64,000 bases of DNA from Trypanosoma brucei (Eukaryota): NCBI GenBank assembly GCA_000002445.1, contig CM000207.1:2016001-2080000 (forward strand), written 5' to 3'. The position numbers and the translations under genes are program-made. Positions 1 to 64,000 of the stretch are shown here, one piece after another. The notes beneath the pieces were generated by a model. That model was not told where the DNA came from, made no database searches, and saw only the letters and a list, made by a program, of their open reading frames with translations. The stretch's first letter is position 1; each line of letters opens with the position of its first letter.

Positions 1-99
1 GCCGATGACACTTCTGCAGAGCCGTTCTCACAAGAAGATGTGGACAGAGAAAATCTCACAAATCATGGACCTTTGGCAGCCTACTCGTCGAGTTCCGTA

Positions 100-1437
100 A
101 TGGAAGCGGCGAGCTTGCGGAACGAGTTAAAGGAGCATGTAAGCAGATGCCAGCTGATCGTACGGAATGTCGGCTCCCTCGTGCAGCAACGGGAGTCGTC
201 GACTGCGGCAATGGCCACACTGCCTTCCTTATGCAGTATATCCCCCCGAGAGGTAGTTCGCCTCAACGTTGGTGGTGAGATATTCACTGTGCCTCTGCAG
301 TTATTATTAAAAAAAGATGGAGGTGACACCTACTTCGATATGTTGTTTAGGTACGGCGCAGCTGGTGGTGAGGACAGCCCTTACCCGACTAGCTTCCAAC
401 CTCCCTTGTTGGATGATACTGGGGCGCTCTTCATTGACAGAGACCCAGGTACATTCCGGTTTATCCTTAACTATCTTCGAGGATCCCGCATGCTTAGCAT
501 GCTGAGTGAGGATCGGCTCTCCATGTTGAAGACCGACGCACAGTATTTCCAGCTGCACGGTCTCATAAAGGAACTAAGTGATGAGTCAAAGGAAACGGGC
601 ATTAAGTTCAATCCTGGTCCCGGTGTGAACCTGGAGCGGAACAAGTTTCGCGTTGTATACAGCATCGCAACAATTGGAGAAAATTTCCTCATTACAGGAT
701 GCCATCGTATAACATTCGAAATACTGAATAGTGAGTATGTAGGAATCGGACTGATATCCGACATGTGTGTTATGTCGGATCAAGAGTTTCACAAAACATT
801 GCACTGCTGTGTTTACTACATGACGGGTGTGTTCTACTCCAACTTCCCGCATCACCGAAAAGAGGATAGACTCGAGGCGCTGGATAAGGGTGATTTTGTC
901 TCTCTCATGGTAGATATGAACAAACGCGTCGCCGAGTACACGCTGAAAGGTTCAGTAAAAACGATACCTCTCGGCAACGCGCGTAAGTTGCGCTTCGCTG
1001 TGGTTATGAAAATGAACTCGCGGATTCGTATTGTTCCCGAGGAGGAGGCCAGGAAGTTGCCACTTTTCCGCCGTAGGTTATATTCAAGTGATGTTGACTC
1101 TGTGGATAATGCGCTTTCTTTGGCGGATGAACGAGACGGATTCACGCAACTTTCACAGAACAGTGGTGCAGGGGCTGTAGAACTCCCGACGGCGATGACG
1201 CTTTTCTCACAGCTACAACAACAGCAACATCAACGTCAGTTACCACCCCCGCAAGGGGCAGTGCAAGACTCCGGTGATCCTAATGCAGTTGATCCTTCAC
1301 TACCGTTTCTAGATGACGGCAATGGCGGAACCGTGCGGCCGCTCACACTTGATTTCACAGCGGAAGATATCTTTCCCGTTGACGTTGATGAAACGGAAGC
1401 GTTTCACCACCGCAGCGCACCGCAAGAAGGCGAATGA
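100..1437 (+). CDS. BTB/POZ domain protein of the K+ channel tetramerisation (T1/KCTD) type
   Basis: The ORF 40..1437 carries the motif VVRLNVGGEIFTVPLQLL...DTYFDMLF...LFIDRDPGTFRFILNYLRG, which is a typical T1/BTB domain. The ORF-track start at 40 is GTG and the first in-frame ATG is at 100. The frame is open back to base 1, so the gene may begin upstream of the window. There is a Q-rich stretch near the C-terminus. Confidence 0.7.
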   Translation: MEAASLRNELKEHVSRCQLIVRNVGSLVQQRESSTAAMATLPSLCSISPREVVRLNVGGEIFTVPLQLLLKKDGGDTYFDMLFRYGAAGGEDSPYPTSFQPPLLDDTGALFIDRDPGTFRFILNYLRGSRMLSMLSEDRLSMLKTDAQYFQLHGLIKELSDESKETGIKFNPGPGVNLERNKFRVVYSIATIGENFLITGCHRITFEILNSEYVGIGLISDMCVMSDQEFHKTLHCCVYYMTGVFYSNFPHHRKEDRLEALDKGDFVSLMVDMNKRVAEYTLKGSVKTIPLGNARKLRFAVVMKMNSRIRIVPEEEARKLPLFRRRLYSSDVDSVDNALSLADERDGFTQLSQNSGAGAVELPTAMTLFSQLQQQQHQRQLPPPQGAVQDSGDPNAVDPSLPFLDDGNGGTVRPLTLDFTAEDIFPVDVDETEAFHHRSAPQEGE

Positions 1438-1902
1438 GCGCTTGCGGTCAGCAGGCAAAGGAAAAAAAAGCAATGAAAAAGGGTAAGTTGCGACCAGCGT
1501 CACAATGATTTTATGTTTATTTTTGCTGTTAGTGTCTGTGTATGTGTCAACCTTCAAAACGGGACGGTTGAGTTGCGTATGGTGCTCAATCACTCTGCTG
1601 TTTAGTGTGTTGCTCCTTTTCCAATGTGTTCAAAACCAGTCTCCCGTCAGTCACCACTCAGACAGGTCTGAAAATAATACGGACAGAAGGAAAAGTGAAT
1701 AAAAGTGGGGGAAAACGGCGGCGGCGGAACGAACAAAAAGGGATGAGGGAGAAAGTGAGGATAATTGATCGTATTCAGTTATTTTTCGAAATAGGCTTTG
1801 CAACATTTTCATTTATAGCTCGCGCACAAAGAAAAGCGAGGTATTGAAAAGAAGTTTGAAGCAGTTTTTTTTTAAAAAAAGATCATCTCATCCTTTGCAT
1901 GC

Positions 1903-1905
<3 letters not shown>

Positions 1906-1936
<31 letters not shown>
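1906..1936. repeat. (TA)n microsatellite, about 15 units
   Basis: A direct tatatatata... run. Confidence 0.95.
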
Positions 1937-1938
<2 letters not shown>

Positions 1939-2280
1939 TTTCTCCTCTCAATATTTATTTATATATGAAAACACATCATTATACTTTTGTGCGTTGTATT
2001 TCATGTTATTATAAAACTTCTGGTGTCAGTATTGGGCAACTTCGTCTTCTTTTCACATTCTCTTGGTTTCGTTTTAATTGTTTTATTTGTGCTTTGGGTG
2101 TAGAAGGGAAAGCTTACACTTCGCAAACAATTTTTCAAAGAGAAAGGAAAAAAAGAAAGCACAGCAAAAAAAAAAAAAAGAAGCATCTGTAGTTTGCAGT
2201 TTCATAAAAGAAAAAAAAAGGTAGCAGAGTTAATATACGAATATATCTTTATATATTCCGTTTCCCATTTTTATACCTTG

Positions 2281-2315
2281 TGTTTTTTTTTCCTTGCTGT
2301 TGGTATTGAATAGCC
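2281..2315 (+). promoter_or_regulatory. Polypyrimidine tract plus AG, candidate trans-splice acceptor for HSBP1
   Basis: The sequence tgtttttttttccttgctgttgg is followed by atAGcc immediately 5' of the ATG at 2316. This is the canonical kinetoplastid spliced-leader addition signal. Assignment is from sequence only. Confidence 0.45.
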
Positions 2316-2564
2316 ATGGACTACGAAGAACCAGGACAGGCCACACGAGAACTCACTACGTTTGTGCAGGGTCTCCTTCAAAACATGCAGACTCGCTTCC
2401 AAGAAATGTCGGATACGATTATCACTCGTATTGACGAAATGGGCACCCGTATCGATGACTTGGAAAAGAACATTGCGGAGCTCATGCAACAGGCGGGTCC
2501 TGATGAGGAAGCGGCTCAAACAGCTTCGGCCCCTAAAGATAAGAAAAAGAGTAAGGGGAAATAA
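2316..2564 (+). CDS. HSBP1: Heat shock factor binding protein 1 (HSBP1-like coiled-coil protein)
   Basis: The 82-aa product contains [42 protein letters not shown]. This is near-collinear with metazoan HSBP1 ([38 protein letters not shown]). A polypyrimidine tract with AG lies directly upstream. Confidence 0.85.
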
Positions 2565-2716
2565 AATAATATTATGGCCATATGTTTTAGACACAACGAT
2601 GCTCATTCCTTCTCTTTCTTCTCTTTCCCAGTTTCCATTTTAACATCCACACACTTCATTTTGATGTACGACTTCGCCGTATTTGTTAATTTACTGACTC
2701 TTTGCTCTGTTTTGGA

Positions 2717-2738
2717 TTTTTTTTTTCCCCCCCCCCCC
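2717..2738. repeat. T10-C12 homopolymer junction
   Basis: ttttttttttcccccccccccc, in the HSBP1 3' region. Confidence 0.9.
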
Positions 2739-3830
2739 TCCTTCTGTTCATCTCTTCTCGACTTCTGTGTCCACAATTTTGCCTTGTCCAAACGTTTGAA
2801 CGAATTTAATGTCCGAACCTGTGTGGCAAAGCAGTTGCGGCACGCACTGACGGAACAACAACAACAATAGCAGGAGCACACAAGCTACATTTGCACATGT
2901 ATTCACGTACGTGTAGGTGTAGGTGTGTTGAAGAGTGAAAGAGGTGGATGAAGTTAGGGGGAAATTAAATAAAGCGGAAGCAAAAAAAATAAAAATGAAC
3001 AAATGGATGGATGGATGGAAATAACTGGAACTTCCCGTGCAGTAAAGAAATGTCAACGGTAACAGAGAAAAAAAGGGGGGTATTTGAGAGGGGAAAGGGG
3101 AGGAAGAGCACACGCACATAAACGCTAAGATGCATATTTATTAATGTATACTCTTATGTATGTGTTTGTGTGTTTGTGTGTGCGTGTGTCATAAATATTA
3201 TATATAAATATTTGCTGCTTCTGTTTTGTTTTGCTTTTGTTTTCTGTTTCTTTGGGCTGTGGACGGGTCCTCTTTTTCTTTTTTTTTTGTGTGTGTGTGT
3301 TTATTTGCCTGCGTGATTGATTGTATCCTTTTGTTGCTTTCTCCTTCCTCAGATTATGTGCTTGAGGTAAAGTACGGCAATTTGCTATTTAAAAAAAATG
3401 AAACAGAAACAAAGTTGGGAGGATAATTATATTTGTGTGTGTGAGTGTGCGTGTAAGAGGTTGTCTACATTTACTGAAGAGTGAAATATAAATTGAGAGA
3501 CAACTTCTTTTCTTTTCTTCTTTCGAAGTAAAAAGTTGATGGTAAAAGTTGATGAGAGGCAAAGAAAATATGAACACTTAGTAGAAAGCACACGAAAGGA
3601 AAAAGGAGGAAGAAAATATTTAAGGAAAGATAAAGGAAAGGGGGGAAAAGAGAGGAGCACCGTCTGAAGCGTCAAATATTTTTTTTCTTCGAAAGGAGGG
3701 ATAATTTTTCTTTTAATTGCTAAAAGAAAGTATTGCCAAAGGAAAAGGGTGGATGCGAACACGAAACTTTCGCCTGATTCGCCAAATTGAAGTCGTTCAT
3801 TTCTGTGGCTTATGCTGGCCTACTGCAAAA

Positions 3831-3890
3831 CTTCTCCATCTTTATTTCTTTTTTTTTCTTTTCGTTCTCTCGGTACCTGAATAACGTTAG
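3831..3890 (+). promoter_or_regulatory. Polypyrimidine tract plus AG upstream of the ankyrin-repeat gene
   Basis: A tttatttctttttttttcttttcgttctctc tract is followed by AG about 50 nt before the ATG at 3938. Confidence 0.4.
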
Positions 3891-3937
3891 ATGCAGGAAG
3901 TTCACTAGCCACTGGATTTCGCCACATATTAATTCTC

Positions 3938-4486
3938 TTGCATCATATGACAACAGGTGGAAAGCAAGAAACCATTTACGACGCGTGCCGAAACGGTAAT
4001 GAGGCGCGAGTGGAGGAATATGTGCGGCACGGTGGCTCCGTAGTCGAATACGACAAATTCCGGATGACACTCCTGCACCACGCGGCATACTCGGGTAATA
4101 TTCGAGTTGTTGATTTCATTCTTTCCGCTCAATGTTCTGGACAACAGCAACAACAGCGTATTGACCTGGATGCAGCGGACGCAGATGGGTGGACTCCGTT
4201 ACACTATGCGGCCGATCGAGGGTTTGTGTCCATTACCGCAAGGCTACTGGAAGAAGGAGCAAATGTGAATGCGAAAGATGGAATGAAGCGCACGCCGCTT
4301 CACCTCGCAGCGACCAGCGGTCGCGTGGATGTTGTGAAATTGCTGCTGAGCAGCGGAGCAATGCGGGGAGTGAAAAATGTGGTTGGACTAACAGCGTTGG
4401 AGTGCGCCAAGGCTAATGACCAAGTTGATACAGTGAGTGTCCTTGAGCACTGTTTCACCAAGCGACAGCATGCAGAGGTGTGTTAA
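3938..4486 (+). CDS. Ankyrin-repeat protein
   Basis: There are tandem ANK repeats: TLLHHAAYSGNIRVVDFIL, WTPLHYAADRGFVSITARLLEEGANVNAKD and RTPLHLAATSGRVDVVKLLLSSGA. Confidence 0.8.
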   Translation: MHHMTTGGKQETIYDACRNGNEARVEEYVRHGGSVVEYDKFRMTLLHHAAYSGNIRVVDFILSAQCSGQQQQQRIDLDAADADGWTPLHYAADRGFVSITARLLEEGANVNAKDGMKRTPLHLAATSGRVDVVKLLLSSGAMRGVKNVVGLTALECAKANDQVDTVSVLEHCFTKRQHAEVC

Positions 4487-4859
4487 GTGTAAAATAAGTA
4501 AAAAAAAGGAAAGGGAAGGGTAAAATTACAGGGAAGAGAAATGGTGAGCGCCCTTTCGATTTGTTGTTTGTTTGTTTTTATACAGAGCGCACTGCATCCC
4601 CCCCCCTTGTTGTTTGGCTCGTATATGTTTTTTTCGGAATTTGGATTGTGTGCCAGTTAGAGTGCATGGATTGCCTTGTCACCGGTACCTTCACAGTACC
4701 CCCCCCCCTTTCTTCATAATGTCTTGCTCCGGTTCCCTGCTGTTTCACTTGGGCAAAAGGGATAGGGAAATTTTTTCTTCGATAGGGAGGAAACAGTAAA
4801 GCGTTTTGCCTTCTTAAAGACAAGGCTTTCACTTACCTGTAAGTTTTCCCCCGTAAAGC

Positions 4860-6179
4860 ATGGAGAATTCGTGTCCAGGGGAGGCGAGAACGCCACCACG
4901 AAATTCTAACGATGGCGGGGGAGGGGTTGAGGCAATTCTCACCATGCAAACCATGTCACCACTTGACAAAGTTCGTCAGTTCTTCGAGGAGCAGGAGGTT
5001 CAACTGCAAACTACAGCGGGTGATGAGCAAACCAATACTAACCCTCTGTTGGATGATGTGTTAGACACTGAGCCAATACGGGGTGAGTTGTTCCTCTCTG
5101 ATGAAGTGGAGGCAGATGAGGTTACTGCCTCGCACGTTGATCCGCAACAGAAAAAAAGAAAGAGGCAGGGCACTGCCAGTGGAGAGAAGGGGCGAAAAGA
5201 GTCCAGAAAGGCACGGCGGGCAACTGCTTCCGACGACACTGTTCATAAGAGCAGCAAATACCGCGAAAAGGAGGATGCAAAGCCAATGGTTTTGTTCCGT
5301 CAGTCGCAAAAGGCCCTCCGTAAGGAAGCGAGGCATGTGAGTATGAAGGAGGTTCTCTGCCGTTCTTTGCCTGGTCTTAACGATGGGATAAACGAGCGAA
5401 GTAATTTATTTACTCCATCAGGCGTATCACAAGCGTCTTCCACATGGTCGTCAGCAGTGGCGGCAGACATAACCAACCGATTCCTCTCCAACGTCCAGCA
5501 AAAGAAAAAAGAAACCTTTGAGCGGTTGCTGCAACGCGAAATGACAAATTCACAACTGTCATTTTCTAGCGCGGGAGAAGGGGACGCGAGTTTGGGTGGA
5601 GTGATGGGGGAACTTGTGATTGGTGACGAATCAGCCGTCATGACGCCACCGGCTAGTGACTCCAACTTTCTCGCAGGGGAAGGAGCTCTGGTTGAGTTGA
5701 CGACAGAAACCGCACCCTCCCTTTCGTCCACGCAGGATCCATTCATGTCCTGCAATGGCATGTCCCAGGGGTTTGTAGAACTGGACGAAGAAACAGAGCA
5801 GGCGCAATCCGATGCTCTGGTGCGCAAGCACGAACTCTGGCGTTTGCGGCAGAGACACCTGCGGGCACAACGAAGCGGAGAGGAGAGCAATCCCCAGGTG
5901 AAGTTGGAAAAGGATGATCACCAGCACAAATCTCTGTCATCGACTTTCACCGGTACCACGCTGTCGACACTCTCCACGGGAGCATTACAAGGCGTTGCAA
6001 CGCATGACGCTGACGGGGCTATCGATACCGTGCTGACGCACCGTAGTGCTCTGAAGCGGACCATCAGCGCAACACTTGAGCTATCCACTGATCACATCGA
6101 CATGATACGCCGCGCAAACTCTTTCGACAACATATCTTGCCAGCGGATTGTGGTTTTCGAAGCAAAGAAGGGGAAATAA
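4860..6179 (+). CDS. Hypothetical protein, Ser/Thr- and charge-rich
   Basis: The 439-aa ORF runs in the same direction as the array. No recognisable domain was found. It has a basic K/R stretch (QQKKRKRQG) and S/T-rich segments. Antisense ORFs over it look like shadows. Confidence 0.55.
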   Translation: MENSCPGEARTPPRNSNDGGGGVEAILTMQTMSPLDKVRQFFEEQEVQLQTTAGDEQTNTNPLLDDVLDTEPIRGELFLSDEVEADEVTASHVDPQQKKRKRQGTASGEKGRKESRKARRATASDDTVHKSSKYREKEDAKPMVLFRQSQKALRKEARHVSMKEVLCRSLPGLNDGINERSNLFTPSGVSQASSTWSSAVAADITNRFLSNVQQKKKETFERLLQREMTNSQLSFSSAGEGDASLGGVMGELVIGDESAVMTPPASDSNFLAGEGALVELTTETAPSLSSTQDPFMSCNGMSQGFVELDEETEQAQSDALVRKHELWRLRQRHLRAQRSGEESNPQVKLEKDDHQHKSLSSTFTGTTLSTLSTGALQGVATHDADGAIDTVLTHRSALKRTISATLELSTDHIDMIRRANSFDNISCQRIVVFEAKKGK

Positions 6180-7064
6180 ACTATCGACCAGCGCCTCTAG
6201 TTTCATATGCAAATGCGCACGCGCGTGGATTGGAGTGTGTTTGCCCGCGTCACTCCACATTGGTGATTCCCCACATATAAAGGAGCACGTGTATGTGTGC
6301 CGTTGCTGTGGAGAATGTATAGAAGTTTCACTCTTTTATTTGCAATCGCTCCCATCGCCATGGTCAATTGCCATTTCACTCGTTTTCGTTTCGTTGGTAC
6401 TTGTGTAATATTCTTCGCGGCCGCACGAGAGATCAAATAGATTACGCTTTCTATAAACCTCATTACAGAGAGGGATGGGAACTAAGAGGGAGGAAATTGC
6501 CTGCACCCGCGCATTGTATGGGAAAGATACTCACTACATTTGTGTTTTCTTTGATTGTTTTTTTTTTCGAAACGTTTTCCGCTTTGGAAAATGTGCTCGG
6601 CAGGTAGATACACCAATTCACATATCATTTTAATTCGACCAAAATATGAGTCAACGGAGTATTAAAAGAATGCGTATATTTGTGGTGGCGCATGTAACCA
6701 TTTTTTTTCCGTTGATAGTGTGCAGTGTTAAAGGAAGGCGAAAATGAGTAAACACTTCGGCATTTCTGATATTTATTGTTTCTTAACAATTGATGTTGCA
6801 GAAGTGATAACGTGCTCTGGGTTTTACCACGGCACGGCACGCTATCTTCCTCATTAGGACACCAACCATGCAGCTCACCCCTTTGTGTACCGTACTTACT
6901 AGTATGAGACAATACTTTTGTCAGTATATATACTGATGAAGTGTTATGTGTGGACTGCCGGGTTTCCCCTAATGATTTCTTGCTTTTGCCTGTCTTTTAT
7001 AAATACGTGTGTATATACATCTCTTATTTATTTGTGTGACTACGCGTATTAGAAGTGAAGGGGA

Positions 7065-7811
7065 ATGACAGACTTGGACGCGACCAAAATTTCGATCATA
7101 TCGGTTAAGAAGGCAAACCCCAAATTGTTAGCGGAAGTTGGGGACGAAGCGAACGAGCTTCCCGTAACCGTGAAGGAAAAGCGAGCGCATGAAAAGCGAT
7201 GTAACTTCTGTTGCATGTCCATCGGATTACTCTTTTCAGCCTTTATGGTTGTCATGGTGGCGAGCATTGGCACTGGTATGGCTGTTTACACAGAGAAGCG
7301 CGCTCGCTACACCGTTAACGGAGTTATGCGTCAGGTCGGTTGGATTTCTCTGCCGGGCCTTCTCGTTGGCACCACCCTTCACTACTTCCTTTCTGAAGCG
7401 ATGTGGAGCGGGCGACGGAATAGTTGGGGTCAGGCGTGGATGAAGGCCTTTGCCACAAACACTGCCATTTGGTCGGTCGCCATTGGCACAGGGACTTTAC
7501 TGTGGCGCAAAGGTTTACTCATAAACGCCGCCGGCCGGCGGTTGTATTATCGTTATCCAATTCCTTCTGACCCACTGGAGTATCGCTTGGTGCGCAGTGA
7601 AGCGCAGTTTTTTACTGGTATGGGATGGTCCTATTGGTTGAGTGGTGTGGTGAGCGGACAAGTTGGACTCGTAAGTTGTGTGGGATTTTGTGTCTGGAAC
7701 GATCGGCCATACTTTATGATGAACCCGCATGGAGGGTACGCTCGGAGGTGCATGCCCAACTGGCGCAGGGAACAACTTGCTCGCCAGGCAAATGTCTCAC
7801 TTTCAGAGTAA
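7065..7811 (+). CDS. Hypothetical tetraspanning membrane protein
   Basis: The 248-aa ORF has four hydrophobic helices: LLFSAFMVVMVASIGTGMAV, ISLPGLLVGTTLHYF, AIWSVAIGTGTLLW and WLSGVVSGQVGLVSCVGFCVW. No family was assigned. Confidence 0.5.
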   Translation: MTDLDATKISIISVKKANPKLLAEVGDEANELPVTVKEKRAHEKRCNFCCMSIGLLFSAFMVVMVASIGTGMAVYTEKRARYTVNGVMRQVGWISLPGLLVGTTLHYFLSEAMWSGRRNSWGQAWMKAFATNTAIWSVAIGTGTLLWRKGLLINAAGRRLYYRYPIPSDPLEYRLVRSEAQFFTGMGWSYWLSGVVSGQVGLVSCVGFCVWNDRPYFMMNPHGGYARRCMPNWRREQLARQANVSLSE

Positions 7812-8184
7812 TTAAAGTAATGGAGTACGCATAGTGTCGTCTATCGTGTAGTGAAGGAAAACGTCGCTTAAGCGTGCTATTGTCATTATTATTGTTATAC
7901 CTTTCCTGTCACATCCGGTCCCGTGTATATTCCCTGAATTTACAGTCACTTTGTCACACGCATAAAAAGTGGTTAACTACCTTGTCATTATTCACGATGA
8001 ACCATATATTGTTATTCCCTCTAACACTCTGAGTTTGACCGTGTCATTCCACGCCCTCTTTCAGCGCGTGGTTTATCATTGCACATGTTTCTCTTGTTTT
8101 GCAGGACCTTTTATTACTTAAGGTTTCTGAGGACCAACGATCAATAGTATGAACCAGAAGCGAAAACAATAGTGCTTAGCGATC

Positions 8185-10005
8185 ATGACGAAAGATAAAG
8201 TTAACTTTAGGTACTCAATGAAATACGCACAGGGTGCAGCTGCAGTGGAAGATAACATCGGCATAACTGAGTTACGATCGCCAACTGGCCGTTGCAGTGA
8301 TATGAATGAGGAGCGAAACTCACGCCTTACAGGACTGATGAAGTGGTCCTTGGATGATTACGTTGTTAAGGAAATGTGGCCAAGTGAAGCGTTTGCTTCT
8401 CCAAGCACCAAAGACTTGCAAAATGTGAGAGGTCCGGCCGCCTTCGCACTAAAAATTGTTGCTGAAGGAATACCAGACGAAACAATTGCCAAGCTCATCG
8501 AAAGAAAGTGTCCACCCAGAACATCAGTGAGGTTCACCACCCCCCTGGATTTCTGTAGCTCCCAGGAGCGTATTGCATTGGTATGTAGCCACACACACGC
8601 AAGCAAGCGTAACTTCCAGTGCCAGCAGGTGGCGCACGTTAGTGAGGGTGTTGTTTGCATTGGTGGAGCAGTTGACATTTCCTTGCATTTGCATGACATA
8701 AGTTCCTTGCCTCTGTGCATCCTCCCTGATGTTTCGTATTCAGTTGTATTCAGAGGTTTGAGAGGATCTCTTGCTGACATCCTTCCCCGTCTCGAAGCCC
8801 TCAGAAGCAATGGTTTTATTAATTACACCCACTTAGCACGGCACGGCGTTGGCCTCTTTCGGGCCTTTGAGAGCGGCAGGCAGCTTCTTCATAGGGAATA
8901 CGCGGAGTTTCTTCGTGGGTATGTGCTTAGCCTCACGGAGCGTTCACCAGCAGTTCATAAGGAACTACCACCATTTCTCGAAGCCATAGTGGACCCAAAG
9001 TTGAAGTGCAGCGATTGGGCGGGGGTGCGCAAAGGTTTGGAGTACGCGTTGAAGAGAGATGAGCCGTTGATTAACCTTCCTCAAACTGGGCTTTACTACC
9101 CACATCACACGCTTCTGCGAGACCTCGTCGAACGCGCAGCAGATCTCCTACCAAAGGAGCATGACTCCGCCCAAGTTATCCGCAATGCTGTACCACGGCT
9201 AATCATTCAGGAGAAACTCAGAAGCGTTGCAGACGTTCACTTTAATGCATTGGCTTCACTTCGGTGGAAAATGTACGGCGACAGAGTTGTACCAGGAGAC
9301 TTAGTTTTACGCCGCGGTGACAGCGGACACGCGACAGAGCCACTAGACGTGTTTGATGCCCCCGCGGACCATATAAACGGGGGCATGACGTCAGTAAGTC
9401 ACACGGAGTGGCTTTCTGCTGCCGGAGAGAAACACTTGGATGGCTTGTTAGAGCGGGTTCATTTGGTGAGCAGCGAGAAAGAGGCTCAGTCATTTACAAC
9501 AGATGATATTGTGCTCCCTGTACTGGGACGCTTTGCGGAGCGATTGATCTTACCCAACACAAAAATGAAAGATGCGTTTCAGCATATTGCACAGGAGTTA
9601 CAAGTAGAAGGATTACCACGGTTGCGTGCCGCTCCACCCGCAACCTATCGGTGGTTGATTGAGCGTCCAAAGAAGCTCGCTTACTGCATATTTGACGAAT
9701 CACGAGGTTGGTGTTGGGAAAGTGATAACAATGAACCGATTCGGTCGCAGTTGTATGAAGACCGGGAGGGAGTGCTGCGGCAACCCTCGCCGCTGATGGC
9801 TGTCACGGGGAAGAATATGGTAGCACGACGGGGAATACGCGGCACAGAACAGCGCCACCACTATCTGAAACCGGCGAGACGCGGTGGCATGACGTGCGTG
9901 GTGCGTATGACACTACCTAGGGGGACGGCTATCACCTCCGCCCTGCGGGAAGTGGTTCAGGTAGCTACACTCGATACGGGAGCGATATTCAGGCTTCTGA
10001 AGTAA
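8185..10005 (+). CDS. Hypothetical conserved protein, possibly a TruD/Pus7-like fold (weak)
   Basis: The 606-aa ORF includes the segment GFINYTHLARHGVGLFRAFESGRQLL, which loosely resembles the NYFGxQRFG motif of TruD/Pus7 pseudouridine synthases. An upstream IGGAVD sits where the catalytic GxKD box would be. No clean catalytic KD was seen, so the product call is tentative. Confidence 0.5.
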   Translation: MTKDKVNFRYSMKYAQGAAAVEDNIGITELRSPTGRCSDMNEERNSRLTGLMKWSLDDYVVKEMWPSEAFASPSTKDLQNVRGPAAFALKIVAEGIPDETIAKLIERKCPPRTSVRFTTPLDFCSSQERIALVCSHTHASKRNFQCQQVAHVSEGVVCIGGAVDISLHLHDISSLPLCILPDVSYSVVFRGLRGSLADILPRLEALRSNGFINYTHLARHGVGLFRAFESGRQLLHREYAEFLRGYVLSLTERSPAVHKELPPFLEAIVDPKLKCSDWAGVRKGLEYALKRDEPLINLPQTGLYYPHHTLLRDLVERAADLLPKEHDSAQVIRNAVPRLIIQEKLRSVADVHFNALASLRWKMYGDRVVPGDLVLRRGDSGHATEPLDVFDAPADHINGGMTSVSHTEWLSAAGEKHLDGLLERVHLVSSEKEAQSFTTDDIVLPVLGRFAERLILPNTKMKDAFQHIAQELQVEGLPRLRAAPPATYRWLIERPKKLAYCIFDESRGWCWESDNNEPIRSQLYEDREGVLRQPSPLMAVTGKNMVARRGIRGTEQRHHYLKPARRGGMTCVVRMTLPRGTAITSALREVVQVATLDTGAIFRLLK

Positions 10006-10463
10006 CCTCCCTTCCTCCCCTCCCCCCCTCAATCCCTCTACAGTGGCTGCTGCAACCTTTTCCCGTTTCTAACTGTATCATACAAAATATATCGCACCAC
10101 ACGAAGAGGCACTCCCTCTTCTCACAAAAAGGATGAGTGTCAGTAAAGTTCGTGTTCCTAACACTGAATTTCCTTCGCCAGTGGTCCTGCAACAGGGGAT
10201 TCAGCTGGTGGATTTTTGAATTTCAATTTTTTCTTTCGTTTTAAAACATGTCGGCGATTAAATATGCAATCTGTGTGAATTTGTGTGGGGTTTCTCTTAT
10301 TAATTCGATCACTCCGAACGTACTGACGTTCAAGGAGGTAGGCCTTGTGTGTGTATGCTATAGTGGTTCAGTACCCAGTTTCTTGCAATTCTTCACGTTT
10401 CTGCGTACAATGAACTAGTGTACAGGTGTATATTTAATATAGAGGTATCACCAACACAACCAA

Positions 10464-12437
10464 ATGCACAAACCGGTGACGGCACGCGTGACTGTGAGTC
10501 TCCGTTTCACAGGAGTGCCAGGCATTCAAGGCCAGCGTGTCTTCCGTGACACTTTATCTGTAACGCATCCATACGATAACAGTTACGACAGAATTAGGGA
10601 TGTGGTGAATGAGAAGCTGAAGTTCATGAAGGCTCCCTTGTGTGATTTCACCGTCTTCCACAAAGATAACAAAACAAACGATGTTGTGGTCGTGGACAAT
10701 GCGTACTTTGCTGAGCTTGTGAGAGACCTTGTGGGGAAGGCGCTCGCATTGGGTGGGACACGCCCTGCCAGCATAGCGGAGGGTGTCTATAAATTGGGTG
10801 AAACACGCGACTTCAGAAGGAATGAGGTTTTAGGTGGTAGCTTTGATTATGAGGAGGAGGGGGAGGAAGTTGTTAGTTTAAGTGGCGTACTTTCGTTCGA
10901 TGTGGAGGTGACTAACGAGAAGACGGTGGTCGCCAAACCGAGTCTTAACAGCGGCACGGTGGTGCCACTGACAACGGAGGCGTTGCGAGCGCATGTGTCG
11001 GACGGTGTTCATGTAGCAATTGGTTCCCTCGTGTGTCCACCCAAACATCCAAATGTCTTCATTCGTGCTGCGGTGATTGGCATTCACTTTAAACAGCTGA
11101 ACTCAGGGCAATCACTGTGCCGATTAGATCTCTGTGAGCCGGAGGATGTGCGGCAGCAGATTACGGCTGTTACTTTTGACGCTTCCGTACAAAAGGCGAT
11201 TAGAGATAATCTTAAGGGAGGTGGGAGAGAGGTTGTAGAGCTGCGCAACGCTTATATCCGTAAGAAAAACGAAACAGACATACGATATCAGGTCAACATG
11301 CATCCTCTTATAATCGGGATGAACTCCTGCTCACGGATTGAAGTTGTGCGGCTGCTTCCAGCCCCAGTTGCTCTGAACCCCGAGAACGTTGTGACCATGC
11401 GGGAGAATTTACGCCCCACCGGAATCATTAACTTTGGTGGCCCAGCTGTCTCGAGTGAGAAACCTGTTAATTCAAGTCTTTCCCAACCGATGCGGCAAAA
11501 CGCGTCTGCTACAGGTTCCTCTTCGTCGTCATCGGTACAAAGTGGACCGAGGAAGACGATGTTATCACTAAACAGCGCGGCATCCAACACCATAACTCCG
11601 ATTTCCGGCGTAGTTCCTTCACATCTTGGCGAAGAAATGAGGCGACAACAGGCCAACTTTCTCTCCAAGCGGACGCGTGAAGAACCTCTACCAAAGGAAC
11701 CAGACACAATCCACGTGTCCGTGAAGGACGTGAGAATGAGAGATATGATTGTGGCGCAGTACGCCGTTAGAGAGGAGGAAACCAAAAATCGAATTCGACG
11801 GCGGAAGGAAGTAAACCAAACGTGTATCATCTGCGGGGTAAATTGCGAAGACGAGAGCACTTTAACTTTGGTGGCAGATCTGTTGAAGAACAATAGCGAA
11901 AACAGAGGAAGGCGCATCCCATCAATGGCGGAGCTGCGTTGGGCACTATGCGACCGGCGGCAAACAAAGAGCGGACAGGTTGGGAACCGTTTAGTGTGCG
12001 CACAATACTTTGTGGATACCCGAACCAACTCCCTTCACGTGGTGCACTGCCGCTGCGCTCATCTTTGTACGGGTTATCAAAGAGGACGAGATTTGGAGGA
12101 TATTGTAGCGTTAGAGCTACCCATGCAAACCTGTACTCTCTGCGGTATGCCGGGGGCGAGTGTCTTCTGCTACCATCCGGATTGTCGCGAGATGTATCAC
12201 ACAATTTGTGCGTTGTTTTGTTTTGGTTATGTGAACTTTGGCAAAAAGGATCCGCACCTGCCGTGTCCTGCGTGTCCAAAACATACACAAGTCAAACACT
12301 TACTGCCCGACGAGGCCGGTCCCGTCACGTATGCGCAAAGCAACTCCGCGTGGTGGGAGGAAGACAAAGTAGTGTTTGATTCCTCAATAGTTGAAACTAC
12401 GGATCTACGAGACCCGGATGAGAATGAGGGAGCATAG
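10464..12437 (+). CDS. Hypothetical protein with C-terminal Cys/His-rich (PHD/ePHD-like) zinc fingers
   Basis: The 657-aa ORF has C-terminal clusters: CIICGVNCEDE...C, HVVHCRCAHLC and CTLCGMPGASVFCYHPDCREMYHTICALF...CPACPKH. Confidence 0.6.
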   Translation: MHKPVTARVTVSLRFTGVPGIQGQRVFRDTLSVTHPYDNSYDRIRDVVNEKLKFMKAPLCDFTVFHKDNKTNDVVVVDNAYFAELVRDLVGKALALGGTRPASIAEGVYKLGETRDFRRNEVLGGSFDYEEEGEEVVSLSGVLSFDVEVTNEKTVVAKPSLNSGTVVPLTTEALRAHVSDGVHVAIGSLVCPPKHPNVFIRAAVIGIHFKQLNSGQSLCRLDLCEPEDVRQQITAVTFDASVQKAIRDNLKGGGREVVELRNAYIRKKNETDIRYQVNMHPLIIGMNSCSRIEVVRLLPAPVALNPENVVTMRENLRPTGIINFGGPAVSSEKPVNSSLSQPMRQNASATGSSSSSSVQSGPRKTMLSLNSAASNTITPISGVVPSHLGEEMRRQQANFLSKRTREEPLPKEPDTIHVSVKDVRMRDMIVAQYAVREEETKNRIRRRKEVNQTCIICGVNCEDESTLTLVADLLKNNSENRGRRIPSMAELRWALCDRRQTKSGQVGNRLVCAQYFVDTRTNSLHVVHCRCAHLCTGYQRGRDLEDIVALELPMQTCTLCGMPGASVFCYHPDCREMYHTICALFCFGYVNFGKKDPHLPCPACPKHTQVKHLLPDEAGPVTYAQSNSAWWEEDKVVFDSSIVETTDLRDPDENEGA

Positions 12438-12705
12438 AGGCACTTTTCATTTTTTTTTCTGCACCATACTAACCTAGTCGTTTTTTTTTCATTATTTGCC
12501 TGTGTGTTTTAATTAGATCCTTGCCCTTCCCCCTTTTACTCGATTTTTTCTTAATGGTTTGTGATCCTTCGGTTTGCTTCGTCTCACGAAACCTTAACCT
12601 AAATAAACTCGGTGCAACGTGTCGCCTAATTTGATCTTGAAAAACAAAAATAAGGCGATGTCATCTCTCGTAAAACCAAATTGGGCGTCAACAAAAGTAT
12701 ACAAA

Positions 12706-12746
12706 AATTTTTTACTTTTCTTTTTCCTCTTTCCTGAACTCTGCAG
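12706..12746 (+). promoter_or_regulatory. Polypyrimidine tract plus AG upstream of the NIF-phosphatase gene
   Basis: A cttttctttttcctctttcctgaactctgcAG tract lies about 210 nt 5' of the ATG at 12958. Confidence 0.35.
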
Positions 12747-12957
12747 CTGGTTGATTCACTTAATAAACATATTGAGAGAGGACCCACTCTTGACACCGGC
12801 ACCGCAGCGCATCTGTGAGGGCAACCCTCCACCAGAGAAAGAGAGAGACCGGGAGGGTTTTCCTTCCTCTCTCGTCGTCGGCAGCAAATATTAATAACAA
12901 TAAAGGAACATTTTTTTTAAAAAAAGATTTAAAACATAGCCATTAAAAAAGCACTCG

Positions 12958-13809
12958 ATGGGATACAGGTTGTTGCGTGACAATGTCTTCAAGGCGAGTT
13001 GTGCCAAAGACTCCGACGAGCTTCGAGCGCGGCGAGAGCCGACGATGTTATACAAAGAGGATCAACTAGTTGCCCCAGCGTCAGGCACTGAGCGACGCTA
13101 TACATTGGTACTTGATTTAGACGAAACTGTAATATATGCTCGCGAGGGTCCCCTTTATGCTCGCGCATATTTGAAGGAGTTACTTTCTTTCATAAGGAAA
13201 AACTTTGAAGTTATTGTATGGACAGCCGGTGAGCGGGAGTATGCCGAATGCATCTTGGAAGAGATAAATATACGCAATACAGTTCGACACCTCATACACC
13301 GCCACAAAACTTGGTTCAGTTTTGATGATTATACGAAGGATTTGACAAAGCTCGGACGAAACTTGGACTACGTTATCATTATCGAAAATTCCCCGGACTG
13401 CGTTCGCACGAACCCACAGAACGGTATTATTGTCGATGACTTCAGAGTGAGCCAAACCCCACCCATGGAAGAAGCGGAAGCAGCATGGGAGGGAGACGGA
13501 AATAATAGAGAAAGGAAGGCTGGAAGCAGGAGCGACAGCAAAACACGACGTCAGGTGACAGATCGAACTCTCCTTCTCCTAAGGGAAGTATTAAAGGCGA
13601 TGGTAGAGAGTGGTGAAACGGTCCCTGATTTTCTTGCAAAGTGCCCGTTATTAACTCAACGGCGCGTCATAGGTTCTGACGGTAGCCAAATTCAAACATA
13701 TCATCTCGGGACCCGCCGCAAACGAGGGATACCTCAACTGTGCGCCTCATCACCTAAACGAAGGCGGGTAACGAAGGAATCGGCTCCCGGTGCCACCTGC
13801 ACGTCATAA
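12958..13809 (+). CDS. NLI-interacting factor / FCP1-like (CTD small phosphatase family) HAD phosphatase
   Basis: The product contains YTLVLDLDETVIYAR, matching the DxDxT HAD motif and DLDETLVHS of the CTDSP/NIF family. It also has VIVWTAGEREYAECILEEIN and IIIENSPDCVRTNPQNGIIVDDF. Confidence 0.85.
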   Translation: MGYRLLRDNVFKASCAKDSDELRARREPTMLYKEDQLVAPASGTERRYTLVLDLDETVIYAREGPLYARAYLKELLSFIRKNFEVIVWTAGEREYAECILEEINIRNTVRHLIHRHKTWFSFDDYTKDLTKLGRNLDYVIIIENSPDCVRTNPQNGIIVDDFRVSQTPPMEEAEAAWEGDGNNRERKAGSRSDSKTRRQVTDRTLLLLREVLKAMVESGETVPDFLAKCPLLTQRRVIGSDGSQIQTYHLGTRRKRGIPQLCASSPKRRRVTKESAPGATCTS

Positions 13810-15728
13810 ATGTTGGTCGCTGAGCGGATGGCCCACCTGAAAGAAAGAGAGAGAAGGTGGGAAGGATAAATCAGAGAGGGAGTTTTCCTCGCTGCGCCTT
13901 TACCCTTCTAATATTGTTATTCTTGATCTATATCTATTTATAAAGATATATTGCATATATATATATATATATTATTGGGGGAAAGTGACACAATTTAACA
14001 CAAAGATTAGGTGTTATGTGTCGTTGTCTCATGGAAAAGTTGCTTCGCCTCACAGTTCATTAAAAAAAAGGATGGGATTGAAGTATCTTTCCACCAACAA
14101 GTATTTAATAATAAAAGAAAGAAAAGAGGGTGTAGATTACAAAACCCGGGTGTTGAGACGAACGTGGGTACGCCTGCCTGCGCATGAGTAAACTTGATTA
14201 TACCTTCGTACACTGAGAGTTTTTGCACATGACGCTTTGTAACTAATATTGTGTTGTCTCCTCTAGCTCTCCTTCCACTTGTTCTTTAGCATATTTCGTA
14301 TGTCGCTGGATCCGGTTTGTTCGATTTTACTTTGCGAGAGTTCGATGGGGGGCTGACGTCCGCTGGCAGGGAACGTAATTGTTGAACCTGAGGAATTTGC
14401 ATTCGGTGAAACTGTTGTTGGGCGGTCTTCGCTTTCAACTGCTGTATCTTTTGGTCTGGGCCCTTGAGTTGTTTTCGTTGTTGTAAGTTGTATGGGTCCG
14501 CCCTTCGTGGGGATTTTGCCCGCTGGGAGGTTCCACTACTCGGGTTGGAGGGCTGTGACTGATCTGTGGTCGATGTGATTCCTGTTTTGGTAGTGTGTTA
14601 AGCTGGAATCCCAGGTGAGCTAAATAGGCGTTTTTCCAGTTGGTCAATCCGGTTATAAAGTTGCTGGACTTGCTTTCGTATCGCCGCCGCTTTTTTCACG
14701 TTCCTGTTCCGCGTTACGGTGGCACTGTTCCACTCGTTGGGTTTCGCTGCTTCTGTGGATAAGGTATGCTGTTATGGCTACTGCCTATGTTACGCAAAAA
14801 AAAAAAATAGCACAAAAGGTGACACAGCGGGACCGGCTACAGCGACTGCCGTTTTGCGAACTATCTGTTACCTGTGATACGGCTATATAGATCCTGTGCC
14901 TTTAAGGGTAGTGGCCCGATTGGAGATTGAAAGCGTATCTTGCGAAGTGTTTTGGGGCCTCCAACAGTTATCCTCATCGAGGTGTTAATGCCCGAAAAAT
15001 GGCGGTCACGCGCTCACACCGCGCCCACTAAAAATTCGCCGCTAGACACTAAGCGGGAAGATGCGGACCGAGCTTAAAGGAGTGTTGTGTTGTTCGAGCT
15101 AAAACAACCCTAGCGCTCTGTGTGTATCCAGTTCTTATTACTTTCTTGTTTGTGTCTTCTGCACCAATCCATCAAGTTATATAGAAGGCCATATATGCGT
15201 GGTTCATGGTTATTATCATAGGCAATCCATTCACGGTGCTCACGATATGGGTGTCTTCATCTCAAATCTCTCTGACAAACTGTCACGTTGGTAAGAAGTA
15301 TAGTCTATTCTACACCTATCAAAGAGCAGGGCGCCCGACGGTATTGTCATCACTTCGCTGGTCCAAAGATTTTGTAGTAGATAAGCTTGAGATACTGTGA
15401 GCACATAATGTATAGTGTGGTGCGGACACTCACCTCCTTTAAAGAAACTTGGCGGTATACAAGCTGTAGTCTGTGTAATATGTTTGCATTCACGGCTATC
15501 TTGTTCAGAAATATGTGCAATCTGACCAGTGATACTTTCTTTCTGCGAGATGGCTCATTGGCAGGATTGAGTGCTGAGGGAGCGGAGTAAAAGTGCCACA
15601 TTATTTTTTTTTTAATTACGTAAGTCGTTGGTGGTGATTGCTACTATAGCGTTCAGTTCTTCATTTTGTTTTTTTTCTCTTTTACCATGGCGTATCGTAG
15701 GACTCTGTTGTCAATTGCAAAAGCAATT

Positions 15729-15730
<2 letters not shown>

Positions 15731-15778
<48 letters not shown>
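15731..15778. repeat. (GTT)16 trinucleotide microsatellite
   Basis: A perfect gtt x16 run inside the strand-switch region. Confidence 0.95.
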
Positions 15779-15779
<1 letters not shown>

Positions 15780-16301
15780 TGGGGGCCACTGAATGGAGTG
15801 AAACGGCGAGTGTGCGTTTTGTGGCTTCCGCTTCTGCACTGGTTATAAGCATGGTATCATTATAGATGCTGTCAGGGTCCCATTATTCACCATAAGCATG
15901 GAAGTCTTTCGGAGATTGGGCGTCACTCACTGTAGCAAACCATCTTTATGTACTTTTATCACTAATGATAGCCATATCAGGTGATTGTTGTGTGATCGGT
16001 TCCGGGTGGAGCGACTTTCGAGGATTGTTTGTCTTAACGATCTTCCATAAATCTTTAAGGGTCCGTCGCATCGAGTTGTTGAGGATATCATCTTAGTCAA
16101 TTTTGCGGTTTTGTCACCAGTGAGTCAAGCGTCTTCGTAGCGACTTGACTGTATATACGTAACGAAGCCAATTAACACCGAGTGTAGATGCCACTGAGCG
16201 GAATTTTGACCAGAGTTTTTCGAGTTCGATTACTTTTAGCGTCCTGGGGATAGATTCGTCCCCTGTTAGATGAGCTCGTGTTCTTGTTAAAGTTCTATCC
16301 C

Positions 16302-16871
16302 CTATGTGTACGGTATGTTTGTTTCTGTCCCATTTGATGCCGATATAGCCGTATTGTCATCTATACTCCGTTTCGCCATAGGTAACACGGGTTTCTCGGG
16401 CTCTCTTGTTTGTACATTTGTATACACATCCGCGGACTTTGTGGTAGGGGGCGTAATTCGTATGTCGTGGATCCACACGTCGATGATTTTTTGGACGTGG
16501 GGGAGTAGTTGCTCGTCCGTTCGTACGATACGCGGGTCCTCGGCTAGGACTAATAACAATAACTGCATAATTTCCAGTGATCCTACATAGCCGGTAGACA
16601 GCCTCGTGAATTCGTACGCTACTCCATCTTCATCAAAAAACCCAAAGTTTATCTGGGCGCGTGTTGATAATTCATCTTGGAAGGCCGCCGCCTCAAGGCC
16701 CATTGTAAGTGCTGGTGGTGCCCATACCCTAGATAGCAACTCCTGTTTAAAATATAGGCATAAGCTCGGACAATAACCATCTGCATATACTTCATCGTTA
16801 ATTGCTTGTGGCCATAATATCATTCGCCGTTGCCATTTTTTCGCTTCAACTCCATAACGGTATTTGGCCAC
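16302..16871 (-). CDS. Orphan ORF in the strand-switch region (hypothetical, possibly a gene fragment or pseudogene)
   Basis: The 189-aa ORF has a non-repetitive, protein-like composition and contains EVYADGYC. No homology was recognised. ORFs of similar length overlap on the opposite strand, so coding status is uncertain. Confidence 0.2.
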   Translation of the reverse strand: MAKYRYGVEAKKWQRRMILWPQAINDEVYADGYCPSLCLYFKQELLSRVWAPPALTMGLEAAAFQDELSTRAQINFGFFDEDGVAYEFTRLSTGYVGSLEIMQLLLLVLAEDPRIVRTDEQLLPHVQKIIDVWIHDIRITPPTTKSADVYTNVQTREPEKPVLPMAKRSIDDNTAISASNGTETNIPYT

Positions 16872-17210
16872 GCATAGGCTATAATATAGTGTGGATCAAC
16901 CCTACCAATAATATGTGCGTCTTCCAGTTGCCGTGCATCCTCTCACCGAGGCTTGAATGCCGTCTCACATTCGATAATTATGGCATTGTCCTTGGGCATC
17001 CTTTACAGTGCGCTCCATCTTTTTTAAAAAAAAACAAGAGAAATATACACATCCGTTGTCGAAACCGAGGACACGTCCATACAATCAATTGGAAGACGTC
17101 TGCCCCTCTCCTTTTCTCTTGATTCGTCATGCTTCCGGGAGGGGGACCTATGGCTGGGCAAACCAGTTAGGAGACGGCAATCGGACGACAATATGTCATG
17201 ACATGTAATA

Positions 17211-17621
17211 TCACGCAGATGCCAGGTCCGAGTAAATCCAGTCTATGCCGTTTCCAGTGCATGGGACGCCGTTTTGCACTTCCATCATTGTCTCGTCGAT
17301 TTGGTCCAGTCGTTCGGTGATGCGAGTTCGCCCGTTTCTAAGAGACATAAGCGGTTCTTTGAGGTTGGCGAGGCGGTTTTTGACACCCTGCAATTCCTCG
17401 CAGGATATCTTAATGCCTTTAATTTGGTTAATCGTATTGGCATCCAGACGGTTGATGGATTTAACTAACTCGTCCCAGTGTCCGTGTACGACCGTATTTA
17501 GAATCTCTGGACCGACCGAGTGAGTAAGAGAGTGAACCAGTTGAGAGGTCTCGCCGACTGTGATCGACGGTCGCTTTATTTGGGTACGGCGACTCTCACG
17601 AAAGCAATAAGAAAAGTGCAA
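17211..17621 (-). CDS. Orphan ORF in the strand-switch region (hypothetical, coiled-coil-like)
   Basis: The 136-aa ORF has heptad-like content (INQIKGIKISCEELQGVKNRLANLKEPLMSLRN). No homology was recognised, and overlapping plus-strand ORFs make it ambiguous. Confidence 0.2.
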   Translation of the reverse strand: MHFSYCFRESRRTQIKRPSITVGETSQLVHSLTHSVGPEILNTVVHGHWDELVKSINRLDANTINQIKGIKISCEELQGVKNRLANLKEPLMSLRNGRTRITERLDQIDETMMEVQNGVPCTGNGIDWIYSDLASA

Positions 17622-19523
17622 AACGCATATTCACATTCAACGGCTCGCGTTGGCCGGAAAATTCTGGAGGGAACGCAGTTTGTCAGCACGTAGTTAACGT
17701 GCGGGGGGCGGTGCTGTGCGAACTGTGCTTATGATGCTTTATAAAATGATATAAACCAGGCGAGATCTGCATTCATGAAGACCGTCTGTTTCCGGATCGT
17801 GGGGTAGCCGGCGTGTGTGGTGGATGGAACCCTGACCCGCGCGTGGGAAGGCGGTGCAACGCGACCAGATCAAGCAGCTTGCGGGCGTTGCTGACTAATA
17901 GTTGTTAAGAGGCAAACCTGTTGGTTTGGAGGACTTTGGGGCGCACCCGGGTGGAGATGTTTCAGATGCGGAAGGGTTGGAAGAGTTGGAAGGGAGATGC
18001 GAATCCATCATCTTACGCGAAGTGGGAGGCACGAAAAGGAAGCACGGCAACTGTAGCAAAAGCAACGTGAATGCCAGTGGTGTGTTTGCGTTGTTTCCGC
18101 GGCGCTGGAAAGAGTGCAAAGACCGGAAAAATAGAGTTGCGGTTCATGTAAAACCGTATGCGTGCAATGCCCGGTAGTGAAGCAGGATTTAAGAAAAAAA
18201 AAGAGAGATAAACATGCGGGGAGGAAGTTTACGAGTTCAACATGTGAAAGGTGTTTCGTAGCAGGGGCTCTGATAATGCACATCAACCTCGTGAATATGC
18301 ACGGCCCCGTGGCACCGCTAAAGGGACTACGAGCAGTGGAGGGAAAGTGGAGTTAGCCGTAGCCGCGCCGGTGTTGAAACCAAAATAAAAAAAAAGGATG
18401 ACATGGAGGTAACAGTTAAGGAAGGAGAGGATAGAGAGAACAGGGTGGGGTTGGAATAAAATGTTCCTAGTAAACTTTTGATGTTCACGGGGCACGTGGG
18501 ACTCCAAAGAGTAAGGAGAGGTGCGCACTTAAGGCACACACAAGAAAAATGCATACTGAATCCGATTGCGCGCTCCGAGGGGTTTCCTGACGCTTTTATA
18601 AGGAAGTGGAAAGTGTGAAGTGAAACCCACCAGTGCCCCATACTGCGGCTAAACGTAAGCGAGGCGAGTTGGTCTAAAAGGTTTAGTAGGAAGTACACAC
18701 GGCGATGGAAAGAAGGACGTTTACAACAAATTGAAGTTGGGCATCCAAGGATTGCTGAGCCACTTGCCCGAATGCACTGCCGTGGAGAAGCTGAAGATGA
18801 AGCATGAACTAATAGGCTTGACGAAGAAAGTGTCTGATGGGTTCTCTGCCTGTGCTCCCCAGCAGAGAAGGCCCAGACGAATAGAGAAAAAAAAACTCAG
18901 CGAAAAAGAAATTCAATCTAAAAAGAGAAGGGGGTTATCTTCTCACAGGGGGAATACCGACCATCGGAATTGCCACCTTTGGAGTTTTTTTTTGTTAAAA
19001 AAGGGATATAAATATTCTCTTATCTTTGAATGCAGCATTGCCTTTGAGAACTTGAAGAAAAAAAAAGTAGCGAAAGAGGTATTTCAGTTCTTTGCGAAAA
19101 CACAAGTATGTAAGAAAACTCAAGTGCGAAGAGGCCAGTGGTGACAAACACACATATGAAGACCATAAAATTAAGGCTCCTTGTCATCGTGTTCAAGTAC
19201 GGCAAAACAGTTGCTTGCTGATACGTTTACTATTTAAAAATAAAAACATTTTCTTTTTTGCAAAAATAACACAACTACTGCTAAGAAGGTAAACAAGCTG
19301 TTTTACGGGCGTGTCGTCCCTCTGCCGGCATTCCAAACCCTCAAACGAATATTTTGGTTAGAAGGAGCGAATACGCGGCGATGGGATGTATGTCTTTTGA
19401 AAATAAATAAAAAAAAATAAAGAAGTTAAGTGCACACTAGTGCTTTGGAAAAAAAAAAAAATAATAACAATAATAGTAAAAGGATCAGAAAATAGTCCTC
19501 ATTTACATATCCAACACGCACCG

Positions 19524-20093
19524 TTATGACATCATTAACATCGCGGAAACTAAGAGCAGCAATGGAACAACGTTTGTGCTTAACGATGCCGCCAACACCT
19601 CTGTGCCACCTCCATTGGACTCACACTCTCCACCGTCTACGCACGTGTCGGTCTTCGTTACTTCCGTTACATCTTCGGGATCTTCGATGTCATCCTTCTG
19701 CAGGCCATCATCATCACTTTTGACAGCAGGGCTTTTTGTGTCAACATTTGTTCCCTCAACTGCTCCTTTGGTGCCTGAGTTCCCCCCATTCCCCTCTTGA
19801 AGGTTGTTGTCATCACTTTTGTTGGTCGGACCTTTGGGTTTGGCACCTGCTTCTTCATCACTTTTGCTGCCATCGGGATATTCCATATCTTTCTCATACG
19901 GGATGCTGGCCTCCTCCTCTTCTTCTTCTTCTACGTCAGGCGGATCCTCAATGTCTCCTCTACTAACGCCAGGATTGTTGAGGAATTTATTCACCAGCCC
20001 TGCTGCTGCCCCCTTTGCTTCCACTTCTCCATTTAAAAGAGAGCCATTCATGAGCATCGCAACCAAGTATGCCAAAAGAGCCGTTAGCCTCAT
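19524..20093 (-). CDS. Small acidic secreted or GPI-anchored-type protein (candidate surface protein)
   Basis: The 189-aa ORF has an N-terminal signal-peptide-like segment (MRLTALLAYLVAMLMNGSLLNG) and a D/E/G/K/N-rich low-complexity core with an EEEEEEE run. The C-terminal hydrophobic tail (AASLSTNVVPLLLLVSAMLMMS) resembles a GPI-attachment signal. Codon structure looks coding. Confidence 0.45.
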   Translation of the reverse strand: MRLTALLAYLVAMLMNGSLLNGEVEAKGAAAGLVNKFLNNPGVSRGDIEDPPDVEEEEEEEASIPYEKDMEYPDGSKSDEEAGAKPKGPTNKSDDNNLQEGNGGNSGTKGAVEGTNVDTKSPAVKSDDDGLQKDDIEDPEDVTEVTKTDTCVDGGECESNGGGTEVLAASLSTNVVPLLLLVSAMLMMS

Positions 20094-20842
20094 CTATTCT
20101 TTTTTCTCTTTTTTTTCGCGTCCCAATGTTGCCTTATCTTGATTTAATTATTTATTTTGAAATAAATACGGGGAGAGCACACCAGGCATTTATATCGAAG
20201 GAATGCTCCCAGAAAAAGTTGGTAACTATCAATGTGAGGCTGTATCAAAAGCAATGTTTGTCCAACCCAAAGGTTTGGTACGATTTGGACAAACTTCCGC
20301 CCCTCCGCTATGCTGAGTTTGTCTCCCACATTCCGTGGGGAATGGACCAGGCCGTGATGAAACTACGGCGGTTCCAGAACCCCCCCCCAAAGGGAAAATG
20401 TTACGGATGCAGCCTCTTTTTGTGTAAAATGTGAAAAAAGTTTTTCGAAAACATGCTTTGAAAGACGATATATGGTTGCGAATTCTCTCCCCCTCCCCCC
20501 CCCCAAAAGACCACATTAACCCTTCGCAGCTGGTCAAATACTCAGGGGTAACTCGTCGTCTTCCCCAGTGCATGCGTTTGCGCGTGTCGGCAGCTGTGGC
20601 GGAGCGTCGATGTCCCTAGTGGGTGCTCGCGTGGCTCAATGCGGAGGTGGGGATAAGACCGCATGATGCGGGAATGTAAGACTCTGACTGGGGACATCAT
20701 TATAAACAACCCTCCCCTCCATGCCTTCAAAAAACGCAAACAGGGTTACACCTCCAACGCCCATGTCGCAAACGAAGGAGCGAAGCCTTGCTGATTTCGG
20801 TTCCAGGAACGATACCATACAAATTTTTAGTGTTGACGCGCG

Positions 20843-20913
20843 GCGCAGTTGGTCTAGTGGTAGAATTCTCGCCTGCCACGCGGGAGGCCCGGGTTCGATT
20901 CCCGGACTGCGCA
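20843..20913 (+). tRNA. tRNA-Gly(GCC): tRNA-Gly (anticodon GCC)
   Basis: The sequence is GCGCAGTTGGTCTAGTGGTAGAATTCTCGCCTGCCACGCGGGAGGCCCGGGTTCGATTCCCGGACTGCGCA. It folds as a cloverleaf with a 7-bp acceptor stem (GCGCAGT/ACTGCGC), a D-arm, an anticodon stem CTCGC/GCGGG with loop CTGCCAC (anticodon GCC), and a T-arm GGGTTCGATTCCC. The body from the D-loop to the T-arm matches what I recall of the eukaryotic cytoplasmic tRNA-Gly-GCC. Discriminator is A, with no encoded CCA. Confidence 0.93.
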
Positions 20914-20916
20914 TCG

Positions 20917-20921
20917 TTTTT
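20917..20921 (+). terminator. RNA polymerase III oligo-T terminator of the tRNA-Gly gene
   Basis: A TTTTT run begins 4 nt after the tRNA 3' end (gcaTCGTTTTTctg). Confidence 0.7.
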
Positions 20922-21657
20922 CTGCCGCATGCAGAACCCACCATTTTTTTTTACTTATTTTGGAACGAACTTGCTATTTTTTTTTGTTTGGTTGCTGTTG
21001 TTTGTTTGCCATCATTTCGCTACGGTGACGATAATTCCCCGCCACGCTTTGTCTCCACATTTGCAAAACTTACGCTAACGGAGGGTGCTGTAGAAATATG
21101 AGCGTCCCCCGGAGGCACCGCAAGTCCGCTTGGTACATCAAACCTCAGAGACGAGAAGGGACGAAACTCGTTTAGACCCGATGTTGGTCGGAACGGGCCA
21201 TTCACACAGGTTTCACCGTCGCCGACCCAGCTCACCATACAAAACTACCCCTCCCGCTTAACATCCACGGACACCGAGACGCTCATATGATAATAACTAC
21301 GATTTCGCAGTTGCTGTTTCACAGCGTGTATGAACTGTTTCAAACCACACACGCCAAATGACGCGACACAACAAACTAATAAACACACAGTAAAAAAAAT
21401 GAATGAGCATCCAACTGCGCAAATTCATTGATAGAGAACGCCTGTAAACAAAACCACAAACAATGCAGCCATGTCCACACTAGAAGCGTATAGCACTGTT
21501 ACCTCTCACTAAAGTGTTAAACGGGAACTGCAGCTGCTGCGCTACAGAGTCGATAGTCACAGCGTCCCTCGGTGTTTGCATCCGGAGAGATGATGACGGG
21601 AGGGAACCATTTCCAGCTTCTTTTTCCCACTTCTTTTTTTTTCAGGAGCTTGTAACG

Positions 21658-22050
21658 CTATGCACTCTCTCCGGAGCGTCGCGAGACCTCCAATTCCTCC
21701 TCAACGGTGTCCACATCGAACCCAAGACCCCTCATTTCCTCAAGGTACCGTTGCGTTGGATCACCACTGGCGTCCATTGCTTCTTTTCGTGAGCGCTGCC
21801 TCCGCATGGCATACCCGAAGGCGGCCACACCACCGCCAAACACAAAAAATGCACGCAAGCCGCGCCACGCCAATCCCCGGAGAATCTGTGTGTTTTGCTC
21901 AAAGCACTCCGAACCAATCTTCTCCGCGATTCGCATATTCTGCCGCGTCCGCTCATCAAGCCCCAACGGCGGTTTTTCACCACCACCACCACCATCCCCG
22001 CTCATTGCCATACGCCAAGCTGAATGCGTTTCGGCTAAATAATTCCACAC
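21658..22050 (-). CDS. Small hypothetical membrane protein (single glycine-zipper transmembrane helix)
   Basis: The 130-aa ORF runs with the minus-strand array; the probable start is the internal Met (MAMSGDGGGGGEK). It has a Gly-rich N-terminus, one helix (GLAWRGLRAFFVFGGGVAAFGYAM) and a charged C-terminus. A polypyrimidine tract lies on the minus strand about 100 to 140 nt upstream. Overlapping antisense ORFs add uncertainty. Confidence 0.3.
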   Translation of the reverse strand: MWNYLAETHSAWRMAMSGDGGGGGEKPPLGLDERTRQNMRIAEKIGSECFEQNTQILRGLAWRGLRAFFVFGGGVAAFGYAMRRQRSRKEAMDASGDPTQRYLEEMRGLGFDVDTVEEELEVSRRSGESA

Positions 22051-23538
22051 ACTATGTCCCCCTTAACTGTATGAGTGTTTCCCCGATCGCTTCCTTTATC
22101 CGCTTGCTTGTTTGGAGAAGGTACTTCGTTCGCCCTATTGCCCGTGTATGCAGCAAGGTAAACAACAAAAAAACACATGAAAGAAGTGGAGTGGGCCACT
22201 GGAGATGCAAATGTCTTCGCCATCGAGTACACACTCATGTTGTTGGTTAAAGGCATCCGTCTGCTTTGAGTACGGCCTGTTCTGCGTTAAGTGGGGTGGA
22301 AACATAATAATTTTAAACATGGCGCCATCTCAAGGAGTGGTGAAACTTCTGCCCACGCCGGCAAGATGTGTACAGTACGGTGCGACAGTTGATAACGCGC
22401 AACACAACGCGGAAAGGGAAGGGAAGGGAAAGTAAAGTAAAGGGGGCGGGAGGGGGAAAGAAAAAGGCTAAAACAAATTTGAGGTGGAAGCAGCGGGTAT
22501 AAAAAGTAAAATGATTGGGGAGCGATTGTCTCCTCACAATGCCACTTTCCTCCCTCGAAAAAAAAAAAAACTCGCGCGCAGCTCACAAAAAATGTTTCCT
22601 TCAAATGCGTTTCCCCTTCCCTCACAACTCTACAACTTGTTCCCAACGCGCCACCGGCAGGAAAATATCTCGGAGAGGGGGAAAAAGAAAAGAGGCCGAT
22701 GCGCAAAAAACGACGGCGCGGAGCATCACGTGGTTATCGGCAACCGCTGTGGTGGTCGAGCCGATGTTTGGAGGTCGTAAAAACCAGCGATGATCCGCAG
22801 ACACGAACGTGTGAAGTTTTCGCCCTCTCGTAGGCGAAAGTGGCGATAAACCACAAACTTTTTTTTTGTGTATTGAGAGAGCGGAATTCCGGTTTTACCC
22901 CTTTGAGTTGTTCTTTGGTCGTGAGGGATTGAAGAGGGGGACAAAACAAGATAGCGGAGAGCACCTCATTTCCTCCCTTCATCATGCCGCTAGCCATTCC
23001 TCCTCATCGTCATATACGCCCAACGCGTGGCACTCCCCTTCAATTGTTATGAACAAAAATTCAATAAAAGCAGGCAAGGATACCGAACAAAAACAGAAAA
23101 GAAAAAAAGACAACCAAACGGGAAACTGCCGCCGAGGACTCTAGCCACGTTGACCTGCAAATGCTGCCTCACTTCAGCCGGATGCCATTTCACCCCTCCG
23201 TACCTCAAGGGAAAGAAGATTTGGCCGCTTTTACTTCTTTTTTAAAAAAAAAGAAAAATATCTCTGCCTTCTTCCTCTTTGGCGCCACAAAGGTGAAGGG
23301 ACGTAGCAAGTGATCAAATACAGTTAGATAGATATGGCGGATAGAAACACCGCAGTAGAGTTATACGTATATGCGAGCGTGTATTATAGATGTCACAAAG
23401 GCAATTCCACGTGCCTAGGTCCATACAGCCAATAGTTTGTGGTTTCCCCACGCACGCACCACCTTTTACCACGAAAAAATTAAAAAAAACCCGTACACCG
23501 AGAGTGAAGCAACAGCCACATCATCGTGCCTATCGGGT

Positions 23539-24036
23539 TTAACTTCGAAGCCTTGGTCGCCGAATGTGCAGCTGACGCGCGGGACTGGTGTTTCGGCTAC
23601 CCGCGCTGCTGACACTAGGGGCACATACGCTCGAGGCGCTCGTCGGGAGGTTGATTAGCGATGGTTGAGTCTGCAGACGACCTCCAAACGGCCTGCGTGC
23701 GGAAGGACTCGACATTCTCGTTGTGCGGCTGTCCCGTCCCGGTGTTGCTTCCCTTTGAGTGTCTCCCCCCGTTCCCCTCATTTGAAGGTTAGATGTTGGG
23801 GAGGGGCGTCGCAACGGCGTGGTGGGACACTTTTGGTGTAGAGTATCCACTTTCTTCCCCAGGATAGTCACGACTGCCTGGAGGTTGCGGCAATCTGCCT
23901 CTCTATCTGCTAACTCCTGCGTGACTCTCGCAAGTTTTTCTTCAAATGTGTCCCTCTGGCGGCGCAGCTCGGCTTCAAATATAACCTTCTGCCGAAGAAG
24001 CTCCGCACGGAAAGCATCTAACTCATCAGAACTCAT
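23539..24036 (-). CDS. Hypothetical coiled-coil protein with Ser/Pro/Arg-rich tail
   Basis: The 165-aa ORF has an N-terminal heptad region (LDAFRAELLRQKVIFEAELRRQRDTFEEKLARVTQELADREADCRNLQAVV) followed by an S/P/R/T-rich C-terminal half. Orientation fits the array. Confidence 0.4.
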   Translation of the reverse strand: MSSDELDAFRAELLRQKVIFEAELRRQRDTFEEKLARVTQELADREADCRNLQAVVTILGKKVDTLHQKCPTTPLRRPSPTSNLQMRGTGGDTQREATPGRDSRTTRMSSPSARRPFGGRLQTQPSLINLPTSASSVCAPSVSSAGSRNTSPARQLHIRRPRLRS

Positions 24037-24444
24037 ACTGACACAACAGGCAGCGGGGTGCCAAATGTTTAATGAACCTCCAAGGTGATTCCCTTCTATA
24101 AATGTTGCTTTTTTCCCTTTAAATTCTTCTCCCTATCCTCAACGGCTTCCTTAACCTACCCAACTGCATTCAAAGAGGAGGAGATGATGCCAATAAGCAA
24201 TGATAAGAGGTACCAACGATGTGCTGACGTGAAAGGTTGTCTAGTCTTCCACAACTCTTGTTTGGAAACCAATGAACATATATATTAATTACGCGCCTCC
24301 AACAGCCTTAGCTGCACGTGTTGGAAACAAAAACGAAGGTAATCATCCGACGCAGGTAAAAGAGGAAGTAGGGAATATCTTGTGACTCGCCATCGGAAAC
24401 TCGCATTGCCTGCACACGCAAGCGACAACCAACATGTACCACCA

Positions 24445-26517
24445 TCAGTACACGTCCTTCAAGTATCTACCTTCCCGCTCCATCCTCGCCAGGAACTCAA
24501 CTGCTGCCTCTTCGGCGAATCCACCATACTCCAGCAACTTTAATATTGCCTTGTCCACGCTACGCGATACCCGTGATGCATCACCCGAAATGTAAATAAG
24601 ACAACCACCGCCCACGCGACTGGTCAAGAGTTTCAGGAGGTAATCTTGGTGTTTCTCCAAAAGGTGTGTGACATAGTACTTCTCAGGTTGATCCCGGCTG
24701 AATGCAGCATCAACTAGTGTCAACACGGAGTCACAGCGTACACCGGCAGAAGGAAGTTTCCCCTCACCGTGTGGACACCATTGGCGCACCTCACGCTCCA
24801 CAAAATATTCCGATGAGCGGTTTCGATTACCAAAGAAGAGAACCATGGGCCCATGTTCGACCGCAGCTTGCTTCTTCAGCATCGCCTCCCGTCTGTAGCA
24901 GAAACCGATCATTGAAGCAACGCCGGTTCCAGGACCGATCATCACCACCGGGCGCCCGCTACACTTTTGGGGGAGGTGAAACGTTGACTTGCGAACAAAT
25001 GCGGTTACTTTGGCTCCAACGGAAAGGTGGTGAAGAAATAAGGAGTTTACGCCATCCGGAATGATGCGGATGAATGCCTCCACTGTCGTGGGGTGCGTTA
25101 ACATATCCGATGCAATAGAATAGAACCTGGGTTGCATTCGTGGCATCGCTTCCACAAAGTGCCCGACAGGAAGCCTTCCACGCCAACTACAAAACATTTT
25201 CAGGCAATCCAGAACGGTATAATGGCCTCTGCGGTAGGATGGTGTCGATGTTCCAAACTCTGCTACAGCATTGAGAGAATGTCCTCCACGAAGAAAATCA
25301 ATCATTGCTGTTTTTTCCTCAATTTCCGAGCAGTACCTTGCCAGGAGGCGCAACATGGACTTCCGAGGTTTGCCACACAAATCCAGGTACCGCTCGAACA
25401 CCGTTCTCAGTGTTACACGCGCAGGAAGAGTATTTCGCAACGAAGCTCTAGCGCGTGCATTAACGGGCGAGCACAACTCCACTGGCTTTGTCCAGTCCGT
25501 CAAGGGGATGTTCAAAACCTGCCTATAAGCTTCAACTACATCAGGTGGATTAGCGGGGTAAATTCCCAAATGGTCACCCGCCTGATACTTTACAGTGTGA
25601 CCGCCAAAGCCCAATACGAGATGCAGCACATAGGAGCCATCTTCTCGCTCGCTCGTTCGCCTCGTTTTGGCTTCCAACACAAACTGCCCCGGATATTGTC
25701 CAGACGGTTCCAGCAACGACGGTGGTGGAGCAAAAGGCAGTGTATCCGCTGGTTTATCCGGTATGAAGCGGAACAGTAACTGTGGTTGTGGTGGTTTGTC
25801 CGACAACGCCTCCAGTTTCATTCCGCATGTTTCTTCAAGTTTCTTCGTGAGAGTCTCCTCCCACGCGTCGAAAAGATCATCCCTCAGAGGGTCACGTGCG
25901 TCGCCGATACCAATAGGAACCAGTTCCGTTCCTCCACCCTTTTGCAGTAGCCCATCGACATCAACCCCCGCCCGGCAGAAATACTTGTACGAACTCTCCC
26001 CCAAAGCGAACACGGCGTAGAAGACGTCCTTAAACGGCTCAGCACCTTCTTCCAAACCCCTGCGCACCACCGCCTTCATTTGTATGAAGAGGGAGAAAAA
26101 GTTGTCAGGCACCTCCCCTTCACCTGTGGTTGACACAACAAACACCACTACGGGCATCTGGGTGCCTTTACTTGCTGGAAAAAGTGGTTGTTGAGGAGTA
26201 TGTTGAGCAAGATAAGGCCACGCGGAAGGGTCAATGAGTGCGATGTCAGCACCCCGTTCTCGCAGATTGGTCACGAGGGTCTTGGCATACATTTCAGCAT
26301 TTCCAGAAACACTTCCGTAGATCACTAATATCGCTTCGTCCTGATAAGTTTGGCACCCCTTGCTCGCTTGCCCGTTCTGCAGCATATTCGCGTATTTGGC
26401 CGAGAGTGACCGTTCATTGGGCAGACAACCCCTCCGCGTAACCCATACGCGCACCGCAAAGGCCACTAGGCACGTCCCCGCGAGGATACCAGATGCGGTG
26501 CAGAACCGACGAAACAT
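24445..26517 (-). CDS. CPR: NADPH-cytochrome P450 reductase (diflavin FMN/FAD/NADPH oxidoreductase)
   Basis: There is an N-terminal membrane anchor, a flavodoxin-like FMN domain (VIYGSVSGNAEMYAKTL, FALGESSYKYFCRAG), the FAD motif RFYSIASDM, the NADPH motif VMIGPGTGVASMIGF, and a C-terminal GRYLKDVY resembling the CPR tail. Confidence 0.9.
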   Translation of the reverse strand: MFRRFCTASGILAGTCLVAFAVRVWVTRRGCLPNERSLSAKYANMLQNGQASKGCQTYQDEAILVIYGSVSGNAEMYAKTLVTNLRERGADIALIDPSAWPYLAQHTPQQPLFPASKGTQMPVVVFVVSTTGEGEVPDNFFSLFIQMKAVVRRGLEEGAEPFKDVFYAVFALGESSYKYFCRAGVDVDGLLQKGGGTELVPIGIGDARDPLRDDLFDAWEETLTKKLEETCGMKLEALSDKPPQPQLLFRFIPDKPADTLPFAPPPSLLEPSGQYPGQFVLEAKTRRTSEREDGSYVLHLVLGFGGHTVKYQAGDHLGIYPANPPDVVEAYRQVLNIPLTDWTKPVELCSPVNARARASLRNTLPARVTLRTVFERYLDLCGKPRKSMLRLLARYCSEIEEKTAMIDFLRGGHSLNAVAEFGTSTPSYRRGHYTVLDCLKMFCSWRGRLPVGHFVEAMPRMQPRFYSIASDMLTHPTTVEAFIRIIPDGVNSLFLHHLSVGAKVTAFVRKSTFHLPQKCSGRPVVMIGPGTGVASMIGFCYRREAMLKKQAAVEHGPMVLFFGNRNRSSEYFVEREVRQWCPHGEGKLPSAGVRCDSVLTLVDAAFSRDQPEKYYVTHLLEKHQDYLLKLLTSRVGGGCLIYISGDASRVSRSVDKAILKLLEYGGFAEEAAVEFLARMEREGRYLKDVY

Positions 26518-26976
26518 CCTTCATAGAACCTGGAGTCCCTTTTTAGTTATTGTTGTTGTTTTTACAAAAAAAAAAATGGACGTCAAAAGGGTGGATAACA
26601 AATAAAGGGAGCCATTGCTAACACACGGGGCCTCCGAGCGGTAGAACATACGACAGGATAGGGGTGGAAACACAACACACTGATACATGTTTATACGCTA
26701 GGTTTAACCGTTGGAAATTACTTTCTCATTAAGCGCAGACTTGTGTGTGCGTGGAACATGCACACCACCTGCGCTGGTGCCGCGGCTGTTCCTCTCCGCC
26801 ATCAGACCCTCATTCCACCGCAGGAACTCCTTGTTTATGATCTCCCCTCGCTTTGATCCAACCGCCCAATAAAACAACACTTCACAACGTGCACACCGCT
26901 GTTTGCTGTAGGAACGAGTGAAACGGCAGAGGAAATACTAATAAAAACAGAGTTTGAATGGGTGTGTTAGCGACAT

Positions 26977-28266
26977 CTAGTGTCCCTTCTCCGGGTTCCG
27001 CATCTTCCGCTTCACGGGGGCCCGGGGCGCTGGCGACGAGAAACTCTTCTTTCCTTCCACTAATGGCCGCAAATCCTTCGGTATTTTCCTTCGAGGGTTT
27101 GTCACAACTCCCATCCACGGAGGTTGATCATCTACAGGCCCCTGCACCTTTGTCTTTCCTTCTGTACGCATTCGCTTTCCGTTTCCCTCCGCCCCTTGTG
27201 AACGACTATCGGCCACTTCACCCCGAGTCCCAAGCTTGCGCTTCTCTCGTCGAGTTGCCTTTGATGCCGTAACAGCCTTAGATTTCTGTACGTGGACAAT
27301 GCGAATCTCACGATCCATGAACAGCGTACCGCGGAGAGCAATGGCAGCTGCAACGGAACCCTTGCTTTGAAATTCTACATAACCGAAACCTTTACACATG
27401 CCGGACTCTCGATCACGTACAAGGCGAACGCGTTTCACATCTCGTATCCCCTTTTCCACGAAGAAGTTCCAGAGTGCTTCCTCGTTGCTGTCGTAAGCAA
27501 CGTTCCCAACAAACACTGATGTCTCGGGCGCGTACTCGCGGCCTTCGGGGTCCAGTGTTGTCACGACAATGTGGCGACCCTCAACAACAACACCATTTTT
27601 ATCAAGTGCCTCTTTAATGGATGATTTATCCTTGAATAACACGTATGCCACAGCACTGTACTGCTCCCCCTTCTTAACGTCACCACGGAGTACACGAATA
27701 GCGCGACCCACACCCCTCGGCTGAACTGTCGCCTCGCCGCCGTTAAGATCCTTCTCTCCTTCCAGAGCTTGCGCCCGGATACGTACCGACTCGATGGGAC
27801 CACAGGTTTTGAATACTTTCTCCAAAACACGGCGTTTGACATCATTCACAAGATTTCCCACGAAAACGGTGCGGCTGTCTTCCTCCTCATTTTGGTGGAG
27901 GGCGTGACGAAGTTGTTTTTTGCGTCCGTCTGGCTTGCTCTCCCCAACTTCATCGCCACCGGTTGTATTGTCTACAATCACCGTCCGAAATATTTCATCC
28001 TCCGTCGCCGACTCTCCTTTTCCCTTCCATGTGCCATTCTTCCTTGATACACCCTCCTCAATCCGAAGTCGCTGCTTTTCCCTACGTGTTGCTTTTCTCA
28101 CCTCCGGGGCAACAGCAAATATGTCAAATGCCGCTTTTTTCGTCGGTTCAAACACGGTGGAGGTCGCCACAACACTGTTTTTGCTAGTCCCTTTTTTTTT
28201 CAGCTTTTCACTCGGAGAGGTCGATGACGGAGTTGCGGCCCCAAACAGCTCAGCGGTGAGCGACAT
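26977..28266 (-). CDS. RNA-binding protein with two RRM domains (nucleolar RBM34/Nop12-like)
   Basis: RRM signatures are present: TVFVGNLVNDVKRRVLEKVF, SVFVGNVAYDSNEEALWNFF and KGFGYVEF (RNP-1). There are K-rich N-terminal and C-terminal regions. The ORF-track start at 28500 runs through low-complexity sequence, so the start is placed at the MSLTAELFG Met (28266). Confidence 0.7.
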   Translation of the reverse strand: MSLTAELFGAATPSSTSPSEKLKKKGTSKNSVVATSTVFEPTKKAAFDIFAVAPEVRKATRREKQRLRIEEGVSRKNGTWKGKGESATEDEIFRTVIVDNTTGGDEVGESKPDGRKKQLRHALHQNEEEDSRTVFVGNLVNDVKRRVLEKVFKTCGPIESVRIRAQALEGEKDLNGGEATVQPRGVGRAIRVLRGDVKKGEQYSAVAYVLFKDKSSIKEALDKNGVVVEGRHIVVTTLDPEGREYAPETSVFVGNVAYDSNEEALWNFFVEKGIRDVKRVRLVRDRESGMCKGFGYVEFQSKGSVAAAIALRGTLFMDREIRIVHVQKSKAVTASKATRREKRKLGTRGEVADSRSQGAEGNGKRMRTEGKTKVQGPVDDQPPWMGVVTNPRRKIPKDLRPLVEGKKSFSSPAPRAPVKRKMRNPEKGH

Positions 28267-28509
28267 GCGTATGTTTGTAAGCCCTTTGCTTTTTTTTCTT
28301 TGCGCAGTAAGTAAACGAAAGGACAAAGGGGGGAAAAGTAGGGACCGGACCCAACTACTAAGCAAATTAACTGGTGGAACAGGGAGTGGTGGCACACGCT
28401 TAGAAAACAGCGGAGAGTTGTTGGTGTGCACGTAGTACTCACGCGCACAAAAAAAACAATGATAAGGGTAAATAATAACGGGAGGAAAACCTACTTGCAA
28501 GAAACGAAC

Positions 28510-29580
28510 TCACGTACTTCCCCCACGCACTTCACCATCACCGCCGTTATCGTCCTCCACGTCAGAATCAAATCCCTCATCAATAACACACCGCTTCTCA
28601 CGTTGCTCAATCATGCGACGCTTGAACTCCTCATGCGCCTTTTCCCACGACTGGCGGAATGCCTCCGCCCTGGTGGCGTCAGCACCATTACGCTCCGATA
28701 TTTTGGTCGTATCAATTATTGTCTGGTCTGTTATAAAACACCTATCCCACCACAATGTCATTCCAAGTGCCATGGATTCCTTCACCAACTGGACAACCAG
28801 CAGCCGAAGTGGGTACGCGGGTAGAGAGTGCAAAGACCAGCATCCTTCCACGGTGTCCTCGTCAACCTTTACAGGATAACGCAAGACATATCGTCGCCTC
28901 CCTCCATCCCCCTTTACGCTAAAGGAGATAACGCACGAGGAAGTATGATTTGGCTGCTCCTCTTCCTCAAGGGAGAAGTTTTGAATGTCCTTCGCCTTCG
29001 TGTTCATATTGGGTAGTATAAAGCTGACAGAGACGGTGTCTCGCGTTTGCGACCATATGTGTGACTCTCCTTCACGTCCACCATTCCGTATGAGGTTGTT
29101 GTACATCATATGATCTTCGCTTTCTCCATCGCTGTCATCATTGCACCGTGGTGTGTGCTTGTCCCCACACGGTACGCCACCACTTCTCGCAGGAGAATCA
29201 CAATTGTGTGCGGAAGCAGAACTGGCACCAATAATTCCTCCGCCATCAACTGCATTACTGCTACTCGATGTCCAAGCTGGCAACGGTGCCCCGCGGCTGT
29301 CGTTATTATTATTTTTATTATTACTTCCGCTAAGTGGCTCTCTAAAGGGTGACACTGTAGCTTGCGGCGGGGTATTAACCATATGCACACCACTTGAGCT
29401 AATTGTAACGCGGGAGGGATACTCTAACTGCGTCACCCTCGGCTTTCCGGGAGTCGCTGAATCACCGCTACCAGAATCATCGCTATCACATATTTTGTCC
29501 CATTTTGAGTAATCAATCCCGGGCATCCCCCACTTAAACACACTCGTTGTTCCATTCGAAAGATACACGAGAAATGACAA
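28510..29580 (-). CDS. CS (CHORD-SGT1/p23/NudC-like) domain protein
   Basis: The central segment IWSQTRDTVSVSFILP...ISFSVKG...LRYPVKVDEDTVEGCWSLHS...LVKESMALGMTLWWDRCF fits the CS-domain beta-sandwich pattern. Acidic S/D-rich regions flank it. Confidence 0.5.
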   Translation of the reverse strand: MSFLVYLSNGTTSVFKWGMPGIDYSKWDKICDSDDSGSGDSATPGKPRVTQLEYPSRVTISSSGVHMVNTPPQATVSPFREPLSGSNNKNNNNDSRGAPLPAWTSSSSNAVDGGGIIGASSASAHNCDSPARSGGVPCGDKHTPRCNDDSDGESEDHMMYNNLIRNGGREGESHIWSQTRDTVSVSFILPNMNTKAKDIQNFSLEEEEQPNHTSSCVISFSVKGDGGRRRYVLRYPVKVDEDTVEGCWSLHSLPAYPLRLLVVQLVKESMALGMTLWWDRCFITDQTIIDTTKISERNGADATRAEAFRQSWEKAHEEFKRRMIEQREKRCVIDEGFDSDVEDDNGGDGEVRGGST

Positions 29581-29950
29581 TTAAGCGAAACAAAAGATAA
29601 GTAAGGGAGAAGAAACAAATTGTTCAAAATTAATAAGAGTAGAGCACAAAAACACAATGGTTTAAACACGACGCGAGAGTGATCCCTACAGACATGCACT
29701 TTAATAACAGACAAGCATATGTACAGATGGATCCCCATACCGTGACACGGGGCACACGCACGTGGCCCGGTGGATGTTAAGGGGAGGACGAACGAATTAA
29801 AAGGAGACGAGAATTGTGAAAATGAGCTGGTATTGTCCGACTCCTTCACTGAACATCATGTAAAAATGAAGAGATGAGAATCGAGTGCAAAACATTTCAA
29901 CTAATAAGACACACAGCCGCTACCCTTTTTCCTCGACGGGGGGGGCAACT

Positions 29951-31642
29951 TTAGTAGTCAACCTTCACATAAGCCGATCGGCATACCGGACATGTGGGTA
30001 GAAGCGTGTCGCTGTCGCCAGATACGGCTGTCATTTCTGTATAGCGCTCAAAGGTACTGAGACAAGTGTCGTGAAAGCAATGCCCACAACTCAGTAGGAC
30101 ACCATATCGTTGCTGGCCTGTCGGATCTGCGGTCACGCAAGAAGTATTATTAACAGCACTAGGCTCGGTCGTGTGAGCCGTTGGTGACTTTTTGTCTGCT
30201 TTTTGTTTACCTTTGGGTGGTTCCGAGGCAGTCACGCGCCGTGAAGGTTGTTGAGCCCGACAACGTTTTGGTTCGCTCTTCCTCGCAGGTGGCTTCTGCG
30301 GCGGACCACCCTCTTCTCCTCCCCCTCCAAAAACTAAGCGGATGTTCGGATAGCCTTTTGGCAGCTCCATTGAAGCCTTTTCTTTAGCCCTGCGCGCTTC
30401 ATACTCCTTTCGGAAGGATGCTACAATATCCTCTGCAGTTGGCGCAGGCTCGTCTAGGACACGGTTAGGATTCGGGGGAACTCTACCTAGGCAAATGGGG
30501 CAATCAACGCCATCGGGTGACGACTTCTCCGTCCGCTCGCGAAGTGCATCCCACTGGGCTCGAGTCATGCCCTCCAGCTGAAGACGCTGTAGACGCGCTC
30601 CAATGTTGTCTAACAGCCGGGTCTGGCATTTTTCTCGGAGTGTTGCATACATGGCACACACCTCAGACACACGCGCCAGCCTCTTAGTGGCATATTCTCC
30701 GCAGAATTTACTATCGCTTTCCACGCGCATCTTCAGATAAATCTTCCTTGCCAACACGCGGCGGAAGAACGCCTGTATTTTCACTATTGCTGCCCGTTGT
30801 TCCATGGCCTTACCAGCATAAAAAACACGTTTGTGATAATGCGGGTTCCGGCACATAGGACAGCTAAGGGGTGTGGCATCGTACTTTCCACGAAGTTGCC
30901 GTGTAAAGCGCTCGAATTGCCGCAAACAGTTCTCATGGTAGACGTGGTGACAGTTCAACAGCACCTGCCCCTGCTCCATTGTGGCATAGAAGGGCTCTTG
31001 ACAAATGCAGCAAACATTTGAGCCGAGCGGCAACGTTCGCATACGGCGCAAAACCGTACCTTCTATTCGCGACCACTCATCCTCTGAGGGCGGCTGAGGC
31101 GGCAAGGGAACGAGTCCCATCTTCTGTGCGAGGGTTAGGCGTCCTCCTGGAAGCTGCGGTGGCGCCTCCTCTAATGTTGGAAGCGGACAATTAACTTTCG
31201 CACCGCGGGCAAAGTGCTCCTGCAGCGCAACAGCGCTCCACAGATGCACCTGCTCTCTGCGCTTCCCAGTGCGCCTATCACCCCACAATGCACCCATCTT
31301 CGGTCCAATGGAAGGGAGGTCTCCACCTGCCGGCGGCATCGCTACCCGGATGTTGTCGCGAATGGGTTTCTTCCTCTGACTATATCGGCTAACTATACCA
31401 ATGTCGAAACGATATACGCTGGATGAGGAAAGTAAAGATAATTGCGTCCCTACTCCGTTCTGGGAAATACAGGCAACAGACGTGACACGGACAAGAAAGT
31501 GGTAACTTTGACAACAACAATCGGATTGCATCTTCTCTAGCTCTGCGATAGTCGGGGGAACATTTTTGATTTCCTCTGGAACATAGAGAGGTTTAGACAG
31601 CAGTGCTTTTTCTCTGTAGGAAAATCGTGAGAGAACGGACAC
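29951..31642 (-). CDS. RING-H2 zinc-finger protein (probable E3 ubiquitin ligase) with IQ motif
   Basis: There are two RING-H2 fingers: CCICQEPFYATMEQGQVLLNCHHVYHENCLRQF...CPMCR and CGHCFHDTCLSTFERY...CPVCR. An IQ-like motif is present (IVKIQAFFRRVLARKIYLKMR). The exact N-terminal Met is uncertain. Confidence 0.75.
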   Translation of the reverse strand: MSVLSRFSYREKALLSKPLYVPEEIKNVPPTIAELEKMQSDCCCQSYHFLVRVTSVACISQNGVGTQLSLLSSSSVYRFDIGIVSRYSQRKKPIRDNIRVAMPPAGGDLPSIGPKMGALWGDRRTGKRREQVHLWSAVALQEHFARGAKVNCPLPTLEEAPPQLPGGRLTLAQKMGLVPLPPQPPSEDEWSRIEGTVLRRMRTLPLGSNVCCICQEPFYATMEQGQVLLNCHHVYHENCLRQFERFTRQLRGKYDATPLSCPMCRNPHYHKRVFYAGKAMEQRAAIVKIQAFFRRVLARKIYLKMRVESDSKFCGEYATKRLARVSEVCAMYATLREKCQTRLLDNIGARLQRLQLEGMTRAQWDALRERTEKSSPDGVDCPICLGRVPPNPNRVLDEPAPTAEDIVASFRKEYEARRAKEKASMELPKGYPNIRLVFGGGGEEGGPPQKPPARKSEPKRCRAQQPSRRVTASEPPKGKQKADKKSPTAHTTEPSAVNNTSCVTADPTGQQRYGVLLSCGHCFHDTCLSTFERYTEMTAVSGDSDTLLPTCPVCRSAYVKVDY

Positions 31643-31869
31643 AAACTCCTTCCGCGGTAAACACTTAAGTTACTTCCCAGAGAAATACTTCGTGAAAGTA
31701 GGTGCCGCATAACATGCGCTGGTCTTTGCATACGGTGACTATCCCCGCCTCTCTGCGCGTTGAAAGCGTGCCAGTAGGAGCGGAGGAACCCTACTGAACA
31801 GGAAACCTTGTTGATTATACCGACGCATTGTCGCTTCCCCGCTCTTCTCGCTTGCCTTGCACCTTCTTT

Positions 31870-32169
31870 TTATCCAAACAAAAGTGTGAACACAATCACC
31901 GCTGTGTTAATGAATATCAGTGGCCATCGCATAAGCGTGCGCACGCTGCTCAGTAATGCGGCAATGCTTTCTCTGAAGGGTCGCTGCCGAGGCACTCCCG
32001 CTAATTCGTCACCCGAGCTAAAAGCTGTTTCACTACCAATATCACTGCTGTCCATCACCGCTGATGAGGCAAGCCCATACCTAGATAGTAAACGCCTCTC
32101 GGATAAGATGGCCATAGCATTGAGGCACAACAGCAGAGCCTGCAAAATCCCAGCAAGAGAGAACCCCAT
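31870..32169 (-). CDS. IER3IP1: IER3IP1 / Yos1-like small ER-Golgi membrane protein
   Basis: Taken from the internal Met (MGFSLAGILQALLLCLNAMAILSERRLL...VRTLMRWPLIFINTAVIVFTLLFG). It is collinear with human IER3IP1 (LLQAALLCVNAIAVLHEERFL...VRTVMRVPLIIVNSIAIVLLLLFG). The ORF-track start at 32196 is probably spurious. Confidence 0.7.
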   Translation of the reverse strand: MGFSLAGILQALLLCLNAMAILSERRLLSRYGLASSAVMDSSDIGSETAFSSGDELAGVPRQRPFRESIAALLSSVRTLMRWPLIFINTAVIVFTLLFG

Positions 32170-32648
32170 GTGAATATCTACCAGCTTTACGTGCACGCGC
32201 GTGGGACGAAGTGCATGATGTGCGTTTCGGAAGGTGGAAGGTGGTAAGGTTGTTAAAGAGGAAAGAAGATGGAGGATCCCACATTACTGGGGTCTAAAAG
32301 AAATGTATCTCAGCCCCTCTTCATGAAACACCTGCAACTTGAAGCAGATAACCGAAAGGAGAGTGTTAGGTTACAAAGGTGACAAATGAAGTTGATTTAT
32401 TTAAAGAGAACAAAGTAAAGTCACCCATCTCTCCTCACTCCCGTATACGCATTCACAATTTATACCGTTATTCCCTCTTACACCCTCAAACTTTCAGCTT
32501 TGACCTTCCCCCTTTCTCTGCCTCAACACCCTGCACCACCGCCAACCACTCACACCCGCTTCCTGCAACACCGTAAAGGGGAAGTATACGCACGATAGAG
32601 GGGACAGTCTGCTGAGTGCTGCATTAAATTTCACACCCTCACCTCCCT

Positions 32649-34172
32649 TCAACCGTCCAATGAAACAACAGGTTCCGGCTTTACAGCAACTTCCGCTTCC
32701 GCCTCCCCCTCCTCATCCGTTTTCTTTCTGATTTCTGGTAATCCAACAGCTGCCAACCCATCGGCCACAACCACGCGGATATCGTGCGTAGGATAGAAAA
32801 CGTCTCCCACCTCCAGGCGGAGCATATTTCCGAGTGTCCACTGCTTTCCCTGAACGCGAACACCGTTACGACCATAATTAACCAACCAGAGGAATTGTGA
32901 AACCTCTTCGTTTTCCTGCACCTCAGTGCCCCCATCTTCCCGCCTCTTCGAGTCCTCCCCAGTGCCGGAGGAACTCGACTTATTGGGCAACAAAAACAAG
33001 GAAAAGTGGTGTGGGGATACAAACTCCGGGTGTTGAGTTAAGGAAACAAGACCAACATGGATGTTTGTTATGCCGTTAGACACCGAACTTACCACACCAG
33101 CGGTACGGCCAAAGTGCATCACCCGGCCTCGCACGGAAATTGTTTGAGAATCACTCACACTAGTTGATGTCACCTGTAATATCCAACGGCACCTCTCCTC
33201 TGAATTGCTATGAACTGCCGGTTTCCAACCAAGCTCTCTCACCCCATCAAGATACGCCCCCGGAAGCTTCATCAAGTCTACATAGGGTGCTGTTTCATTT
33301 ATCACCCCAGGTACGAGACGATCCGTTTGGATCCCCTTGGATTGTAGGGTTCGCCATGGACGGCGATAGAGTTTTGTAAGATTCTCTATTAGCTCAACAC
33401 GTTTCTCCACATCCTTTTCTGCTGCAGCGACGAAAGTACCGGGGTGAAGGTCAACATCATTACTCCACGGGTCCTCTGACGGCTGTAGTGTTTGGATGTC
33501 TATTTCACCTGCGCCATCGTCACTACACGGACGGTCCCGTTTTTTCTCATTGCAACCCGCCACAATTTCTTCTCTCTCATAGGCATCACCATTGTTATCA
33601 CTCTCTCTTCCTCTCTTGGCGGGTAATTGATGACTATTAATCTCAACAGCGGTGCTCCATGCAAGGAGATTAATAAAGTGATTAGACATTATAACCTTCG
33701 CTTCATCATCGTTAAGCCCCACACGTTGTTTGAGTTTGAGCAACTCATCTATGACAGCACCCGAGGAAAATTTCCCACGTTGGAGCACCTCCGCCGTTAG
33801 TCCAATCGACTGGAGGCGATTTGATGCCAGCAGAGATGCCAGCGTAACTTTGGGTCCTTTTTTCTCCGCCTCGTCTTGTGGAGGAGTGATATCACCAGCA
33901 GCAGCACCGCGCTTTGCGCTCCCGACGCCTTTCCGCAAATCCTCAGTGGGTAAATGAAACAACTCAGCAATGTTGAGAAATGAAGACTCAACAACAAGTG
34001 CGTCTGACACCGCATCACCCACAGCCACCGGTGCTGTTCCTTCTGGGACCTTGCCTAACAACTCCGGGAACAAATACAAGGGTGGCTCATAACTCACCGG
34101 GTGCTTAAACACCAGCTCGCAGTCTCCAACCAAATGTGTAAAGGATTCTGAAAGGGGTTGGGGGGCACTCAT
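32649..34172 (-). CDS. FHA-domain-like hypothetical protein
   Basis: The C-terminal region (FGRTAGVVSSVSNGITNIHVGLVSL...VNYGRNGVRVQGKQWTLGNMLRLEVGDVF) resembles a forkhead-associated fold. The start is placed at the MSAPQPL Met because the upstream extension is a K/R-rich read-through. Confidence 0.45.
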   Translation of the reverse strand: MSAPQPLSESFTHLVGDCELVFKHPVSYEPPLYLFPELLGKVPEGTAPVAVGDAVSDALVVESSFLNIAELFHLPTEDLRKGVGSAKRGAAAGDITPPQDEAEKKGPKVTLASLLASNRLQSIGLTAEVLQRGKFSSGAVIDELLKLKQRVGLNDDEAKVIMSNHFINLLAWSTAVEINSHQLPAKRGRESDNNGDAYEREEIVAGCNEKKRDRPCSDDGAGEIDIQTLQPSEDPWSNDVDLHPGTFVAAAEKDVEKRVELIENLTKLYRRPWRTLQSKGIQTDRLVPGVINETAPYVDLMKLPGAYLDGVRELGWKPAVHSNSEERCRWILQVTSTSVSDSQTISVRGRVMHFGRTAGVVSSVSNGITNIHVGLVSLTQHPEFVSPHHFSLFLLPNKSSSSGTGEDSKRREDGGTEVQENEEVSQFLWLVNYGRNGVRVQGKQWTLGNMLRLEVGDVFYPTHDIRVVVADGLAAVGLPEIRKKTDEEGEAEAEVAVKPEPVVSLDG

Positions 34173-34708
34173 CCTCTCACTCTCTTTCTCTCTTTTTTTC
34201 CTTCTACACGGTCTGACACACCCGTTCAAGCAACCCTCGTGGAGATGAATCAGGAGTGCTGTAGAAAGAATCTTTCTGTTCCTCGTCCAGAGGAGACGGA
34301 AAAGGGGGGGGACAAGATGGGGAAGAGCAAACGTTAATAGTGACCGACCGTGTACGTGGGTGTGTAGCTGTACGCACTTTATATGAGGAAATTAGACAGT
34401 CACTAGGGGTTGGACCTGATAACAAATAAATAATGAGAGGCTACCAGTCCGTAACACATGAGAAGAGCATTGCCGTACGATAAATGTATGGGGTCACATA
34501 CCTCAAATGACAACGTGAAAAGAAGGTGGAAGAAAATTACGAATTGGTCATGGGGAGAACGGTCTTAAGAACGTCTCAGAGTGCTTGTGGGGGCACGAAC
34601 AACGACTGGTATGAAACCCGTACTGGATAGCGGAACTACACAAAACAGAAATAGCATGTCAGTTGGAAGTTGCTGCTGCGGTTGTTTTTGCATTTCCTCC
34701 GTGTTGAC

Positions 34709-37700
34709 TTAACGCAAATCTGTACTGGGGTCGTCACCACCCATGTTTGCAAAGGGATTAAAGGCTAGTGGCAAAGGATTGCCGCCCAACCGTTGAGATG
34801 CGCTATTCGTTGGTGCAGTTTCTGGTGCTTGCAGGAGCCCGTGAACCCCACTACCAACCCCAAATGGAGGACACTGTGAAGAATCACTCACTGACACTCC
34901 CCCAGCTACAGGAGATGGGTTAAAGTTCTCAACCGGCCACATCCCACCACTGATTTGACTGTGAACACAGTCGGCGCCGGCTTCCCGTAAAAGTGCTCGG
35001 GACACATCCGACAAGGTGACGCTGTGATTATATGGTACACGATTTAACGGCACATCCTCCGCGGCAGCAGCAGGCATGCCATTTGGAGGATTATACGTGT
35101 TTTCATGGGAAATTTGAAGGCGATTTTGGGCATCATCGCTAGACGGCCCATTATTCATCTCGTGGTTGAATGGGACAACATCAGGCTCACGTGACACGTG
35201 TGTAGGTTCACCATCTGGCCTACCAAAATTTTCAGTTATACCGAGAGTCAACTGGACGTCCTTCTGACTTCCAAACCCTCTCTCTTCACACATGTGAACG
35301 ACCATGACAAGTAATTGGTCTCGTTCCTCAGTTATTTTCTGAAGGTCCTGACGTAGAGTCAGAGTTTCCGTAGTGTCACCCCTGCTTCGTGACACGGCTG
35401 CGCGTAGCTGTTCTTCCAGCATATTCAGTGACTGAGCCAAAGCCTGATGTTCCTCTTCCTTGACACTGACAGCTCCTTCTAAAAAAGCAATATTCTCATT
35501 GAGGTTACCCACCTCGGAGCGATGTCGTTCTTCCCGCAGAGCCTCTTCCTCCTCTCGTTGTCTGGCGTCCGCTCGGATTTGCTCTTCGAGACTGTGAAGA
35601 TCTGACTCCAACTTGGCGTTCTTTTCAGTTAATTCGCGGATTTTACTCTCATACTGCTCACGCAGAGCGTTAACCGTTTCGTCTAATAACTTTGTTGTTT
35701 CTACGGGTGTAGAAGGTTGCGAGGTCACAAACCCCACAGCACCAGGCTGTGTGGGTGTCTCAGGAACTGCTTGTGGAAAGGGGAGGGGCGGAGAACTTCT
35801 CACCTCCACACTATTATAGTCCGTGACAGCTGATATTGATTGCTTTAGTTGCGACCCCAAGTAATCTCCTTCCTTAGGGTCTGGTGCTGCTTTAATGATA
35901 CCCATACGCGTGCGGCAAAGATCACTGAAATCCTTCATAACCTTCAAAAGAGAGCCCTTCATTGCTTCATCGTACAATGCAGGTGCAGTGCGTTGAAAAG
36001 CACATTTGGGTGGCTCACCCCACATGGGACTAGACGCCCTCACATCGAAAAGTAAGTCCTCGAAGACCTGAGGTCCGCCCAAATGGCTAAAGAAAAGTTC
36101 CAGCAGTTGTTCCTTGTTTATTACCTCCTCCTGAGGCGACGGGGTACACTCAACCTCCGCCTTTTTCGACTTTTCATTAGCTGTGCAATTGCCCATACCT
36201 CCATTTTGATCATTCTCAGGAGCATAAACACAAATGGCAGCACACAGTATAGCGGACCAGAAGCGGACGTGCACAGGTCCTTCATCACGACACGCACGCT
36301 GCAAGAATCCTCTGTAATGCGCCGTATCTTTTAGGAAGTGCTGGATCGCCCTTACGTCACACACTATCCACTGCAATAACGCCCTAAAGCATGCACTCAA
36401 TGTGTTGAGATCCATCTCCCCGTGGCCACGAAAACATTTTAACACGTATTCGACGTAACCTACGAATACAGAACCAGGTGGCTCCGTGGCCGCGGGAGCA
36501 ACATGTGTCCTCGATACAAATACCTTGGTTTTAAGGGCAGGTGAGCCTGAAGAGGCTTCCAGTTCCTCTTTATGTTCTAACAGTTGCACCGCTGCGGTTG
36601 GTATCATCAACAGGCGGTCCAAAAGTAAGGCAGCGTAGTATTTCCCAACACAATCGCTGCCTCCATAAGTGCTAAATAGAGCAGCGGCAATTGCCTCACC
36701 ACAGTCACCCACCAACGTTCCCTTCGGTAGTGCTACACCCGACGGACCGGGGACAGGCAGGGCGAATCCTTTGAGAATAACTTTCACAGCACTTTCTTCA
36801 CACGAAGGTGTGCTCAGAAGTGTGAGAAACACCTGCGCAACGCAGGGTTGCATCACTCTATCCCCAACACCAAGCAGCAGATGCAAAGCAGCTCGTGCAG
36901 CTGGTAATTCCTTCGCAACAAAGATTGAGGAATCCTTCCGCAGCAGCATCAGAACGTGAAGTTGCAGAAATTCCTCAACGGCCGCGCTGCCGCCTTCGAG
37001 AAGAATTGCAAGTGTTCGCATGGCCTCGACGCGCACGGCATCATCCACAGCGTCGCCAACAAGAGCAAGTGACGCTAATGGGGTTAAAACACCGCACTGC
37101 AGGAAACTTTCCTGAGTAGCTGTACCCCCCTCCGGTTGCGCCCTCGCGTCACGAAGCACACAACTAAGCAACGAAACGGCCATCAGCGTTGCCATATTCT
37201 GTGCATTGGTAAGCGGTGTGTAATCCACCTGAACCTCCTCTCCATGTTTCCTCTTCATCATCCGACTAGCCTCCGCTTGTTTCACGGCGTCTTGCAAACG
37301 CTGAACAACAGCAAACAACAAGGGACAAATAAGTTTGGCACAACCCATCTCACAGAAGAGCTTTTGGGTAGCCTTGTTTCCACGGAGCATATTGTGTGTT
37401 ATAGTGAGGCAGTCGGATACAATAGCACCACCGTCTAGATCTCCCTCGTCCCTCATCACACCAAAAAGTTTCTCGAATGCGTTGTTGAAGGCCAGTACCG
37501 TCTGCAGCTCAGTGTCCGTGGCAGTAATAGCGGTAATGAGTACAAGACCTTCATTTCGAAGGGCACCGTCGTGGCTATTATCGCTCAGAATATCCACTAA
37601 CACACTCACACCTTGTGAGGCGAGAAGAAGTTTATTCATTGAAGATGGATCGTAATCTTCAAGTCTCTGCAGCAACTGTAGTGCATGAAAGCGTGACCAA

Positions 37701-38161
37701 AAAGAGCCCTCTTTCATATGACTCAAGAAAAGTGGAACTTCACTCACAAGTTCCTGCAAAAACGAATCGCAAATGCTTTGTTTCCCCCTTTCGGACACAG
37801 CGTAGGCAGGACCAGTTGGGAAACCACTAAGGTCTGTGACATTTGCAAGAATCGCTAGGGAGGACTCCACAACTTCCCCGTCTTCCGAATAATTTTGTAG
37901 CAAATTGCACAGATGTACAACCTCTTTCGGTTCCATTACATATGGAAGATCGACACACTCCCGCAACTCCCTGAGCGCCTCACGCCTGTCCTGAGCAACT
38001 GTGCATGATTGAATACGCGTGATTAACTTTCTTGTATGAACGTAATCCCCCTCCGGCTCTTCTCTGCCCTTATTCCCCTCTTCGACAGCGGCAGCCACTT
38101 TTGACGTATCTGTAGGGTGCACGATATCATCGCCGAGCAACGTCTTAACCAAAAAACTCAT
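34709..38161 (-). CDS. General vesicular transport factor p115/Uso1-like golgin (armadillo head plus coiled-coil tail)
   Basis: The N-terminus (RIQSCTVAQDRREALRELRECV...LAILANV) matches the p115/Uso1 head. There are armadillo-like repeats, a C-terminal coiled coil (LREQYESKIRELTEKNAKLESDLHSLEEQIRADARQREEEE) and an acidic tail. Confidence 0.65.
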   Translation of the reverse strand: MSFLVKTLLGDDIVHPTDTSKVAAAVEEGNKGREEPEGDYVHTRKLITRIQSCTVAQDRREALRELRECVDLPYVMEPKEVVHLCNLLQNYSEDGEVVESSLAILANVTDLSGFPTGPAYAVSERGKQSICDSFLQELVSEVPLFLSHMKEGSFWSRFHALQLLQRLEDYDPSSMNKLLLASQGVSVLVDILSDNSHDGALRNEGLVLITAITATDTELQTVLAFNNAFEKLFGVMRDEGDLDGGAIVSDCLTITHNMLRGNKATQKLFCEMGCAKLICPLLFAVVQRLQDAVKQAEASRMMKRKHGEEVQVDYTPLTNAQNMATLMAVSLLSCVLRDARAQPEGGTATQESFLQCGVLTPLASLALVGDAVDDAVRVEAMRTLAILLEGGSAAVEEFLQLHVLMLLRKDSSIFVAKELPAARAALHLLLGVGDRVMQPCVAQVFLTLLSTPSCEESAVKVILKGFALPVPGPSGVALPKGTLVGDCGEAIAAALFSTYGGSDCVGKYYAALLLDRLLMIPTAAVQLLEHKEELEASSGSPALKTKVFVSRTHVAPAATEPPGSVFVGYVEYVLKCFRGHGEMDLNTLSACFRALLQWIVCDVRAIQHFLKDTAHYRGFLQRACRDEGPVHVRFWSAILCAAICVYAPENDQNGGMGNCTANEKSKKAEVECTPSPQEEVINKEQLLELFFSHLGGPQVFEDLLFDVRASSPMWGEPPKCAFQRTAPALYDEAMKGSLLKVMKDFSDLCRTRMGIIKAAPDPKEGDYLGSQLKQSISAVTDYNSVEVRSSPPLPFPQAVPETPTQPGAVGFVTSQPSTPVETTKLLDETVNALREQYESKIRELTEKNAKLESDLHSLEEQIRADARQREEEEALREERHRSEVGNLNENIAFLEGAVSVKEEEHQALAQSLNMLEEQLRAAVSRSRGDTTETLTLRQDLQKITEERDQLLVMVVHMCEERGFGSQKDVQLTLGITENFGRPDGEPTHVSREPDVVPFNHEMNNGPSSDDAQNRLQISHENTYNPPNGMPAAAAEDVPLNRVPYNHSVTLSDVSRALLREAGADCVHSQISGGMWPVENFNPSPVAGGVSVSDSSQCPPFGVGSGVHGLLQAPETAPTNSASQRLGGNPLPLAFNPFANMGGDDPSTDLR

Positions 38162-38949
38162 GATACCGTCTTTCTACGCTAAAAAGAAATAAAATATGAT
38201 GATGCACACGCGCCACTCGGTGTACACACTGATTGTATTTTTCTCCCACCCCCGAGAGGCACAAAGCACTGGTAACGAGTTCTTGTTTGTTATCTTTCCA
38301 AGCGTTTTTTTATTGTTTCTCGCACGATTGTGTGTGTGGATGTGTCTTTCTTTTAATATTACACGAAAGACAACAGACGCTTGTCCTTACACGAGCACCT
38401 GCGGGAGAACAAAGGAAGAGAGGAAACTGTGAGAATCAAATGCACGAGTACCAAAAAATAGAAAATCAAGACGAATCCCGTTGATTATCTTTTTTTTTTA
38501 AGTAGGGGTTAGGGACGGAGGTAATAAGGAAATGGATGCAACATAGTTACTCACTCCGATGTCGTTATTAGAAGGAATCGAGACAAAAGTGCCTTACACG
38601 CGCATTAAGTGCACACCAATACCGGGACCACATCATCAGAGTTACGCATCGAGTGATGTGTTGTCGGAAGGTAAACATCGAATCCCTTATTCAACCAAAT
38701 ACGCATACATCTATATATCGGTGTATATATATGTAGATGTGGATGTGGATGTAGATGTATACAGCACGTACCTCCATATACCCATAACTTTCACTTAACA
38801 TTTAAACGTCCAAACAGTCACTACCAAACACAGCATCACGCGCGTCCCTCATTCTAACAACCTTTGTAAGTGAGAAACCGCAAACGTCGACGAACACGCC
38901 ATCGAAGCGACAAAAATACACATATATACAAAAAAAATACAAATGTGCA

Positions 38950-39885
38950 TTAAAAGGATGTTTCGGGAATCACACCAAAGGTCTCACGTTTCACACGAAC
39001 CTCACCCTTCGGTTTCAACACCTTCCTCTTATTGTATACGTGCCTCATACGTGCCGGCACAAGGTTGCGCTCCTCAAGCGACTTCATGCGGTCGGTTATG
39101 GGATGGACGGAGCTGCCATTGAGGTGCCGCAGGGAACCAACGAGATTTGAACTAGGCGCCACATCTAGAGAGAGCGGCGTGTAATGATGGCGACCGAAAG
39201 ATTTAATGGACATCCCCTCACGCTTAATGAGACGACGCTTCTCTCTTGCAGCTTGGCGTTTTGCTTCCCGCTTAGCGTGCTGAGCTGCAATTTCCTCGAT
39301 GTGGTCCACTTCATTCAACACGATGTCCCGTTTCGGGTGACGGCGGTGCGGAAGGGTTTTTTTCGTTGCGAGTAATGAAGCCTTTGATACCTTCTTTTTG
39401 TCCTTCTTCTTCCGCTTCTTCTTCTTATCTTCCTCCTTTTTTGCTACGTTGGAGTCCCCTTCCTGAACCCCTTCCTTCACTGTTTTTCGCGCCTTCTTCT
39501 TCTTCTTTTCCGGCCGTTCCTTTACCTCTTCCTCCCACGTCTCGTCAGTGGAAAGGCTGCCGTTATATTTTTGATCCCGACCTCGAGTCAAGAACTTCAC
39601 AACCCTTTCATGATCCCGCTTTTTCTTCTCCAAGTGTTTAACCGCTTTGAGCAGAGCCTTCTGATGGTCATCATCGCGGGGGTTGTAACTTTGCCCGGGA
39701 TGCGGAAGTGCCACGGCGGCTCGATTGTTGGGTCGCACATATGCGCACTTGCGCTTACGAGGCGCCTGAGGTTTTGTAGGTAACACTTCAGGAGGGACAT
39801 TCCACCCACGACTCGTACGGACGGGTTTCGGTGCATTGACGGCCCGCTCATCGGCACCTGACCATAAGTCACGCAGTTTTGACAT
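38950..39885 (-). CDS. Lysine-rich nucleolar protein, Nop53/GLTSCR2-like (ribosome biogenesis)
   Basis: HPGQSYNP and DDHQKALL-type motifs are followed by long K/E-rich stretches (KKKKRKKKDKKK). The ORF-track N-terminus (LVCVCVCVFV) is read-through of an (AC)n microsatellite, so the start is placed at MSKLRDLW. Confidence 0.5.
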   Translation of the reverse strand: MSKLRDLWSGADERAVNAPKPVRTSRGWNVPPEVLPTKPQAPRKRKCAYVRPNNRAAVALPHPGQSYNPRDDDHQKALLKAVKHLEKKKRDHERVVKFLTRGRDQKYNGSLSTDETWEEEVKERPEKKKKKARKTVKEGVQEGDSNVAKKEEDKKKKRKKKDKKKVSKASLLATKKTLPHRRHPKRDIVLNEVDHIEEIAAQHAKREAKRQAAREKRRLIKREGMSIKSFGRHHYTPLSLDVAPSSNLVGSLRHLNGSSVHPITDRMKSLEERNLVPARMRHVYNKRKVLKPKGEVRVKRETFGVIPETSF

Positions 39886-39960
39886 ACAGGCTCGCAGATT
39901 AATGTAAATATAGCGAGCAGTTGTAAACAGACGCGAAAAAAAAAAACAAAAACACCGCAC

Positions 39961-39997
39961 GCACGCACGCACAAACACACACACACACACACACACA
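39961..39997. repeat. (CA)n / (GCAC)n microsatellite
   Basis: gcacgcacgcacaaacacacacacacacacacacaca, immediately upstream of the Nop53-like start. Confidence 0.9.
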
Positions 39998-40501
39998 AGT
40001 ACACACGATGTGAGAATCTCTCTTTTTGCAACTATATTTTCGGAGAGAAATAAAATCAAAACAGAAAAAACGATCCACCCTTCGGCTCTGCGGTTACGAT
40101 GAGTGTTTATACCGCGTAATACCTTTATTGTCTCAATCCTTTTCTCTCTTTTCTTTTTTATGTTCCCCGAGGCTTCCTTCCCTCTTACGTCTCCTTTGGT
40201 GTGAGTACTGAAGTTACCTCAACAAGTGGCAAAACTGAAACCACTACCTTCGGTTGTGGAAAGCAAGTGAGTGCATAAAAGAGAGGGGAAAGAATGCGCA
40301 AAGAAGAGTAACAGAAAAAAAAAAAACGAAGGCATAAGCTTACAGCGGGGGAAGCCACCAACCACAAAAGAACAAAATATAAGTAAACACCGGACACCAG
40401 CATTTACCCGGAAGCCCCCTGCTTCACAACACGCATGCGCGCTCATGCAAGCAAAGAGAACACGAACGTTACCCGCGAAATAACCTTAAATAACATATCA
40501 C

Positions 40502-41515
40502 CTAGAACTTTTTAAGTGAACGCCGTTGCTTTGAAGCCTCAAACATTGACTTGTGAGCACGACCCTTTTCGAGGAACCTTTCTGCATTCCGCGTCCACCG
40601 CTTGCTTACCTGAAACTGATAGAAATCCGAATAACACGGGTTTTTCCGCTTTCGGCGATGCATTGGTCGGTCGGAGGCTTCATGAAGATGTTCCTCCTGA
40701 CTTCGTAGCTTGTCATCCTCAGCACCAAAAGTCGAAACTAACTGTGTTGGATCCACATCAGCGCCTTGCGTCATTTGGCGTACAACCTCGCTCACATTAC
40801 GCGGGACAACATAGCGGAATCCGTCCTTATCACCCCCGCGCTTGTTGATTTCCTTCAACTCTCGTAGTCGCTTAGCTGCAGCACGCCTTAGTTGACATTC
40901 CCTCTTACTGAGATCCTTAAAATATGAATGGGCCTTTTGCAGAAGTCCATCCGCTTCCACAATCTCACTGCGCTTCTGCTGCGCGTAATCATCGAGGAAA
41001 GGAAGATGTGGAGAGTTAAACCCACCGCCTCCGGGTGCATCAGCGCTGGTTGAATCACGCTTACCGTCCTCACCACCAATAACCCTTTGAAGGAGTTGTT
41101 TGTCTATTTCTTCTTGCGATGGTGGCGGCAATTCAAATGGGACGCTGATATCTCTCAGTCTTTCCACCTTTTTTTTGTTTGGTAAGGCAACCGCCACCTT
41201 TTTATCTTTCTTTTGGCCTGCTTTTTCCTTAACGGGCTTTCGCTCTGATTTTTTTGTGGAACCCTTGACGGGTTTCCTTCCCTTTTCAGTCAAAATCGCC
41301 TTCTTGCCCCCTTTCCCGTGGGCACGTTCCGACGCTTGTTTCCTTTTCTTGTCATTCATTCTCAACCTTTTGTTATGGCGCCTTTCCTCTTCCGCGGCAG
41401 CCTCTCGTTTCTTCGCTAAGGTCTTCATCCTTTTAATATATTTCTTATTTGGTTCCAACGGTTGCAAAAGTTGTATAGGACTCGCACCAGCTGATCCGCT
41501 ACGCTTCGCTGCCAT
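40502..41515 (-). CDS. Hypothetical basic K/R-rich protein (probable nucleolar)
   Basis: The 337-aa ORF is very basic, with KR-rich repeats at the N-terminus and in the middle. No domain was assigned. Confidence 0.5.
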   Translation of the reverse strand: MAAKRSGSAGASPIQLLQPLEPNKKYIKRMKTLAKKREAAAEEERRHNKRLRMNDKKRKQASERAHGKGGKKAILTEKGRKPVKGSTKKSERKPVKEKAGQKKDKKVAVALPNKKKVERLRDISVPFELPPPSQEEIDKQLLQRVIGGEDGKRDSTSADAPGGGGFNSPHLPFLDDYAQQKRSEIVEADGLLQKAHSYFKDLSKRECQLRRAAAKRLRELKEINKRGGDKDGFRYVVPRNVSEVVRQMTQGADVDPTQLVSTFGAEDDKLRSQEEHLHEASDRPMHRRKRKNPCYSDFYQFQVSKRWTRNAERFLEKGRAHKSMFEASKQRRSLKKF

Positions 41516-44500
41516 CGTGAACTAATGTTTTAATAAACTGAAAACAATACGCCGCCAACCACCGTGTACCACTCCCAGTATGGAAAGAACTTGAAACAAG
41601 CCGTCAAGGCAGTGCGTGGCCGTGTGAGAGGGTGGATGTAACAACGTGTTGACGCAAGAATAAAAAAAAAAAAAAGAGCGCCACACCCGCATGACACGAA
41701 TGATCAGATGAAGAAAAATAGAGAAAAAGGTGAAGAAAAACAAACATACAGTATAACTCATATATAGAGATGATTACATATATAGATACATATATAGACA
41801 TAGGTAGATACAGTTTTAAATGGTGATTTGTATAGCAATATTTGTATATTGTTGCGTACAAAGCACAACATATGACAGTCGTGGGTGCACACACGTCAGT
41901 ACTTTATTCAATCAGTTTTTAGTCACTATCACTGTTGAACATCACGCAATCAAGCAAGTACGCATAAGCACACATATATATATATATATGCATTATTAGT
42001 GGGGGAATATAAATATATGTATTTATGTTTCCTTTCCTTTCCTTCCTTTCTTTTTTTCTTTGTTTGTTTTTTCCTCTTTCCTTTTCTTCTGTTTCTTTCT
42101 CAATATATATATATATATGTGTGTGTGTGTAATCAAATGCGTGTAAAAGTTATTTCAAACACACACATACCGGTACATGTGTCCGTATCATATCTCATTT
42201 AGTTCGCACCTCCCACCCTCGCTCATAGCGACAGAAAGAAAGTGAAAAAAAAAATGAGAATGTATGAATAAAAAAGGGAAAGGGAAAGAGAAAGCAACAA
42301 CAGAAACATAAAAAAGGGGGAAAAAAGAAGTACATATAAAAACATACGCGCAGGTTTTACGCCATCGGTGAGGTGGAAATTAAATTTTTGCAGGTTCCTT
42401 CCTGTCCCTTCTGAGGTAACTGCATGAGAGTGTATTTGTCTTCTTTCTTTGAATATCAGAAGGAGATTGTAATAATAATTATAAAAACATCAGTCAATAA
42501 CAATAATGGTAATAGTAGTAATTCGAAAGTATTTTAACATACGAAACAAAACACAAAAGTAAAAAAGTAAAAAAAAAAACAAAGACCGAATATTGCAAAC
42601 ATTGCGTAAAGTCATGCGCGCACGATCATTTTAAATACCTCTTCCCTTCTTCGTTTATGCTTTTCGTCAATCTCTTTTTTTTTTATTCCATTCTTTTTAT
42701 TTCCCACCTCCGCTTTCGTCCCCTTATTTGATTTTTTTTTTGCGTTTCTACTTTTTATAATTGCTCTACCTACGTCCCCGTTTACTTTTTTAGTTATATT
42801 TGTTGTTGCCTTTAGCGTAAATTTGTTGCTTCTGGTTGAAAAGGAAAGGGTAAAACTTAGCCCCACTTTTAAAAATATTTTTGTTCTTGTTCTCGTTGTT
42901 CTACTGCCTTCGTATTCATTCATGCATTCGTTTATTTATTTATTTAAATATTTAATAATATATCTTTCCTTTTCTTTTATATTTGCCCAAGATTAAAAAC
43001 ACGACACATCTACCCGCACTTCTACACATGCCTTCTCCTCAAATCCGTACAAATTAGGGAGAAATTGTGTGCGTAAATATATATATATATATATTACATA
43101 AATAGTAATAATAATACCGTGATTTAAGTAATGACAATACTGAGAATAATTTTTTTTTGTTTTTACGCGTACGAATCCGCTGTTGTGTGTAACATTTTAT
43201 TTATTTATTTATTATCTCTCGTATCTCCTCTCACCTCACGATTCCCCGATAAAAAGAAGTAACTAGCGTCTCCTTTTCTAAAAAAAAAAAAATTGTACTT
43301 GTGTGCCTTGCTGTCTTTCTTTCGTGTTTCGTTTTCAATTTTTTGTTGTTGTTGTTTTTTTCGCTTCGGTTGGGTTCCTCTCATTTATTATTTACTGATT
43401 TTTTTTTGTTTCCTTTTCGAAACTTGAACACTCCGTCTTTTTCTTTTCTTTTTTTTTCTTCCATTTCAATAGAAAAAGTTTCAAAAGGTCGAATATATAA
43501 TTAAACATTAAAACATTTATTTGAATATATCATTTCGACACGACACAAATTTATTTCCACTTTGTTACTAAACTCACCTTCATTGTAATCCACAACTTCC
43601 ACTTCTTTTTACACCTTTAACTCACTTATCATTCAATTTTTCGCTTTCTTTTTTCCCCTTCGCCCATTATTTATTTTTTTAAAATAATCACTGAGTTGAG
43701 ATCGACTGTTTGTCATTTCACTGCTGAGTTTTTGCTTCTTTTTTTTTCTTTTTTCTTTTTAAAGAATCTCGTTTTTGTTGATTTTTAGCCATTGCGTTTC
43801 CGTTCACATACATCCATATATATATATATATATATATATATTATTTATTTATTTATTTTCGTGGAAGAAGATGACGAAGAGTAAAATAGAGCAATTGAGG
43901 GGACGAGCGTCGAGGGACGGTAAAGCCAGACACGATGAATAAACAAACAAACAAACACAAAAACTAATATAACGAATAAAGCGAACCGAAAACAAACAAA
44001 AATTGAAGAAAACCAAAGAAAAGCAACGACAACAACTGGAATGATGATGCAACGAAGGCAAGTCACGATATACTTCAAACTGGGAAAAAGTAGAAAAACG
44101 TGTTAAACCAACAGGATGAAGGTAAAAGTGAACGGGTAGGAAAGAGAAAGATTTTTTTAAAAAAAAAAAGACAAGAACGAAGGAGATGAATAAACCATAA
44201 ACAAACCGCAAATAAAAGGGAGTGTTGCTGAAGAACGGCAAGAAAAAAAAAAGAGAGATAAAAAGCAAAAAGATTGAACGAGGTAAGGGTAAAATAGAGA
44301 AAATCAACAACGGTGGGTGTATACAGGCACACTGAAAAAAGGTTGAGGGAGGAAAGAAATCGCAAACGCAACAGTAAAAAATCGCGATAAAGTTAAACAA
44401 AGGAAAGAACAACAACAAAGGTCACAGAGAAAGCGACAGAGCATGGAAAAAAAAAACAACAACAAAAATAAAATAATAATAATAATAAAAAGCAAGACTG

Positions 44501-44525
44501 ATCGCACAGTGCCCTTCTACATTAC

Positions 44526-47500
44526 CTACGACAGCTCGAATGTATCCCCTGCGTACATGATGCTGAGTTGAAGTTTATTATACATTAGTTCTTCTGTTGG
44601 GTACGGTGGCATCTTCAAATAGCGGAAACACGTATTGACGGATGGAAGGGGCCAATCTATTCCCACAGCTTTAGTTCCGTTGCCCGTCCGTGAGATCCGC
44701 CGTGACCGATCACCGCCTTTTCGCCCGCCGTTAGAACCGTCTTTGCCATTGCCTTCCGTATGGGAGGCATCAGGTAATGTCGGCATATGGGTACTTTGCA
44801 CAACTGTAATGGCACCAAGTGCACTGATGCCGCCATGCGGAAGGCGCGGGCAGCCCGTACAGAAGAGAAGAAATGCTCGTTGCTCACGGGGGCCAAAGCG
44901 CTTCGCGAGAATATTCTGCAGCATTGTTATCTGTGGGGACTCGCTGTTATAACCATGATCGGGGACGATGATGGATTTGATCTCTGCAGCTGTCCAGAGG
45001 GGTTCGGAATCCCTGATGCGATTGCCACACAACAACGACATCGCCTCGCTGGCATCAAGTGCTGCTAGCGCCTCGCAAGGGACCACATCACGGAAACCAT
45101 ATGTAATGAAGCGGATGGGCATAACGACTGACTCATACAAGAGAGCGCTGGCAGCTCGTCTAATGTAAGCGGATACATTCGTCGAGTTTACGCATGTGCT
45201 CTGTCCCTTGTCTATCATCTCGAATCTATCGTCACCGGGCATTGTGAAGGGTAAATCAAGGGATGACAACTCTTTCGAACTCATTGAAAGCAATGAACGT
45301 AAGCTGGAAGCCACTTGCTTATCCATCATCTCCACTTCTTCGATGCCAAGTGACATGAAGTCGATGGGTCGCTCCGGCTCCCACGGCTGCTCCTCCTTTT
45401 CCGTGCAGCGAAGCACTATACGTGATGGTGGAATTCCACGGCAAAGAAACAGCGCCAATGCAGGACTGATATCCAAAGGAAAGACAACTGCATCGGTGAA
45501 TGCCCGACCCAGTACGGTGCCAACGAGATAATACAACTGGGCGCGCTCTTCATCCACCTCGAAAAAATCATTCATACAGAGAAACCTTTCCGTCAACGCT
45601 TTAGTGTCACGACAGGAAGACAGCGATAGATCTGTTGAAAAACGTTGGAGTACTTTGGGGACGGAGCTACACGGAAAAAGTCCCTCAGGGCGGGACTCCA
45701 CCCTCTGCTCATCGTCAAATGTCCCGCTGTTACTCTTCGACCTTAATTGGCGGTTTCCACAACTGTCACCACTTTCATGCGTTGTTGACGAGCGTGAAGA
45801 GTTATTCCATAGCCGCAGCCGACACTTGGTGAGCTCCCTTGCAATGAGGGTGTAGAAGTGTGCCGTCGGTCCCTGGCCTATCCCGACCTCACCCTTGAAC
45901 TGAATCGATATAGGCGCACGGCATTCCGCCCCTTTTCTGAGAACCATGTAGGCTCCATGAAGCAAATCATTGCGACTGACAACATACTTGTGGTTTTCAT
46001 ACTTGGACCACTCTGACGGATACACCTTGTACATACGATACCTCCGACTCCCCATTGAGCTTCTTATATTCGCATGAAGCGCGCGGCGAGCACCATACGC
46101 AAGAAAACGTACGACATCCTCCCGAACGGATGGGGGAACAAGAAACTTTGCCTCCGTCAAAATGAAGTCAACCCAGCGTGGAACAGCGATACGTGGTGGC
46201 AGAAGCGCTATACGAAGCGCCGATGCCGCTACGGATTTAACAAGCTGAGTTGTCAGAATGGCGCTTACAAAAACGTCGGGGTTGATAGGGATCGTATTCG
46301 CCACCATTAATGGTTGAAGTATTTTGTGAAGAAGGATGAGAAGAAGAACATCCGGACTCTGCGAAAGATGTGACGGCTTACGCACCAATTTCGACGGGTA
46401 GGCAGTGTTCAGCTCTTCCCTCGACCGCAGGCCACAACAGCAGTGTGTGTGAGCGTCGCTTTCAAAATGATGAAATCGGTTCAGCTGCCAGCTCGTTATA
46501 TGCTCCTTGTCCTCAGTTGCTGACGGCGGTACTTCTCCATTCACAATGTCCCCACGCAACAGAAGGAGTGTTTTGGATAAGCCCTTTTCTCCACCACCCA
46601 AGTTCAAAGGTTCTCCGTGACTCTCTGGGGTCACAAGACAGCTCTCCAGCTGACCCACAACATCCACTAGACCCAAATTCAACGCCCGCTGCATTATGTT
46701 TCCCATGAGAGTTTCCTGATAAGCACAACGTCCCGTGGGTGACGTATACAAAACATACCGATCTTCCATGGCATCGTGCAACATACGCTCCAACCTGCTT
46801 GGTTCCTCCAGGTCCACAGGCGTTTTTTTGTTGTGGGCATCAAGTTCGTCTAGAGATTCGATCGTCTCCCGCTGCGCGATGAAGCCGTCAATCAGTCGCT
46901 GCAACTCCTGCCGGAGCTCAACATAACTCATCGTTTCCTTTTTTCGCGACAAAACCAGTTGCACTCGTTCCAGAAACACCTCAGCAGCGAGAGTCGATTG
47001 CGGACAAGGAGCAACTTCGGTACCCTTGGTGGAGTTAGAGTCTGTGCGGAATGTCCGCTCAATATCCCCAATGCTAGAAAACAAATGTGCACTAGTAGCA
47101 ACGTTCACACGTGACTTTGGCTGTACTACTGTGTCAGGGGCCCCCGCTGCAACACCATTAAAAGATGAGGAGCGACGACCCGTAGCACCGCCATCACGCG
47201 AAGTGATAAAATGGCTATGGCAACTAACACAGAGAAAATAGTTACACACATTACAACCGAACCCCGTCTCCAGTTGCTCTTCACATGACTCGCAGGAACG
47301 TTTCGGTGCGATCATCTCCAGTGAAAGCAACAAATGGCCATTTGGACAAGACTCACGTACCGTTAGTTTCGAACCGCGCTGCGACACTGCACGTTGGGAG
47401 GGCGTGGAACTAGGAATATCCCCGGATTTGAGGCTGCTGCAGGGTTGATTCCTTCCCCGATCGTGGCTAACACCACGGCGGCAAGGATTTCCCGAACTGG

Positions 47501-50264
47501 ATGGGTAAACTGTCTTGCGACACAGAGATACATCCTGCGATAGCTGCGAAACTGCACTCATGGCTTTGGTCAGCGGCACACAAGTCACACGCTGCGATGT
47601 CATCAGCGATTCAACAAAGGGCAAGTTGCTGATAAGACAAAGGGCAGAAACTAAATTTTCGATTAACGCCTCCACACCACGTGGATACTCGGCCATTAAT
47701 TGTAAGAAACATTTGAGACGATCTTTCTGGCAGAGCCGTTTAAGTTGATCAGCGATACGCACACCCCCAAAAGTTGCTGGGTCGGTTCCTGTGTCAACCG
47801 TAAGGCCCGGGACAACTCCCTCACTTATCAACGCACCGGAAGATTCAGCAGCGCAAGTCGCCCCTATCTCCTCATTTGTATCATACTCGTCTCCTCCAGT
47901 GTTCGACATTAATAGATAGCCCAACACCGCATCCGCAATACCCATTTTAGATATCTCAAATGCTGTTATATTTCCCGACGTTTTCTCCATAACCCTCAGT
48001 ACTTGTGCCACTACCTTCTGGTGCGTTCCAAATACCATAGTTTGCTTTCTCAGTTCTTGCACTGACTCCCAAAGGGCTGTAACACAACCTACATGAGACC
48101 GGGCCGAAGGGGGAACTGAGTTTTCACTCATCTCTTTCTCCACAGTTGACAGTATCGCACGAACCATCGCCATTAAGTGCATCGTTCGGTTCTCGGGTCC
48201 CTCCAGCTTGACTTTTGGTACCATCCGACGAATTTTACCATCTTGATCATCTGCCTGTCGATCATCCAGCCTTTTGCATTTCGAATTGGCCAAATTTTCC
48301 AACTGCTTCACTACGCCGCATCTATAAGCCGTCTCTGCCGCTTTCCACTCTGATGACCCTGGGTGGCGAAGAAGCCACACCATCATCGTGAGAGCCACGG
48401 ATTTCGTTGCCTTGTCAGCCGAAATGAGTGCGGTGCGAAGCATGTCACACAACGGACGCATTGTCTTGCGCAACAGTTCCGTAAGTTGCTGGGGTTTCTT
48501 GGCCAATATCGCTGCCTGAAGCAGAGCCGCGCAGGCACACACGCCCAGTTGCATAGCCATTGATCCCGACGCCCAGGTTGCATATTTGCATAGACTCTCA
48601 AGATACATCTCCGCGATCTTCATGGATGCGGCTGGAACTGGCGCGCTGTTGTTGAGAACATAGTAACGACACAACTCCGACTCACGCCTGTTTACTAGTT
48701 TGTCCATACCAGAAGAAATTGGCACTCCTATATTTTCTTCTGCAGAGTTTGCTATGTATTCAACAACACCCGTGACATCCTTCGCTGCTTTCACAGATCG
48801 TATATCTGCTTCATTCATCACATGAAAGACAAAGGGGACGAATTTGCGTGAAATATTGAGCTCAGCACCTCCAAATCCGCTGCAGATCTTCATTGTTGCA
48901 AGATTCGCAGTTAGTATCTTTGAGTGTATCCTAAGCGTCACCTCTTTTGTACGACGAGCCAAGCAAGTTTCCAGCGTCACACAAGCCTCCTCCGGTATGG
49001 GACTGTTATGCCGCATTTCATCTTCCCACATCCATTTGTGCACAGGAAGAACTACTTTGGGCTTTGGCCCAAAAGCCTCACTGGGAAGTGGGGGGGATGC
49101 CAAAATAAAGTGACGTATGGCAGCAATGGAAACAATATGATTTTTATCGCGCCGATGTGCGGCCCGTGATATGCCACCAACAGGAAAAGGGTCGGACAGA
49201 AGCATTGTAATGCTCGGGTCTGAGTCATCGAGTACAATTCCATAAAAAGCCCGCGCTTCCTTGGAAAGAAGCATATCACTCACATTAACCCAATCTGCCG
49301 TAAGGATAATGTCTATCATCGTTTCCGAGAAGAGAAGACGCTCAGAGCGCACGGAAGGGTCAAGTGCGACGTTACCATCATTTAACAAAAGAAGTCGGTA
49401 AAGACATCGGCAGAGCTCCGATGTTATCATTCTCTGCGCAGATGAAAGGCGGTTGAAGAGCACAGCCCGTCGTATGAGCATGCCGAGACACTGCAATGCC
49501 AACTCCAACAACGACCATGAGTCTGGCGATGATTCAAGACTTGACGCATACTGCTGAATCATACCTTGCAAGAACGGCACAAGAATGTGGTCCGTAGTTA
49601 CTACAGATGGCTTGACGCAAGGTTTATTTTCCTGTTGTTCATCTTTAAGGGACTTGCAGCAGGAGAATAAGGATACTACACTGCTGAAGAATTTCCTCTT
49701 CCTCGTTTCTGACGGTAGTACAACCTTGGAGCAAACGGCTAAAAGAACGTCGAGAGCCTGTCGCGTAAGTAGGGCGTTCTCATACTGTGCAGTCTTGGTG
49801 ACATCTCTTAAGCCAAGGTGTACTAAGGAAACGCTACTTTCATCCAGCGTGACGAACCGAATAAGCCGGAGGACCTCCTCCATCAGCATGACGCGATCCA
49901 AGTTGCTGAAGCGCATCTCCCGACTATGAACACGTGCAAGAACTTCCGTTGCTATACGTACAAGGCGCTTGTGGTATGGATGCACTCCACAATACGAAGT
50001 GGGGACATGTTCCATTATGAGTGAAAGTGCGCGAAAGATCATCGTCAAGGCATCGCCAGCCCTAAAAAAGCGCTCACTCTCCGCCATGTGTACTAAAGTC
50101 GGTACCACCCTCATTGAATCAAATCCACGTAAATAAACCTCTACACCCATTACGAGAGACATGCACATATCCTCCAGTGCACCAACCACTCTCTCAGGGT
50201 CTTTGCTCAGATGTTGAACCGCCTTAATTTGCTGCTTGGAGTCCACCACTAGCTGTCTTGACAT
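44526..50264 (-). CDS. HECT-domain E3 ubiquitin-protein ligase (giant, about 1912 aa)
   Basis: The C-terminal HECT lobe has the catalytic-Cys context VNTCFRYLKMPPYPTEELMYNKLQLSIMYAGDTFELS (canonical HTCFNxLxLPxY...). There is a long helical ARM/HEAT-like N-terminal region and an internal Cys-rich zinc-finger-like block (CESCEEQLETGFGCNVCNYFLCVSCH). Confidence 0.85.
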   Translation of the reverse strand: MSRQLVVDSKQQIKAVQHLSKDPERVVGALEDMCMSLVMGVEVYLRGFDSMRVVPTLVHMAESERFFRAGDALTMIFRALSLIMEHVPTSYCGVHPYHKRLVRIATEVLARVHSREMRFSNLDRVMLMEEVLRLIRFVTLDESSVSLVHLGLRDVTKTAQYENALLTRQALDVLLAVCSKVVLPSETRKRKFFSSVVSLFSCCKSLKDEQQENKPCVKPSVVTTDHILVPFLQGMIQQYASSLESSPDSWSLLELALQCLGMLIRRAVLFNRLSSAQRMITSELCRCLYRLLLLNDGNVALDPSVRSERLLFSETMIDIILTADWVNVSDMLLSKEARAFYGIVLDDSDPSITMLLSDPFPVGGISRAAHRRDKNHIVSIAAIRHFILASPPLPSEAFGPKPKVVLPVHKWMWEDEMRHNSPIPEEACVTLETCLARRTKEVTLRIHSKILTANLATMKICSGFGGAELNISRKFVPFVFHVMNEADIRSVKAAKDVTGVVEYIANSAEENIGVPISSGMDKLVNRRESELCRYYVLNNSAPVPAASMKIAEMYLESLCKYATWASGSMAMQLGVCACAALLQAAILAKKPQQLTELLRKTMRPLCDMLRTALISADKATKSVALTMMVWLLRHPGSSEWKAAETAYRCGVVKQLENLANSKCKRLDDRQADDQDGKIRRMVPKVKLEGPENRTMHLMAMVRAILSTVEKEMSENSVPPSARSHVGCVTALWESVQELRKQTMVFGTHQKVVAQVLRVMEKTSGNITAFEISKMGIADAVLGYLLMSNTGGDEYDTNEEIGATCAAESSGALISEGVVPGLTVDTGTDPATFGGVRIADQLKRLCQKDRLKCFLQLMAEYPRGVEALIENLVSALCLISNLPFVESLMTSQRVTCVPLTKAMSAVSQLSQDVSLCRKTVYPSSSGNPCRRGVSHDRGRNQPCSSLKSGDIPSSTPSQRAVSQRGSKLTVRESCPNGHLLLSLEMIAPKRSCESCEEQLETGFGCNVCNYFLCVSCHSHFITSRDGGATGRRSSSFNGVAAGAPDTVVQPKSRVNVATSAHLFSSIGDIERTFRTDSNSTKGTEVAPCPQSTLAAEVFLERVQLVLSRKKETMSYVELRQELQRLIDGFIAQRETIESLDELDAHNKKTPVDLEEPSRLERMLHDAMEDRYVLYTSPTGRCAYQETLMGNIMQRALNLGLVDVVGQLESCLVTPESHGEPLNLGGGEKGLSKTLLLLRGDIVNGEVPPSATEDKEHITSWQLNRFHHFESDAHTHCCCGLRSREELNTAYPSKLVRKPSHLSQSPDVLLLILLHKILQPLMVANTIPINPDVFVSAILTTQLVKSVAASALRIALLPPRIAVPRWVDFILTEAKFLVPPSVREDVVRFLAYGARRALHANIRSSMGSRRYRMYKVYPSEWSKYENHKYVVSRNDLLHGAYMVLRKGAECRAPISIQFKGEVGIGQGPTAHFYTLIARELTKCRLRLWNNSSRSSTTHESGDSCGNRQLRSKSNSGTFDDEQRVESRPEGLFPCSSVPKVLQRFSTDLSLSSCRDTKALTERFLCMNDFFEVDEERAQLYYLVGTVLGRAFTDAVVFPLDISPALALFLCRGIPPSRIVLRCTEKEEQPWEPERPIDFMSLGIEEVEMMDKQVASSLRSLLSMSSKELSSLDLPFTMPGDDRFEMIDKGQSTCVNSTNVSAYIRRAASALLYESVVMPIRFITYGFRDVVPCEALAALDASEAMSLLCGNRIRDSEPLWTAAEIKSIIVPDHGYNSESPQITMLQNILAKRFGPREQRAFLLFCTGCPRLPHGGISALGAITVVQSTHMPTLPDASHTEGNGKDGSNGGRKGGDRSRRISRTGNGTKAVGIDWPLPSVNTCFRYLKMPPYPTEELMYNKLQLSIMYAGDTFELS

Positions 50265-52517
50265 CGTTCCGCCAACTGATAATAAATTTTTTAAAAATCA
50301 CAATCACCACTGCTTTGATAATATTCACAACAGCAACAACAACAGTAGCAGGGTGAAAATATGCACCACGAACAAACGATCGAACACGCCCCAAAACTAT
50401 AATACGAGTTGTATCAAACAGAAGGGAAGTCGAATCTTGTAGGGAGAAGAAAAATAGAATCGAATGTATATATAAATCAATATATATATATCAATATATA
50501 TATATATAATGATAAAAGATAGATAGATACTTGAGGTAAGTATATTTATACCTATCTATATCTAAAATATATGAATATATATTTAGAGATATATATTCTC
50601 TTTGTTGTTACTACAGTAGTTTGTGAAAAAAGGGTACGTTAATACAAGTATAGATGTTTAAAATGTCAATTTAAGAAAGAAGAAAAAAAGGAAAGGAAGC
50701 GCGAGGTACGTTAGAATATGAAATAAGAAATTTGTGGATATTTAAGCAATGAGTGACACATTGTTACTTTAATTATTTCAAAAAAAAAAAAACAGCCTAT
50801 TATTAGTATTATTTTCAAAGGACCCAGAGGAAATGTCCACATATATATATTTATTTATTCATAATTCCCCCTTACCGACCTTAATAATAATAATAATCAT
50901 CTGCATCATGAACATGCGCATCACCTCCAATATATATATATATATATTTGAAAGTTTTATTAATAGTGTTTGACCACCAGCGACGTTTTTCCACCAAAAA
51001 GAGGTGACTGTAGGATTCTTTTTTTTTTCGTTCCATTTTATTGAAAACCTTACACCTTTGCCTTCAAGATGTGCTACTGCTACCATTTAAGTGTTGGACA
51101 AGCAAAAAAAAAAAAAAGAACTAATGACGATGGAGGAAAAAGATGAGAAAAAATAAAGAAAGAAAGAAACAGCAAAAAAAATAATAATTAGATATAGAGA
51201 ATGAATTTAGGAATGTTTTGATAGTAAAATGCACAGCTGAAGTAGTTAACAGAAAAATGTAGCCATGCATCAAACCACCCGGTTGATAAATGGATATCGC
51301 AAAAGTCCAATATTTTTCTTTTCCTTTTTCATTGTAGATATATATTTTTTCTTATATGAATAAATATAAATATATACTTTATGTTTATATTTCTTATATT
51401 TATATATTTCACTGCCGCTACAACCACACTTTTTAAGAGCAAAAAAAAAAAAATCTCACAGTCATTTCTTTATCTCCTCCCTCGCTTCCTCACTCACATG
51501 CTTCATCATTCCTCGTGTCATTATTGTTACCACCTTTTCTTCTTCGTTTCCTCCCTCTTATCACTTGTCGACATTTCAACCAATTAATGAAAGCACATGC
51601 GCACAAAGGGAAGTAAAAATTTTAAAAAAAAACAATAATTTTTTTTTTTAAAAAGGAGCAAAACACAAATAAGGGCTAACGAGAGAAGAAAATAAATGAA
51701 GATGACGGCAGTTCCCTTCGTTAATGTATGGAACATACCTCAACAATAGCAATAATGAACACATGAATGAATGAGCAAAAGGGGTTCGGTACCCCAGCGT
51801 GGAGAGCGACAAGTAACAATTTCGAATAGAGGTGAGGAAAGGAAAAAAAAAGGGAAAACGGGGAAGAATGAGACGGTAAAGCACAAATAATAAATGAAAA
51901 CAGCATCGGAAGCAACAACACCGAGTAGAAAACACTATAAAATAAAACACAAAATGATAAGCATGTCGTTGGTCTTACAATTGAAGTCAAACCATAAAAT
52001 GTGCATGTGTTCGTCAGTGAAAACCCCCGCACATGCGACCCGCACCCTTTTATATACCCACCATCCCTCACAGAAACCGACATGAATAAAGGCGGTACGA
52101 ATAGAAAGAGAAAGGAAGAGAGAAATATGAAAAGCAAGTAAGAGGGGGGGAAAAGGCAGTTAAGCGCAGCGAAACTCCTGAGGAATAACAAAAAGTAAAC
52201 CAAACGTGTCCAATTCGCTCATCTCTTCCTCTCACTCTCTTTATTCTTTTTTTTTCTTCTCACGGTTGTATGACATGAGTCTCTAGACATGATACAAAAG
52301 AGGGCAAACTGTGGGCAGTAAAGAAGAGAGGGGACGACACTCATCAGGTTGTCAAGCAAAGGACCGTTAGCAATTTCCTTCCCTTTTCCTTTTTTCCCTT
52401 TTCCCCTTTTGTGGGTGTACACCTACAATACCGGACAAAAACAAAAGAAAACAAAAACAGCACGTGCAAGAACACGAGCTCTACAATATATGAAATACCA
52501 TTACCAGCAATGGTTCC

Positions 52518-52552
52518 TCATCATATCATATCATATCATATCATATCATATC
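52518..52552. repeat. (ATCAT)7 pentanucleotide microsatellite
   Basis: tcatatcatatcatatcatatcatatcatatc. Confidence 0.9.
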
Positions 52553-52698
52553 TTCTTATCCCATACCATCTCATATTTTCCTTTCTTCTTTCACTTTGCC
52601 AACACACCTCAAAATCACAACATGCGCCAACGTCCCTCCCCCCCCCCTCCCCTCCTTTTCTTCCTCCCACCATTCTTCTTTTTTTTTTCCATTATTAC

Positions 52699-53958
52699 CT
52701 AATCGTCATCAATCAAATGGTCACTGATGGGTTGGCCCTGCGTCAATAGAGGCGAGAGCTTCTCCCATGACTGCTTCAGACGCCCCGCGTATTTGATCTG
52801 CAGGTCAGCAAACATCTTTAGAATTGTTTTGATGTCATATTGCTTGTCACGATGGAAGCGATGAATTTCTTCCTTGAAAATCGCCTCGCCATCCGTCAAC
52901 TCCTGTCGCGCCCTTTCCAATAACTGTTCTTGTTCACTGATTTCATTCTCCAGTTTTGCGCGGCGTGCTGCCTGCCCAACCTGATCCAACACTTTATCCC
53001 TCTGCGCCCTGAGACCTTCTAACTGGCGTGCGAGGGCCTCCACATGATGTGCGCTTTGCAGCAAATGTTTTAGTGTTGCACGGACGGAGCCACACATGCC
53101 GTGGTAGTAGCTGAGTGTTTCGACTACTTGTTTTGTTTCATCATTAGCATGCTCCACATATAGAGTAGAAAGTTGGTCATTGTGCTGGCCAACAGCCGAG
53201 AGCACACGAGTGAGTGATGATTGACCAACCATCCCGTCCACCTCCGCCACTTTTTCAAAAGCAACACCAAATTCATGCAGGGAGTTGCTGGTATTCCTAC
53301 GCCGGTCGACGAGGACTTGCACCTGCTCCCGCAATACCTTCATACTCTCGTCCAGTTGTTTAATATACCTTCGCGTTCCCTCCCATGCAGTCATATCAAC
53401 GGCACCGTTATTGACAGCTTGCGAATATGCCGCGCCAGCGTCTTCCAGCGTTTGTGCATCATTCCACGTGCGGGAAAGCACTTGACCAACGCTGTCGCCA
53501 ATCGAATTCCTCAACGACCTGCCAGCGCCAGCAACAGGGGCTTGCATGCGCCGTTCCCACTCCGTCTCATCCATCTCAAGAAATTCCTGCAAAAGTTGTG
53601 CGGTGCGAAGACGCGGGTGAGCACCAACGCGGGTGAGGAATTTCTTCAGGGCGCGCTGGCGGTAATCGCGTGTCCGAGTGGCACTCTGAGAAGCGGAACC
53701 GACGATTTTATTAAATGTCCCATGCACTTCCTTTTCAGGAATGGGTGGTATGATGCAGTACGGGTATGCTTCACACAGTTGCGTGCGGAACCATACAAAG
53801 TCATTATAACGCCTTACCACTTCCATTTCCTTGCGTGGGTACATGGGCAGTGTGGTGGAAGTGCGGATGCGATACATCCAATACGCCAAATCAAGGGCTC
53901 CTCCGCCTTTGCGCTCTTCCGGCTCCAGAACACGGAACTCAAAGACATTTTCAGACAT
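52699..53958 (-). CDS. Sorting nexin (PX-BAR, Vps5/SNX1-like)
   Basis: The PX domain has VVRRYNDFVWFRTQL and IIPPIPEK (the RRYSDF...PPLPxK signature), followed by a long helical BAR-like region. The start is placed at MSENVFEF. Confidence 0.8.
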   Translation of the reverse strand: MSENVFEFRVLEPEERKGGGALDLAYWMYRIRTSTTLPMYPRKEMEVVRRYNDFVWFRTQLCEAYPYCIIPPIPEKEVHGTFNKIVGSASQSATRTRDYRQRALKKFLTRVGAHPRLRTAQLLQEFLEMDETEWERRMQAPVAGAGRSLRNSIGDSVGQVLSRTWNDAQTLEDAGAAYSQAVNNGAVDMTAWEGTRRYIKQLDESMKVLREQVQVLVDRRRNTSNSLHEFGVAFEKVAEVDGMVGQSSLTRVLSAVGQHNDQLSTLYVEHANDETKQVVETLSYYHGMCGSVRATLKHLLQSAHHVEALARQLEGLRAQRDKVLDQVGQAARRAKLENEISEQEQLLERARQELTDGEAIFKEEIHRFHRDKQYDIKTILKMFADLQIKYAGRLKQSWEKLSPLLTQGQPISDHLIDDD

Positions 53959-55570
53959 CTCACAGCCTTTTAAAAGATAAAATTTCCCCCTCAATTCGTT
54001 TTTTTGTTTTCCTCCTCCTTCCTGTTTCCTTACCTTTGTGTGTGTGTGTGTGTGTTATCTGTTGGTGTTACTGCAAGCACGCTTTGATCAACTACTATCT
54101 GCCTCTGCCTCTGCCTCTTCTTGTCTTTTCTTCCCCTTCCTTCTCTTCTGTTGTTGTTTCCTACTGTCAAAACAGACTGTAAAACAAAAGTCTTTCAACA
54201 CTAAACGAATATGCTACCGAAAACACTTCAACACTGCAAATCTAATTTTTTTTAAAAATGATTCCTCCAAAATGTCAAAAACAAAAGCATATATAAACAT
54301 ATATATATACATGTTCATGTACGCATAAGGAAGCGAGAAGGAAGGAGCAATAAAGTTAAAATATCACAAAAGTGTGCAATCCACATGTTTAAAGAAATTA
54401 TATATATATATATTAATCACGTACTCTCCGTTGGTTGCACAGCGAAAGTCTGGAAACACCAGCAAACTGGCAGCAGCGCATAAGATACTGCGACGTAATT
54501 TAACAAAGATAACTTTTACCGCCATCCTTGGTGAATAATATAATCCTTTAATGGAGAATGAGTTGCAATACTTTCTTTTTCTTCCTTTTTTTTAAAAAAA
54601 AAGGAGCAAAAAATATAATAAATAGGCGGTTCGGCATTTCTATGGAATCGCCCACACGCTTTCATATTTAATTTTACCTTTTCCTTCTTTTTTTTTTGTT
54701 TGCTGTTAACTAACAAGCATCAGCGAGGTATCTATCTACTTGAAAAACTAATACACTAATACATATACCGCCTGCAATAATTTAGTATATAATATAATGT
54801 TACCAATAGGAGACAAGAAAAATGGGGAGAAAAAAGAAAGAAAGAAAAAGGATCCGAAAAAGTGGTGCGGCAACAGTGGTGAGAACAATAATAATAATAA
54901 TAATAGTGGAAAGTAAAAGGTTTATACTTCAATATCCTTCACATAAGATAAAAAGGAATAAAGCGGAGCCGATGGGTGAAATGGAGGGTGTTGGGTGGAA
55001 AATGAGTAAAGTTTTTTTTATAAAAAAAATTAATTATTTGATAAAACGAAACAACAATAGATAAGAATTTTGTTATCACCGTCAATAGCCAACGAAAACG
55101 ACAAATCACCAGGGCAAACAAGAATATCATCAAAACATAATCATCAATGAAACAACGGGAATTGATAAAAAGAAGAAGATATATATATATATTTTTTTGT
55201 GAAACAATAATACTGATCGGAGGGGGAAAAAAAGAAAATTCTACACCCCGCAAGGAGTCGCGTAAACATAAGTACAACAGAACACAATTATTAATTATTT
55301 ATCAGAAGCGCCTTTTTTTTACTAATTACTGTATATCATAACAAAAACGAAATTACGCCTCCGAATAAATATAGAAGTATAGGAACAACAATTTTACATC
55401 CATCAGTCAAACAAAATGAAATATCTAAAATACTGAAGAGAAGAGAAAGTAGAGGTAGAAAAAAAACAAAAGAAAAACGGGTTGCAACCACACTTATATA
55501 CAATATTCTCAAATAAAAATATACAAATGTACATATATATTTTTTTATATATATTTATATATTTATTTAA

Positions 55571-55601
<31 letters not shown>

Positions 55602-56770
55602 TATGTTTGTGTTACTTACTCTTCATGAAGGGGGGAAGAGGGGGAGAAATGTGAAGTTAAGCCACACCTCCACTCCTCTCTTCTTCTCTGTCCCGCACTC
55701 CCCCTTATATGCTGATTTGTTCTGTTCATTATATTTATATTTTATACTTTTTACCGTATAATATTGTTTTTTTTTTAATATTATTATTATTATTACTTAT
55801 TACTTATTATCATTTTGTATCCCTATCTCTCTGAAGGGAAATACGTAGAAGTTAAGAGAAGGGAGAAACCGTTTTTTTTTTTTCTCTTCCCACACATATA
55901 TATACACACACACAAATAACAACAACAAAACACAGCCAGAACAGAACAAAGCACAGCACATCACAGCAGAACAAAACAAAACAAAACGGACCAAAATACG
56001 AAGAAAAGAAAAAATGGAAATGCCCAACGCGAGAAGAGGAAGACAAAACAAAAACAAAAATGAAGTCACAAACGTGAGAAAATTTGTTGAAAGAGACGGA
56101 GTTTTTAAAAGGAAAAAAAAGAAGAATGAGGAGGAGGGGAGGGGAGGGGGGAATAAATGTTAAAGCAAAAAGTGGCAAAATATGATATGATATTTAAAAA
56201 ATGGGGGAAAGAGAAAGGTAATTATACATAACAATAAACAGAGGCATATAAATGTGAATGTGAATATGAATATGAATGTGGTACCGAGAAAGGAAGAAAT
56301 TAAAAAGTTGAAACATAAAAACAGAAGAAGAAAAAAGGAACGTAAAATTCATTCCGTCCACAAAGGGCAAACTAACTCGTGCAGGAGCACTTTTTATTTA
56401 TGTGTGTTTATGTGTGTGTGTTTGTGCTTGTATGTATGTAAGTTTATTCTCTTTTTACAAACCTTTGCTATATATTTTTTTCCTTAGCTTTTCCTATGCT
56501 TCCTCACCCCCACCATACACACACGCCCACACACCAACCCCCCACAAAAAAAAAAAAAAATCGCCTCCTTCTCATTCATTTGCCTCAGCTCAATTCATTT
56601 CGTACACAAACATGTAAATATATAAACATATATATTTACATATTAAATTATTATTTATTTACTTATTTTCATAAAGTTATAACAAAAAAAAAGCCCTCAT
56701 ATGAAAACGCGTTAACGTCATCCCCATTTCTTCCATTTATACCCAGTTGTTCTTTTTCTCTCCCTTTCTC

Positions 56771-56776
56771 ACACAT

Positions 56777-56822
<46 letters not shown>
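56771..56822. repeat. Compound (AC)n(AT)n microsatellite
   Basis: acacatacacacacacacacacacatatatatatatatatatatatatatat. Confidence 0.9.
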
Positions 56823-56825
<3 letters not shown>

Positions 56826-57183
56826 CCGTCAAGCAGGAGAGAGGGGGAAGAAAGAAAAAAAAAAGATAAACAAAAAGTGAAAGCAAAAATAAAAATAAAA
56901 GTGAAGCTTAATTCTTTTTTTAAAAAAAAAAAAGAAATTAAACAAATAAACCACCCAATTCATTCATTCATTCAGTGGCAAAAGGATAACCCAATTACAT
57001 ATAACATATGGAATATAATATATAATATATAATGCGAATGAACGGGTAGTAATGGCATGTGACTGTGTATATATGTGCAAAAATCAATGAGCGAAAACAA
57101 CTGAGTAAAAAAAAAAGAAAAAAATGAATGAGTGACGAGTAATGGGAGGGGGATAGAAAAAGGAGCGGTAATAACAATACAAT

Positions 57184-57220
57184 AGTAATAATAATAATTA
57201 TTATTATTATTATTACTATT
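57184..57220. repeat. (TAA)n(TTA)n palindromic trinucleotide repeat
   Basis: agtaataataataattattattattattattactatt, which is self-complementary and could form a hairpin or cruciform. Confidence 0.85.
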
Positions 57221-58529
57221 GGAAGAAAAAGAAAAAGAGACAATAATGAAAGGACAACAAAGAGCATACGCGAGGGAAGATGAAAAAGAAAGAAAGAATA
57301 AAAAATGAATAACTCCGTGCTATTCTATGCAAAAAAAATAAAATAAAATAAAATAAGAAAACAAAATATTAATATTAATAAACGCACTAATAAATAATCA
57401 ATTAAAGAAAAGGGAAGGAAAAAAAAAGAATCACAATTTTCTTCTTTTCTTTATTACTTACCTTTTCTTCACTCATTTCTCTTTGCTTCCTCACTTTTGT
57501 TTTTCTTTTTGCTTCTTCCTTCACTTCTGCTGCTTCATTTCCCGCACACACAAACGCACACACAAAAAAACACATCATCTTCAGAATCAGCAGCAGCACT
57601 AGCACCAAAATAGAAATCAATCAACAAAAAAAATTCTTTCCCCCTCCTCCTTATTTGATTTTATCTCTCATTTTATTATTTTATTTTATTTTTTTTAAAA
57701 AAAAGAACACACAAACTCAAGCGGATAAAAACCATCTCATCTACCATTAAATCCCCTCTTCCACTTCAACAACTTCATCCTTATAATTTTTTTTCTTTTT
57801 TTTTTGTACCTCTTCATTTGTTTCATTTATTCATATTCCATTTCTCCGCTTTTAGATTTTTATTCCCCCTAATTTCTCCTCTTAAAGAAAAAGAGAAGAA
57901 AAAAAAGTGAAATGAATCTAACACTATTCATTGGTTCGATACTCCACTAATCCCATTTTATTTTTTATTTTTTTTTTTTCGGTGGCATGTAAGACACAGG
58001 AATAAACAAACAGAGGATATTAATGTCTTGCTTTTATTGTTTCTCTCTTTAGAAACGATTTTTTTTTGTTTTACCAAAAGATAAAACGAAAGATCAAAAA
58101 ATTTTTTAACAAAAAAAAAAAAGAACATCATGAAGCCAAAAAAAAAAAAAGAAACTGCTACAACGGAAAAGAGAAAAAAAAGATAAAGAGAAAAAGTTAA
58201 AGAAGGTAAAATGCGTACACGTCGCACAAAATAGCCAAGACGGACGTTAAATCACTTTCTCTTCCACTACGACACGAAATCAGACAAACGTGTGATATGA
58301 AAACGAAGAATTGAAAACACAAACATAAACATACGCATACAAAACACCCACCAAACCTCTTCTTAACAAATTGAAATAGCCGACAACGACATTTAAGGGA
58401 GGGGGGAAGCAGCAAAGTAACGCAAACTAACACAAACAGTAACAGAAACATTAAATACAAAAACACAATTCACCCAACCACACACAAATGTCTCCCCCTT
58501 CTTCCCAACCCCTCCATCATTATCATTCT

Positions 58530-59981
58530 TCAAAAAAAAGTTGGTTCAACCTGAGGTACCTCTGCATAAAAGAGAATATACGCCTTCTCAAGTTCTTGCA
58601 TTACATCGACAGACCGCGAAGGTGTAATTGCTCCATCATTACAAAGGTACCACTCGCCAAACGCCACACGCACATAACTTGTGTAATGTCCAGACATCTC
58701 CGTACCGCTATGCATCAATACGCCATACAAACTATATCGCAATGATTTCTCCCCACCTGTCATGAAGGTTTCGGGGTATATGACATTTACAAGATTCTTC
58801 TTCCCATACTCGTCAAATCGTTTCAAATGCAAGACTAATAACTTTGGCCATTGCCTCACGACAACACATCGGCTTCCCGAGCGAAGGCGTTTGCATCGTG
58901 AGCAGTAAATACGATTACTTCCATCCATTTTCTCCGCTTTACCTTCCACAAAGTTAGCCTGAAGAATGGCCTCAAGATTGGCACCAAATGGCATTTCGTG
59001 TCCTATAGGTAATGAAAGATCCAAAAACGCTTCAAAGGTCCTTGAAGAATTTTCGCAGCTGTTACAGAAACAAGTCCCAAGCGTGGTTCCCCCAAAGAGA
59101 TCGTAAATGGGAGATTTGTCGAAACATGCGAACTGATCACGCCACATCCCGAACGCTGTCTCCTCATCCTCCTTGCCAACATAACCCATATCATCAATGT
59201 GCAACTTAGCGCGAGGTGCGGTATTGATTTCATTGTGCACTACCGAAAGGAAGGTTCTAAGAAACTCATGCGCATCCGCTTGAGTGAAATCCTTAAATTC
59301 ATCATTGTACTTCGCTGCTTCGGATTTGAAGGTAACGAGAAATTCCTTTGGGTCCCCTTCCGACATCCTAAAGAAGTTCAGCATCGCCGCCGCTGCCGGA
59401 TGTGATTCAGCATTCAACTGGCACTGCTCTAAGGCGAGAGCCAACGACGGGCTCTGTCGAAGACACTGCACCACCGAATTCATATAACATGTGTTACCTA
59501 AATTTGGAAGCGGAATTGGCAGTGGCCACATGACATGTTTTGGCAACGCCGAAACACGGATGTGCGGCCTAGGCACCTCTAGATGAACATCAAATTCGAC
59601 TGAAGGCGGGCGTGGGATTCTATCTTTCCTAATCGGACTAGTCGGTCGACTACGGGACGGCCGCCGGGTGTTTCCACGCGCCAGCTGAAGATCCGCCAAC
59701 GAAAACAACTGAGAGTCAGTTGTGTCAGTCCGCTGCAATGTACTTTTCTCACGTGGGAGTGCAGTACTATCGGTTACGGCAGTGTGCCGGGGGTATAAAT
59801 GCGGCAGTTGATGTTCCGACACCTGTGACACCACCGCAGGGACAACACCGGGAATCTCCGCACGCATCAGAAATAACCCCCCACCACACCACACCCGTCG
59901 TTTGTTGCGTTGGTAATGCCGTGCACGAGGGCAGATGGAACAGAAACGGTAGTGGTAGGGACTTCTACGAAAGACGAACAA
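58530..59981 (-). CDS. Ubiquitin carboxyl-terminal hydrolase (USP/UBP, peptidase C19)
   Basis: The Cys box GNTCYMNSVVQCL and the His box GHYTSYVRVAFGEWYLCNDGAI are both present. The true start may be an internal Met, because the N-terminus is Arg/Cys-rich and atypical. Confidence 0.8.
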   Translation of the reverse strand: MFVFRRSPYHYRFCSICPRARHYQRNKRRVWCGGGLFLMRAEIPGVVPAVVSQVSEHQLPHLYPRHTAVTDSTALPREKSTLQRTDTTDSQLFSLADLQLARGNTRRPSRSRPTSPIRKDRIPRPPSVEFDVHLEVPRPHIRVSALPKHVMWPLPIPLPNLGNTCYMNSVVQCLRQSPSLALALEQCQLNAESHPAAAAMLNFFRMSEGDPKEFLVTFKSEAAKYNDEFKDFTQADAHEFLRTFLSVVHNEINTAPRAKLHIDDMGYVGKEDEETAFGMWRDQFACFDKSPIYDLFGGTTLGTCFCNSCENSSRTFEAFLDLSLPIGHEMPFGANLEAILQANFVEGKAEKMDGSNRIYCSRCKRLRSGSRCVVVRQWPKLLVLHLKRFDEYGKKNLVNVIYPETFMTGGEKSLRYSLYGVLMHSGTEMSGHYTSYVRVAFGEWYLCNDGAITPSRSVDVMQELEKAYILFYAEVPQVEPTFF

Positions 59982-61330
59982 AAGGAGCCCCAGTAATGGA
60001 AGATTTTCTCGTTGCCACTCCTCTCACTTGGGTTGAAGAGCAGCAGTGACACAACCAACTACACACACACACAGACGCACAGGTAGACAAACACACACGA
60101 ACCGCAGGTGAGTTCCACAACGCACGAGGTACACACAACCTTCACCGATTTCCCAAATTTCCCCCTTCCCCCAATTCTACCTTCTCTGCTTCCTCTTTTC
60201 TTTCGCCACTTCTCCTTTTGTGTGTGTGTGTGTGCGTGTGTGTGTGTGTCGCAATCAACGGATGCCCCAAGTCAGGTTGAGGGCTCCGTCTGTACTATTA
60301 CTAAAGTGCTTGACACGGTGAAAGTGTGTCCGTAGACGGTCAGGTCAACTCCTCTTGGAGGGTCTGGTTCCCCCTATCTTCCGCTTAATGAGAACCTTCC
60401 CCTTGTAAAGCAAACATAATAATGATAGTGAAGAGGAAAAGGAAGAAGAAAAGAGAAGAGGATCAGTGACCTAGTTGGCTGGTTGGTGTGATACATTTCC
60501 CCACGTCCTTCCCTTCATCCAAGGAATACACCCAACATATGTGCATGTATGCATGTATATATACAAGTGCAGTGAAAGGGCAACAGTCATGCACACGTTT
60601 ATGTGTCTAATATTATACACACCCGAAAACAGAGGGGGTGCTTGAGTAATGAGAGGAGCAAAGACAACACTTTAACCATATCTTCGTAGGTATGTAAAGA
60701 TATATGTAATCTCATATATGCATCCCTGTGCTTTCGCACATGTTATTGTGGCGTTGCCGTGAAAAAAAAAAATTTTAAAAAAGATACTTACCGGAGCCAG
60801 AAAAGGTACAATCAAATGCAGAAAACAGGAGCACACACAAATATATGCCCTGACACGAACGGAGGAAACACTATATACATGGGGCACATATGTGTGATTA
60901 CCATTTACGTAAACAGAGGTGGACACCATGGTGAAAACAGCTACACTAATTTTATTGAATCAATGTTTTGTTTTCGTTTCCACACCTCACTCTTCTAAAC
61001 ATCGGTATTGGACAGTTGGGACGTAGTTCTGCTTCTCATAATATGAAACCTGCGAACCTTAGAACTGCTTTCTCCAAAACACCCTATTGCTGCTGTTGTC
61101 GCTTTTTTGTGTGTCAACTTTGCCGTTTTATTTTTTTCCCACAATCTCATGCCGGACATGAAGCTACGCGAAGGCAGAACCACGATCTACTGTGAGAGAC
61201 AACCATGCGAGGAAGGGAATGAAGCCTTGAAACCACAGGAAAGACATGATTAGCAGCTCCATTCAACCCATTTTTCCCTCTTGCGTCCTCTATTTCTTTT
61301 CTTTCTCTAGTTATTACTCTCCCGCTCCCG

Positions 61331-63994
61331 TTATGTCGCCGGACTCCACATGCGTAACATCGTTAACCGGCCCGTCGGGTCACCAATTACCACCGCCGCG
61401 GCCTTATCGCTAGGCTCTGTAGCCACATCCCAAGCAGTAATTTCACATTCATGAACAAACTCAGCATCAGCCACGCCTTCTATGACCTCATCTTCAGGTT
61501 CTTCTTCCATTAGTTCAATGCTCTCTCCTTGCATTTCATCTACAGTGTCATCGTCAGGCACGGGAAAGGGCATATGCTTCCTTGGAAGCACCCAAAACTT
61601 CAACTGCTTGTCGTTGCCCAAGGCGAAAATGCCATCGTCACCCCACTTGAAGCGTAACCCGCTCACAGTGGGTAAAGCGGAATAGCGGAATGCGCTGAAG
61701 TGATTTGTTGGCGTCACCGTGAGAACATCCACAGCCGCATCTCCAACTTGTCGTATCCGTGACCACGGAAGACGGTAGACTGCAACGGATCCATCTTCAA
61801 GCCCGGCCGCCACCATCCGCTCATTTGAGGAGAGTTGATACACTACGTGATTGCAAGAGCTCACCAATACGGCCACTTCCCGCCCCGCTTCCACATCGCA
61901 CAACCGCAGTTGCCGGGGTGGTGGCAAATGTCCGCTGGCTGTTGGAGGGAATGGTGCTGGGTAAAGAAGAAAGTGGGTACAGGAGCGAATCATCTTTCCG
62001 GATTCTACGCTGAAGGGAAGGCTAAAGGTTCTCTCCTTTTCGAAGGCATTGCGTGCAGTACTCAATTGCCACATTATTACAACATTGTGACAAACACTGT
62101 AGAATATTTCGTCCTCGGACCTATGCGGCAACACGGTAGTGAAGCCTCGTATCCTGTTGATGTCTGCCATCTCGCATTTTTCCAAGAAATGGCGCTGATC
62201 CACATCCAGTACAACAGAAGTTTTTTCTGTGTCGTAAGCGCGAAGGTAGAGATCCTCAGTGGTTACTAAGTAGAAACGGCCACGGGCAGAGAAGGCCACA
62301 GAAGTCAGTGGTGCTCCAAAAGTGCCGCCATCGCACCGGGAGACGATGTTCATCTCCGCACTGTCATAGATTAGTAACGTACGGTCGTGACAAACTGTGG
62401 CGTGGTAAGCTCCCGTTTCGCACCACAATAAACTTTCCACAGCAGACGGCGAGCGCCTCACCTGCACTTCTACAGCACCCGTAACAGGATGTACCGCGCA
62501 GATACTGCGATCGGCACTAGCGGTGATAATACGTTTACCGCGTGAGGGAATGCAGCAAGCGGTAATCGTCCTCTGATGAATTTGTTTTTTCGCTGAAAGG
62601 GCCATAGTGGTGAAAAACGATAGGCGGCGCTGGCGGAGTGGGCAGGTGATGGTTAGCATTTGAGTAACGTACGCTCTCGCATCCATTGAAACGTATGGGT
62701 ACCGGTTTCCACTTTCAATCGCTGTCCCAACCACCAGGTGTGGATACTTGGTTAATTTTGAGTTATACTGCCGCAAAAAGTATATGTAGTCGCGTAGACG
62801 AAGAATTGATGTTGGTTTCTGGCGGGTGGTTACATCAACATCTTCGTCGAATGTATATTCACCAACTTCATAGGACTCATGGAAGGAATTAAAGGCACTG
62901 ATGAGCTCCCTTACCAGATGGTAACCGAGTGAATTACGGTATACAACCATCAAATAGGGCATGGTTAGCACGACGCGGTGTATGACGTGAGCTTCCTGCG
63001 CCTCCACAGCGTGGTACGGTAGTTCCTTTACCGCCGTTCGCTCGAACGGATTTGTTGATGATAGTCCAAGAAGCACCTCCCCTTTCTCACGCCCAAGAAC
63101 CTCGTGCACCACATCATGATAACAACGCAGCAGCATACCGTGCCACACCTTGTAATCGCTCTCGCTTCCCTCCTCCAGAACATCTTCGCGTTTAATCAGC
63201 TCGCGGAACGCGCGTGATCGTATACAGACACGAACGTTAAGAGCGTTTCCACCTTCTGTTCCAATGTTACATACTGTGCCACTGTAAATCAAGGGCCTCA
63301 TCATGCGAATTAAGCGGTTAAAACGCGTGCAGGTCAACTGTAACATGGCACGCAGTTGGGGTTCATGAATACCCCATCGGGAACAAACGAGCAAACGCGT
63401 GCACTTTCGGATAAGGGCCGTGCCAAAGCTATCGTTCAGTTTGTCATAGACCTGTTGCACCATACCATCAACTGTGCCGGGTAGTGAAACCTTTATTGCA
63501 TGTGTCCCCAGACCAGGTGCCTCATTAAAACTGCGTAGCACATCTACAACCTGTAAAACATACTCTGGGCACAGTGCTTGCTCCTTCTGACGAATCAACA
63601 TAAAGTCATCGTCCGACAGGGTCACACCAATTCTTCCCATGACCTCAGGTCGAAGCATATCATCAAAATCATTAGGCGTCATGTTACCCACTGGGAGGAA
63701 CTCTACGCTGTCTTTGCCACGTGTTTGTAATTGTTTGTACAGTGTGGAATCCGTCTCACATCCCAACACCAGTCGTACGTTGCGGGACAAACAATACGGC
63801 AAACAAGCGAAAGCACCAGGTCGTAGAGCTGGCGCTTCCCAAACGTCTTTCCCAGTTTTCTCGCACATCCTTAGTGCCGTGCACGGTTCTACGGGCGCAA
63901 TGACATTATCTATTCCATCTAGAATAACAACAGTAATAACTTTTTCATTTCCATCGGACTTAGCATCGCCGTTGCCGTTAAGTTGCTCAGCCAT
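61331..63994 (-). CDS. Hypothetical WD40/beta-propeller repeat protein
   Basis: The 887-aa ORF has C-terminal WD-like repeats (DGSVAVYRL, LKFWVLP) and an acidic tail. The ATG is 6 nt from the window edge, so the gene may be complete or may extend beyond. Confidence 0.55.
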   Translation of the reverse strand: MAEQLNGNGDAKSDGNEKVITVVILDGIDNVIAPVEPCTALRMCEKTGKDVWEAPALRPGAFACLPYCLSRNVRLVLGCETDSTLYKQLQTRGKDSVEFLPVGNMTPNDFDDMLRPEVMGRIGVTLSDDDFMLIRQKEQALCPEYVLQVVDVLRSFNEAPGLGTHAIKVSLPGTVDGMVQQVYDKLNDSFGTALIRKCTRLLVCSRWGIHEPQLRAMLQLTCTRFNRLIRMMRPLIYSGTVCNIGTEGGNALNVRVCIRSRAFRELIKREDVLEEGSESDYKVWHGMLLRCYHDVVHEVLGREKGEVLLGLSSTNPFERTAVKELPYHAVEAQEAHVIHRVVLTMPYLMVVYRNSLGYHLVRELISAFNSFHESYEVGEYTFDEDVDVTTRQKPTSILRLRDYIYFLRQYNSKLTKYPHLVVGTAIESGNRYPYVSMDARAYVTQMLTITCPLRQRRLSFFTTMALSAKKQIHQRTITACCIPSRGKRIITASADRSICAVHPVTGAVEVQVRRSPSAVESLLWCETGAYHATVCHDRTLLIYDSAEMNIVSRCDGGTFGAPLTSVAFSARGRFYLVTTEDLYLRAYDTEKTSVVLDVDQRHFLEKCEMADINRIRGFTTVLPHRSEDEIFYSVCHNVVIMWQLSTARNAFEKERTFSLPFSVESGKMIRSCTHFLLYPAPFPPTASGHLPPPRQLRLCDVEAGREVAVLVSSCNHVVYQLSSNERMVAAGLEDGSVAVYRLPWSRIRQVGDAAVDVLTVTPTNHFSAFRYSALPTVSGLRFKWGDDGIFALGNDKQLKFWVLPRKHMPFPVPDDDTVDEMQGESIELMEEEPEDEVIEGVADAEFVHECEITAWDVATEPSDKAAAVVIGDPTGRLTMLRMWSPAT

Positions 63995-64000
63995 CTTTCC

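What the first reader, a model, noticed from the sequence alone, without database searches (positions are those of the whole stretch)
13810..19523. Long convergent strand-switch region with non-repetitive sequence and two orphan ORFs
Array polarity flips here. Plus-strand genes end at 13809 and minus-strand genes resume at 19524. The gap is about 5.5 kb. Unlike the AT-rich low-complexity intergenic DNA elsewhere in the window, 14.3 to 18.4 kb is compositionally complex. It carries two protein-like minus-strand ORFs (16302..16871 and 17211..17621) with no homologue I recognise, plus equally long antisense ORFs. In trypanosomatids, convergent strand-switch regions are RNA polymerase II termination zones enriched in base J and the variant histones H3.V and H4.V (established knowledge). 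They sometimes hold decayed retroelements, RHS pseudogenes or lineage-specific genes. This region could hold a frame-shifted pseudogene, a degenerate ingi/DIRE-type retroelement remnant (note the EVYADGYC motif, a weak echo of an RT YADD box), or a real unannotated gene.
Basis: partly seen in the sequence, partly recalled or inferred. Interest (0 to 1): 0.55.

Follow-up and report, generated by a model that had tools for sequence, protein, structure and literature searches.

The report
Dead VIPER retroelement in strand-switch region
The larger "orphan ORF" in this Trypanosoma brucei convergent strand-switch region is the decayed reverse-transcriptase/RNase H gene of an extinct VIPER retrotransposon, sitting in brucei-specific DNA where related parasites have a DHHC gene; it is ordinary genomic fossil material, not a new gene.

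Summary
The window is T. brucei chromosome 9. The strand switch is real: NIF-phosphatase gene ends at 13809 (+), the next annotated minus gene ends at 19524, and the gap is 5,714 bp of moderate-GC, non-repetitive DNA.

ORF1 (16302-16871, minus) is not an orphan. An exhaustive HMMER scan found 92 relatives, which are RT/RNase H proteins of kinetoplastid VIPER elements. A family profile built without the T. brucei sequence matches the minus strand collinearly over 17110-15530. The match runs in four reading-frame segments, with in-frame stops and a (TTG)n microsatellite in the RNase H part. RT motif A and C aspartates are replaced. TATE, Ngaro, ingi, SLACS and jockey queries do not match. No tyrosine recombinase, gag, terminal repeats or RHS domain were detected.

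ORF2 (17211-17621) is no longer than chance gives, has only a 45-aa ATG-started ORF, and carries a stop codon in two other T. brucei subspecies.

In T. vivax, T. cruzi and L. major the NIF gene cluster converges on a DHHC gene. T. brucei has about 7.9 kb there instead: the VIPER relic, a brucei-specific ORF and tRNA-Gly.

Low novelty.

The parts
13810..19523 (.). Annotated convergent strand-switch gap between the NIF phosphatase gene (+) and Tb09.211.4070 (-). Outside the relic it is unassigned, non-repetitive DNA.
   Evidence: ORF map. GC 0.41-0.53. AT skew flips from T-rich to A-rich on the + strand at about 17.5-18.0 kb. No Rfam hit. No Pfam family above its curated cut-off in any of the six frames.
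15530..17110 (-). Degenerate VIPER-type RT/RNase H pseudogene (retroelement fossil). It covers profile positions 438-940 of 960 in four reading-frame segments.
   Evidence: The family HMM was built from alignment A1 without the T. brucei sequence. Hits: 17110-16838 (iE 3.8e-5), 16844-16437 (4.7e-41), 16395-15739 (1.8e-25), 15733-15530 (6.7e-3). tblastn with T. congolense RT719 gives E 8e-29 across three frames with 5 in-frame stops. All 21 tblastx HSPs to four VIPER-bearing loci fall in this stretch.
16302..16871 (-). ORF1: the longest surviving open stretch of the RT core (conserved N-terminal box plus motifs A, B and C). Annotated as a 173-aa hypothetical protein in T. brucei-group genomes.
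   Evidence: phmmer found 92 relatives. The best are T. congolense (1e-12), Angomonas 'TcC31.12' and Leptomonas proteins; Pfam RVT_1, RT_RNaseH and RVT_3 match several of the 10 relatives scanned. Motif comparison: QRRMILWP (family RRRMILWP); GLEAAAFQ (DLKASFYQ, Asp->Gly); RLSTGYVGSLEIMQ (RLPMGHxxSPEIMQ); VWIHDIRI (WIDNIR).
15729..15778 (.). (TTG)16.7 microsatellite. On the minus strand it reads as poly-Thr where the RNase H 'DNT' catalytic region should be.
   Evidence: TRF; HMM alignment.
17211..17621 (-). ORF2: a chance-length open frame just upstream of the RT relic, of unassigned origin. It could be debris of the poorly conserved N-terminal part of the element; this was not demonstrable.
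   Evidence: TTG start; only weak coiled-coil Pfam hits below cut-off. 46% of shuffles give an open run this long. In-frame stop in gambiense and equiperdum. Annotated only as a 45-aa 'hypothetical, unlikely'. No match to VIPER or TATE YR profiles or to upstream ORFs of other species' elements.
19524..20093 (-). Tb09.211.4070, annotated 'T. brucei spp.-specific protein': hydrophobic N-terminus, acidic low-complexity middle, hydrophobic C-terminus. It forms the right-hand border of the finding.
   Evidence: Exact match to EAN77219.1 / XP_827549.1. Sequence. No homologue in the syntenic loci of T. vivax, T. cruzi, T. theileri or L. major.
20843..20913 (+). tRNA-Gly(GCC) inside the lineage-specific interval.
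   Evidence: ARAGORN and Rfam, 59.2 bits. Identical in gambiense and equiperdum. A 97.5% identical copy sits next to the NIF gene in T. theileri. Listed as locus chr09-I in PMC2695483.
21658..22011 (-). First minus-strand gene conserved across trypanosomatids (about 117 aa, hydrophobic central stretch). This is the true point where syntenic minus-strand genes resume.
   Evidence: tblastn with the T. vivax 109-aa and T. cruzi 119-aa proteins, E 2e-35 and 2e-40. L. major orthologue. Translation.

Best explanation
The interval is the convergent end of two polycistronic transcription units on T. brucei chromosome 9. At some point in the T. brucei lineage it acquired a VIPER-family retrotransposon, inserted in minus orientation. 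VIPER is a tyrosine-recombinase, DIRS-like family.

What survives recognisably is about 1.6 kb (17110-15530) of its RT/RNase H gene. This stretch is now broken by three frame changes, at least five in-frame stops and a microsatellite. The catalytic aspartates of RT motifs A and C are substituted. ORF1 is simply the longest stretch of that gene that has not yet been hit by a stop codon. ORF2 and the other short ORFs are chance frames.

The relic most likely has no protein function. It persists because the end of a transcription unit is a place where insertions do not interrupt polycistronic expression. Like other T. brucei convergent regions, it may be transcribed on both strands and feed the Dicer-2 siRNA pathway.

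Shown: the identity, extent, orientation and degeneracy of the RT/RH relic; its absence from the orthologous strand-switch regions of four other species; and ORF2's interruption in sister subspecies.

Inferred: non-functionality, the insertion history, and any role in termination or siRNA production.
For: - Homology: 92 relatives of ORF1 at E<=1e-3 in an exhaustive scan. They lie inside longer proteins that carry RVT_1, RT_RNaseH or RVT_3 domains.
- Named relatives are kinetoplastid: T. congolense, A. deanei 'TcC31.12', L. pyrrhocoris, T. melophagium, T. theileri. Diplonema is also among them.
- Two of these relatives are classed as VIPER RT/RH by Ribeiro et al. 2019 (PMC6681497). The A. deanei sequence appears to be the row KV452557 in their RT/RH alignment (compare). 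The T. theileri locus NBCO01000028 is listed in their copy table.
- Similarity continues beyond both ends of ORF1 in other frames, collinearly, with stops.
- VIPER RT/RH blocks hit the relic: A. deanei 1.6e-16, C. fasciculata 2.3e-13, T. cruzi Dm28c 4.7e-6, T. theileri 3.7e-5. TATE and Ngaro blocks give nothing at E<=1.
- Catalytic motif substitutions are seen.
- Synteny: T. vivax, T. cruzi and L. major have NIF(+) converging on DHHC(-). Their gaps are 0.75 kb (T. vivax) and 1.3 kb (T. cruzi), and none has an RT. T. brucei lacks DHHC here and has 7.9 kb instead.
- ORF2 carries a stop in two subspecies and is of chance length.
- Literature: only degenerate VIPER copies are known in T. brucei (PMC6681497). 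siRNAs arise at all surveyed convergent units (PMC3447711). H3.V and base J mark convergent strand-switch regions (PMC4721609).
Against: - No tyrosine recombinase, gag-like ORF or split direct repeats were detected. Membership therefore rests on the RT/RH alone.
- ORF1 is intact in all three T. brucei-group genomes compared, with 2 amino-acid changes among 4 substitutions. That is too few to show either constraint or neutrality.
- About 4 kb of the 5.7 kb gap remains unassigned.
- This copy is not among the VIPER copies listed for T. b. gambiense chromosome 9 in PMC6681497, although that list holds at most 15 copies per genome.
- No expression, small-RNA or chromatin data could be consulted for this locus.
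Confidence: 0.85

Rival explanations
1. ORF1 is a domesticated, expressed VIPER-derived protein: a 173-aa catalytically dead RT palm/fingers fragment with a new role in T. brucei.
For: The ORF is open and ATG-initiated (173 aa) in the window, T. b. gambiense, T. b. equiperdum and T. equiperdum, and gene callers annotate it. A pyrimidine run followed by AG lies about 150-200 nt upstream on the minus strand (about 17022-17045; read directly). A VIPER-derived gene has been reported in the L. braziliensis group, as cited in PMC6681497.
Against: The ORF ends where the ancestral reading frame shifts, not at a domain boundary. The ancestral gene continues out of frame on both sides. Key motif residues are lost. 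The 2 amino-acid changes among 4 substitutions between subspecies give no sign of constraint. Several neighbouring small ORFs are annotated 'unlikely'. The AlphaFold model is unconfident, pLDDT 41.
Confidence: 0.06
2. Most of 15.5-19.5 kb is one full-length VIPER (gag, tyrosine recombinase, RT/RH) whose 5' two-thirds have decayed beyond recognition. ORF2 would be debris of the YR or N-terminal region.
For: Geometry fits. In T. cruzi Dm28c the RT-like domain starts about 2.7 kb downstream of the gag start (coordinates). Scaled from the RT motifs here, gag plus YR would occupy about 17.1-19.4 kb on the same strand, almost exactly filling the gap up to 19524. ORF2 lies directly upstream of the relic in the same orientation. 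Gag-like ORFs are coiled-coil-like and undetectable in T. brucei even for better copies (0 gag hits in TREU927). ORF2 gives weak coiled-coil Pfam hits.
Against: VIPER and TATE YR profiles and T. cruzi, T. theileri and Leptomonas YR blocks give no hit anywhere in 12-26 kb. By contrast, T. brucei YR relics are commonly detectable with the T. cruzi query (36 hits). tblastx to four VIPER-bearing loci finds nothing outside 15.5-17.15 kb. 18.0-19.5 kb has the pyrimidine-rich minus-strand composition expected of the 3' flank of the gene at 19524.
Confidence: 0.2
3. The region holds a degenerate non-LTR retroposon (ingi/RIME/DIRE, SLACS) or an RHS pseudogene.
For: These are the commonest decayed elements in T. 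brucei and occur at strand-switch regions and centromeres (PMC13508446).
Against: ingi RT and RH, SLACS RT and jockey RT blocks give no hit in the interval at E<=10 except one noise match. Six-frame Pfam scans show no RVT_1, endonuclease or RHSP domain. The only RT present is VIPER-type and is followed by an LTR-type RNase H.
Confidence: 0.03
4. The interval is a centromere-associated strand-switch domain, as VIPER-rich strand-switch regions are in T. cruzi.
For: VIPER and L1Tc mark KKT-bound candidate centromeres near strand-switch regions in T. cruzi (PMC13508446).
Against: T. brucei centromeres carry AT-rich tandem arrays with ingi or DIRE. The 64-kb window has no tandem array apart from two microsatellites. 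GC here is ordinary.
Confidence: 0.02

Closest known systems
VIPER (vestigial interposed retroelement) of trypanosomatids; degenerate copies in T. brucei (Vazquez 2000 and Lorenzi 2006, as cited in PMC6681497; Ribeiro 2019, PMC6681497)
   Same: RT/RH sequence family and motif set (RRRxIxWP, DLKASF[FY]Q, RLPMG[HY]xxSPEI[ML]Q, WIDNIR, TDAS...GWG, EA.A). The RT is followed by an RNase H. The copy is degenerate, as in every T. brucei copy described. It sits at a strand-switch region.
   Different: Only the RT/RH part is recognisable; no YR, gag or split direct repeats. It is more diverged than the copies found with a 1e-10 threshold (T. cruzi query E 4.7e-6 against 64 kb). It is closest to T. congolense and Angomonas copies (36-40% identity) rather than to the T. 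cruzi canonical element (31%).
TATE (telomere-associated transposable element; Leishmania Viannia, T. theileri and others)
   Same: Same overall architecture class: gag-like, YR and RT/RH, DIRS-like.
   Different: TATE RT/RH blocks (GRRRLITEP, IDFEAYYD, LPTGARWS, IDNILV) give no hit to the window. T. brucei has no TATE hits in the published survey.
DIRS / Ngaro / PAT tyrosine-recombinase retrotransposons of other eukaryotes
   Same: RT plus LTR-type RNase H; no integrase or protease.
   Different: The zebrafish Ngaro1 RT/RH block does not match. Relatedness is only at superfamily level.
ingi / RIME / DIRE non-LTR retroposons of T. brucei
   Same: Also dead or decaying retroelements found in strand-switch regions.
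   Different: A different RT clade with an FADD/YADD motif C. No similarity detected here.

Membership tests
VIPER retroelement | RT/RNase H ORF belonging to the VIPER clade rather than to TATE, DIRS/Ngaro or LINE | tested here: met
   Family HMM hits of 4.7e-41 and 1.8e-25, collinear over 17110-15530. VIPER blocks score E 1.6e-16 to 3.7e-5; TATE and Ngaro give none; ingi, SLACS and jockey give none.
VIPER retroelement | Tyrosine recombinase ORF upstream of, and overlapping, the RT/RH ORF | tested here: not met
   VIPER and TATE YR profiles and 17 YR blocks give no significant hit in 12-26 kb. Absence may reflect decay or truncation.
VIPER retroelement | Gag-like first ORF | tested here: inconclusive
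   The ORFs immediately upstream of the RT in two T. congolense loci (no YR or gag domain found in them) and neighbouring ORFs at the A. deanei and T. theileri loci give no hit. Gag is undetectable in T. brucei even in published surveys (0 hits).
VIPER retroelement | Split direct repeats (A1 ... B1-A2-B2) at the ends | tested here: not met
   No direct repeats of 20 nt or more bracket the relic, other than A-runs. Per PMC6681497, T. brucei copies are all degenerate, and split direct repeats were described only for T. cruzi and C. fasciculata, with a putative variant in one B. saltans copy.
VIPER retroelement | Dispersed multicopy family in the same genome | not testable with these tools
   No T. 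brucei genome search was available. The literature reports 58 RT/RH and 36 YR tblastn hits in TREU927. There is no second copy in this 64-kb window.
Functional reverse transcriptase | Intact motif A Asp and motif C Asp-Asp(Asn) in one open reading frame with RNase H | tested here: not met
   Motif A DLKASF -> GLEAAF. Motif C WIDNIR -> WIHDIR. Three frame changes and at least 5 stops. RNase H DNT region replaced by a microsatellite.
ingi/DIRE non-LTR retroposon | LINE-type RT (FADD/YADD box), AP endonuclease | tested here: not met
   No hit with ingi RT/RH. No Pfam RVT_1 or Exo_endo_phos in six frames. EVYADGYC lies upstream of motif A.
RHS (retrotransposon hot spot) pseudogene | RHSP domain | tested here: not met
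   Six-frame Pfam scans found no RHSP match.
Convergent strand-switch / RNAP II termination region | Opposed gene clusters meeting; H3.V, H4.V and base J enrichment; dual-strand small RNAs | tested here: inconclusive
   Gene polarity and skew flip are confirmed. The convergence is conserved in T. vivax, T. cruzi and L. major. Chromatin marks and siRNAs are not testable here. Chr9 CTU34 of PMC3447711 (6 kb) may be this site, but the coordinates could not be matched.

The most novel reading that the evidence does not exclude
ORF1 is not just debris but a T. brucei-specific exapted VIPER RT fragment. It could be expressed as a 173-aa catalytically dead nucleic-acid-binding protein. Alternatively, the relic could be kept as a dual-strand-transcribed siRNA source that helps police remaining VIPER-like transcripts or define the termination zone.
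Probability: 0.05. Interest if true: 0.55.

Novelty: new member of a known kind. Interest (0 to 1): 0.2.

Why it matters
The main value is for annotation. A "hypothetical protein" carried in several T. brucei-group genome annotations (173 aa, e.g. TEOVI_000009200) should be relabelled as a VIPER RT pseudogene fragment. Neighbouring "unlikely" ORFs can be discounted.

The case also shows that threshold-based transposable-element surveys miss the oldest VIPER copies, whereas an exhaustive profile search recovers them.

It documents a small lineage-specific remodelling of an otherwise ancient convergent strand-switch region. The DHHC gene is lost from this site, and a retroelement, a tRNA and a brucei-specific ORF are present instead. 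This fits the known link between retroelements, structural RNA genes and breaks in trypanosomatid synteny. None of it changes current understanding.

Tried and rejected
- Pfam on ORF1 and ORF2 directly: nothing for ORF1, weak coiled-coil hits below cut-off for ORF2.
- Six-frame Pfam on both strands: no RT, RH, integrase or RHS. Pfam RVT_1 is too distant from VIPER RT to see this relic.
- Word-indexed protein search with ORF1: only itself. The relatives appeared only in the exhaustive HMMER scan.
- Profile search of the word-indexed database: only 10 hits because of the candidate cap.
- Rfam at gathering and E-value thresholds: only the tRNA.
- Direct and inverted repeats: only A/T runs.
- YR search with HMMs on whole frames failed for technical reasons (very long targets). 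Repeated on 250-aa chunks, it was negative.
- Upstream and downstream ORFs of Angomonas, T. theileri and T. congolense elements as gag/YR probes: negative, and those ORFs themselves carry no recognisable YR domain.
- DHHC relic search in the gap: negative.
- AlphaFold2 of ORF1 with a 10-sequence alignment: pLDDT 41, unusable, so no fold search was run.
- Attempt to obtain TREU927 coordinates to match published CTU/cSSR tables: the record was not returned.
- Literature search for neighbouring gene IDs: only the tRNA paper.
- Centromere idea: rejected for lack of tandem arrays.

Full report
**Origin of the window.** The NIF-type phosphatase encoded at 12958-13809 is identical to proteins on T. 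b. gambiense DAL972 chromosome 9 (FN554972, about 1.74 Mb), T. b. equiperdum and T. equiperdum OVI. The ORF at 19524-20093 is an exact match to Tb09.211.4070 of T. b. brucei TREU927. The window is therefore T. brucei chromosome 9.

**Checking the observation.**
- ORF listings confirm a run of plus-strand ORFs ending at 13809 and a minus-strand array to the right. The nearest minus ATG ORF is at 19524-20093, so the gap is 5,714 bp.
- Cumulative GC skew peaks near 19 kb. AT skew on the plus strand changes sign between 17.5 and 18.0 kb.
- GC is 0.41-0.53 in the gap, against about 0.3 in the AT-rich stretches elsewhere in the window.
- The gap contains no repeat family, no Rfam match and no tandem array except (TTG)16.7 at 15729-15778. 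Nothing in it recurs elsewhere in the window.
- In 1000 dinucleotide-preserving shuffles the longest stop-free run averages 138 codons. ORF2 (139 codons) is therefore unremarkable, because 46% of shuffles reach 136. ORF1 (197 stop-free codons) is in the 3.3% tail.
- A further 189-codon run at 18896-18330 lies on the pyrimidine-rich strand of a strongly skewed segment. It is best explained as a composition effect.

**What ORF1 is.** Pfam and a word-indexed search saw nothing beyond the T. brucei protein itself. An exhaustive phmmer scan of 1.84 billion representatives then returned 92 proteins at E<=1e-3. They share 28-42% identity with ORF1 over residues 8-148, and the match always lies inside a longer protein. 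Several of the ten scanned carry RVT_1, RT_RNaseH or RVT_3 domains. The named ones come from:
- T. congolense
- Angomonas deanei ("TcC31.12")
- Leptomonas pyrrhocoris
- T. melophagium and T. theileri
- Diplonema

The A. deanei sequence appears to be the row KV452557 in the VIPER/TATE RT/RH alignment of Ribeiro et al. 2019 (compare). The T. theileri locus NBCO01000028 is listed there as a VIPER copy.

**Extent and state of the relic.** tblastn with family members continues past both ends of ORF1 in other frames. For T. congolense RT719:
- aa 204-236 map to 16939-16841.
- aa 227-367 map to 16883-16455, the ORF1 frame.
- aa 385-582 map to 16404-15811, with five in-frame stops. Joint E for these last two segments is 8e-29.

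A profile built from alignment A1, with the T. brucei sequence removed, matches the minus strand collinearly:

| Profile positions | Window coordinates | iE |
|---|---|---|
| 438-532 | 17110-16838 | 3.8e-5 |
| 531-664 | 16844-16437 | 4.7e-41 |
| 678-888 | 16395-15739 | 1.8e-25 |
| 875-940 | 15733-15530 | 6.7e-3 |

So essentially the whole conserved RT/RH core is present but shattered.
- The family motifs RRRMILWP, DLKASFYQ, RLPMGHxxSPEIMQ and WIDNIR read QRRMILWP, GLEAAAFQ, RLSTGYVGSLEIMQ and VWIHDIRI.
- The motif A aspartate and the first motif C aspartate are lost.
- The RNase H TDAS..GWG box reads SDKST*RW.
- The DNT region is replaced by the microsatellite.

**Family assignment.** VIPER RT/RH blocks taken from the published alignment hit the relic:
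- A. deanei 1.6e-16
- C. fasciculata 2.3e-13
- T. cruzi Dm28c 4.7e-6
- T. theileri 3.7e-5

TATE blocks (L. braziliensis, T. theileri) and zebrafish Ngaro1 give nothing at E<=1. ingi RT and RH, SLACS RT and jockey RT give nothing meaningful.

The other VIPER hallmarks were not found. YR profiles and blocks are negative. Upstream ORFs of other species' elements are negative. No flanking direct repeats were seen. All 21 tblastx HSPs to four VIPER-bearing loci lie within 15.5-17.15 kb. The claim is therefore "VIPER-derived RT/RH pseudogene", not "a VIPER element".

Published surveys find only degenerate VIPER in T. brucei: 58 RT/RH, 36 YR and 0 gag hits in TREU927 at E<1e-10. The listed gambiense chromosome 9 copies are at 1.92 and 2.11 Mb, not at this locus. 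Given the weak T. cruzi score, this copy would probably fall below that threshold.

**ORF2 and the rest of the gap.** ORF2 begins at TTG. Only a 45-aa ATG ORF is annotated there, as "unlikely". It carries a stop (VVHGHW -> VVH*HW) in gambiense and equiperdum. ORF1 is intact in the three genomes compared, with 4 substitutions of which 2 change the amino acid. That is uninformative. About 4 kb (13.8-15.5 and 17.1-19.5 kb) remains unassigned. Its skew is what one expects of U-rich downstream regions of the two converging units (inference).

**Synteny.**
- Orthologous NIF loci were fetched from T. vivax, T. cruzi, T. theileri and L. major.
- In T. vivax, T. cruzi and L. major the plus cluster converges on DHHC(-), then a 109-aa gene (119 aa in T. 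cruzi), then a 172-217-aa gene. The gaps are 0.75 kb in T. vivax and 1.3 kb in T. cruzi.
- In T. brucei the 109-aa and 200-aa orthologues are at about 21658-22011 and 23539-24036. They are followed by the P450 reductase and an RRM protein, as in T. vivax.
- DHHC is absent from the window and no relic of it is detectable.
- None of the other loci has a VIPER or TATE RT.
- T. theileri has rearranged differently but carries a 97.5% identical tRNA-Gly(GCC) beside NIF.

The convergence point is therefore ancient. T. brucei has replaced the terminal DHHC gene with about 7.9 kb holding the VIPER relic, Tb09.211.4070 and tRNA-Gly.

**Mechanism.** The best-supported reading is an inert fossil of an extinct retrotransposon, lodged where insertions are tolerated.
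- General T. brucei biology suggests such regions are bound by H3.V and base J and yield DCL2-dependent siRNAs from dual-strand transcription (PMC3447711; PMC4721609).
- A published convergent unit on chromosome 9 spanning 6 kb (CTU34) may be this site. I could not match coordinates.
- A centromere role is unlikely, because T. brucei centromeres have AT-rich tandem arrays and none is present.

**Verdict.** This is a real feature, correctly sensed as retroelement-like, but it belongs to a known family in a known degenerate state. It is of annotation value only.

Noticed in passing
window 19524-20093 (-): Tb09.211.4070, annotated 'T. brucei spp.-specific protein'. It has a hydrophobic N-terminus (MRLTALLAYLVAMLM...), a very acidic low-complexity middle (EEEEEEE, DD) and a hydrophobic C-terminal tail (VVPLLLLVSAMLMMS). 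This resembles a secreted or GPI-anchored surface protein. Most substitutions between subspecies change the amino acid. No homologue was found at the syntenic sites of four other species.
   Followed up: partly
window 13810-21657, compared with L011, L012 and L015: The DHHC palmitoyltransferase gene ends the minus cluster in T. vivax, T. cruzi and L. major. It is missing from this position in T. brucei, and no relic is detectable. Whether it moved elsewhere or was lost is unknown.
   Followed up: partly
window 20843-20913 (+); L013 11348-11418 (-): tRNA-Gly(GCC) lies inside the brucei-specific interval. A 97.5% identical copy sits right after the NIF gene in T. theileri. There is none within 10 kb in T. 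vivax, T. cruzi or L. major. PMC2695483 notes that this tRNA overlaps the 'unlikely' ORF Tb09.211.4080.
   Followed up: partly
window 21658-22011 (-) versus 21660-22250 (+): A conserved small protein gene of about 117 aa, with a hydrophobic central stretch and orthologues in T. vivax, T. cruzi and L. major, lies antisense to a 196-aa plus-strand ORF. That plus ORF is annotated 'hypothetical, unlikely' in TREU927 and gambiense and is almost certainly spurious.
   Followed up: partly
L009 (T. congolense CAEQ01001574) 414-7881; L010 6200-8762: T. congolense VIPER-like RT/RH ORFs are preceded directly by a 444-464-aa ORF with a basic tail. No recognisable tyrosine recombinase lies between them, and two RT copies lie in tandem on one contig. 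The element structure there may differ from canonical gag-YR-RT/RH.
   Followed up: no
P0004, P0027, P0101 (Leptomonas pyrrhocoris, T. theileri): Several VIPER RT/RH proteins are named 'target of rapamycin (TOR) kinase 1' in NCBI or UniRef records. This appears to be a propagated misannotation.
   Followed up: no
window 42000-44000, 50000-52000, 54000-58000: Long AT-rich stretches (GC 0.29-0.34) lie between minus-strand genes. Only an (AT)36 microsatellite at 55533-55604 was reported by TRF, and there are no tandem arrays.
   Followed up: no
window 14289-14760 (-): About 155 codons with a single stop, basic and Gln-rich, with a weak Snapin/Pallidin coiled-coil hit (E 0.004, below cut-off). The stretch lies downstream of the RT/RH relic on the same strand. 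No homologue was found.
   Followed up: partly

What the first reader, a model, noticed from the sequence alone, without database searches (positions are those of the whole stretch)
19524..20093. Candidate small acidic GPI-anchored or secreted surface protein at the end of the minus-strand array
The ORF has a cleavable signal-peptide-like N-terminus and a very acidic, low-complexity D/E/G/K/N-rich core with an E7 run. It ends in a hydrophobic tail of GPI-signal type. This is the architecture of trypanosome stage-specific coat or surface proteins, for example procyclin, BARP or GARP-like acidic GPI proteins. It sits beside a strand-switch region and a tRNA, a location where lineage-specific genes often reside.
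Basis: inference. Interest (0 to 1): 0.6.

Follow-up and report, generated by a model that had tools for sequence, protein, structure and literature searches.

The report
Acidic midgut-stage trypanosome surface-protein candidate
The ORF is the annotated but uncharacterised Trypanosoma brucei gene Tb927.9.13200: a small, very acidic, probably disordered protein with secretion and lipid-anchor signals at its ends, found only in the T. brucei group and switched on in the tsetse-midgut stage through the same RNA-binding-protein switch (RBP10) that controls the procyclin coat.

Summary
The ORF at 19524-20093 (-) is real and matches the description. It has an N-terminal hydrophobic segment, a core of pI ~4 containing an E7 run, and a 15-residue hydrophobic C-terminus. 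It is the only one of 51 ATG-ORFs in the window that passes both end-signal rules, and none passed in 200 shuffles. It is identical to T. brucei TREU927 Tb927.9.13200 (old ID Tb09.211.4070), annotated "hypothetical protein" or "T. brucei spp.-specific". Exhaustive searches found no homologue outside Trypanozoon and no Pfam or PDB match. Published data tables show a real, stage-regulated mRNA. Reads per million in tsetse are 32 (stumpy), 366-559 (midgut), 224 (proventriculus) and 82 (salivary gland). The mRNA is bound by RBP10, rises 4-fold on polysomes after RBP10 RNAi, and is 15.8-fold higher on procyclic than bloodstream polysomes. Two UA(U)6 motifs in its 3'UTR are conserved in all five genomes. 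The best reading is a lineage-specific, disordered, acidic, GPI-anchored minor surface protein of midgut procyclic forms. It resembles procyclin in design but is not related to procyclin, BARP or GARP. GPI anchoring and surface location remain predictions from hand-written rules. In T. vivax, T. melophagium and T. theileri a DHHC gene follows the conserved 117-aa gene; the T. brucei window has no DHHC there and carries tRNA-Gly, this gene and another orphan ORF instead. Moderate interest.

The parts
19524..20093 (-). CDS of Tb927.9.13200 (old ID Tb09.211.4070), 189 aa plus stop
   Evidence: ORF list and sequence. 100% identical to XP_827549.1 / Q38DA1_TRYB2. The TREU927 3'UTR printed for Tb927.9.13200 in PMC5568443 supplement file 1 matches the window downstream of the stop, and the CDS length is given as 570.
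20016..20093 (-). Predicted signal peptide, aa 1-22 or 1-26 (MRLTALLAYLVAMLMNGSLLNG|EVEA|K)
   Evidence: Hydropathy and charge rules. The candidate cleavage sites G22|E23 and A26|K27 come from the -3/-1 rule applied by eye. AlphaFold2 models a helix over residues 2-38. Not tested with SignalP.
19590..20015 (-). Acidic, low-complexity, probably disordered core, aa 27-168 (pI 4.05; one N-X-S sequon at N91; C151 and C157 near the membrane end)
   Evidence: Composition. The AlphaFold2 single-sequence model has no secondary structure over residues 39-164, with pLDDT 45-60. No Pfam or PDB match.
19911..19931 (-). E7 run (E55-E61)
   Evidence: Invariant in three Trypanozoon alleles.
19932..19955 (-). 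Motif DIEDPPDV (aa 47-54), first copy of an internal repeat
   Evidence: Matches DIEDPEDV at 7 of 8 positions. Only 5 of 1000 shuffles of the core reach 7/8.
19668..19691 (-). Motif DIEDPEDV (aa 135-142), second copy. The KSDDxxLQ motifs at 19797-19820 and 19698-19721 form a second, weaker pair.
19527..19589 (-). Predicted GPI-attachment signal removed after omega = A168 (ASLSTNVVPLLLLVSAMLMMS, 21 aa)
   Evidence: Small residues at omega and omega+2, a short polar spacer (LSTN), and a 15-residue uncharged hydrophobic tail that ends at the stop codon. Invariant in all alleles. Not tested with PredGPI or big-PI.
19173..19523 (-). Annotated 3'UTR (about 351-352 nt)
   Evidence: Sequence printed in PMC5568443 supplement file 1, identical to the window.
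19456..19463 (-). UA(U)6 RBP10-binding motif 1
   Evidence: The paper counts 2 motifs. Conserved in four other Trypanozoon sequences.
19412..19419 (-). UA(U)6 RBP10-binding motif 2
20843..20913 (+). tRNA-Gly(GCC) on the opposite strand, 750 nt upstream of the ATG, followed by a T5 run
   Evidence: ARAGORN. Rfam 59.2 bits. T-run. This is locus chr09-I of PMC2695483.
20380..20504 (-). Two G-runs on the sense strand (G9 at 20380-20388, G10 at 20495-20504) between the tRNA and the ORF. They may mark a Pol II restart region (inference only).
   Evidence: The link to transcription start sites rests on my recollection of T. brucei chromatin-mapping work and was not tested.

Best explanation
Tb927.9.13200 is a single-copy gene restricted to the T. 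brucei group (Trypanozoon). Shown by published data: its mRNA is low in bloodstream and stumpy forms and rises about 12-16-fold in procyclic forms. In the fly it peaks in the midgut and falls in the proventriculus and salivary glands. RBP10 binds the mRNA, which carries two UA(U)6 motifs in its 3'UTR. Removing RBP10 from bloodstream forms raises the mRNA on polysomes, and forcing RBP10 expression in procyclic forms lowers it. This is the same repression mechanism that silences EP procyclin. Inferred from sequence: the N-terminal signal peptide takes the protein into the ER, where it is cut after about residue 22-26. The GPI transamidase then replaces the last 21 residues with a GPI anchor at A168. 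The mature product would be a polypeptide of about 142-146 residues with net charge about -25 and no folded domain. It would sit on the outer membrane leaflet as a minor, negatively charged component of the midgut procyclic surface coat alongside the procyclins.
For: The ORF and its end signals are confirmed, and it is the only ORF in the window with both signals, against 0 in 200 shuffles. Gene identity is established. The reading frame is intact, without indels, in five Trypanozoon sequences, and both end signals are conserved apart from M15V. The core is probably disordered. The PCF/BSF mRNA ratio is 12.8. The mRNA is increased in procyclics grown in proline-based medium relative to published data for glucose-grown cells. 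It is RBP10-bound, with about 24-fold enrichment in the pull-down table as I read unlabelled columns. On polysomes it rises 4-fold after rbp10 RNAi, falls to 0.46 with RBP10 expression, and has a PC/BS ratio of 15.8. Tsetse RNA-seq gives stumpy 31.7, midgut day 3 365.6 (padj 1e-11), midgut day 28 558.9, proventriculus 224.1 and salivary gland 81.7 RPM. The UA(U)6 motifs are present and conserved.
Against: There is no protein-level evidence. I found no proteomic detection or localisation in the supplement text held for TrypTag, the differentiation proteome or the cell-surface phylome, although those files are truncated or limited. The signal peptide and GPI site rest on my own rules, not on trained predictors. 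The spacer between the omega site and the tail is short (4-6 residues). The gene is an orphan with too little variation to demonstrate purifying selection (2 synonymous and 4 non-synonymous differences). The protein has many lysines, so unlike procyclin it is not obviously protease-resistant.
Confidence: 0.62

Rival explanations
1. The protein enters the secretory pathway but is not a GPI-anchored coat component. It might be secreted, held by its C-terminal hydrophobic segment as a membrane span, or confined to the flagellar pocket, endosomes or lysosome, as some procyclic acidic membrane proteins are.
For: The spacer between the best omega site and the hydrophobic tail is short. Residues 166-189 together form a moderately hydrophobic stretch of about 24 residues, which AlphaFold2 models as one helix (165-187). 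No experimental GPI evidence was found.
Against: The hydrophobic segment runs to the last residue, with no charged cytoplasmic tail, and its strongly hydrophobic part is only 15 residues. By general knowledge, that arrangement combined with an N-terminal signal peptide is typical of GPI signals rather than type I anchors. The TriTrypDB column in PMC8483307 lists 0 TM domains.
Confidence: 0.2
2. It is a young orphan ORF with no selected protein function. The transcript is real and is regulated through its U-rich 3'UTR, but the product is unstable or irrelevant, and the signal-like ends are fortuitous.
For: No homologue exists outside Trypanozoon. The region downstream of the conserved 117-aa gene differs in T. 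brucei from the other species examined. pN/pS of about 0.4-0.6 rests on only six differences. The sequence is low-complexity and purine-rich, and other reading frames are also open. No protein-level record was found.
Against: The frame is intact, without indels, in five genomes although it contains a GAA/GAG run, while the flanks do carry indels. Both hydrophobic ends occur together, which was not seen in 200 shuffles or in 50 other ORFs. The mRNA is polysome-associated and its polysome loading responds to RBP10. mRNA levels in midgut forms are high (366-559 RPM).
Confidence: 0.13
3. It is not a gene at all: a chance ORF inside the UTR of a neighbouring gene or in untranscribed strand-switch DNA.
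For: It lies downstream of a tRNA gene near a convergent strand-switch region, among several ORFs annotated as 'unlikely', namely Tb09.211.4080 and Tb927.9.13230.
Against: It has its own annotated 3'UTR, its own read counts and strong stage regulation that differ from what a neighbour's UTR would give. It is annotated in four independent genome projects.
Confidence: 0.03

Closest known systems
EP/GPEET procyclins (PARP) of T. brucei
   Same: A small secreted protein with an N-terminal signal peptide, a strongly acidic unstructured body and a C-terminal GPI-type signal of about 21 residues. It is expressed in tsetse-midgut procyclic forms. Like EP procyclin mRNA, its mRNA is an RBP10 target carrying UA(U)6 motifs in the 3'UTR.
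   Different: It is single-copy and lies among ordinary protein-coding genes on chromosome 9. To my knowledge, procyclin genes are in RNA polymerase I units on other chromosomes; PMC5568443 states that they are Pol I-transcribed. mRNA levels are far lower than procyclin: EP2 has a PC/BS ratio of 199.5 against 15.8 here. The protein is lysine-rich, so probably not trypsin-resistant.
BARP / GARP (Fam50 alanine- or glutamate-rich GPI proteins of African trypanosomes)
   Same: Acidic, GPI-type, insect-stage surface proteins of African trypanosomes that are specific to particular lineages.
   Different: No Pfam family is matched. Those proteins are larger and, to my knowledge, helical, whereas this one is modelled as coil. 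BARP mRNA peaks in the salivary glands, whereas this mRNA is lowest there among the fly stages.
Small GPI-anchored mucin-like proteins of insect-stage T. cruzi and the putative surface protein families of T. theileri
   Same: Short, low-complexity, lineage-restricted proteins with conserved signal-peptide and GPI ends and a rapidly evolving middle. At the equivalent end of the same gene array, T. melophagium carries ORFs with a signal-peptide-like start, an E/K-rich body and a GPI-like end, and T. theileri carries Peptidase_M8 (GP63-type) genes.
   Different: There is no detectable sequence relationship. It is not Thr/Ser-rich. It is single-copy rather than part of a large family.

Membership tests
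Procyclin / PARP family | Tandem Glu-Pro dipeptide or GPEET pentapeptide repeats forming the body of the protein | tested here: not met
   The sequence shows an E7 run but no EP or GPEET array. Tandem Repeats Finder reports nothing inside the ORF.
Procyclin / PARP family | Sequence similarity to procyclins (the Pfam PARP model, or pairwise comparison) | tested here: not met
   The Pfam scan at E <= 10 returned 0 families. BLASTP against EP1, recalled from memory, gave E = 28.
Procyclin / PARP family | Procyclic-stage expression with repression in bloodstream forms through a 3'UTR U-rich element bound by RBP10 | tested here: met
   Motifs at 19456-19463 and 19412-19419. RBP10 binding and response are reported in PMC5568443. 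Midgut peak.
Procyclin / PARP family | Location in an RNA polymerase I procyclin expression unit | tested here: not met
   The gene lies in an array of ordinary housekeeping genes on chromosome 9, including a cytochrome P450 reductase and DRBD9. Which polymerase transcribes it was not measured.
BARP/GARP (Fam50) | Sequence membership (a Pfam GARP model, to my recollection) and a helical, alanine-rich fold | tested here: not met
   No Pfam hit. Alanine is 15 of 189 residues. AlphaFold2 shows coil between the two terminal helices.
BARP/GARP (Fam50) | Expression peak in epimastigote / salivary-gland stages | tested here: not met
   81.7 RPM in salivary glands against 558.9 in the midgut.
GPI-anchored proteins (generic) | Cleavable N-terminal signal peptide | tested here: inconclusive
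   A rule-based check is positive: one basic residue, a 13-residue uncharged hydrophobic region, and small residues at candidate -1/-3 positions. No trained predictor was available.
GPI-anchored proteins (generic) | C-terminal signal made of a small omega and omega+2 residue, a polar spacer, and a hydrophobic tail reaching the C-terminus without a cytoplasmic tail | tested here: inconclusive
   A168/S170, the LSTN spacer and a 15-residue tail satisfy my rules. It is the only such ORF in the window. The spacer is at the short end of the usual range. PredGPI and big-PI were not available.
GPI-anchored proteins (generic) | Biochemical demonstration of the anchor | not testable with these tools
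   No experimental report was found.
RBP10 regulon | UA(U)6 in the 3'UTR, physical binding by RBP10, and de-repression on RBP10 loss | tested here: met
   The motifs were verified in the window and are conserved. Binding and response come from PMC5568443, Table 1 and supplements.

The most novel reading that the evidence does not exclude
Tb927.9.13200 is a genuine, so far overlooked GPI-anchored component of the established-midgut procyclic coat. It arose in the T. brucei lineage at a remodelled end of a transcription unit, where other trypanosomes carry a DHHC gene and their own lineage-specific surface genes. It was recruited into the RBP10/UA(U)6 procyclin regulon and contributes measurably to tsetse midgut colonisation. 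That would make it one of the non-procyclin GPI proteins whose existence is implied, from my knowledge of the literature, by procyclin-null parasites still completing the fly cycle while GPI-transamidase mutants colonise poorly.
Probability: 0.15. Interest if true: 0.65.

Novelty: new member of a known kind. Interest (0 to 1): 0.38.

Why it matters
The procyclic surface is usually described as procyclins plus free GPIs. Procyclin-null trypanosomes can still be transmitted (Vassella 2009, title seen), so other surface molecules must matter in the fly, and few are catalogued. This gene is T. brucei-group-specific, encodes a GPI-type acidic protein, peaks in midgut forms and is controlled by the same RBP10 switch as procyclin. 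That makes it a concrete and cheap candidate for knockout, tagging and tsetse infection experiments. It also illustrates two broader points. A young orphan gene has been wired into a developmental post-transcriptional regulon. And the ends of trypanosome transcription units appear to be places where lineage-specific surface genes accumulate. The gene itself is already annotated and appears in published omics tables, so the new content is its interpretation, not its existence.

Tried and rejected
1. Homology. The Pfam scan, the word-indexed search of 5.8 billion proteins, the full phmmer scan of 1.84 billion representatives and the PDB sequence search found only the gene's own 90%-identity cluster. 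No paralogue or distant family emerged.
2. Direct comparisons. tblastn against the syntenic loci of T. vivax, T. cruzi, T. melophagium and T. theileri also found nothing.
3. T. congolense. Synteny in this nearest outgroup could not be examined. Its NIF orthologue (P0022) has no contig on record, and its CPR orthologue did not appear.
4. Selection test. Only six variable sites are available, so the result is uninformative.
5. Protein-level evidence. The held supplement text of TrypTag, the cell-surface phylome and the differentiation proteome does not contain the gene ID. These files are truncated or few, so this is absence of information, not evidence of absence.
6. Old gene ID. A full-text search for Tb09.211.4070 gave no papers. 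The new ID was found by prefix search and verified through the printed 3'UTR.
7. The Logan contig L004 looked as if it might be a cDNA carrying a spliced leader. Its first 64 nt match neither the locus nor, as I recall it, the spliced leader. It is probably a chimera at an A-run.
8. The 103-aa and 104-aa ORFs annotated downstream in T. b. gambiense were considered as real genes. The 103-aa ORF is only 64% identical at protein level between subspecies although the DNA is about 98% identical. It is therefore probably not a gene.

Full report
**Observation**

The window carries an ATG-to-TAA ORF of 189 codons at 19524-20093 on the minus strand. Its product starts MRLTALLAYLVAMLM: one basic residue followed by 13 uncharged hydrophobic residues. 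Residues 27-168 have pI 4.05, with 38 D+E against 13 K+R and GRAVY -1.13. An uninterrupted E7 run spans E55-E61. The protein ends ...EVLAASLSTNVVPLLLLVSAMLMMS, and the last 15 residues are uncharged, strongly hydrophobic and run to the stop codon.

I wrote simple rules for a signal-peptide-like start and a GPI-signal-like end. Of the 51 ATG-ORFs of at least 100 aa in the window, only this ORF passes both. No ORF passed both in 200 composition-preserving block shuffles.

tRNA-Gly(GCC) lies at 20843-20913 on the plus strand, 750 nt upstream of the ATG.

**Identity**

The protein is 100% identical to T. brucei brucei TREU927 "hypothetical protein Tb09.211.4070" (XP_827549.1, Q38DA1_TRYB2) and to T. 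equiperdum TEOVI_000341300. The T. b. gambiense orthologue is annotated "T. brucei spp.-specific protein".

The current ID is Tb927.9.13200. The TREU927 3'UTR printed under that ID in supplement file 1 of PMC5568443 (chromosome Tb927_09_v5.1, reverse strand, 352 nt) is the sequence immediately downstream of the stop codon in the window. The CDS length is given as 570. The neighbouring 429-aa RRM protein is DRBD9, Tb927.9.13280. The ORF overlapping the tRNA is Tb09.211.4080, "hypothetical, unlikely".

**Homology**

There is no Pfam family at E <= 10 and no PDB relative. The 5.8-billion-sequence search returned a single 90%-identity cluster of three Trypanozoon alleles. A full phmmer scan of 1.84 billion cluster representatives returned only the protein itself. 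The gene is therefore a single-copy orphan of the T. brucei group.

The three alleles differ at four positions (M15V, G107D, D118E, D128V), and both hydrophobic ends are otherwise invariant. At the DNA level, five sequences show six variable sites (two synonymous, four non-synonymous). There are no indels despite the GAA/GAG run, while the flanks do contain indels. pN/pS is about 0.4-0.6, but there are too few sites for it to mean anything.

**Structure**

An AlphaFold2 single-sequence model gives a helix over residues 2-38 and a helix over 165-187. Residues 39-164 are coil apart from one three-residue helical turn, at pLDDT 45-60. A single-sequence model is weak evidence, but together with the composition it indicates an intrinsically disordered acidic body.

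Two short motifs recur. DIEDPPDV and DIEDPEDV match at 7 of 8 positions, and only 5 of 1000 shuffles reach that. KSDDNNLQ and KSDDDGLQ match at 6 of 8. This hints at old internal duplication. The mature part has one N-X-S sequon (N91), and two cysteines (C151, C157) lie close to the predicted anchor.

**Expression (from the literature)**

- Fadda et al. 2014 (PMC4285177) list a PCF/BSF mRNA ratio of 12.8. They name the gene among mRNAs of unknown function that are specifically increased in their proline-cultured procyclics compared with published data for glucose-grown cells.
- Mugo and Clayton 2017 (PMC5568443) list it among 31 selected RBP10 targets. The mRNA is bound by RBP10. [quoted passage not shown] The polysomal PC/BS ratio is 15.8, and the 3'UTR carries two UA(U)6 motifs. 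The same table contains EP2 procyclin and two trans-sialidases.
- I located the two motifs at 19456-19463 and 19412-19419. Both are conserved in T. equiperdum, T. b. gambiense, T. b. equiperdum and a Logan contig.
- Naguleswaran et al. 2021 (PMC8483307) give fly-derived values in RPM: stumpy 31.7, midgut day 3 365.6 (log2FC 3.06, padj 1.1e-11), midgut day 28 558.9, proventriculus 224.1 and salivary glands 81.7.
- Toh et al. 2021 (PMC7952579) list the transcript as uniquely down-regulated in the AMPK-alpha2 RNAi line of their RBP6 differentiation system.

The mRNA is real, has its own UTR, is loaded on polysomes and is specific to the midgut stage.

**Mechanism**

The shown steps are stage-specific mRNA abundance and polysome loading under RBP10/UA(U)6 control. 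The inferred steps are:
- ER entry through the signal peptide, with candidate cleavage at G22|E23 or A26|K27;
- GPI transamidation at A168, with omega+2 = S170, spacer LSTN and a 15-residue tail;
- display of a disordered polyanion of about 142-146 residues on the procyclic surface.

The lack of any residue after the hydrophobic tail, and the tail's length of only 15 residues, argue for a GPI signal rather than a transmembrane anchor. That argument rests on general knowledge, and no trained predictor was available. I put 0.62 on the GPI-anchored surface protein reading. I put 0.20 on another secretory fate, 0.13 on a functionless young ORF and 0.03 on "not a gene".

**Genomic setting**

Plus-strand genes run to 13809 (a NIF-type phosphatase), and minus-strand genes run from 64000 down to 24445 and beyond. 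Along the minus strand the order downstream of the P450 reductase is:
- a 165-aa coiled-coil gene;
- a 117-aa membrane-protein gene;
- tRNA-Gly, on the opposite strand;
- Tb927.9.13200;
- a 173-aa ORF (16305-16823) annotated in two subspecies.

The ORF is thus near the end of the array, not strictly at it.

In T. vivax the order is CPR, 200 aa, 109 aa, a DHHC palmitoyltransferase, then the convergent NIF gene. T. melophagium and T. theileri also have the DHHC gene after the 117-aa orthologue. The T. brucei window has no DHHC remnant. None of the other loci examined has a tRNA.

After the DHHC gene, T. melophagium carries ORFs spread over three reading frames. The first starts MLIQLRRVVYLLVLLQCCLGVSVASAGE. 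The last is E/K-rich, contains an E6 run and ends DGSSSPALLHSPLLLLVLMCVLGCTLVC. T. theileri carries three Peptidase_M8 (GP63-type) genes there. These ORFs are not detectably related to Tb927.9.13200.

Two G-runs on the sense strand (G10 at 20495-20504 and G9 at 20380-20388) lie between the tRNA and the ORF. From my recollection of T. brucei chromatin maps, internal Pol II start regions often follow tRNA genes and are G/GT-rich. That idea was not tested here.

**Comparison with known families**

The gene works like a procyclin in architecture, stage and RBP10 control, but it is not a procyclin. It has no EP or GPEET repeats, no similarity, a different genomic setting and much lower expression. 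It is not BARP or GARP either, having no Pfam match, no helical alanine-rich fold and the wrong stage. I file it as a new member of the general kind [quoted passage not shown].

**Novelty and score**

The gene has been annotated since the 2005 genome and appears in several omics tables, always as "hypothetical" or "unknown function". I found no paper that discusses its protein. The new content is the combined reading: GPI-type acidic disordered protein, midgut peak, RBP10 regulon, and lineage-specific birth at a remodelled end of a transcription unit. A specialist would find this plausible and useful rather than surprising. Interest is 0.38.

Noticed in passing
window 13809-21660, compared with L005 12100-16800, L008 12400-16800 and L009 12500-22088: In T. 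vivax, T. melophagium and T. theileri a DHHC palmitoyltransferase gene follows the orthologue of the 117-aa gene. The T. brucei window has no DHHC remnant there (tblastn). It carries tRNA-Gly, Tb927.9.13200 and a 173-aa orphan ORF instead. No tRNA is present in the other loci examined.
   Followed up: partly
L008 15658-16789 (+), T. melophagium: Directly after the DHHC gene there are three ORFs in different reading frames. The first has a signal-peptide-like start, and the last is E/K-rich with an E6 run and a GPI-signal-like end. This may be one frameshifted or pseudogenised surface-protein gene at the equivalent end of the array. It has no similarity to Tb927.9.13200.
   Followed up: partly
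L009 15790-22088 (+), T. theileri: Three Peptidase_M8 (GP63/MSP-type) genes occupy the same end-of-array position after the DHHC gene.
   Followed up: no
window 16305-16823 (-): A 173-aa ORF annotated in T. b. gambiense and T. b. equiperdum. It has no Pfam match and no tblastn match in the T. vivax, T. cruzi, T. melophagium or T. theileri loci. It may be a second Trypanozoon-specific gene at the end of the array.
   Followed up: partly
window 20380-20388 and 20495-20504 (-): G9 and G10 runs on the sense strand lie between tRNA-Gly and the ORF. They may mark a Pol II restart region after the tRNA.
   Followed up: no
L004 1-64 (Logan contig ERR7929162_9048): The first 64 nt of this 960-bp contig do not match the locus in the window or in L003. 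The junction lies in an A-run 19 nt upstream of the ATG. The sequence is not the spliced leader as I recall it, so the contig is probably an assembly chimera.
   Followed up: partly
window, whole: The motif TATTTTTT occurs 22 times against 6.4 expected from shuffles (maximum 14). The copies are concentrated in the AT-rich intergenic/UTR stretches at 51-58 kb.
   Followed up: no
window 42001-44000, 50001-52000 and 54001-58000: Long AT-rich stretches (GC 0.30-0.33) lie between minus-strand genes. They are presumably long UTRs or intergenic regions.
   Followed up: no
window 15729-15778: A perfect (TTG)16.7 microsatellite lies in the convergent strand-switch region.
   Followed up: no
L006 12110-22044, T. 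cruzi: About 10 kb separates the P450 reductase from the orthologue of the 165-aa gene, and only one small 98-aa gene is called in that stretch. In the other species the two genes are adjacent.
   Followed up: no
window 18330-18641 (-), compared with L002 11449-11760: The 103-aa ORF annotated in T. b. gambiense is only 64% identical at protein level to the window's translation, although the DNA is about 98% identical. It is probably not a real gene.
   Followed up: partly
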